Origin: Catajapyx aquilonaris
Lineage: Eukaryota
DNA length: 48,695 nucleotides
Assembly: GCA_000934665.2 (NCBI GenBank)
Contig: JYFJ02002928.1
Coordinates: 1-48,695, forward strand
Direction of reading: 5' to 3'
A model generated the notes under the pieces. It was not told the origin of the DNA, did not search any database, and saw only the letters and a program-made list of their open reading frames with translations. Each line of letters begins with the position of its first letter. Within the stretch, counting starts at the first letter, position 1. Below are positions 1-48,695 of the stretch, in pieces. The translations under genes were made by a program, and so were the position numbers.

Positions 1-1279
1 CCCCACCACCACCACATTCTGTTTTGAGCTCGTTACGACTAATGATTGGCAGCCTGCTTCATAAATGACTCTCGCAGCCGCGTCTGTTGTGCTAATAACG
101 ACATACAGATATGGCCCGTTATATTAATATACTGGAGTGGAGGATCATTAACCCTGTGACCTGGCAACACCGTAATTCGCGTTTCCATTGTGCGTTTTGC
201 TGCGAGAAAACCCATCCTGGGGGACATTGTGGGCGGCAAAAGTACATCAGCCCTGTATTTGTAGGTCGGTCCTGTTCAAACAACTATCCCACTCTGAGTC
301 TACTAAGTAATGTAGTTTTTGCGCTAGTCATTGGACGAACCCGGCAATGGGTGTTTGAACTTCTTCCTCAATGTTTTGGGTTGGTGTTTAATTTTGCTAT
401 TTTGGTGTTCTCACGATACGTCATCAGTTGCTGGAATGGTGGACTTTGCAATGGGCTTATCTCTGGGAGATGAAGCAAATTCATGTGACACGCTATAATG
501 AATTTCGCGTTTATAGACCATGAAGTCGTGTGCATCTACACTTATGGGAATACGATTTGGGTATGCTGATGTCACAAAAGGGTGACTGCCAAGTCTATTT
601 ACGTATATTCTTTTTTAAACTGGTAAGTTATATAGGCAGAACAATAGTTTCAGAAGACGTGTATGTGGGATGCGGAAAAACTGAAAATCAACTTACTTAT
701 TTCATGATTGTGATGTGGTTTCTCAATGAACTATCACCCAGAAATAGGCAGAAAAATAATAATAGAAACACAACATCTAAGTGCTGTAACAAATATTTTC
801 TGTATCAAGCACCAAATAATTTGATTAATTTAGGTTCTGATAGGCTATAAAAAGGGACCGTACCATCCTTGCACCGGACTGTGACAACTGCCATTTAATA
901 GTGTGAAATTTCCACTGTGCCAAGCAGTCATTATGATATCTCTGAATAAAGAGAGTAGTCAGTGGTGAACAGGCGAAGCACCCACAAATTATAAGTGATG
1001 GGAGTACTCACACACTGGTCCAGGAAAAAAAAAACAAGCTGAGCACTCACAAAATGGGAGGGGTGGAAAAGTTAGAGGCAACACTGCTTTGTGGCTGTGG
1101 ATACGTGGGTTATATGACTGTACACAACAAACTCCAACATAGCTGGAATGAGAAAAGAATACCCATTCCAGATGCTCCTAGCTCCGTTCTGACACTATAT
1201 TTACAACCTACAAGAAACACTATTGGACAATATAGTACAGCATAAGTTATGTAAAAGTAGATAACATCAACAAAATAAT

Positions 1280-1620
1280 GGGTTGAATTTTCGTCCCACT
1301 GCTATAGGTGAAGACCTCGAGGGGAGAACGATCAAGGTCCACATTTTGTCAAAAAAGATAGTTTCACTAGTGTAGAATATGATGGTTTGGTCGTGGTTGT
1401 GGAGCAATGATCATAGGTCACTATGAAAGGCCCCGAAAGTGGGATTTACAATAGAATCTTATGGGCCATCGAAATTTGAAATTAGAATATCTCCGTTTCA
1501 CCTGAGGTGAACCTTGATCGTTCTTCCCCCGAGGTCTTCAGTTACTGCTCACTTAGTCGTAACCATCCTGAACACTGGTACTGCTACGTTACAGCAGTGG
1601 GACGAAAATATATTCCACCC
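1280..1620. mobile_element. Palindromic ~108-bp MITE (family X, PIF/Harbinger-like), interrupted by a second TIR element
   Basis: Left end GGGTTGAATTTTCGTCCCACTGCTA, right end CAGCAGTGGGACGAAAATATATTCCACCC; removing 1305-1540 restores the sequence of copies at 23062 and 41186. Confidence 0.8.
1309..1540. mobile_element. Non-autonomous TIR element nested in MITE X
   Basis: ~34-bp imperfect TIRs TGAAGACCTCGAGGGGAGAACGATCAAGGTCCAC / GTGAACCTTGATCGTTCTTCCCCCGAGGTCTTCA; no clean TSD, superfamily unassigned. Confidence 0.75.
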
Positions 1621-3376
1621 ACTGATGTTAGCGAGATGCTGGGGAGAAGTCAGTGGGGGTGACCAGACCGAAGATGATTACTAGGCAACTCACAGAGATT
1701 TGGAGCATCATCCGCATCCAATACCGCCCTTATTCGGAGTAGACGGTGTTCCATAAAGTGACGACATTGTTATCATTAATTACCTGATCACTGCCACTGG
1801 TTTTACTTGCCAAAGAAAATCCTGAACATGCCATACCGCGTAACTAACACAATTTGAAAGGGTGCTGGGTTTTCTACACAGCCTGTTTGTATTTATACAG
1901 CAAGCAAACTGCTCTATCCCAGGCCTGTGATTGCAGTGCCTTTTTAATGTCATAAAATAACCATACCGTGCTCAAAATCACGGTTAAACACGCGTGCTGC
2001 TGACTTGTGCACTTAACACGATTGTACAAAAAATATCGGCTGTGTGAATAACGAAATAATCCTTTGGCATAAAAACCTGATTAACGTTATTTGGTTGTGC
2101 GCGTATAATGTGACGTAGGGTTTTTTCATGCGGCAAAAATACACGAGAGAGCAGCGGAAAATCTATTTTTGAAAAGTTCTTTGTTGCGAATATTCTGTGA
2201 AATTGGACAGGTGTAATTTTTGCACGGCACTAAATAATCTGGCATCAAGATATTGTGCACTGTAGGCCTACATAACACAGCATTACGGACAAAAATAGAG
2301 AATTAGAGCTACGAAACAAAGCAAATTATTCTTGATAAAAAATTACGTATCGAATGCGGATCTATTCTAAACACGCCTATCAACAACAAAAGTTGCGACA
2401 AAAGACAACCAACAGCAATGCCAATATGGAGGAGGAAGGCGTGGCCAGTTCAGTGCTGTAATTTTTACTTGTTCGGAAATCTGACTATAGGCATGTACTC
2501 TACAGTACATAACTTACATGTGTACAGTAATTGCAAAAAAAGGGAGCTAAAAACGCCCTTCCTGTATGCAGTTGGGCAATTTATCCCTGACGCTGTGCCG
2601 CCCAGCCACTCTCAACTTTTAAACAACACTCGAGGACACAAATTGAGGTAATTACTTCATCAGCCAAGAGCTCCTCCAGGTGATGACACTCTGGAAATGG
2701 ACACGCGTCACTCAAACCCATTGTTGCCTCGAACTGTATCGCAGCAGCCGGTTTGGTTCCCAGGTGCTGCTAGAGGTGGAGGACACTATCCCAAATTGGT
2801 GGGTCCGCCCCTATTGGAAGAGCAAGTCACGTACCTCCTGGGCGAAAGGGGAACATGGGGCTTGGGCCTCGTTCCTCAATTTCTTCGTCAACTTCCCATT
2901 AAGGTGAACAGATTGGAAACTCGTCTCTAGCACAAGGCAGCGCAGCGGAGGCTGCGGACTCTGTTTCTTTTTGCGGAGAAACCTCTTTTCGCTGGCACTT
3001 GGACTGATGGCAAGCTTAACTCTCTCTGGGACGGAAGAACGGAGACTGCGCTCATTAGGCACTGCTTCACGGCACTCTTTTGTGACCAAGATGGAAATTG
3101 GATTTGCAATCTGACAAAGGTACTTTGTCGCTTAGGCTCACATCCTATATTCAACCATTCCGTGTCTATTTATTTCTAAATTATTTCTGCACAATGTAGA
3201 CTACTAATGTAATAATTTTATTGCCATATTTGATAAAGGATCGCATTTTTATTTTAATATTACTTAAATATATTTTTTTATATTGAATTAACAAACTGAT
3301 ATGTTAATATATTAAACGACATTGTTAGTATCCAAATATAGCGATTTGTGCCGCAAAAAGCCATTCCAATTTACGG

Positions 3377-3629
3377 TATAATTATTATGAAGAAGGCACA
3401 GTTTGTTTGTTTGTTTGTCCCATTTCAATACCGGACCCGCTCCAGACCATTTCCAGGATTATACAGTGGCAATGGATTTCCCTGATTGCAATGATTACAA
3501 TGAATGATTGTTGATTTGTTGTTTCCATAGTAACGTCAACACAAGACCATGGCAACAATAACATTCAGCAATATCAATGCAATGGTGCCACGGTAACAGG
3601 CCGTGCGAAGAACGGGCTTCCTGTGTTAG
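3377..3629 (+). mobile_element. Non-autonomous Helitron, degenerate copy
   Basis: (GTTT)n near the 5' end, subterminal hairpin CCGTGCGAAGAACGG, then TTAG|T; homologous to 4199-4451 in opposite orientation. 5' boundary approximate. Confidence 0.75.
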
Positions 3630-3673
3630 TGCAGCATATCAGATCAGTTGGGCAGTTCATCACCCACGTATAT

Positions 3674-3675
<2 letters not shown>

Positions 3676-3750
<75 letters not shown>

Positions 3751-3751
3751 T
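3676..3751. repeat. (AAT)n microsatellite
   Basis: About 25 AAT units with one AGT interruption. Confidence 0.98.
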
Positions 3752-4198
3752 ATACAGTATAATTATGTGCTAATTATAACAATATATTATTGCAATATCT
3801 ATTCTGATAATATTAATATTATTATTATTACCCCTGGCCCTTGAATTTTGTACAGTATACGGAACCCTTACATAGGTCCGCAATATTATCATAAGGTTCT
3901 GGCCTTGATCGACTCGGCGTTGGGATATTGTGTTACTGCGAATTAATGATGTATAAGTAATTGCTCCACAAGTGAATGAGACCATGTGATTGTAGTTTCC
4001 TACGGGTTTCTTCTTTTTAACATGGTTGCTTGGGCAAACAATCCATAGATTCTTTGCCTCTCTCTGCTATGACACTACATACACGGAAAAGGGAAAGTTA
4101 TACGGCGGGTTCCAATTGATGGCCCTTGTAATATCGGCAATTTTTTTCACCCTAAGCTGCTAAGTCACATTGGAAAAATTATTTGAGGTTATTTAATA

Positions 4199-4451
4199 CT
4201 AGCAGGAAGCCCGTTCTTCGGACGGCCTGTTACCATGCCACCATTGATATTGTTGAATGCCATTGTTGCCAAGGTAACTTAATATGTTATGACAGACGTT
4301 ACTATGGAAATAGCGAATCAACAACAATCAATAATTGCAATCATCGCAATCAGGGAGATTCGTTGCCATGGTATAACCCCGGAATTGATCAGGAACGGTT
4401 CGGTATTGAAATAAAACAAACAAACAAACTGTGTCTTTTATATAATACAGA
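4199..4451 (-). mobile_element. Non-autonomous Helitron, complete
   Basis: Minus strand reads A|TCTGTATTATATAAAA...(GTTT)n...CCGTCCGAAGAACGGGCTTCCTGCTAG|T: 5'-TC, 3'-CTAG, subterminal hairpin, insertion between A and T with no TSD, the canonical Helitron signature. Confidence 0.88.
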
Positions 4452-5328
4452 TTATTTTGAGTTGTTTTAATAATCGCCAGTCTTTCCTACGCACTGCCCA
4501 CTGTTATAATCAGCAAACCAGCAAATCAAGGTGCATTTTATGTTATGAGCACACCATCATTCAGTTTGAACGTACAGTAATTACGAGGTGAACTAAGCAC
4601 ACATGCTAGGTGAAAAGTGCTGCAACATAATGACATTATCCATGAACAATGTATTATGTTTACATAGCGATGATTAACGACCATATGCAGGGGAACCGCA
4701 ATTTGGAAAATAATATTATTATACCTTTTAAATCTCGGAGATTGCCCCAGTATTTCAATATTAATCTGACATTTTACCGGTACCGTGTTTCCATAAAGGG
4801 GTGGCGAATTTTTCAAAATAAACACACCGCCGTGCATGACAAAACGTAGTGATCTGAATAATTCTGACAGTCTTCTAAGTTAATCTCTGTCATTTGAAGT
4901 CGACTGATGATATTATTTAGTGGAAAAGCAAGATTCATTCCCCAATCAGGAGTGTGTTTGCGTTTTATTTCCCCACTCTCTCCCTAACACCTGTTGATGT
5001 GCCAAAAGCTTCTTTGGCGGGCAATTCCAACCGAATGATCTCCGCTAATGGCGGTTAATGTACTGCGCATTGAACGCCAAGTACTGTGGCTGGATACACC
5101 AGGACTTTAATCGACGACAAGATGTCAACTCCCAGGCGATTAGGGCTCTAACCAGAGCTATCTACTCACGATCTCTTCAATTATTCACCAAATTTATTGT
5201 CTGAAGGTTACTGCACGCAACATTTCACAACACATCCAATGAATTATTGTAAAACATGACTGTACATCACGATGGTTATCTCGAGCACGAATTTTAAAAG
5301 GCACTTTGGAGATAAAGCATTTCCAAGG

Positions 5329-5411
5329 GGGTAACCACTCCCCAAGAGAGTGTGCACCAGTTCCTGGAACCGTGTGGAACTTCTCAGGCCGGTTCCACGG
5401 AGTGGTTACCC
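5329..5411. repeat. Short inverted repeat, probable degenerate MITE
   Basis: GGGTAACCACTCC / GGAGTGGTTACCC perfect 13-bp IR, with internal GGAACCG/CGGTTCC. Confidence 0.45.
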
Positions 5412-6210
5412 TCTCGAGTATATTTCACTTTACCGCTATGGGAATTAATTCTGTTCAGTGCATTTGCATAACTTCGGAAATGCACTTGAAGACTTGGAAC
5501 GTAGAAAGATCAGAATCACAATGGAATGAGTTAGCGGTAATAAAAGTTTGAAGGTTGAAGGATATGTGACGGGGTTTCTGTTTATACTCTAGGTCTCTAG
5601 GGGAATGCAATAATTTATTATATTGCGCTAGCTGAAAGTACAGGTACAGTACATGTCAAAGTCTATAAAAACAGAGTGCTTAACTCATCAGTTTCGATTA
5701 AATATGCCTTTGATCATTATGGCCTTATCTTGGTTGATCAGCTGCATTTACGAAGGTCGGATCAGAAGTCATGGCACGTATCCATTAATGCGAACATCTG
5801 ACCTTTTACAAAGATGAATTGCATATCGATTTGTAGCTTTGCCCATATTCCTATGATCTATTAAAAGATGATTCGAAAGGAGTCAGATAACAGAAAAATG
5901 AACGACATCTCTCTTCCCATCCCCTACAGGCTCTACAGCCAAGGAATAAAAATACAATTAGCTATTGACAACATTTTCGGAATCAATAGCAATGCGAACC
6001 ACGAAAATATCGACAAGAACTGGCTCTCAAACATTGATCTTACCTTCATAGAGGCACTCAACCTACTGATCAAGATTGTAACATGACCTTGCTCAATAGA
6101 TGGGAAGCCTTTGAATGCCACCCGCTTTGTGAGGATAGCTGATATCAGCCAGATATTGTACAGTATACTGATGCTTGTTGTAGTTCAGAGGTGCTGTTTG
6201 AAGTGATTTA

Positions 6211-6945
6211 CAGGGTGGGGCAAACGTCATCGGTGGATTAAAACGACGCAGCATGGCGTAAGTAACGAACGATTATATTTAAAAAATTACACTACACAGA
6301 GAAAGATATGACATTTATGGATCAAGGTCCAAAAAAGTCACTTCTTGAAAACAACACCGGATAGATGTCCACCTTTGCGGGCAACACATATTCCTCCAAA
6401 CGCCGCGGGACGAAACCCTTCATAACGCGCTCCAGCATGTCCAGAGGAATGTTTCTCACGGCGTGTCTTATCTGATCCTTAAGATCAGCCAATGACTGAG
6501 GACGTGTGGCGAACACCGAACAAATTAAAAGTCAAGTGTTTCCTGGGAGGGTCATTTCGAGATTTGGGGACATTCCTTGGCCGTCGTGGTCACCGGATTT
6601 GACCACCCTTCTTCTTGTGGGGGTAACTGAAGAGTTTGGTGTTCGCCACACGTCCTGAGTCATTGGCTGATCTTAAGGATCAGATAAGACACGCCGTGAG
6701 AAACATTCCTCTGGACATGCTGGAGCGCGTTATGAAGGGTTTCGTCCCACGGCGTTTGGAGGAATATGTGTTGCCCGCAAAGGTGGACATCTATCCGGTG
6801 TTGTTTTCAAGAAGTGACCTTTTTGGACCTTGATCCATAAATGGCATATCTTTCTCTGTGTAGTGTAATTTTTTTAAATATAATCGTTCGTTACTTACGC
6901 CATGCTGCGTCGTTTTAATCCGCCGATGACTTTTGCCCCACCCTG
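6211..6945 (+). mobile_element. Tc1/mariner (rosa/DD41D-like) foldback deletion derivative
   Basis: TA TSD both sides, CAGGGTG termini, ~311-bp arms (6211-6521, 6634-6945) with about 7 substitutions and 1 indel by eye; contains transposase C-terminus. Confidence 0.93.
6536..6817 (+). pseudogene. Tc1/mariner transposase C-terminal fragment (frameshifted)
   Basis: VFPGRVISRFGDIPWPSWSPDLT/FFLWG*LKSLVFATRPESLADLKDQIRHAVRNIPLDMLERVM.../CVARKGGHLSGVVFKK*, matching the WPPRSPDLTPxDFFLWG...GGH pattern of rosa-type transposases. Confidence 0.88.
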
Positions 6946-7254
6946 TATATGCACTGGCTTTCGATTTTACAAGAGAGGTAAATGAGTGAGATAGGGTATA
7001 TACTGCTGGTGTTAGGGCACCAATAATGAGGTGAGGTCAACGATCAAGAGCATCTTTAAGCCGTTTTCTCATGCTTCCTATTGTTTAGGGTGATGTCAGG
7101 CGGGTCCATGTTGTTCCATTTGTCTACTGATATCCTTTCCTACGTTCACATCATTTTTTATAATTACATATAATTCATACCCCGTTATCAGCCTGCTCTT
7201 TAGGGGGGAAGTTTTTGTTTTGCCTGGAACTCTTTGCTTTCATTTTACTGCGCT

Positions 7255-7445
7255 TTTTGGGATAGGATAGGGACGGAAGGAAGCGGCTGTGGCCTATTAA
7301 TTACGGAAATAACTCCGGAATTTTCCTGGAAGGACCGTGGGAAACCACAGAAAACCACGGTCAGAGTTGCCGGCCCCGGGATTTGATCCCAGGACCTCCC
7401 GATTAGCAGTCGGACATCGTATCCCCTACTCCAAACTGCTTCGGT
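7255..7445 (-). mobile_element. tRNA-derived SINE (family 3)
   Basis: Minus strand: A-box-like TGGAGTAGGGG, B-box-like GGGATCAAATCCC, then GGTTTTCTGTGGTTTCCC...TAGGCCACAGCCGCTTCCTTCC body typical of arthropod SINEs. Ends approximate. Confidence 0.75.
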
Positions 7446-9177
7446 TTTACTTGTATAATTACATATAGAATTTGGCGAGGAATTTGGACTGACTTGTGAG
7501 TTACGAAATGGCATACCGTTCATCACCACAAAGGATCAAGTGTTCAAATATTACAAACTATACAGTACGTCCCAGAACTTCTGGTCTATTAGGTCTCGTA
7601 AATATTACTTCTCTCCTACGCAATGAACAACAAATTGGTACTGTTGCACTGTAGTAAAATATAATAACTTAAATATTGAATCTGGCACTTGTGATGATAT
7701 ATGCTACTATTCTTTATTTGATACGTAAATATGATATTCACACTTCATCTCTGGGAGATTTGTCACTACTTGCCAAAATTGAATATACAATATAAGTTAC
7801 TTATTCATAGGTAAGTGTAATATCAAGTGTAATATGGTGCGAGGGAACCCACCATTCAGATTTCGGAATCTCCATCCACGCATGGCCTTTTTCAATGAAT
7901 AATGATAAGATACATTTTTGCTGCTGGTAATTCGGTTAGATTTGTTGATTCCATCACCCAACTCCCCAACTCCCACCTACAGACCAGCAATATTGAATTT
8001 GGGCGTTGATGACGTAGCCAGACTTTTGATTACTAATTTCATAGTTGTCACTGAAATGAGAGTCCACAATCTGCGAATCTGTCGTCACACAGTATAATAT
8101 GCAGAAACTGGAAATATGCCAGCTTCAGCTGAAGAATTCGGCTGGTGAAATATTTACTTGAAGAAATTCAAACCGCAAGCTTTGTCATCTTGCGAGAGCC
8201 CGACAAAAAGGTTCTGAAAACAAGACACAAGAAGGACTCCTCAGGTGACTACTGATTAAGCTTTTCAGAAAACTTATTCATTATCCCAAATATCAAGATT
8301 TAAGTAACGAACTTGCTGAAAAATATTGGTTACTCAGTGAAGCAACATCATGACCCCATTTCATAAGTCTACATACACCCTGTACAACTGCACATCCCGA
8401 CACCACGTAGATGGCGTTGGTTATCTCCAGAAGTCGATATCCATTGCTATAATTTGTGAGCTGGAGTGAAACTCCCTCTTGGCATGGTTTGGGTCCTAAT
8501 TTTCTTGGTCCAGGCGGCAGACGTAAATTACGAGCCGGAAACGCTTATCGCGGCCTCCCTAATAACGCTCTAACTGCCCGGAAAAGACCGATAGCGCTTC
8601 CTTGTGGAGTCCAAGGAACTGAACCAACCAGTGGGGGAGTACTCGCTGGCTGGGAAGAGGTGCATTTCGGACCACTAACAGATTGAGAAATCGCGCCATG
8701 TAACCTTATCCGAAGCCAATTCATTCTCCTGACTGGACACCTCAACCTTGTTCTATGTTTCTCGGGGTGTAAACGTAGACTCGGATTAGTTTAGACTGGA
8801 CCAAATTGCTTTAAGCACGTGGATCCCCTTGGAAGTTGCTGCGTGTATATGTAGAGCATGGTCATAAGTAACTGGTCAAAAACATAATTGGAAGATCTGT
8901 TGAAGTATTTCCATCTATAGGCATCTAGCCTTCCAGACTCATCATTTTAACACATTATTGTTGTTATAAGAAATCTATATCTCGATTAAACCATATTTAC
9001 GCAACAACCATGTGAAAATGCCAATATAAGTACGTATATACGCAGTATAGTAAATGTTTTTGGAGCACCTGTCATTTTACTGTAGATATCTCTAATGATA
9101 CAGTCTACAAAACAACAATATACAGGGTGGCCACAAATGATGGGGCCAAAGTGAAAAATTCTAGAAAATGCAACATA

Positions 9178-9257
9178 CAAGGTCAGGTCCCAGGTACCCA
9201 GGTCCCAGGTCCCAGGTCCCAGGTACCAGGTCCCAGGTCAGGTACAAGGTACAAGGT
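9178..9257 (+). repeat. ~7-bp tandem repeat (CCCAGGT/ACAAGGT) inside left TIR
   Basis: About 11-12 degenerate units; absent from the matching position in the right TIR. Confidence 0.9.
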
Positions 9258-9400
9258 CTCGTACATATCTCATAGCAAAGAGGAAGGTTGAAAGTTCTTT
9301 TTTGACATATCTCACCACATGAAATGATTAGTGCCGTGCCATCTAGGAGTTAAAAATAGTGTCGGCGGAGGAAAAGGCTTGGTGCGTGCTGCAGAGGTTA

Positions 9401-9779
9401 ATGCCACAGCTGCAAGAAGATGCCCTGGATTTCATCTTCCAACAAGATGGACCATCTCCGCATTTCCATCTCCACGTCCGCGATTACCTGAATCGGCTAC
9501 TGCCTCAAATGTGGATCGGGGTGTTCCACTGACAGCGATGCAGTGTTCCGGGCTTGGCCACCCCGTTCACCGGATTTGGCGCCGTGTGATTTTTTTGTGG
9601 GGTACATTAAGGATGCAGTGTTTGTGCCACCCCTCGTCCCGTGATCTTCGGCCGAACTGAAGCACCGCAGCACTTCTGTCGTGGCTTCCATAACGCCCGA
9701 CATGCTACAACCCACCGATTTCCGGTTAAACGCCTGCCGTGTCACACGCGGTGCTCATATCGAGAGTTTGTATGTATGA
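9401..9779 (+). pseudogene. Tc1/mariner transposase catalytic-domain fragment (frameshifted)
   Basis: MPQLQEDALDFIFQQDGPSPHFHLHVRDYLNRLLPQMWIG/...WPPRSPDLAPCDF..WGYIKDAVFVPPL.../CRVTRGAHIESL; second and third catalytic Asp motifs present. Confidence 0.9.
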
Positions 9780-10592
9780 AAAAAACTTTCAACCTTCCTC
9801 TTTGCTATGAGATATGGACGGGAGTTGTACCTTGTATGGTGCATTTTCTAGATTTTTTTTTTTACTTTGGCCTTATCATTTGTGGACACCCTGTACAATG
9901 AGCTATATTTAATCTCCACTTTGTAGTGGTGGAGAGTAGCGTGATTCACCATATCTCCGATAGTGGCCATGGTGGTTTTATACACATTTCCACAAAAACT
10001 GAGTTTATATTACGTTCCGACAAATAATAAAAAAGTTTGATCGATCCACAGTGCCTGTCAACAGGATATTCGCATATCCGCTGTCTTAGAGCAGTAGTTC
10101 CTTGACCCCGGTCTTTCTCAGCATATTCAATTTTAGAACTTGTGCAATGTATTAATTTTAACTCTTGCACGAGTAGTAGCATTCTGGAGCTTGTACTGTA
10201 CAAAATATGACAAGTGAGACATCACATTTCCCACAATTTGAGGCCATATCTCTGATGCGCCAGCATATTAGTACTTGAAAATCCATTAGTGCGTACTTTT
10301 CTCTTCGAGTTAAGCCCCGGGGATACAAAATTCAATTGAAATGTTGACATAAGAATCCCTTTCTTATTGACTTACTCCATGGAAGAAAAGAGAGAAAAAA
10401 GGGAGGAGCCAAAAAGTATTTCCTAGTCCCTTTACCTGATCTTGGTTTCCCGAAACGTGCAGAAGTGAATTTTGCAGGCTTTTCATCCTACTCTGGGTGT
10501 ATTAGCGAGTTCCGAGAGAGAAAAGGGAAAGGACACTTTGAGCACAGATCCACTTCTCTTGTGCCTTGGGCTTTTCCCTCTCTCCCACCCTG

Positions 10593-10636
10593 CACACACA
10601 CACACACACCCACACCCACACATATATACACCCACC

Positions 10637-10702
<66 letters not shown>
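10593..10702. repeat. Compound (CA)n / (GA)n microsatellite
   Basis: Imperfect CA tract followed by ~31 GA units; source of the ER/SL-repeat ORFs. Confidence 0.97.
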
Positions 10703-10704
<2 letters not shown>

Positions 10705-13163
10705 ACGAGACGAGTTTCGCTTTGTGTCCAAAAGGGACAAAAGAGGATGTGCGTCGACAAATCCAAGGAACGGGAATCCTTCTCTTCCGGAGAGAGGGAG
10801 AGGAAGAGAGACATGGGAAGGAACTGAAAATGGGGCTAGGAAAGGAGGGACCCAAGGAACACAAAAATCGAATTTGATTTCATTTGTGACAGTATTAGTC
10901 CTTGAGTAGCATAGGAGATATTGGGCCTTGAACGTGTCCCCAGCCTATGTGACAATGGTGGCAAATCAGTTATTATTCTTGGCTCCTTCCAGTTTTAGGT
11001 GATTCAGTACATTGCACAGTCATGAGTAAAGTACCTAGACACTGTTGGCTACATACAGTTACTTGCAGAATTCCTTGGCTTTCCCGAATCAGATATTTTC
11101 AATATGAGAAATGTCAAAGCTACAGTATTGGGTGTAGAGATGATATTTTGGTGTAAAGAATGGCAATTACATTACAGGCCAATATTTATTGATTTATCTA
11201 ATTTGTCACTAGAAATATCAGGCATAATATCAATGTGACGTTATGGGATACGTAAAACAGCAAATATTTCCCCTTTATCTCCCTCAGTGTTTGGAGCAGG
11301 AAAAATATGGTAAGCATGTCTGTCATTGGTAATGGTTTGGACAAGGGGGTAATCACTTCGGTACTCAATTATCCTCCTAACGTCCATTGCGTGATAGATA
11401 GTAAATTCAGAACAATTTGTTGGTCCTTGTTATTCATTGCTGGTAACAAGATTCGAAACAATTTATTAATGACAAGGATCAGCCAATTTTTAATATGCTT
11501 TTACTATCCCTAACGCAAATCACTATAAATAGGGAGATAAGCAGATAATAAATTATCATTTAATTATAATTTGCTTACACCATTCAGTTCTTCTCATCCT
11601 TGTTTTTCTGGCTCTTCCCAATATTATTGGGTTTTATGTGATTCCAGTAATTTATATTTTGAGGAACTCTAAAAACTTATTATTGTCATTTGTTCTACCA
11701 GCGATAGTCATGATCACACACTTTCTTTGACTTGAGCATGCTTCAGTCATATTTGGGGAATACCTGGAAAACCACGCCTGGCATATAGTCACCCGACCCA
11801 GCTGAGTGATTTTGTTTCAGCATATTTGATGTGCTTTTAATTATAATAATGACAAGTATTAAGACAAACAAGATCTTATTCGCATCTGTGGGCTCGTGAA
11901 TTGTATCTAAATATGCTAGGAGACATTGCTAAACATGTGTTATATAATTTTTCAATGTAAGCTTACACAAAAGGTGGACAAAGGCCACCTTGTGTTACAG
12001 AACACAACTGCTCCATGGGTGCAATTTTGTCGAAAAAATTACGCTTTTACAATGCCACTCTGGCCACCACATGCTCATATTTTACTTGCTGACATTATGC
12101 GATGATAATTATTCGTGCTTCTGAGCCAGTGCAATTTAGTGTTAGCACATACACCATATTATTTGCCACGTTTAAATTAGTGGGGACAATTCAGTAATTA
12201 GGTTTTTGAAAGCGATTTTCACGCTAGGCCTATACATTTCATACCTATGCTATGGGGTAGATTACCAGCAACTAAAAGCTCACATGTCCTCACGCTCTTT
12301 TGATGGTCTATAGCTATAATTCGGCCTAACTGCCGAACAATGGCACGCGCCTGTGATGCTCTGCTTCGTTTTAATCCAAAGGTTGGTTTTTTCCAAAAAA
12401 AAGAGAAAAAATTCGAAAAAAGTATTCCAACCCACGATCCGTGAAGGGATCAAAGCCGTCCACAGATATTAAAAACCCGACGCGGCCTGTTATTACGCGG
12501 CGTAGCTCGAGATCAAAGATCAGTAAGATTACATTTGCGCAATGGAAACTACTCTTTATTTAGATTGGACTGAAACCGACATCCGGAGTGAAAATTTGGT
12601 CGAACATACAGTACCATCAGGGGATATCAATAAGAGCTTTTTATTTTTAAACAAATTGAATGAAAGTGCTATACAGCTGTGATACATGGAAGGAAGTAGC
12701 CAATGCAGATATGCGGTACCTATACTGTATACAGTATTATCAACAGCGCTTACACAGTAGATTTGCATTAGAGACTAGATACATACTAGTGACGTAATAG
12801 AGGGACACTATGGCCAATCCACAGTCAGGCCGGATGTCATGTTATTGAGCATCTTCACTTGGTATCTACGGAATTTCTGTTTCACAGAAGTGGAGGCAAA
12901 TCTTATATGTAACCTAATCTTTCATTCAGTATTGAATAATGAAGATAAAAGCATTGCCAAGCTTTCAAATGAAAGCATCCGGAAGTGCACTGTATATGGA
13001 TATGGTCCAGATCGGATAGGTTTTGCAAAACCCCTCGTGAAATGTCATGAACCTGCTCATAATATTCCACCCTTGCACAGCCGGGAGGTCCCAATACTCC
13101 ATCCGCTTCTCCTTCTATTCAGTCCGACCTTTCACTCAGTGACCACCGCCGAGTCTTCTGATA

Positions 13164-13188
13164 AATCAATCAATCAATCAATCAATCA
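13164..13188. repeat. (AATC)n microsatellite
   Basis: Six AATC units. Confidence 0.9.
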
Positions 13189-13221
13189 TTTCGCTGGATA
13201 TTAAATTTATTTTCTTAATAA

Positions 13222-13684
13222 ATCCATCCAGCATCCATCCGGGTAGTGCTTGGACCCCTTGGGGTATTGCACGGACCTTTATTTATTAACTTGTACTATC
13301 AGTCCAACAAGAATTATTGTCGCAGCGGCAGCGCACGAACTACAATCTACGAGCACAGGGACACGAGAGACTGTAGTTCGTGCGGTGCCGCTGCGACAAT
13401 TCTTGTTGGACACCAGGTACAACGTACACAATTGGAACCTTTGACGAAGCGCCCGGGCCCACGGGCAGGATGACAGGAGGGGATGTGCAAAGTGCAGTGC
13501 AATGTCGTGGGTGAGGTCATTTTGTGAACTCCCCCGGGTGGTTAGTCTAAGGGGTCCCACCCGAGACGAAGACAGAGATGGCCCAAACTCTGCACGAGAT
13601 GAAGGGGGTGTCCCCGGGCTGGGATCGAACCCGGGACCTTAACATCTGTTGGCGCATACGTTACCGCAGCACCACTCCAGGAGC
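13222..13684 (-). mobile_element. tRNA-derived SINE family 1, full length, with nested MITE
   Basis: A box TGGTGCTGCGG, B box GGTTCGATCCC; 16-bp TSD TTTATTYTCTTAATAA (13206-13221 / 13685-13700); GGAT-type tail; homologous to 19707-20064. Confidence 0.92.
13296..13417. mobile_element. Hairpin MITE inserted in SINE 3' region
   Basis: GTCCAACAAGAAT(TAT)TGTCGCAGCGGCA... mirrored at 13411; TA on both flanks; termini resemble those of 29340-29479. Confidence 0.82.
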
Positions 13685-14307
13685 TTTATTCTCTTAATAA
13701 GCTTCACACATGGCTCATTTTAGAGCACCTTTCGCCATTAATTAACTTCTTGTAATTTTAATGACGTCATTACACCTTGGTTATCACATATGACACCATA
13801 CAAATTTCATTACAACTTGTGACGCACATGGACTGTGTCCTAATGATAATCCTACAAAGTATCATAGAAGCCACCTACACAGAGCTCTTTCCATATTCTC
13901 ATTCGTTTTCTCGAGATTCTTCCGTTTCCCATGCACACTCCTCAAATCCCCAACATAACGGTTATGGCCTATTCCTCTATCCAATTCTTTCTGGTCTTCG
14001 GTTAGTTCATTCGGATAGTCCAAGACACCAACCAACCAACCAAAGGACAACAAGGCACAAGATTAGTGAAGCATACATGGATTGACTTATCTTGTCCATC
14101 TTGAGCAGTACTCTTTGGTTGGGATTCAGGACTGGTAATGACCCGCACGTGTGGATGGGTCATAGTCCTAAAGGCTGCGTGGTAGGTTCTGTATGGCGGG
14201 AAGCGCAACTTCCTCTAGCTCTGGGCGCGGCAAATGGAGCTCGGAAAAGGAGAGACCGCCAAGCGAAAGACCATCGTCGGCCGACAGGAAGGGCGTCAAT
14301 CGATAAC

Positions 14308-14309
<2 letters not shown>

Positions 14310-14362
<53 letters not shown>
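14310..14362. repeat. (AG)n microsatellite
   Basis: About 26 AG units. Confidence 0.98.
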
Positions 14363-14365
<3 letters not shown>

Positions 14366-15045
14366 CAGGGGCCGGAGACGAGCCTGAATCTCGGTTTCCA
14401 TGAAGCTGGCGCCATCCGCAAAATGGCTAATGGACTCTCCAGGGTATGTGCGAAACATCCCCCCGCCCTACCATCCTCCGTCCTTCACTACCTGGTAACC
14501 ATGTCCAGACTGCTTGCTTCTGGACCAAAGTGCAAGTCTAGTGTCGCGGGAATGGACCACGACATACAAGTAGATATACTGTATTTTTAAAGGGAAGTCA
14601 GGTGTCGCCAGATCCATGATCCATGATGAACATTACCAAAGAATTTTCAGTTTTCGGCATCTCTTTCTCTCACCCGGCGCACAATAAGAGCTTTCGGACC
14701 GGACTTGGCCGGGAGTTTTCGGGAACTTTCCTTTATGCGACTCGTTAAAAAATTTAGGACTTGCTAAAGTTCAGGATTTCCAGAACTTCAACTAACGATT
14801 GGAAAACGATAAAGCTTTTTGATCAGAAATGCTGCTACAATATGGGTATGAACATTGCTTAGGAATTTAAACTTTCTTATCCAGTATTTTTGCCAGTAAA
14901 TTATGCATTACGCCCTATAAGAGGCCTTTTCAAACAATCGTAGAATTAATAAGTTATGGCAACGTAAGATCTCGATTCTTATATTGGCGTTCAGCGAATT
15001 AGAATCACAGGCAAGTAAATATACTGATATTTACTTCCAGACTCA

Positions 15046-15172
15046 GGGCCGGTTTCACCGAGCTTGGTATATGATAAAACCAGGTTTCTTTAGGAAAATC
15101 CCATACAAATAGATAGGGATTTTGAGAAAGAACCCTGGTTTTATCATAAACTGAGCTCGGTGAAACCGGCCC
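15046..15172. mobile_element. PIF/Harbinger-like (Tourist-type) hairpin MITE
   Basis: TIR GGGCCGGTTTCACCGAGCT / AGCTCGGTGAAACCGGCCC, whole element near-palindromic, 3-bp TSD TCA on both sides. Confidence 0.88.
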
Positions 15173-18100
15173 TCAAGCTGCACATAATTATACCGGTAGT
15201 ACCTACAATAATGTCACAATCTTTCAGGTATAGCTACACAATCACCTCTGATATTCATGCACCTCAATCTCTCTATACTGTCTATAGCCATGACCTGTCC
15301 CTGAGTGACTTCGATTCGTTTCCCTCGAATCAAAAAAGCAGCTGTATATTCCTAGTTTTACAGAGACAACAATTATTTATCATTCATACAGAGGTTTAAA
15401 AGGCAACTTATATCCCCCATTCCCTCCACAGGCTGCAGGGAGAGGGGAAGGGCAGGGATGGAAAAGTTGGTGCCAAAGTAATATAGGACAAGCATCTAAA
15501 AATCGAATGTGACATTGTTGCTATGCAGAATAAGGATGGGGCAGCAATTAAATATGCATCTCATAATAATTATTCGCGGCAAATAATTTCCCATTGGGCA
15601 GAACAGGGGGTCGTTATTCATTGAACATCTCCCGCGCATGTCACATAGAGGTCAGATGGTTACGCTATTAAAAAGCACAGCAATATGCTTTCATTTTTAT
15701 TTTTATTTTATAAAAATCGCCAAAATATGCCATACAATGGTATACAGGGTGTTTCAAATGAAATATCCGTAAAGGTAGCCATTTTTGGCTGTCCAGCGCT
15801 CATTTCATGTTGTTACTTTTGCATATTTAATGATTCGATTATAAAAAGTGAGGGGCTGAGAATCAAAAACAATCTCACTACTGCTTAAATATAAGCATCT
15901 TAGTAGGCTACCAATAAATCGCTAAACACCAAGGACTTTTGAATCGAAACACCTTATAATTATATGCATGCTACATGGTCTCTGTAAAAACACAGAAATC
16001 TGCTGTAGATATTAATGTACGGATTTGATTATAAATGTATGATTTCAAAATGTAATTTACCCTCTATTTTAAGTGACTGTGCTTGACCTCCTGTTAATAA
16101 AAATGTAGAAGATTCTTATCTTCTCTCTTTCGTAGAATCAGTCTACAGCATTTTTCAGCAGCGAAAAAACCTCTTCGGCATCACACATCAGATTAAATTC
16201 GTAGATTACATGTGTGAAGCGACATGTGCAAGTGGTAATTTTTAATCGCATCTTAATAGTGAGCATGGAGCCACTGCAACACCTTTCACCTTCTTTTCCA
16301 ATGAAAATACAGTTCGAACCATACCGGGGGATAAAGAAAATTTGGGAGTAAAATTCTCGCTAACTAACAACAGCAGAACCGAATTTTTTCTGTGTAAGTG
16401 TAACTGACCTAGCTGCTAGCTCTCTTATACATGATCGTGTTACTTTCCCCATATTATTCATATAGTATTTTTAAAAGTCATTTGCCTGCGGGCGTGAAAT
16501 TTTAAGTCATGTCGTAACAAACATCCAAAAATGCGGAAAAAAGAGGTGCTCCTGACCAATGAAGCAGATTTTTATGTTTAGCTGTAGGTTTTCGGCAAAT
16601 AATAATTTTGTCAAAATTTGACTGATTTGTACTAGTGGTTGGGAGAAGCCTAACTTTCACGGTTTTTATTGTGCCTAGAGAGAATGGTCAACCGCAAACG
16701 CTACCCTTCTTTTGCGTAGGGGGGGTGGCATGGAGTGTCTCCTCTTTTGGCCAGAGTTGGAACTCGAAGAAGGTACCAAAATTTTCTTTATTTCCCCCTT
16801 AAGTATCGCAGAGATGGAAGTCACTAGGTGCAAGGCTGATGATCGCCCAGTCGAAATATTACGGGGAGGAAGCGAATGCATTTATCTCCTTCACGAAATC
16901 ATCCAGCTGATCATATGGCCGGTACAATGCCAAAGAATCATTGCCAAATTCTGCTGTAAGGTTGTGAAACACCTCTCCTCTAAAGTCCTGACCTAGCACC
17001 TCACAACTTCCACCTATTTGAGCATCCAAAGAAAACTCTGACTGGGAGATGTTGGAATAGATGGTGAAAGACGCTGGGGGTGGCTTCATGCACATGAACG
17101 GCCTCCCAAGAGATCCCCTTTGCCCTTCGCATTGAAATAGTGCCTTCCGTTGGGGTAAATGCATCGCGTGGCCCGTAGAATACCATGAAAAATATGTAGT
17201 ACGGTAATTACGACCATTTGCATTTGGAAATCTCATACAATATGGGGAACATTTAGATAATTTTCAAAAAATTAATTAACAATACATTAACATTCCATGA
17301 TGCGTACGAGTATTTACAGGCATATCAGAATTAGTCATGTGCAAATGGTTTTGCCCTTTTTTATTTCGAGGGGGAAAAAGTGGTTTTTTGGATTCAAAAT
17401 ATCTTCGAGTCAGGTAGATTGAAATACGTACTATCAAATCATGTCGTCTTAAAAGTGCGTGCATAAAATTAATTTTACAAATAACATAATATATTAGTGT
17501 TCCAGAGATCTGTAACTGGTTTCTTGATTTTACCATTGCTATTATTTTGAAAAATAATATCCGACTACACTTTGACTTCATATCAAAACGAATTAAAGCG
17601 CATGCTCACCAGTAGCAGTTTTTAAGTCAAATGTGCCATGAATTTCCAGACACACTTGTCCCGTAACATTTCAGACACTTGTGAAAAATTAATATTTCCA
17701 ATAATAATTCGTCCAAGAGCAGTGTTATGTCAAGCAGAGCCTTGGACAGCGTATATCGGGTTTTGCATGAAAAGAGGATAATTAATTTTACTGAAGCTAC
17801 TAATTGCATCTCTGAGCAGCAGCACCCTGATTACGTGAAACAAAAGCCACGTTAGGCAACAGTAATTAGGAAAGTGGCAAATGTGAGAGACGTGGTCCAT
17901 TTCATTGTTCATACAGTATGTAGTACAGCAAGAGAGACTTTGTCGTCACGTGGAACTTGTTGAAAGCATGAGGCTCACACTGCGTCAGGTGCTAAAGAGG
18001 AAATGTATTATTCAGGTTCTCCACCGAATCCCCACTTTTACGTCACGTATATATATACGGATTTTAGGGGTGAGGGGAATGTCTCGGGTGGGGAACAGGG

Positions 18101-18237
18101 ATGGACGAGGAGAATACTCTGCCAATGTTCAATCTACGGAGTACGCAGGAGTCGGTTTCGCCTCGGATTTTAGATTTTTAGTCTAGTCATCAAAGAAATG
18201 CCACATTAGTCTATTCAACTACTTAGTGTTAGTGTCA

Positions 18238-18594
18238 CAGGGGGGATGGTGGTCTAGTGGCTATGCTACTGCCCAGACAAGCGGGAGGTCCGGGGTTCAA
18301 ATCCCGTCCCCGTCACCTCCGCGTGGTCGGGTCTTTTTCTGCTTTTCACCCGACATGTCCGGGCAGACTCGCACTCCCTACTCTGCCCAGGGCCAGGAGA
18401 AAAGGTCTGGTGCTCTGAGGGTCTGTAGTGACTAGAAACTATTTAAGAGCGCCCTCTGTTGGGAACCTCCCCTTCCCCACACGCCCGTGGACCAGGGCGT
18501 TGCGACGAAAACATAAGTATGTATGTGAAAATTGCAAAATAAATAAAGGTTCGTGAATACCAAGAAGGTCAGCACTACCCAATATTATTATTAC
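18238..18594 (+). mobile_element. tRNA-derived SINE family 2 (different head, shares 3' module with family 1)
   Basis: A box TGGTCTAGTGG, B box GGTTCAAATCC; 3' part GCCCGTGGACCAGGGCG...AATAAAGGT...GCACTACCC plus (ATT)n tail; TSD TTAGTGTCA (18229-18237 / 18595-18603). Confidence 0.85.
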
Positions 18595-18874
18595 TTAGTG
18601 TCAAAGAACTTTCTAAACGTCTGGTAACAACAACCACCATCCCCACCAATATTATTGTCCTCATCATAGAGGACAGCGCACCGACCTGGAAAGGGCCTTT
18701 GCTGCGGGATCGTTTATTTCATTTTTCAAAAAGACATGAGACTCTTCGGCACAACCCAAATCCTGATCCAGTGACGAGGAAGCGACTGGTATGTGAGAAG
18801 AAGGTGCAAGTGGCATACCTCACATGAGCTCCCTTTGGTGATTAGTCAACCGAACATCCCACTTGATATTATAA

Positions 18875-19100
18875 TTGATTGGGTATTCGGCTAACCCCAG
18901 AGGGGTCTTCTGCCAGACCTTTATTATTGCGATGGTATACAATTTGGGGAATCCTATTTTTGAAGCGCCCGGGCCCACGGGCAGGATGACAGGAGGGGAT
19001 GTGCAAAGTGCAGTGCATCTGACGCGGTGGACATTTTTAGTGAACTCCCCCGGGTGGTTTAGTCTGTAGGAAATACCACCCGAGACGAAGCCAGAGGTGA
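18875..19100 (-). mobile_element. SINE family 1, 5'-truncated
   Basis: Body and tail homologous to 19707-20064; flanked by a 17-bp direct repeat CCCACTTGATATTATAA (18858-18874 / 19101-19117). Confidence 0.88.
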
Positions 19101-19706
19101 CCCACTTGATATTATAAAGCCAGAGAAACCTCAACTCTTCACGAATAGAAGGCATCGAACCTGACACAGCAGGGCTACGTCAAATGTCACTATCGTGCCT
19201 CTTCGCCAACTATACTACGATTATACGTATTACCAACTAGAGACAAAACACTTGATAATTTTGTTAAACAATGTTATCAGTAGGTGTTTGTGCTAACCAA
19301 AGCCTGCTTCAGTGGCAAGATAATATACGTCGTATTATGACTAATCAACTTCGGGACTGTAACTCTTGATTGTCATTGAAATTTTCGCAGTGTTTCAACG
19401 GCATGACCAAATTGAATAGAAGCTTTACGAACTTCCAACCCGTTACGGCCATATTTGGGAACATATTTTCACCCAGAACACCAGCGTCAACCCCACCCTG
19501 TGGCGGGATAATCTCTCCAAAAATCGCACGTACTCACTGACAGAGAAATCCAGGTAAAATAATGCAGAAGGAAAGCAAATGCACTTTCTTTTCTACCAGT
19601 AGGGAAAATCACAGAGTATTATTTTGCTTGTTATTAGTCACCTTTTTCTTTCTGCATTAAAGTGCAATGAGTCACATTTATAGACTATATCATTAAATGA
19701 CAGGCA

Positions 19707-20064
19707 GGGAAGCGGAGTGGCGCTGCGGTAACGTATGCGCCCACGGATGTTAAGGTCCCTGGTTCGATCCCAGCCCGAGGACACACCCTTCATATCTTTG
19801 CAGAGTTGGGTCGTCTCTGGCTTCGTCTCGGGTGGTATTTCCGCTAGACATATCCACCCGGGGGAGTTCACAAATTATGTACCATCTTGGAAACTTTGCA
19901 CTGCACATTGCACATCCCCTCCTGTCATCCTGCCCGTGGGCCCGGGCGATTCAAATGAATAGGCACCAAAATGTAACACCGATCAATAAAAAAATAAATA
20001 AATGTCAAAGTGCTTGTACCCAAGGGGTCAGAAGCACTACCCACAATTATTTTTATTATAATAT
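19707..20064 (+). mobile_element. tRNA-derived SINE family 1, full length (~358 bp)
   Basis: A box TGGCGCTGCGG, B box GGTTCGATCCC, AATAAA and AT-rich tail; perfect 15-bp TSD ATTAAATGACAGGCA (19692-19706 / 20065-20079). Confidence 0.95.
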
Positions 20065-20753
20065 ATTAAATGACAGGCAATATGCAGTATATAAACTTAC
20101 ATAGTGTTGCAAAAGAGAAGTGCACTTCTTTCAGAACAAAACTTTTTATTATCTGCCATGATTTTGGCAACTTTTACTCAATCGCACAGATAATAATCAC
20201 ATCTAAATTTAACAGCAACAACAGGTAGTTGACATTATCTCTGCTATGAAGCCAAAATTGCCAATATAAACTAGACCAATCATTTTGGAAAATTGCAAAT
20301 AACCTTATATAGGAGAGGAAGTGTGCACCTTTTAGAACATCTACAGCCACAGCAAATTGTCACAAAATTCCTGACAGGCTATATTGAAAACTTTGATAGC
20401 TTGAAAAACATTTAAAATATCTGAGTATGCAAGAGGGACTTTCCAAAAACCATCCGTTATAAGTTGTTTACATTTTCTTAGTCAAGTCATGACGAGTTGC
20501 CTAATTTCATTGTGCCTCCGTATGGAAACCATAAGTTTACATTGCAGGGAACCAAGTCAGTGGCTAGAACTTACGGAAACTTTTGAAAGTATTATCTTAG
20601 CTTACTGCGCTCCTTTATCTGGTGAACTTTACACTTCAAAGCCTTCTTGTGAAAAGCTGCTTGAATTTTGGCACACTTTAGCATTAATTTCAGAGGCATT
20701 ATGGATTATTATTTTGTTGCATGAATGATTGTGCAATTTTAAAATTCAGTGTA

Positions 20754-21701
20754 AGGTCCGTGATGATAATATGGCCAGCATAGAAGGTAATATGGCCAAT
20801 GGACTGTATCTCGGTTAGTTACAGAGGAATCCGGGAGATAGTGCCTGCATGGTGTCCAGGCAGGTCGGTAGAGGGGTGATGCCGAATATCATTACTTGGC
20901 GCCGCGCAGTTCGGCGCCGGCCCGCCATATTGCCGAGAGAATCGTGTCGAGCAAAGTGAGTTCTTAATATATTTCTGCATGTAAGTTGGCCACTGTTTTC
21001 AGGTCCCATTGGGGTGCAGTTGCAATTGTGTGATTGTTTCATATGCACATTTAAAAATTTTTTAATGCTTATTCCAGTACACTCATTGTGATTTGAGTTA
21101 CTCCAACTATGACGCCTTAATTTAGGATTTTCTGTAAAATCGTCTGGGTTGAAATTATGGCCATGGTGGCCATATTAGAAAGAAACAAAAGAAACCTATG
21201 AAGAAGAAGCCTACGCAGAAGAAGAATGTAAGGACACAAGGGGGAAAAAAAGTTGCAGTGATTTTTGAGTCTTCCATTCTCAGCTTTTCCTTACTTCCTT
21301 CGATTCTTATTGCAGTGGCATTTATTTGATAAGTACTTATGCAATTACATTTTTTTCCTTAGTTGCTATTACCTAACTTAATCTTCATGTAGGGAGTTAC
21401 AACAAAAAAACCACAGAATTTTATTTTGCTAAATATTTATGAACATTTTTTTAGGCGAGCGAAAGTTTGTTGGCCTTAATTATTAACATCACATGTTTTT
21501 AATATGGCCAAATAATAGACTTTTGGGTGAAAATATTTTTCCCTCTGTTCTCTTTCAGCTATAAGTTACGTCAGATTTTTTTCCTCCACTAGCAGGGTTC
21601 CAATGTACAGGATACCGTACTTGGTTTTTTAAAATTTACCAATACAGCTTCTGGAAAATTCGCGAAAGCTTAGCTATAGGCCATATTACCATCAGGTATC
21701 T
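20754..21701. mobile_element. Old TA-flanked TIR DNA transposon relic (pogo/Tc1-mariner-like)
   Basis: TA|AGGTCCGTGATGATAATATGGCC ... GGCCATATTACCATCAGGTATCT|TA; AATATGGCC motif recurs internally in both orientations. Confidence 0.5.
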
Positions 21702-21980
21702 TATTTAAAAATGACTACCGATGTTTAAATAATGAGATAATTAATATTAACCTAGTTTTATATTGGAAGACCTGAAATGTCTATTATTCTCTATATTCTG
21801 TAGGCTCTTATCTCTTTATCTCTTAGTATTATAATTCACCTACTACCGTATCCTGTTTGTTTGTTTCCCTCCCCGACCTGCCTGACCTGCCTGATGTTCG
21901 TGCCCTGCCATCTAGCGAGAGGTTTCCATAGTAGTAACTATTCACCTAATCCCGCATCAACTGGGACAACTCCTCTGATA

Positions 21981-22230
21981 CAGTAGGGGACACCGCCACC
22001 ACGGATTTGGCGCTGGCGGCTCTCCAGTGTCATCTAGGTCAAAGTCGGATTCGGACGGTTGGCGGACTTTGTCTGCGAATGCGCACCGGACTGCTCCGGA
22101 CCCAGCTGCAGAGGAAAGGACGGTTTGGGTTGGTTGATAAGGCGTCCCCCTGAATCTGACTTTGACCTAGATGACTATGGAGCGCCGACAGTGCCAAATC
22201 CGAGGTGGCGGGGACTCTCAAAGTCCCCTG
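21981..22230. mobile_element. Hairpin MITE
   Basis: ~60-bp arms CCGCCACCACGGATTTGGC...GTCATCTAGGTCAAAGTCGGATTC mirrored at 22152-22211; outer AGGGGAC/GTCCCCT; left end TA|CAGT, right end degenerate. Confidence 0.8.
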
Positions 22231-22672
22231 TCGTCATCATAAGGCTATGGCAACTGACGGATTATTTCGGTTTATTTATGGACCGAATTACGTGACTGCC
22301 ATATACGGGGCATTGTCACTATTCTTCTCAGAGCAGCGGTGTCGAATTATGCGGAAAATACACTTAAATCGAAATTATCCGTCAGTTGACGCACTTTCGG
22401 TTATCACACCCTTGAGTTTAATTAAGTGGTGTTCACCACACCCACCCTTCGTCCTAAGGGATGGAATTTCGTGTGCTGAGGACTAATACCTTTCTCTGGG
22501 TCCATCGCACATTTTCTCAAGTGGCGCTTGCTTCTAACATCATTTGCCATTTAAAAAAAGATAAGATGAACAGTGACTTTCAGTCCAGTACCCTTTCTCT
22601 TCATGTTAGCCTCGGGTTGGCTATATCTATCACCCAACGAAGGTGCACACACAAGCCTTGTACCATATCATA

Positions 22673-22775
22673 CAGGGTAACTCTCTCTGTAAAGACTTGC
22701 AGGGGTAATAGAGGGGACCAAGACAAGAATTTTTCACATAGGAACCCTGTCCGGAAACGCCATCTAGAGGGGGTT
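22673..22775 (+). mobile_element. Orphan Tc1/mariner-like left end
   Basis: TA|CAGGGT start followed by TAGAGGGGACC...TAGGAACCCTGTCCGGAAACGC; a similar stretch occurs at ~29488-29585. Confidence 0.5.
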
Positions 22776-22873
22776 CATACACAATGAACGGGTGCGCTCA
22801 GAGCCTCAGACGCGTCACGCGGGAGGCGTTAGGCGAGCGGACTGTTTGTTGATAGATGGCGCGCGGATAGCAA

Positions 22874-23001
22874 ACAACGACGCGGATACGCCATAACATG
22901 GCAACAGATCCATTGTTCACTATCCTCGCGTCTCCTAGGAGGAGGACTTTAGTTGCTAGATGACTCTGTTGTTGCCACGTTATGGCACATCGCGTCGTTG
23001 T
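22874..23001. repeat. Inverted repeat (probable MITE remnant)
   Basis: ACAACGACGCGGATACGCCATAACATGGCAACA / TGTTGCCACGTTATGGCACATCGCGTCGTTGT. Confidence 0.7.
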
Positions 23002-23061
23002 ATATTGAATTCACACCCAAAATGTAGAATTTCTATTTTAATAATGCTTCACAAAAATATT

Positions 23062-23159
23062 GTGTCGAATTTTCGTCCCACTGCTAACTTAGCAGTACCA
23101 GTGCCAACACTAGTACTGTTAAGTTAGAAGTAACTAGCAGTGGGGCGATAATTCCACCC
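23062..23159. mobile_element. MITE family X, copy 2
   Basis: GAATTTTCGTCCCACTGCTA...TAGCAGTGGGGCGATAATTCCACCC; homologous to 41186-41293 with a small deletion. Confidence 0.85.
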
Positions 23160-23459
23160 ACTCTTTGTAATAAAATAATATTTCATGCATAGGGCTATAT
23201 CGTGCACAAAATGCTGTATACGGAAGGCCCACTTGGTACATGATGATGCCTGGAGCTTGACGATATAATGCTTAATATTGACAGGCTGACCAACACAATG
23301 AACACGTCACAAAATGGGGTGGTATAATACTGGAAAATAATATTCATGTCGCGTACTGCGTTTCTCCTTAAAAATACTGTACATGTACCTTACTGTTCTT
23401 ACATGAAGTAGTCCTACAGTTTAGGGAAAAAAGGGCCTATTTTTGCCCACCCGAAAGCG

Positions 23460-23513
23460 TTCGGTTAACCGATGGTTCGGTTGATCAGTGTTCGGATAAT
23501 CGATGCTCCACTG
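23460..23513. mobile_element. pogo/Tigger-like MITE right end
   Basis: Ends TGTTCGGATAATCGATGCTCCACTG|TA with TTCGGTTAACCGA subterminal motif. Confidence 0.6.
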
Positions 23514-24019
23514 TACATGTATTCAACCGATTTCATCGGGAAGGCAGGAAGATCAGTATATATGCTTAGCGCCAGCAATTACGGGCTAGAATCTCTTCAA
23601 TGTGGCAGGATCAATCTTGATATTTTTTCACAATTCACCTAATATTTCCAAACAGAAGCCAAGCATCTTAGTTGTGTTGTTAGCAATATAATGTTTCGGA
23701 AAATAATTTTTAGCATATCTAGCTGACGGCAACAGCATACATGTTGCCTCATACTTGAGCTACATAACTTACAATGTTACAATTTGGAGAGATTTAGTAA
23801 CCAAAAAGCTATTGCCCAGCAAATAAAAAATGCAAATGAACTTCAATGAGTATGTGTCAAATTTATAGAGAGTGCTCCCAGGTATTTATCTACTGTTCAG
23901 CAATATTAAAGCTTAATTAAGACGTGCCTGTGACAGAAAATATACAGTTTTGTGGTTAATATCACTGTTTCTTAGTTTCATATGGATCCTATGACACCGG
24001 AACGATTTTTTCCGTAAAT

Positions 24020-24093
24020 GATCGGTTATCCGAACAATCAGTTATCCGAACACCCCATGGGCAGACTCTGTTCGGATAATCGATGCTCCACTG
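24020..24093. mobile_element. pogo/Tigger-like MITE right end, second copy
   Basis: Identical 27-mer TGTTCGGATAATCGATGCTCCACTGTA; repeated GTTATCCGAACA upstream. Confidence 0.6.
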
Positions 24094-25284
24094 TAGAGCC
24101 TTAAAACCCTGCCAGGATCTAATGCAAATTGTAGGCAGCCATGGCATCGAACGCATATGCAACTTCTCACCTCAACAGCTGAGGTGCACACGTTGACTTC
24201 CACTTTCTCTCTTCGGAGAGAGTTGCGTCATGTCGGAGGACGGGAGCTTTAGGAAAAAATGATCAGGAACCCTTCTGCTAGTACACAACACTGGATAGGT
24301 GTAACCCGGGGTCCTCTGGATCAATATGAAGCGCATGCAGGCAGAAGCCTTAATGAGGATGCCAGACACGCGCTGAAAAACATGATAACGTCCTGTTATC
24401 TCGGATTCCTCCTAAGTGATTCACCCAATGTTTATTTTCTCAGCCCGGGAATGGACCTGACCTAATGAGCCCTGGCATTCTTCATCACACCGGATTCCGA
24501 CTGGACCAGGAATGGGGTGGGTAGGGGGAGTCGGGAAGGGAGTCTTGTCGGGTAACGATAATAATCGTCAGGCAAACTAATCAGGAGTAATGTTAACGCC
24601 ATTGCGGTTGGATTCTCTCGCTGCCCAATCGTCGTTCAGCACTAATAGCTTTTGGTGGATTAGCAGTTGTATAGGCATGAAAACGAACACCATGGCGTCA
24701 GGCTTGAAATTATCAGGCAGTACTCATGCACAGCCAAACTTTTCACTTAAGGTATATTTACACGACAATGCGACAATACTAGAAAAATAATAACTTCACA
24801 CCAATGAATGAGATCAGCTTTCCAGAGGTAATGGCACTTCTAATGCCCCTTATTTTTCTATTTGGAAAATGATATAGGCTACTGATATTTGCCTTCTGCC
24901 CAAAATCACAGATGCTTAATAACCAACCTGCCGCAGCTTCTGTTGCCCTAAATCCCGCAGCAAAGCAACGTATAGTAACGTCGCATCACGTATATAAACA
25001 TCACTCCCAATAACAGGGACGTAAAAAGCTGACGTTACCACAGAGGTGGTTCCATTTAGCCGAAGATGATCCGAATCGCCCATGGGCAGTATCGTGATGG
25101 CGCTGACATAGACGTAGAAAATGTTCCAAAATCCGCGTAACCACGAAGACACGACAAGAACGTCAGATGAGAAGGACGCATCTCAAAGCTTATTGATGGA
25201 TCACGAGACCCCGGCATTCCCGGTTGTCGCAGATTCCATCCCAGCATATTATACACGTACCGGTATGACTGACAGTATAGCATA

Positions 25285-25426
25285 CTATGGGGCTCAAATC
25301 GTTTTGGCCACTTTATCCTGGTCCTGAAGCAACCCTTCGCACAGGCCCTACGGTGAGCAGGTGTATGTGTGTGAAGGGTTGCTTCAAGACCAGGATAAAG
25401 TGACCAAAACAATTTGAGCCCCATAG
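25285..25426. mobile_element. TA-flanked hairpin MITE (family Y), intact
   Basis: CTATGGGGCTCAAAT...ATTTGAGCCCCATAG, ~57-bp arms, TA TSD; second copy at 37654-38155. Confidence 0.92.
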
Positions 25427-28145
25427 TACATCGGCCACGATCCTGAATCGTGGTTTAGGAAAGTGCGAGTTGAGATGCAAAAACTTTGCCAAGCACTCAT
25501 ATGCATACTGTTAACCTTTCACAGTATCCCTGCCATACCTGCAAAATTTTCTGACATGCAGGTCCAGGATGCTCTTTTTTGTGCCACCTCACGCGGTAGG
25601 ACTTTTTCGAGTAGTGCGGAAGTCTCTCAATCCGAATATGCACCTTGCACTTTTCTCTAATATTGTGAAGCAAAACTGCTATTACATAGGAGATCTTGAT
25701 TACAAATAAGTGAGCCTAATGCAGTATATTCTAATATTCACCTTGACCATACCTATCGCCGGGTGTGGAGTTGAGAAGAATGCCATTTATAATGGTAGGT
25801 TTAGACAAAAAAACAACGATTTAGCAAAACATTTCATGTACTAGCTGTATATTCACGTTTAAATTTTGGTTATGTAACAGAACAAGGGCCCAACATCGTC
25901 AAACTGCAATGTTGCGTGGCATTCAGCATGTGTATACAGCATATCGTATCGGTGTAAAAATGACAGGCCATGATGGGAAGGACCTTCTGGTAATATACAG
26001 TGCATTCCAAGTATCCGGGTCCTTTTAATTATGCCCTATAGTCACAAATTTCACCCTAGGTTGTCATTTCTGTGTATCTTTTTGCGACCCAATATAGGTG
26101 CAGAACTATTACCATTATAACACCAGCTACTATATTTGACCACACCTGGGAATAATAATATATCTATGCATCTGGATATTGGCTCAAGAAGCTACACAAA
26201 AATGCCAACTTCGGGAGAAATTTGCGATAAATTAACCGATCCCAGCAGTACCTATTTGGAACACTCTCTCTAAAAACTATTGCTCGTGTGCTTTAAATAA
26301 ATCTAAAATAGTAATTTTTAATTGACACCCCATCAATATATTTCCGGCTCCAGTTGTGTCCTTGTTCTATTGGGGCGTTCAATTAACTTATGCTAATGTT
26401 ATAGAAGACAGAATATTAAGCAATAATAAAGATAAGAGTACATTTTACTCGAGCAGTTTCATCTCAAATTGAGTAGTTTGCATTGTTCACTTTCTGACCC
26501 TAATACATCCCAAATTATCCAGGCAAATCTCTTATATGTATATAATTATGCGTGTTATAGTCCGTATTCTACTATGATAACGTGGTTTTTTCCTTATGCT
26601 TTGTTGGTAGTGCCTCGGGGGACTCCGCATCATAAGTTAATGTACAGGAGGTTGCACAATTCCGGCTTCCCATTACTCCAAAGCTTTGTACAGCAACAAC
26701 CTAATTGCACAGGCATTGTTCATTATAGATGCAGTATTTGCATAGCCTGTGGGTAAAACCATAGACATATCACAGGGTCAGCATTGCCGATGTGTTATAC
26801 ACATACTAGTCTGCATAATATATTGGTGCGTACAGAAATTAAATCCTCTTTGGGCACTAAAAGGCTTAACTTACATTATTTTAAACTAAGACTGTATTGC
26901 AGCCTGCTGTCACAAACCCTTGGCGACTACTGCACACAAACATAACTTATACCGAGGCATTTTTCGAATCATGACATTGGATTTTGTAAACCTAATATAT
27001 CATGCACTCTCGTCTCCAAGCAAATTCCTTCGAGTTACGTACAGCATGTTGCTGTCCATTCAGGCAGGGCTGCACCAGCACTAAAGGCTGACTAATGGTA
27101 TATTATAGAGATTGTCGAATGAGGTGTTTATTATTGTTCTTCACCATTTTCAGAAACAAATGTTATTTCTATCAACGACAAATAACTAGGGGATAAAAAA
27201 TATTCTTCCCTACCCGCGGGGGATGGTCTGTGGCCTAAACCAACACTGCCATTCTCTCTAACAACGGAGGACAAAAGTTCATTATTTCTACCAAATTAAC
27301 AAATACCTCAACACATATTCGCAGTTACTTTTTTGAGGGAGTGCGGAGAATCCGGATGCCACGTTAATCAATTTTCATTTCTATGTTAGTTTTGATATAC
27401 GCCAGACAATTTCTTTTACATTCCGAGGATGCAAGCAACAAAGGGATAACATGAAACATTTATACCTAGCTTCCTATGGAGTGTTGGCTTACACGGCCAT
27501 ATAAAGAAAATTAATTATGGAGTCAAACTTTTGCTAGTCGCAATTGTATAGCCTATATATGCTTTCTCTTTGAAGTGAAGTTTGATATATTTTTTGATAT
27601 AAGGGGACACAAAAAGCAATCATTGAGAGGCCGTGATGGTCATGTCCACTCGGCCGAATCCCCGGAATATAATAAATAAAAAGGAGCCAGAATTGAAGGG
27701 TTTTGCGAGGTTGAACCGGTTGGAAAGTTAGTTGAATGGGTATTATGAGTGGGTCTCCTCAGGGCACAAAGGACTTTCTGGAGAGGACTCCCGGCTCCAT
27801 TGATTCCAGTCACCAAAAGCGCTCCTGAGATTGTCCACTGGACTATAGCCCTCCAGTATAGTGGTCGTCATCCAACAACATTTGCGACCAGAAGAACACT
27901 CGGGGACCATGATCAGCCAACGTCGGCTTTAATCCATAAATCCCCAAGCGATTTCCGTTCTTCCCTTTGTTCTCATCTGATTCATATCAACGGACAATAT
28001 TTGCGAATATCAGCACCCTAAATGCTCGGAAACACGAGACTGCTTACCACGTACATTTTGCGCCATCTTAGCTACAATAATTTTATTCCGTAATGAGACA
28101 TCCAGGGGGAAATATTTCATAGTCAATTCAGCAAATCAAAGAAAG

Positions 28146-28179
28146 ATCATAACTAAGATATAATCATAACTAAGATATA
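28146..28179. repeat. 17-bp tandem duplication
   Basis: ATCATAACTAAGATATA x2. Confidence 0.9.
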
Positions 28180-29339
28180 ACGGCAACATGAGCCAAGAAC
28201 TCAGGTCTTTGATTTTTAGTGATCAATAATTATTGTCGTATAGATTTCGTTCCTCCCACCTTTTTGACCTTCACATGGCCCACGAATGCACGAATGTGTC
28301 GATTGAGGCCATTTTCAAAGATCGGTAGGTGACCACAGAGTCTAAAGGGGAAATTCCTGGGAACTACTTTTGAATGAAAATGCACCGGTTACATGCCTAA
28401 AATTTGCGTAATTTTGGTAAAACATTTAAATACAATTTACACTTAATCCTAGTTAAAATTAAAGATAATTTTCTACGGTGCCCTGAATAGGATTTAGAAA
28501 AGTATTTGCACTTTATTAATTGTAATTACGACAATCAACATTGTATGGATTCCGAGAAAGACAGCAATTACGTTGTAGTAGGCGGAGTAAATCCGGCAAT
28601 TTCAATCCACAATTTGTATTACTTCGTCTAGGCCTTGGTCATGGCCGGTATAGGTGTCATATTTCACGCCTTTTATCCTATATGCACTTTGATGAAAATG
28701 TGATACAAATGGGTACGTGGAAAAGGAAGAATTGAAGAGCGACCCAGTCATACAGTATGCATGCATACCTTGTTTTCAATGCGAAATATTCCTTGGGAGC
28801 GCTGTTGTTTCACATTATTAAATTGAAAATGGTGGCACGTGTATGATAGGTAATCGGTAAAAAACCACTATGCTCGACACAAGATTTTTCGCACAGATGG
28901 TCCTTGATAGTTTGTACTACGCAGTAGACTATATTCCTATTCAACCAATTAGGAAAGCTGCGTGAATTTTTCTTGGTGTCTATTACCATACACAAAAAGT
29001 AATGTCTTTCGAGCTTTTCTTAAGAGGAACGTAAATGTTTTTCCCCCGTTATAAAGAGGGAGTTTACAGGTGCAAACAGACACATATTATGAAGGAGAAT
29101 AGCCTTTTTAGATTATTATCATTTTTATCAGAAAAATTGAACTGGTTTAAGGCATATATGGGTAGGTTTAGTCTGCATAAAAATTTCATGCGTAAGTTTG
29201 AAACCACGTCAGAAAATAAAAAATTTACATCGAAGCACAGAGAAGCCCACCTACCAAACGGGGAGATATATACCCTTAGGCCTATGCAGAACATGGCCAC
29301 AGTTATCTTGTAGCCTTCAGAATCAAAATTTTACAGGTA

Positions 29340-29479
29340 TCAACAGTTCAAAAAGAATTGTCCCTCGCGTCGAGCGGGCAGCCACGCGTCAGGATGAAAG
29401 CAACCAGTTAACTGGTTCCTTTCATCCTGACGCGTGGCTGCCCGCTCGACGCGAGGGACAATTCTTTTTGGACTGTTGA
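29340..29479. mobile_element. Loop-less palindromic MITE
   Basis: Palindrome centred on GTT|AAC (29409/29410), two mismatches, TA on both flanks. Confidence 0.9.
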
Positions 29480-29835
29480 TACATAGGCGGGTGTTACCGG
29501 TAACTCTGGCAAAAATCACAATGTCAGTAGAGGCGGCCCCATAGGCAAGTATTTTGAGCTTAGGTACCCATGTCCGGAAATGCTTTGGTCTGTTGCGCCT
29601 GGTGGGTAGGCAACCCACCGTACTCGAAACTTGCGTTCATCAGGTGTGTCGCGTGTGGAGGAGACGAAGGTGAAAACAATTGAAGGGTTTGGTGGAAAAA
29701 CAGGATATTTTTGTTATTTTCGAGAAAACAAAGAAAAACTGAATCCCCGGAAAACGTTTAAAATGTTTCTAATGATCATTTTTTGTTGAATAGGATGATA
29801 CCAAAGTCAACATGCACCAGGATGTGAAGTTTGTA

Positions 29836-29995
29836 CAGTGTTGGTCATATATCGAGGCAACTGCCAGCGACATTTTCCGAAGCGGCAGAAGAAGGAATCG
29901 AAGATAAGGATATTTCAAGCCGGGTGAGCAAGATTCCTTCTTCTGCCGCTTCGGAAAATGTCGCTCGCGGTTGCCTCGATATATGACCAACACTG
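29836..29995. mobile_element. TA-flanked hairpin MITE (family Z)
   Basis: CAGTGTTGG termini, 64-bp arms with 2 mismatches, TA TSD. Confidence 0.92.
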
Positions 29996-32457
29996 TACGA
30001 TACATATTGCACATACTACAGTGGAGTATAATGTGGACAAGTCTTGTTTTAGCACTGAATGAGAATCAGACATGAGTCCAAATAAATTATTTTTGTGTGT
30101 ATGTTATTAGCATGGACAAACTTTTTTCATATACATAGTGTTTTCATACATCGTGTTACAAAATCATCACCTAATTCATCTTCAGACATGCAGACTCCTC
30201 ATCACTCTGTTCAGCCATACTGCTATGCACCCCTTCCCCCAACGCCACCTCTTGGATGCTTTCTGTAACACTTGCATTCTTTTCTCGCCGCAAGGGAAGT
30301 GGATAATGAGTTACGGTCCTCTCAGATCTGACGGCAGAATACTTGTATTACTGTGGTATTAGAGTCGTAAAACAAAAGTTTAAAAAAGGCATGACTAACA
30401 AAAATACCGAACGGGTTATATAAGGCAATAATATTTTTAACTGCTTATGCATTATCCCTGTCAAAATATCAACTGAGAATCCGACAATAGTGATTCTAGT
30501 GCAAAGCAGCAGCAAATGATTATATTGCTGACCACGTATGAAGCAGCTATCTCAACTCATTTGACTCATTTTGGTGAGTACGGTTTGTTTTCGCAATCCC
30601 ATTATTCAAATAACATTACGGCTTTATTCCCAGTAAGGGACAAAAATTTGAAATCAATCGACGGCCGACAAGCAAGCAAAATCATTTGAACCATCCGCAC
30701 GAGATTAGGATAATTGCATAGTTTTGAGACGCCGCGTAATTAGGCTTTTCGGTAATGAAGTTATTGACCTGAATCCTGTCGGTATTCGCCATTTCCGGTT
30801 GATTATTTGGGTGAAAAAAGTGACGTGTGCTGTCAAATTGGGCCTGAGAGCAGTGCGCAATGTCCGGTCACATTACACTTAACGTTACTCTCCTCGTTGG
30901 TCGAATTTAATTGACTCTGACAATCGGGTTGCTTTTATTCGCCGCAAACACGGCCCCGTCGATGATCGTGATTATTTTCACTGTTTGATCATATTGTTCA
31001 GGGGGGAGGGGGCGCATTCAAACCCTTCATTTGGTAACTCCTACTGGAAATTAATTTCCCGTTACGTTGTGTTTCAATTATCAAACAAGGCAAACGGCGG
31101 AATTACAACTCGATTGCGGATGTGACAGTTAGCACTTTTGGATCATTTGCATGATCTGCTGCAGCCAGAATGGAATCAGGGTTGCCCCCCCCCCCCCNCC
31201 CCGCCCTTCATCCCCATTCCTGCACCTATGTAGATGAAAAATTTACAATCACAGATTTATGCCAAATCAATCCAGGAATGAGCACTAAAATGAACTGTAC
31301 AACTATACAGCGGCTATACTGTTAGCGTGAAGCACAGGATTTGGAATGTGTCGAGTACCCTCCGTTGTCTGTCTTCCTTCAAAATCAATTATTGTCAAAA
31401 TGAGGTCTGCATGCCAAAATATATACTTCAGGACGCGATGCATTTTGAAGCAGCTACATGCGTTAGTGACTGGACAGTCCCTGTGGAAATAACATCGATC
31501 CCTTCATTCTGAATCATGGATTTGACAGGGTCATTTGGTGCGATGAATTTTTAAATGATTGTCCGTCTGTGTCTATGGTATACGCAGTTAACTCAGTGCA
31601 TTTGCAGAAGAAACCCGATCCTGCAACGAGCATACGGCACCGTGTAATACAATAATGAAGCATATAAAAAGATTAAAGACGCCACTACCTGTTCATTGGC
31701 AGGTTAGGTGGATGACATGTCTGTGGCGCACTGGTACTATCATTGGACCGTGTAAACAATGCATACAAAGAGTTTCAAGACAATCACTCCCTCCTTCCCT
31801 TCACAATCTATACAGATAGTCTAATGTAATGTGCATTTTTATGTGTAACTAAGAGCATCAGATTCCGACCGGTATAGGCTATACTGGACGTATACAGTAT
31901 AATAGTAAATAAATGATATGAGAGGGAAATGTGCGCACGAGAGTTGAGGTGAGGTGTTGTTGGTAAACCGACTGCAGCAGAATTTTAACACATCTTTTTG
32001 CCTTTTAATGCACTGTGGACATAAATTTGTCAGCACTTTTTATGATATTAATCAAACATATTAAGAAACTGCAACTTTTTGCATCTCACTGTGGTAAATC
32101 AACTTCGCAATGCTATTTTAAGCAGAATCTGTTCTACTCATAACTTTTGATTGTATTTGTGGCATTTGAACATCTCAGGAAATGAACCGTTGCCGCAAAA
32201 AAAAATTGTACATCATCATAGTTTAAGTAGGTCCACCCGTACTCATATTTTTACGATGACATCAAATTCATTTGATAAAGAAATTGTACGTATTTTGATT
32301 AGTCCCAATGCAATGCCACGCTTTTTAGTGTACCAAAAATGCCTAGCTAACAAATGCAGTAAATTTCTTTTAAGCTAAGTTACATGCAGCCTAGCTATAT
32401 TCTTGTTTTACGTGGATGGGCATCTTAAAATTCTACAACTGACCTATTTTGTTTGTA

Positions 32458-32746
32458 CAGTGTTGGACATTAATCGCGTCATACTGCTAGCGACATTTTC
32501 CGATGCTGCAGACGTTCAAATCGAAGTGATACGCGTAGAGTGCGAGCCGAGAGAGAAAGAAATGGTAGGCCTAGGGTGGCGCCACCGGCTGGGGACAAGC
32601 CTTTTCTCCATTGCCCCCCAGCCGGTGACGTCACCCAAGGCTTACCTCTTCTGATTCGCACGGATCGCACTCTATCACTTCGATTGGCACGTCTGCCGCA
32701 TCGAAAAATGTCGCTAGCAGTACGAAGCGATTAATGTCCAACACTG
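32458..32746. mobile_element. TA-flanked hairpin MITE (family Z, long variant)
   Basis: CAGTGTTGG termini, TA TSD, self-complementary over nearly its whole length; shares AGCGACATTTTCCGA with 29836-29995. Confidence 0.92.
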
Positions 32747-34006
32747 TACAGTATATCGTGAAGAATTGGGCTGATAGGCTGGAATCTCTAAGCTGACTTA
32801 TCAATCAAAATCACATCACACCAGCTCACACCGTATGTTATTCACCATAATCACCCCAATTGACAGGTGCTGTTGTTGGCCTTTATTTCCCACAAATGAC
32901 ATTATTGTTATTGTAATTACTGTTATTGTTATTTTTGTTATAATCCCCCCCCCCCCAATCCATTATTGCAGCATCACATGTTAAACACTTTTCGATATCG
33001 CATTTCTTACGCAACTTACTGGGTAAGCTATTGATATGTGTGTAACACTGGAAATATTCAATAAAAATGCAGTCGAACCCAATATTTCAGTTAAATCTAC
33101 GCCTATTCATGGTTTAGAAAGAGATTACTAAAAATTGACAATAACAGGCCGATAGTTCAGTTGAAACTGGGACATCCAAGGGACCAAATAGCACCCGTGA
33201 ATTCAAAATGGCGTGCCATGGATATGCCTAAAGAAGGAACCTAACTGAATAATAGTAACCAAAAGAAGAAGGAAAGTGTGGTGGGAATGAATATAACGAA
33301 GAGTATAGGACGTATCCAACTGCGTGGTCCTGGCTGGGCTGCTGACGATTCTAATCTGCTTGTCCAGAAGGGGCGTCCAGCTCATTATCGCCCCCTTTCC
33401 AACACTACTCCTAATGGCCCTCGTGTTACCAGAGACCCTTTGCTGTGCACCCGAATTACCTTCGCAGCCCAAAGGAAATTAGCCGTTCTCTCAGGACATC
33501 CCCCACACTAGAGGACACGCTTTGTTTGCGGTTTTCCACTCGGCTCTGCTCATTCCAGCCACCTCCCCAACCCCCCATCCACACCACACACCCACCCACC
33601 TCTTCTATACTGGATACTTGACCAGGTGATACTTTGCCTTTGCCAACTAACACTCTACTCTGCGCACTGTTGGCACCCAAAAACCGCCAAAGAAAATGCC
33701 TTCAATACTGCACAGTACGTACCACGTACTGTATGTTATATCACGCGAGGACTTTTTCAGCTGGACAAGTGTTCAATTGCATGGTCAGTACCAGTTCAAC
33801 TATCACTTGAAATATTACCTCTCTGGGATTGCTCATTCCAGGATAATTTATGTTGACCGAACTTGCGCAGAATATTATTATTCACTATGTTATTACCGGC
33901 ATTGAACGAACCGGTTTTAATTGCCATGTATATGGGGCGTGTTCGTTGTTCATTAAAAATAAAAATAGCCAATCAAAAAAGGATCTGTAACGTTATACGC
34001 GAATTA

Positions 34007-34009
<3 letters not shown>

Positions 34010-34069
<60 letters not shown>
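34010..34069. repeat. (AAT)n microsatellite
   Basis: About 20 perfect units. Confidence 0.98.
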
Positions 34070-34070
<1 letters not shown>

Positions 34071-35144
34071 TTTACAGAAGCCTTTGCGGTAATGATTGTG
34101 TTTAGTAAATACACCTCTAAACAATAATTACTGCTGTATCCGGATCTCAAATTATGAATATCATTAGAGGCATTATTATTGCAAATTGACCCTTGACAAT
34201 TGAGAGCTCTTAGTGCATTGTTGGCTGGTGTTTTGAATGCGCGTAGCCTATAAAATGGATCCCTCGACGAGGCTAGCAGCACGCAATGCATTTTCCTCCA
34301 TCCTGAATCCGGGCGTTAGTACTTTTTGTGTGTCCATAGCCCTTCTTTTTTGCTGGGGTTTCTGGCTGAGTGTCAAGAAGTGTGGTATCCTTGTAGTGGA
34401 GCGTTAGTACAGTGTGGTCCGGATCGAGTCCGGGTGCGAGCAGAGTATCGATCATGGCCAGCATCCATCGCCTGGTTGATATGTCCGCAAAAGCAGAAGA
34501 AAGGCGCCGTTACTCGCCCCGGGCTCCATATTTCGTCCTGCAGAGGGCATATTTACCTTCCACTCCAACCGGAGACTAAAAGACTTGGCCTTGCAGCATG
34601 AGCAAGTAGCTAGGAAAAGAAGAAGCAGCGAGGCCGTCGTCGTCATACTATATGTACAGTAGGGATGGCTTCAATATGCTGATTGTTGCCGATGTTTTTT
34701 CGGGCTGACACTGTGTTGACTCAGGGCTTGACTTAGCCGAGGTTATATCGGGTTGTGTGCACAGGTTTAATCAAATGCGCTATTGGATTTTGCCGTACCT
34801 GCTGGGGAAAAGGCTTTTACATGTTTCGGACTTATAGAGGGCCCGGGGCCAGGCATATTCACTTCCATTTAGAAATAACACGTACTCCGTATTCAATCAA
34901 TAAGCTACGCATGTCCAACTTGGCTACTGGGCCCAGTACAGCTCCTTCCTCATTTTATATGCAAGCCCAGATTCCACATGAAAGCTCATCTTCTTGTGGC
35001 TTCTAATGATCTGCTGCTAATGGTTCAAATTTACAACCCTCCTCCTCCAACCCACCAGAGTCATTTGGCAGACTCTGATGGAGGTACTCGAGCATTGTGC
35101 AAATTATATTTTGCAACATCTATCCATAAAATACCATCAATGTA

Positions 35145-35765
35145 TAGTAGGAATCATAACATGATGAACTTAAAAAAAATGGTAGAGCTGTAAATTGCAA
35201 CAGTGCAAGGGTTTGGGCTGGCCACAGTAGGAGGGGGTCAGATAAGTGTGACCCTTCCTAATCTACTGTCCTCGGGCTTATCACAAGTAGGGAAGTGAAC
35301 CTTTTAAAATAATCGGATAGCTTTTTTAATGACGCACCTTTTTGCATTTTTGACGGCAAATATGAATTCTAAGGTGTCGAAAACCTATCTTTTCATACTC
35401 GATTCGTACCAGGCATGTCACAAACAGGCCCACGGAAACCCATATGTATATTAAGAAAACTTGTTGAAGTTATCATGCTAGATCTACTTTTGACATGACT
35501 GGTATGAATCAGGTATGAAAATATATGTTTTCGACACCTTAGGATTCAGATTTGCTGTCAAAAATGCAAAAAGGTGCGTCTTTAAAAAGGTTAACGGATT
35601 AGTTTAGAAGGCCCACTACCCCACCTGATATCAGCCCAGGGAGGGTAGATTAGGAAGGGTCTCACTTATCTGACCCCTCCTACCATGACCAGCTCAAACG
35701 CTTGCACTGTTGTAATTTACAACTCTACAATTTTTTTGAAGTTCATAATGTTCTGATTCCTACTA
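35145..35765. mobile_element. Long-TIR foldback DNA element (superfamily uncertain)
   Basis: ~275-bp diverged inverted arms (to ~35420 and from ~35491), termini TAGTAGGAATCA / TGATTCCTACTA, TA on both flanks. Confidence 0.85.
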
Positions 35766-36283
35766 TACAGGTCAAATGCGCATGCATGCGGCTGACTCAC
35801 TAATGTACTACTGTACTAAACATAAACCAGAAATGGTATGAATCCATTCCGTGATAACACTTGGAAACTAAGTTACTCCAGTTCCGACTTACATCATCAC
35901 CCTCTCAGTCGAATTCGAACCGAAAGCCGTGGCGGATGAAAATCTTTTTGGCGGTAGCAGACTTTTACATGCACTACTTTCCATGTCTTTTATACGCGTC
36001 CTAGTCCGTGACCACATCGCTCCCTTTCTATCCGCGCCGCCAATAATGCAGTAGCTCACGTGATGCAATGAATGACGTAAGTCCTAACTATAAAACCCTA
36101 GTGTGGTAGACTACTCTTAAGTCATGTTGCGTACCTTTTACTTACATATTTAAGATAGGGGAATAGGGGAATGTGATGATTGTGTAGCCTACTTTTATTA
36201 TGCCACGAGAAATAAGCTCTGTAGAGTATAATTATCTGATTTCCTTCTTGTACGACTATATGTAATTGTTATGTCACACTTAC

Positions 36284-36367
36284 TGGCAGAAGTAGACGGT
36301 GTTGTCATCGCCCTGCCAAGTTTCGTGCAGTTCTTCGAGATAAATGGAACGACTCTCCTTCAATGTG
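36284..36367 (-). other. Candidate 84-nt internal exon, gene unknown
   Basis: Minus strand CTTCCCTTTCCACTAG| 84 nt |GTAAGT; only one frame open: TLKESRSIYLEELHETWQGDDNTVYFC. No partner exons or homology recognised. Confidence 0.25.
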
Positions 36368-36411
36368 CTAGTGGAAAGGGAAGATCTGGCTGTTCAATAT
36401 CAAGCAGTATA

Positions 36412-36651
36412 GGGAGACGGAGTGGCGCTGCGGTAACGTATGCGCTCACGGATGTTAAGGTCCCGGGTTCGATCCCAGCCCGGGGTTCCCCCCTTCATCT
36501 CGTGCAGAGTTGGGTCGTCTCTAGTTTCGTCTCCGGTGGAATTTCCTTAGACTAATCCACCCGGGGGAGTTCACAAAATGACATTAGCAACGACATGGCA
36601 CCGCACTTTGCACATCCCCTCCTGTATCCTGCCCGTGGGCCCGGGCGTTTC
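36412..36651 (+). mobile_element. SINE family 1, lacking the 3' tail module
   Basis: Head and body colinear with 19707-19952; no GCACTACCC end or TSD found. Confidence 0.92.
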
Positions 36652-37733
36652 GCAAATGGTGAATTAACATGTGCAACCATAATTATACAGGTGAGGGATG
36701 TTTTGAAGCACTGGCTGTTTCATTAGCGAAGAAAGGGTTGACGGCAAACAGGTTCTCTTAAAATATTGATTTTGGGTTTGTTCTGTCATTCTAGATAATG
36801 AAACTAACTTCATTCAGTGACAGTGGTTATCTCCTCAATAAATTTTTGAAGCAGTTTCAATTTATAAATGAGAAGATAATTCGCTATTGTAGCATATAAT
36901 TACACTAGTCAACAAGGATTTTGGCACATGAACAATTTTTGCTGTTTCTAATGCATTCATATGCGCTGATTCCGAATATGAAGTCAGAAGGTTTCCATCA
37001 CCCTCCCTTTTTTGTAACTGCCATAAGTTATTTTGCGGAAAGTACACTGCACATTGCTCAATGTGACTAATATATTATGGTCAACAATGATTTTGTAAAA
37101 TAAGCCATTATCACCTTTTATTGTGGATTAGTATGCGCTGAGTATGAATGTGAAGTCAAAATATTTCTATCGGTATCCATTTTTCTTGTAACAGGCCTTA
37201 CTCCGAGAGTAGGCATATTTTGAATAGCTCAATATTATTAATTTATTGGGCAACATTGGGTTTTGTTTAAGGCACCATTTTTGATGTTTCTCATATTAGT
37301 AGGCGCTGATTGTGAATATGAAGTCATAATTTTAATATCGGCATCCATTTTCTTGTAACAAGCGTATACCTTGTTTTGTAGAATTACTGAACATTGTCAC
37401 CTTTTGCATATTTTTTGTAAACATTATTCCATATGAGGCTTTTGGTATATCTACAATCATCTACATCATAGCTAATCCATGCTAAGCCCTATTAGTCATT
37501 ACTTACTCACAAATTTATTTCAACGTGTATGATTTTAACCTACATTAAGAGAAGCTTTTTTATACGTATCATAAAAATGCCAATGACTCAAAAGCTGTAT
37601 GTGATAGAATGAAATGGTTAACAGATTTGAAATCAGAATCGCACATTCACGTACTATGGGGATCAAATTGTTTTGGACATTTTTGATTTTATCCTGGTCT
37701 TGAAGCAACCCTTCGCGCACACACACCTGCTCA

Positions 37734-38084
37734 CACAGTTCTGTTCTGAATTAGCTATGGGGACGTGAAAATGCCACTTTTCGAAGCTAGTGTAAACTAA
37801 CCTAACCTAACCTAACCTAACCTACCCTACCTAAACTACCCTACCCTCACTCACCTAGGCTGAGAAAAATTGACGTTTGTGAAACCCTACGAATGAAAAT
37901 AGTGGGGACTTGTCCCCGCTATTTTTTTTTACGTCCCCACTGTAATAGTACACAGCGCGTATTTTTTTAGTGGGGACCTGAAAATGTCCCCACAATTAAA
38001 TTGTGGGGACACATGTCCCCACAGCTATAGTAAAATCTCAAAAACACACAAACTTCCGTCCCCTGAGCTAATGCAAGACCTGTA
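37734..38084. mobile_element. EnSpm/CACTA-like non-autonomous element
   Basis: Termini CACAG / CTGTA (expected CTGTG), ATTAGCT..GGGGACG / CGTCCCC..AGCTAAT, 2-bp CA duplication deduced from the empty site, multiple GGGGAC/GTCCCC subterminal repeats. Confidence 0.7.
37796..37846. repeat. (CCTAA)n = TTAGG-type repeat, degenerating to CCTAC
   Basis: Four to five perfect CCTAA units followed by variants. Confidence 0.9.
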
Positions 38085-38664
38085 CACCGTGGGGCCTGTG
38101 CGAAGGGTTGCTTCAAGACCAGGATAAAGTGACCAAAACAATTTGAGCCCCATAGTAGGCTACATGCACCAAAATAATTACAATTTTGTGGATCAGTGTT
38201 GACATATACACATGGAAGGAAAATATTTGCAACCGTAAAATGATGATTTCTCAAAAACTGTGGGTGATAGAAAATATTGGTTAACGTTTTTGAAATCGGG
38301 GCAAGAAAATACAGGGTCAGATAGTTTTAAGTCGGATTAACTAGCCCATAAGAGCTCTTAAACCCTCCGTGGCAAGAAAATACAATAAGAATTTCACATT
38401 CAAGTACATGTGCCAGAAAAAAGTTCAATTTTGTTGACTAGTGTTATCTGAGTAGTTGTAATCTTTACTCCATTATAAATTTATTGAAAGTGCCAAACAT
38501 GGACATTATTTTGTACCATGTATTTTGCAGTCCATTCCTTGAATACCTCGTATATTGGAATTTGTGTTGATGAGCAGCCATACATCAACGTTATATGACT
38601 GTGTAATAAGCGGGGTAATAAGTGAACAGAAGGTTTGCTCAGATTTCAATTAACCTTCCAAATA

Positions 38665-38704
38665 CAGTGAGGTGGAAGGCTGAGGCGCTAACCACTACGC
38701 CACC
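38665..38704 (-). mobile_element. tRNA-like SINE head fragment
   Basis: Minus strand GGTGGCGTAGTGGTTAGCGCCTCAGCCTTCC (A box); no B box follows. Confidence 0.5.
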
Positions 38705-38890
38705 TTGTCGCCCAGTTAGCATTGTTATATATTAATTAGTAGGTGTATTAATAGATCATTATTTTCGCAAAAATGTACACTGCATTGTATCAGATATTGC
38801 TATAGAGACAAACGTACTATTGTTCTCTAGATAAATTTTGTTTCTCTGTCAGTTAAATTCCCAGCTATATTTTTTCAACTACGCCTTTCA

Positions 38891-38921
38891 AAATGATCGG
38901 TCGAAATGATCGGTCGAAATG
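38891..38921. repeat. 13-bp tandem duplication
   Basis: AAATGATCGGTCG x2.4. Confidence 0.9.
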
Positions 38922-41185
38922 TCATTGCGCCCAGTTGCTGTTGGCATCCTGAGAACGGGAAGAAATAGAAGTGAAAAAAATCGAGGGGGAGGGGATTAGT
39001 GTGGGGGAGTGTGCGATAGGTTCTTCTGGTCGACTAAAATCAGCGGTACGGGGAGTACAATCTTGACGCTGTAGATTCCTTGACATTTCAGATACGGAAG
39101 TAAGATTAATTGTGAAACACACTCTAAATGATGCCCCTTATGTAATAAGAGCGATATACGTCTATGATAAATTCTTGGTCGCTATAAATGATAATTTTAT
39201 GTAAATGTGTCATATGGTGGGCGCAGCTTCATTACTGAGATACTGAGATTACTGAGATAATTAGATCTAATTAAAAAGTTCCCTATATCGTGTGACTTGG
39301 CCCTGTGCGTGCCTTCTACACCTTCAATATCTCTGCAGCCGGTTACAACTGCCATGCCCACTAATCTGATGTCCCTGGTGTGACTAGGTACTGTATCATG
39401 CAAAGAAAACTTTCGCCTAAACCGTTGCCAAAGTGCGTCGCTTTCTAGTGTTATCACGCTGTATAGGCAGGACGCAGACGACCTACCGCCTCCCTCTTGC
39501 CATTTTCAGCATCCAAATATCATCTGCTACCCTCACCTCAAGACGTGAGTAGACTCACTTCCAGTAGTGGAGCATTTTTCAGGGACTTAAATTACATGGT
39601 ACGGCTGCAGAAAAAATGAAAACTGCATGATAGTACTTTTTTATTTAAATAAGGTTTACAGGCAGATATAAAGCCTACCATGATATTCGATGCCTTGTTA
39701 TCGAGTACTTATTTTATAAGTACTGTACTAACACCTACTGTATACGTACTGCATACGTAAAACGATCACCTGCGACCTCGGATTCAGCCTAGAAGTTTCT
39801 GGGTACCATGTAGGGCCACCTTGTGTCTCTCTATCTGTATAATACCTTAAAAATAAGCAACCATATAGGAACCTCCCCATTTCGGACCATCAAAGTCACC
39901 CAGGGAGCAATACATCCCCATTTCAGGTCCCAAACGGAGGGGCAGGCAGCCATTTTGACAAATGGCAGAAATATGGCGTCGAGGCAGAGGCTCACTTGTC
40001 AGGAAGTAAACCGATTTTGAAGTGGGAAACGCAGGTCTTTACGAACCGAACCGTGACTTCCATCACTTTTCTCATCTGCTAGAAGCCACAGTGTCTGCCC
40101 CCCTCCCATCCCCTCTCTATTTTGAAGGGGGGTCGCCCCTTACCTCACCTCACTTGGGACTGGTGGGAGGGTAGATCTACATCCGGGGGTCGAGGCCCGC
40201 CATAAAACAAGTGAAGACTCCTTCCCGAAGCATGATGGCGATGGCAAGCTAGGCGACTACAAGGACGAATTGCGTTGAGGTAATTGGAGTTTGATGAAGT
40301 AAAGGGAGTTGGGAGAGCGTTTTTGGTAGTAAAGGGAGGGGGAAAGGGGGTGGGGGTAAAATAGAAGAGGAGAGGGGGGACCCAAACCCTCTGAGACCCC
40401 CTTCGGCATAAGATCCAATTTGGCCTCACGCGGAAAAGCAGCGCCGAGGACTTTTACTACCCACACGCCGGCTTTTAGAATATTGGCCCAGCTGCGCGCC
40501 TCTTCGGTCCAAAATACCGGGGTTTTTTCCTCTTTTTTTACCGCCCCCACCTATTCCTTTTTCCGGCCCGATTCCTACGCCGATGGCCATCGTTTAATTA
40601 TTCTCCCGGCGGTTCTTTTTTCCATTTGCGCCGTGTTTGTATGTGCCCCGATGCCTCAAGCAGACCCGTAGAACAAGTCGATGCTTTTTGCATTCGCGGC
40701 GAATGTTCAAGAGAGGAGGGGGAGGGGGAGGGGGAGGGGGTACCCTCACTTCGCAGCTTGGAATTGGTTCTTTTCAGGAAATCGCTATTGGAACAGTTTA
40801 ACCTCTGTCTATAACCCAAAAGAGGGCTTCCTTTCATCGCTTTCAAATACGGTGTAATTGCGCCTTATTGCAATCGAGGGAGGCATGACCACCCATGATT
40901 CTGGGGGCGTCAAATTCACTAGGGCCCTGACCTGAATAAAAAGACATACCGTATGTCATCAGGCACGGCTCTCAAATTTGGGTGTGATTGTTGCTATTTG
41001 CCATGTTATTCTGCTGCTGACTACAATAATTATCAAAATATTATTGTGCTTGAACGCAAGCATGTTCCTGTGTTTTTACAGTCTTTACACAGAATTTGCC
41101 ATACTATTCACGGGGTAGATTCACTACAGCATGTTCAATGTTATATAAAGCAATAAGCACAAATACAACAGTAGCTGAAGATTTA

Positions 41186-41293
41186 GGGTGGAATTTTCGT
41201 CCCACTGCCGGTTACTGCTAACTTAGAGGTACCAGTATTGGCCAGAGTACTGCTAAGTTAGCAGTAACTAGCAATGGGACGAAAATTCCACCC
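41186..41293. mobile_element. MITE family X, intact copy (PIF/Harbinger-like)
   Basis: TTA|GGGTGGAATTTTCGTCCCA...TGGGACGAAAATTCCACCC|TTA; 108-bp near-palindrome with 3-bp TTA TSD. Confidence 0.92.
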
Positions 41294-41819
41294 TTAGAAG
41301 AAATTTTTCAAAATAATGTATACTGAAACAGTTCGTAAACGTGATCTCTGAAGTTTCTATTATGATTTAATATTTAAGTACATGTCTAAATTCAATAATA
41401 ATTATATTGTTGGCCTTGGGATGAAAGGAGTTAGAAGAAGCCATGGCCAATCAGAGTAAATGATATCACATCGCGCCAAGTCATGCACTTTTGGAATCTT
41501 ATGTAGCCAAGTGCTGCTCTGGACACAGGAGGTTTACCAGGAATATCGATAAAGCGTGAACGTGAATATCGATACACATCAAGGACGACGAGATATTTTG
41601 CTTCGACTTATATTATGTTGAGAAGTCTCCCAGCCAATTCAGATCTTTCGTCTCTTGGCCTCTCCCTAGGCTTTCAACTGCAATGAAATTTATAGACGTA
41701 GCAAAAAAGTGAGGCTATTGCAATCGGTACAACTGCTTAGATCGACATGTTGTTTGTCTTTTAAATACCTGCCTTGATATAATCACGGCAGAGCTGATGG
41801 ATTATGACAGTGCTGGGAA

Positions 41820-41950
41820 GAAATGAGAGAACCCTGGGGTAAACCCATGTGAACACAGAATCGAAACTACTGTATTTCCACATGAGAAAGTATCGTCTGC
41901 CTGACCAGGGGATCGAACTCGGTACTCGGTACTCCAGAGGTGAAAGCTAC
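41820..41950 (-). mobile_element. Degenerate tRNA-SINE fragment
   Basis: Minus strand B box GAGTTCGATCCCC followed by GGGTTTACCCCAGGGTTCTCTCATTTC, a common SINE body motif. Confidence 0.55.
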
Positions 41951-43456
41951 TATATTACAACTAATAAAATATATCTCGCATAAAATTACAATTTTTATCT
42001 TTTTAACGTCTCACTTCTTGTAATGATTTTTATTACTACTATTTTTACTACACTACTTAGCAAGACTTTCTTCCCCATGTTCAATGCGGTTCTGACATGG
42101 TATTCAGCTCCTGTTCTCTTGTGAGGTTCCATGTACTCTATAGTACTGGAACTATTTCAACCTTTTGCAAATTAGAAAAATGAATTCAGTATAATCACAC
42201 ATTCCCATTCACTTCAGATTCAAATCCGTGCTTCATAACACAAAATTTTGAAGGGAATAACTACGTCCTGCACCAAAAAAGAGGCAGTTCCCTAACAAGA
42301 TGGCGCTTTTTTGCTTGAATCCTAACAGGTGCTTCCTCTTGTCATTTCACTACCCGAAAAAAAAAATCCATTAGCAGATTTTGAAGCGTTAATTAAAACC
42401 TCTCCGTGATGTCCCCAACTCCCTACACTTTTTTTCTGTCCTTTTTTGTGTTGAGGGGGGGTTGAGGTGCAGTAAATTTGCATTTCCACGTAGGGAAACG
42501 AGCGTAATAAAAGTGGACGGCGTTGCATTTTTTGGAGCCCCCCCCCCAGCCTGTACCCCTCCCCCGTCATTCGGTGGTCCGGAGGAATTTTAAATAGAAG
42601 TCGCAACTTTCTCTGGACTCGTTAATCAGCGGGCATAAAGTGCCTGGGTGCAATATTGGTCCACTTTTTCGGGAGGGGGCCAAGACAGCTGGAGGGCCTC
42701 CTTTTTTCTTCCAAAAATGTAGAGGCGGTAGGAATGCAGCTGCGACTTTTGCCAGTTTCAATTTGCAAAACAAGGAAAGAGAGGGGGGTGGAGGCCATTT
42801 TTCACCGGAGAGAAATGAGGCTGGGAGCCGCAAGAAAATAAGTGCAGACAAACGATGCATCCGCACAAGAATGAAGCCATCTCGCCAACGTCCTATCAAT
42901 ATTATCCCATCCACTCCGCCATTCTGAGCCCGGCTGCCCCCCTCCCCCCACCCTTTTTTTTGCTGAAGGATCATTCAGTGCATAGGGGGGAAGTGGGGGG
43001 GGGTGTCAGTAAGTTTCGGCTAACCTTGTTCTGAGCGGGGTAATGGCTGGCTCGGAAATTTACGATGGCTTGTTAGCAATGCGAGCGACAAGGTTCGAAT
43101 TAAGGAAAAGTCAACAGGATTGTTGTGAACAGGCGGTGCCTCTTTTTTCTACAAAGGGGAGGTGGGAGGGTTGACAGAAGAATTAAATTTGGGACTAGAT
43201 TTTTGATCAAAACAAGTCAGACACATTCCAGTACAGATTGTGTCATATACTCGTAGGTCTCGGGTGACATAGCAACTGACATTTCCTGCCAAACTCTTTC
43301 GTTGACGGTAAAAACCGGTACACACATTTGTGTCTGCGATTCCAAGTGGTGATTACTCTCCCTTGAAAAATTCATTTCATAATCCCTGTTTTCCCTAGGA
43401 AGAAATGTTTCGTCCAAGTTCTCCTTGAAGCGGTGAATACAAAATTAGACACGATA

Positions 43457-43501
43457 GAACATGTTATGTGTGTATTGAACATGTTATGTGTGTATTGAAC
43501 A
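43457..43501. repeat. 20-bp tandem duplication
   Basis: GAACATGTTATGTGTGTATT x2.25. Confidence 0.92.
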
Positions 43502-43870
43502 AGACTAGACGATTTAGAATATTGAGTCAGGTGACCCATGTCGCAAGGTTGGCTAGAGGGGGACCCATATGATTCGCATGTGTAATGCAACTAAAATTTC
43601 GATGCCATTATCTCTATGTCAGAGAACCGAAATGGTCGAAGCAACTAGCGTTATTAGATCTTGAAACATCTGAATGAATCTGTAATTTCGAAACTTTAGG
43701 AACACCATCTAGATTTGGTGTGAATGTACTATTGTTAAGACTCTAAGAGTAATAGCCTATTATGTTTCTTTCCTGGGAAAATTTTTCAATCGACCTCAAA
43801 CACTAGACATAACATTTGAAACAAATACCTGCGGAATTTTCAAAACATCACACTTCATTTTGCAATTTCT

Positions 43871-44271
43871 TCTACTTCTTCTTCTTCATTATTATTCATA
43901 ATAATAATAATACGAGTAATAATAATAATAATAGGTTTAGTGCTCCGCCCAATGGGCATCCGGCACAGTACCTTTATTTGCTTTGTAGTACAGCTCGTAT
44001 AAGATGGTCCTTTTGCCGTAAACTCCCGGGTACCGTGAGCGATAGGGAAGGTGACAGGAGGGGATGTGCAAGGTGCAGTGCAGTACGGTTGCTTAGGTCA
44101 TTTTGTGAACTCCCCGGGTGGTTTAGTCTATTGGAAATGCCACCCGATACGAAGCCAGAGTCGACCCTGAACTCTGCACGAGATGAAGGGGGTGTCCCGG
44201 GACGGGATTTGATCCCGGGACCTTAACATTCGTGGGCGCGTACGTTACCGCAGCGCCACTTCGCCTCCCTG
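43871..44271 (-). mobile_element. SINE family 1, full length, divergent 3' part
   Basis: Same head and body; tail AAATAAAGGT...GCACTAAACC followed by (TAT)n/(GAA)n; 9-bp TSD GCAATTTCT (43862-43870 / 44272-44280). Confidence 0.92.
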
Positions 44272-47200
44272 GCAATTTCTAATTAACTTCGAGGTGACAA
44301 AATATGTATATAAAAGCTCAACTTACAACTTTAATCAAAACAATATCTCGAATTCCGTTAAAAAATTAGAATAAAAAAGTATTTGAATCGAGGCTTTCAC
44401 GAGATGCCAACATTATCCTATGTGGCTATAATGTTTCCTCTGTCCTAGTCAACAGTGCAAAAAAGATAGTGATGCAGTAATTTAATGTAATTTTCTCTTG
44501 TAAATCTGTTCAGAACTGTTAATAGAGGGAATAAATAAGCCTAGGAAAAATAGCGAAAATACGGTTGAAAAAAGTAAGCATGATTTATGCACCAGCGAGC
44601 AGGGCAATGTGCACGACAGCAGACGAACACCAATAATAATCGGGTCACATCACATGCCGTGCAAAATAACGACAGTAAACTCGTCATCAATATGAAATAG
44701 TCTACAAGATTAGCACTCACTGAGCTATTCCAAATACAATGAATACATAGGACGCCGGACAAATATTATTGTCAAGTGTATTCAAAACACCAACAGGCTG
44801 GGCGTACGGACCGATTTAATTACAATCACCAGCTATAAAAATACTGTGTCTAATTGACGGCGGAACGACTATCGAGTTTTTGATTGCTGGCATTACGAGT
44901 GGATTGCCTGTCCGTGCCATCATGTTTTGAACTTGTCGATATTTTGACAGTACGCGCGTTTAATGACATCCAGGCTTTTCGCCGAGTAAACCGTTTACAC
45001 CCTAAAACGAAGTCAATAGAATAACAAAATAATGAATGCGATCGAGTTCCTGTTAAATGTTAACATATTGCTATTGTTGTAAACGAATGTTGTATGCTAG
45101 TAAATACCAAAATGGCACTTTGATTTAAGCACTTTTCTACACAATACTTCATTATCAAAGCACTCTATACTGGCCTAATTAATGAAACGATTAAACGTCA
45201 ATAAAAATTTACCGGCATTCATTTAACAAGTAACAGTATGCCTGGTTATATTCATACATGACCATTACTGCTTATAACGTATTAATTAATGGACTTCATA
45301 AATTTCTCTCTAAAAAATTATCCGTTCCCGGCATAAAAATGGGCATCCGTGTTATTGCTGCGATGCTAACTAATCTCCGAAGATCGATTATTCCTGCAAA
45401 AATAAAACAAAAGCAATATTTGCACTCAATACTCCAATTGGCAGAAAGTCAAACACTGGAGCGCTTAAATTAAAGCCTGCAGGCTTTCCCCAGCTTCCAT
45501 GCAAACTGGTAGGGAGGGGCAGGGGAGTGGAGGAAAGGGGGTGGGGGGTGGAGGGAGGGAGGGACTAAATATTCCATTTGTAATTTTGAGCGTTACGACA
45601 GGCGCAATCACAATAGTTTCTAATAGCCCCGGACGCATTGACCATGTCCCATGATTTGATTGATAGCGGTAAGTGCTTAAGCATGTACACAACAGTTCTT
45701 TTTTGTCGCTGATATTCCGCCAATTTTGCCAGCCCGCCCTGCAAAGTTTAGTTTACGGAAAATGTGGCCAGGGGGGAGTGGCTGATGCAGGCAGCGAATA
45801 ATAATTTGACTCATTACAAGTGACGTTAATGAGTTGCTCAGATACCCCCAATGCACGAGAAACTGTTACTCTTGCACCACCACCAGCGCCACCTAAAAAA
45901 ACTGCGGGTAATTGATGCCACCGCTGATGCGCACTGAAATTCAAATTGGATCAAAAGGCATCTCATTAAAATTAAAGCCTGGCCGGGCCCCGCTTTTTTG
46001 CCCGTGTAGAAAAGTGCAAAATAACTTGATCGTGGCGATGAAAGGTGTGTTGACATGCACTAGGAACTCTGTTCCGGAAACAGGTGACCAGAACCTCCGG
46101 AGAGCCGACTACCCATAGGTCCCATTAGGTTGACTTTATGGGTGCTACGTGCTTCGGAAAGAGGAAGCCATTCGGCCCAATTTGACTTCCGAGCCCCGCA
46201 CAAACAAAACCAGACTAATTTAGGGTGCCAGGGATCGATGTAGGGGCTGCAATTCTCACACAATTCGATCCATTGGGTGAAGGGCCATTGGGAGTCATAC
46301 CCTGTGTTTTCTCTTATTTACCATTCCCCACTGCTGGCATAATTCAAGCACCAGGACAAGTGCAAAGAGCCACTGATGCTACTATAGCTTGACCAAATAT
46401 AGACTCCGCATTTCCCGCCTAACTAATGGACAAAGACGTACCTCAGAGTGACGCACAGTATACCATTTTTATAGAGTTATAGCTCCATTAGTAGCTGAAA
46501 TTCCCGGGAGACGTGGCGGCTAACTTTCAGGGTGACCGTCAGAAAGCAGATCAAAGACGTTGGCTCAAAATGGAGCACTGAAATTCAATCCTCCAATATC
46601 CTGCATAAGAGACCTAATGGACAACAGCAAGGTTGCAAAATGCCAGCAGTTTCTTTCTGGTACCAAGCCGACAACCTAGTCAGAGTGGACAGAGGCCCAT
46701 AAAAGTTCGAAAAAATGCACCTGATAAAATATGAAATAACAATACCATTAGTGTAAATCCCCCCTACCACACTACGAATTTAGCTATGCCCATACAAGCT
46801 AATTAAACAGCCTGTAAAGAGTGTTTCATAAAACCTCATTATGCTCTCTTAATAATGTTCTAATATAGGGAATCGTACCGATTCAGGTTTTAACAAAGCG
46901 ACAATTCGAATGCATTATCTTATATTCCAAGGTATAATCCAATTGCTGAGAACACAGAATGGAAGTCTTCAAGCTCTCATTAGCAATCTCGACAAAATCT
47001 ATTTTCTTACTAATTTCTTAACTACATTAGATCACAATGATATTTGTCGTCCCACTGCTTTTTGGGCGGCCATGCTGCTCTTTTTAGTGAGAATTTACAC
47101 CCCTGGTCTGATTCAGAAAGTTATACATCATTACGGAAGTTTGTATGCAGATGCAGTCGCGTTTTCCAAAGGACTGAGGAAGGGGGGGGGGGGTCCACTG

Positions 47201-48695
47201 CAATGCAGATTGAGTGCACTTCAGAAATTATGCTTCATTTGAATAGAAATTGACTTCTGTCGATCTGTCCTTTTTGGGGGGAAAATATATATATAATGGA
47301 TAAAAATAGGGAATTTGAAGCCATTTCCATTCGGATGAACTCAGTTTTGTATGAAGCCCTACGTTAATTCAGTTTGAATGTTGATTGCGTGTCATTAGAG
47401 CAGCCGTTAAACCTCTAATCGTGCGTAACCAATCTCTCCACCCCCCCTCCTATTCGTCCCTCAAAAAAATTGATTTGACTACCAAGTCAAAACCACATTA
47501 CCATGGACTGCTTGGTACATCTGCTCCCATTTTCGCGGGGGCTTGAATCCCGAATGAATCAGTCATACTCAACCGACATGCGAATAAAGGGAGCAAGGAA
47601 ACGGCGTCGAAATGCGAATAGCAATGGGGCCGAAAAATGCAAATAATCAATCACGTTGGATTAGCCAGGGGAAGGAGGAGCGGGAGGGGGAAAAGAGGGA
47701 AGACATAAGAGGGCAAAGCTGACATGCAACTCACGTAACACTGACTTATCAAGCTTTCGATTTTTTTTTTCCGCCACTTCCACGAGCTTCCTCTGAAATT
47801 GTCGCTTCTAATGGGACTTGGGGGAAAGCTTCCCAGTCGCTGATGAGGACTTTTTTGTGCCTCCCTCCCTCCCTCTCCTCCTCCCGGCTCCTTTTTTCTG
47901 GAAGATGTGGAAGGTGCAAAGTGACTGCCAAGAGGACTCTCCTAGGTGACTCTCGTCGCGCTGCTAATCAAGGGCCCATTTGACACTGGAGGTAGGGTAG
48001 GTGGGTGGGAAGAGGCAGGGAGGTGGGGAGGATTTTACGAAACTCAGGCCGGAATGGCGGGGGTGGATTAGCCTGGATTGACAGCTAGGGCTAAGTTCGT
48101 TACCTGCATTCATTTCTCTAATTAATGTCGGTTCATTTATTTTTGTATCATTTGCGCACCAATTTGCCAGCGGAAAATGCCATTTCCCACTGCCTGAAAA
48201 AATTAGTCGTAGTAGGGAGTAAACTACATATATGGCCGGTTTGTGTCTAATTCTGCTAGCAGCCAATAAATGAAGCCTATGAAAATGAACCTTAAGGCCA
48301 CAAAATTAGTTAAAGTGGACAACTGATATTTACCAGGCCTATATTCAAGACGCACAACTACAGAAGTACTGTATAGCGCACATTTTCAGCAATATTATCT
48401 CAGAAATCCTCGTACTTTGATCCCAGGTTGGCCAAGAATGTAGGAATCATATTTATCTCCACGAAGAAAGGTGGGGCTATAAACCAGCGACTCTTAAAGA
48501 CCCATTTTCCTAACGGATTAGGTCAAAATGTCATAAATCCGGAAAGAATATTATAATGCAACTGACTTTTCTGAGGTTGAGTTTGTGTTTAGGATGAAAA
48601 CAAATGTGCCGAATGGAATGTGACGCAGAAACTGAAGTTTGTGAGTGGGCGTGAACCCCCCCCCCCCTCTCCCTCCTTGCCTGCCTTCCTTCCTT

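Follow-up and report, generated by a model that had tools for sequence, protein, structure and literature searches.

Near-invariant blocks alternate with highly variable spacers in an abundant tRNA-like SINE family of Catajapyx aquilonaris

Several SINE families have been described in which subfamily differences are clustered in unconstrained parts of the element, and multiple source genes are the standard explanation in print (PMC2873951, PMC4758252). In the HAmo SINE of cyprinid fish, the tRNA-unrelated region contains 23 of the 30 positions that are diagnostic of subfamilies, an observation from which multiple source genes were inferred (PMC2873951). A second group comprises SINEs with central domains that are conserved across phyla and joined to variable heads, bodies and tails; one of these, the Nin-DC domain, is interrupted by a variable region of 15-20 bp (PMC4758252). 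Exchange of modules has been ascribed to template switching or recombination (PMC4758252), it has been suggested that the conserved domains act as hot spots of recombination (PMC5804259), and one domain has been found with several LINE-type tails and one tail with several superfamilies (PMC11481361). Such modular behavior has been described as the "mosaic" evolution of SINEs with conserved domains (PMC11481361, PMC4758252).

The element considered here lies in a stretch of 48,695 nucleotides, referred to below as the window, which is eukaryotic DNA of ~42% G+C with microsatellites and many small repeats. A first-pass annotation had placed five copies of a SINE family at 13222-, 18875-, 19707+, 36412+ and 43871-. 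All five were found at these places, on both strands of the 48.7 kb, and their bounds were re-read from the sequences and from the target-site duplications (TSDs) as follows.

13222-13684, minus strand: copy A, full-length, aligned with the other copies
13685-13700 and 13206-13221: TSD of copy A, 16 nt with 1 mismatch (15/16 identical)
18873-19100, minus strand: copy B, 5'-truncated, begins in block 2 and is without the first ~100 nt
19101-19115 and 18858-18872: TSD of copy B, 15/15 identical
19707-20064, plus strand: copy C, the reported element, a full-length SINE of 358 nt that aligns with the four other copies
19692-19706 (5', plus strand) and its twin at 20065-20079: TSD of copy C, ATTAAATGACAGGCA, 15/15 identical, read directly
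36412-~36717, plus strand: copy D, tail stops short after GAAGCAC, 3' end uncertain
43871-44271, minus strand: copy E, (ATT)n tail and 9-nt TSD; unlike the other copies in its head and in the 3' half of its block 3
13304-13409, minus strand: near-perfect palindromic insertion of 106 nt within V2 of copy A, a long hairpin in the predicted fold

When the TSDs of copies A, B and C were pooled, a single mismatch was observed in 46 nt, and these intact duplications show the three copies to be young. To judge from its sequence, copy E may be either an older copy or a member of a different subfamily. No TSD of at least 10 nt with up to 1 mismatch was found near the ends of copy D. The sole repeat there is the 9-nt CTGGCTGTT at 36386-36394 and ~36717-36725, the upstream occurrence of which lies 17 nt before the start of the SINE; it may be a chance match or the trace of an unusual 5' junction. 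Shortly after the end of copy D (36955-37351, plus strand), three direct copies of a 57-nt stretch are spaced ~170 nt apart, with 74% identity to the first. When up to 3 mismatches were allowed, the window yielded no further copy of the palindrome arm of copy A, and the insertion may be a foldback element or a small MITE.

The anatomy of the family was read from copy C, where frozen blocks of 11-52 nt alternate with spacers.

19707-19783, plus strand: tRNA-like head, with the highest summed contig depth of all parts
19718-19728, plus strand: A-box-like TGGCGCTGCGG in the head
19761-19771, plus strand: B box GGTTCGATCCC, exact; the A-box-like motif starts 43 nt upstream
after the head and before stem 1, plus strand: linker, with 20% pairwise differences among copies A-D
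19829-19860, plus strand: stem 1, CGGGTGG / CCACCCG, in 5/5 copies and predicted in the consensus fold
19836-19853, plus strand: stem 1 loop, variable, 15-18 nt, with 39% pairwise differences
19861-19871, plus strand: invariant block GGGGAGTTCAC, with 5 exact matches in the window
19875-19896, plus strand: V1, 22 nt in copy C and 19 alignment columns in the other copies
19897-19948, plus strand: block 3, with TGCAC repeats, ATCCCCTCCTGTCATCCTG and stem 3 (GCCCG/CGGGC); it also contains TTGCACATCCCCTCCTGT
19949-19997, plus strand: V2, an AT-rich variable spacer within the 3' module, poorly alignable
19998-20042, plus strand: 3' tail, an AATAAA-like motif and a nested hairpin ending in CACTACCC
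20043-20064, plus strand: terminal tail, an AT-rich simple repeat

In the other copies the terminal repeats are (ATGG)n-like, AATC-like or (ATT)n. We take TGGCGCTGCGG and GGTTCGATCCC to be an A-box-like motif and a B box, respectively, on the basis of the box consensus, to which the former fits at 9/11 positions and the latter exactly. The element is short, non-coding, dispersed and multi-copy, and it displays variable TSDs and 5' truncation, the SINE hallmarks for which it was tested. Its identity as a SINE family is supported by the TSDs of 15-16 nt, the 5'-truncated copy, the B box and A-box-like motif, the hairpin tail ending in short simple repeats, and a block depth of ~10^4 single-copy equivalents.

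No tRNA was called in the head by ARAGORN, and Rfam gave 0 matches at the gathering score over the whole window, with no tRNA match even at E values up to 10. At that relaxed threshold, the element itself had two weak Rfam matches, which were at chance level and were rejected. No Pfam family match above the cut-off, and no reverse transcriptase, was found in the 47 ORFs scanned of the 141 of at least 70 aa; two below-cut-off matches were in microsatellite ORFs. With copy C as the blastn query, the window yielded SINE copies only and no LINE. The SINE patterns gave 0 loci in the collections of genome contigs and viral contigs. Metagenome contigs with the 18-mer of block 3 comprised 4 loci that had nothing in common with the SINE beyond that 18-mer.

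In its general plan, the element resembles the V, Nin-DC/Deu, CORE, Meta, MESC and Snail superfamilies, in which strongly conserved body blocks are combined with varying heads, spacers and tails and in which tails are common to several families (PMC4758252, PMC5804259, PMC11481361). The likeness to Nin-DC extends to a variable region of 15-20 bp inside the domain, although the published variation is across species and that seen here is among copies of one genome. A conserved stem-loop is likewise reported for the Vhc subdomain in this literature. Words of 9-16 nt from the blocks, stem and head had no match in the supplement files searched from PMC4758252, PMC11481361, PMC4824008 and PMC5804259. 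A full-text literature search with a 16-mer of block 3 returned no paper. The GGAGTT...TGCA...CCCC pattern resembles the V-domain of fish SINEs, a similarity that we treat as a lead only.

The distribution of differences along the element was established from an alignment that spans the head through block 3, in which pairwise differences were counted among copies A-D. The conserved blocks differed at 49/807 compared positions (6.1%), the linker after the head at 16/82 (20%), the stem 1 loop at 42/107 (39%) and V1 at 84/123 (68%). Block 3 alone showed 0-4 differences in 52 nt among these copies. In direct searches, TTGCACATCCCCTCCTGT gave five matches in the window at up to 3 mismatches, all of them exact, with 0.03 expected by chance, GGGGAGTTCAC gave five exact matches versus 0.01 expected, and the pattern GGTGG-N14-20-CCACCCGGGG gave five versus 0 expected. 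The first-pass annotation had described near-identical blocks around a variable segment and a CGGGTGG...CCACCCG stem that is kept while its loop varies; both descriptions are borne out, the former by the five exact occurrences of TTGCACATCCCCTCCTGT and of GGGGAGTTCAC and by the clustering of differences, the latter in 5/5 copies with a loop that differs by 39% between pairs. The five V1 strings that it quoted are all present in the sequence. When alignment columns were shuffled, 0/20000 shuffles gave a 20-column window as diverse as V1.

To extend these observations beyond the window, contigs of four DNA runs from one sample were aligned to positions 19650-20120, that is, to copy C only, at 80% likeness. 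When a 9-kb stretch that includes the element was divided into words, a fraction of 0.79-0.82 was present in these runs, and the single-copy flanking depth was 21-39. The summed depths, in single-copy equivalents and all rough, were as follows.

head: 18000-26000
block 2: 5800-8400
block 3: 13700-18100
V1 bin: 138-269
V2: 10-176
tail hairpin: 67-134

Summed contig depth is not copy number, contigs with a V1 unlike that of copy C may fail the 80% likeness, and low-cover parts of the contig alignment carry no meaning by themselves. The ~100-fold difference in summed depth between the blocks and V1, V2 and the tail, observed in all four runs, is therefore read only as indicating that exact block words are present in something like ten thousand copies and that the V1, V2 and tail of copy C itself account for ~1% of that. 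Rows with V1 variants had a mean depth of 30-65 per contig, equal to one to two and a half single-copy equivalents, whereas the flanking blocks reached thousands of depth per contig. The exception was found in run X4, where one or two V1-variant contigs had a depth of ~2070-2090, or ~70 single-copy equivalents; some V1 variants are thus multi-copy.

The loose ends of the contigs carry further information. In 30 contigs leaving copy C at 19874, the loose-end consensus begins ATGACC like copies A and E, with an agreement of 0.6, and in 18 contigs leaving at 19952 a V2-like consensus was obtained with an agreement of 0.57. Unrelated 5' flanks in the same contig alignment gave 0.37-0.41. By this comparison, V1 and V2 are homologous genome-wide but far more variable than the blocks. 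Upstream of other genomic copies (loose ends at 19706/19707), the consensus was very AT-rich with an agreement of ~0.4, and AT-rich runs stand at the start of the TSDs in the window. The partner endonuclease may thus prefer targets that are AT-rich.

Two lines of evidence place the origin of the V1 differences before insertion. The young copies A, B and C differ at 49/63 V1 positions versus 17/370 block positions (Fisher p 3e-37), and their TSDs are intact. Given that the TSDs of these copies have barely changed and that their V1 segments are nonetheless divergent, the V1 differences predate insertion and are not the product of later decay. The earlier argument that neutral decay after insertion would be spread evenly, and hence cannot account for V1, is upheld by the single TSD mismatch in 46 nt set against these proportions. 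Ordinary decay might still be invoked if CpG-type mutation hot spots or alignment artefacts had concentrated the differences by chance: CpG occurs in V1 of four of the five copies, and indels make the V1 alignment of copies B and C uncertain. However, the CpG-rich blocks are unchanged among copies A-D, the TSDs are as intact as stated, the observed clustering was reached in 0/20000 column shuffles, and the ~100-fold depth contrast recurs in all four runs. We regard this explanation as extremely improbable.

V1 itself falls into three classes among the five copies. It had been reported to differ strongly in every copy. This holds for copies B and C, which differ from the others at 14-20 of 19-22 positions, but not for copies A, D and E, which have one V1 type and differ from each other by 4/19, 6/19 and 7/19. 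Within the A/D/E pairs the excess of V1 differences over block differences is not significant (p 0.08, 0.24 and 0.08). By eye, the V1 segments of copies B and C keep parts of the copy A pattern, namely ACC near the start and CA or AC.T near the end. The 4-7/19 differences among copies A, D and E, together with a loose-end consensus that begins ATGACC like A and E, show that V1 is inherited by descent and not filled in at random. V1 length is nearly fixed across the copies, direct reading of the A/D/E changes revealed that all bases are involved with no single-base bias, and no second copy of any V1 was found in the window on either strand at up to 2 mismatches.

These features bear on a localised diversification at each retrotransposition, in which a step that is error-prone or lacks a template, and that affects V1 (and V2) only, would make each insertion nearly unique. 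Such a step would account for the low depth of most V1-variant contigs (about one to two and a half single-copy equivalents) compared with thousands per contig in the flanking blocks, and for the near-random distance of the V1 segments of copies B and C (14-20 differences in 19-22 positions). It would not account for copies A, D and E having one V1 type even though E differs most in the blocks and has a 9-nt TSD, nor for the nearly fixed length of V1, the A/D/E differences without single-base bias, or the presence of at least one V1 variant at ~70 copy equivalents. Low-depth contigs are, moreover, also produced by post-insertion mutation and repeat assembly, and neither a reverse transcriptase gene in the ORFs scanned nor a template copy in the window was found. 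This mechanism is therefore considered very unlikely, and the "localised diversifying process" offered in the first-pass annotation gained no positive support: three of the five V1 segments are of one type, there is no base-specific pattern, and there is no donor in the window.

A known system comparable in this respect is that of the diversity-generating retroelements, in which reverse transcriptase drives targeted hypermutation of a variable repeat and which are marked by a template copy, adenine-specific changes and an adjacent reverse transcriptase. The SINE resembles them in that it is reverse-transcribed and contains a short segment of hypervariable sequence bordered on both sides by invariant sequence. 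Unlike them, it has no template/variable repeat pair in the window, no adenine-specific pattern and no reverse transcriptase family in the scanned ORFs; its host is a eukaryote, and in three of its five copies V1 is clearly an inherited variant of a single type. A system of this kind was rejected as a candidate, V1 having no second copy in the window, changes at all bases and no reverse transcriptase family in the scanned ORFs.

The second spacer, V2, had been called barely alignable. Alignment is indeed poor, but the V2 segments are not unrelated, as a weak AGG..CCAA..TGT.TAC pattern can be seen by eye in copies A, B, C and E. Further information on this region is provided by neighboring SINEs of the window.

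18240-18597, plus strand: S2, a second tRNA-like SINE family, with another head and body and the same 3' module as copy C
~18640-19225, minus strand: S3, an old diverged relative, with approximate bounds, aligned after removal of copy B
44225-44245, minus strand: B-box region in the head of copy E, ATCAAATCCCGTCCC instead of TTCGATCCCAGCCC, resembling the S2 head TTCAAATCCCGTCCC

With blastn, positions 226-349 of copy C matched 18483-18593 of the window, within S2, at 65% identity (E 1.3e-4). The 3' module common to S2 and copy C extends from stem 3 through V2 to the tail, and in S2 it consists of the stem GCCCG..AGGGC, an AT-rich spacer, AATAAAGGT, a hairpin, CACTACCC and ATT repeats. V2 accordingly lies inside a module common to two families, which is presumably derived from the partner LINE. 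A 3' module shared in this way matches the "mosaic" mode of SINE evolution described in PMC11481361 and PMC4758252. In its head variant CAAATCCCGTCCC, copy E resembles S2; the variant may mark a subfamily or may have come from an exchange between families. Copy B is nested in the stem-1 region of S3, a SINE-in-SINE arrangement.

Several other repeats were observed in the window. Four SINEs (S2, S3, copy B and copy C) are clustered in 1.9 kb. Inverted repeats unrelated to the SINE are present at 6206-6950, 35141-35769 and 29337-29482: one has arms of 244 nt with 98% complementarity that are separated by 112 nt and enclosed by a longer 81-nt outer pair, another has arms of 190 nt at 84%, and another is a 146-nt palindrome without a spacer. 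These large inverted repeats are probably foldback or MITE-like elements. A short repeat family at 25278-25428, 37688-37734 and 38078-38162 has members of 47-85 nt with 92-98% identity in direct and inverted orientation.

A comparison of V1 with the blocks reveals that likeness in one does not follow likeness in the other. Copies B and C are closest to copy A in the blocks (4-5%) but farthest from it in V1, and copy E, whose blocks diverge most (17-20%), nevertheless has a V1 that resembles those of A and D. This lack of correspondence suggests that in the B and C lineages V1 was replaced episodically, in jumps, and did not drift steadily. One mechanism would be segmental replacement, in which the blocks serve as homology patches for template switching by the LINE reverse transcriptase or for recombination between copies, so that V1, V2 and the loop would be traded as cassettes and a new V1 type would appear in a jump. 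The incongruence of V1 and block likeness would be expected from such exchange, as would the apparent grouping (by eye) of copy A, whose V1 goes with that of D and E and whose V2 goes with that of B and C, the occurrence of one 3' module in two SINE families and the S2-like head variant of copy E; template switching and recombination at conserved domains have also been discussed for module exchange (PMC4758252, PMC5804259). The groupings come, however, from five copies only, among which an A/D/E-type V1 and an A/B/C-type V2 may both be old and ancestral. No donor for the V1 of B or C was found in the window, and a reshuffling of cassettes explains how variants are combined but not how they originate. 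Segmental replacement is accordingly held to be possible, though rather unlikely as the principal cause.

A related and still less probable proposal, which we consider doubtful, is that V1 (and V2) are renewed in jumps during retrotransposition itself, through template switching at the blocks or error-prone passage over the hairpin apex, such that young copies would be near-uniquely tagged on a frozen scaffold. It is kept alive by the same incongruence between V1 and the blocks and by the depth of most V1 contigs, at one to a few copy equivalents.

Secondary structure predictions were examined for the body and for the tail. The predicted body contains three invariant stems, and in the consensus fold the loop and V1 are apical in two hairpins with invariant stems, CGGGTGG/CCACCCG and GGGGAGU/ACAUCCCC. 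None of the 27 predicted pairs in the body (0/27) showed a compensatory change; given that the stems are invariant, the alignment speaks neither for nor against the fold. Compared with shuffled sequence, the predicted folding of the body shows no advantage (z -1.0 to +0.3), and duplex energies for pairing of V1 with the loop or V2 were no better for cognate than for non-cognate combinations. In the tail, a nested hairpin of the same type is predicted in copies A, B, C and E and in S2 and S3, copy C being without the outer tier. Its z values were -1.6 to -2.8 in five of the six sequences and -0.6 in S3. The middle stem would be UGGC/GCCG in copy B, CGCA/UGCG in S3 and GUGC/GCAC in the rest, a pair register that rests on single-sequence folds, the MAFFT alignment of the six tails being out of structural register. 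The proposal that RNA structure is under selection therefore fares differently in the two regions: it is better supported for the tail hairpin, by the z values and the altered letters of its stem, than for the body, where, with 0/27 covarying pairs and shuffle-like folds, it is weakly supported.

The explanation that we favor, and consider probable, is that the family is a tRNA-like, LINE-dependent SINE with many long-active source lineages that have been selected for retrotransposition competence, while their spacers have been free to change. In this scheme RNA polymerase III would transcribe a source copy from the internal A and B boxes of the head, and the reverse transcriptase of a partner LINE would recognize the 3' hairpin and simple-repeat tail. 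The RNA would be copied into an AT-rich target by target-primed reverse transcription, the outcome of insertion being TSDs of 15-16 nt and sometimes 5'-truncated copies. The uneven divergence would then arise before insertion, in many source lineages with a long period of activity. A lineage would stay productive only with its head, body blocks and tail hairpin intact, and the stem 1 loop, V1 and V2, under little or no constraint, would drift or be replaced. Insertions derived from different source lineages would thus be near-identical in the blocks and unlike in the spacers even when young. We infer the polymerase III transcription, the LINE dependence, the selection on source copies and the number of lineages. 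What is observed is a graded divergence, from 6% in the blocks through 20% in the linker and 39% in the loop to 68% in V1, as relaxed selection predicts. Letter-by-letter readings refer to the five copies, and genome-wide figures are summed contig depths. The idea of many source genes under purifying selection, already put forward in the first-pass annotation, fits everything seen, including the graded constraint and the inherited V1; the RNA-structure component attached to it is weakly supported in the body.

The same reading brings the family close to the HAmo SINE, in which differences are concentrated between head and tail, several source genes are active, and head and tail are kept by function (PMC2873951). 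Some differences can be set against this likeness: the tRNA-unrelated body described here has near-invariant blocks separated by spacers of ~20 and ~50 nt, great heterogeneity is seen in the tail region of the contig sample as well, and the number of V1 types seems large. In summary, this is a clear, statistically solid case of block-wise constraint in a SINE and, on present evidence, not a new mechanism.

For the annotation of this genome, consensus-based masking will split the family at V1 and V2 and under-call its 3' parts. For the conserved body domains of SINEs, the functions put forward are RNA folding, protein binding and a role as hot spots of recombination (PMC4758252, PMC5804259). 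A family as abundant and as recently active as this one could act as a natural mutational scan of SINE RNA, in which the blocks identify the parts that are indispensable to a source copy and the spacers those that can be lost. If it were true that a special process renews the spacers, this would be a new aspect of LINE-mediated reverse transcription.
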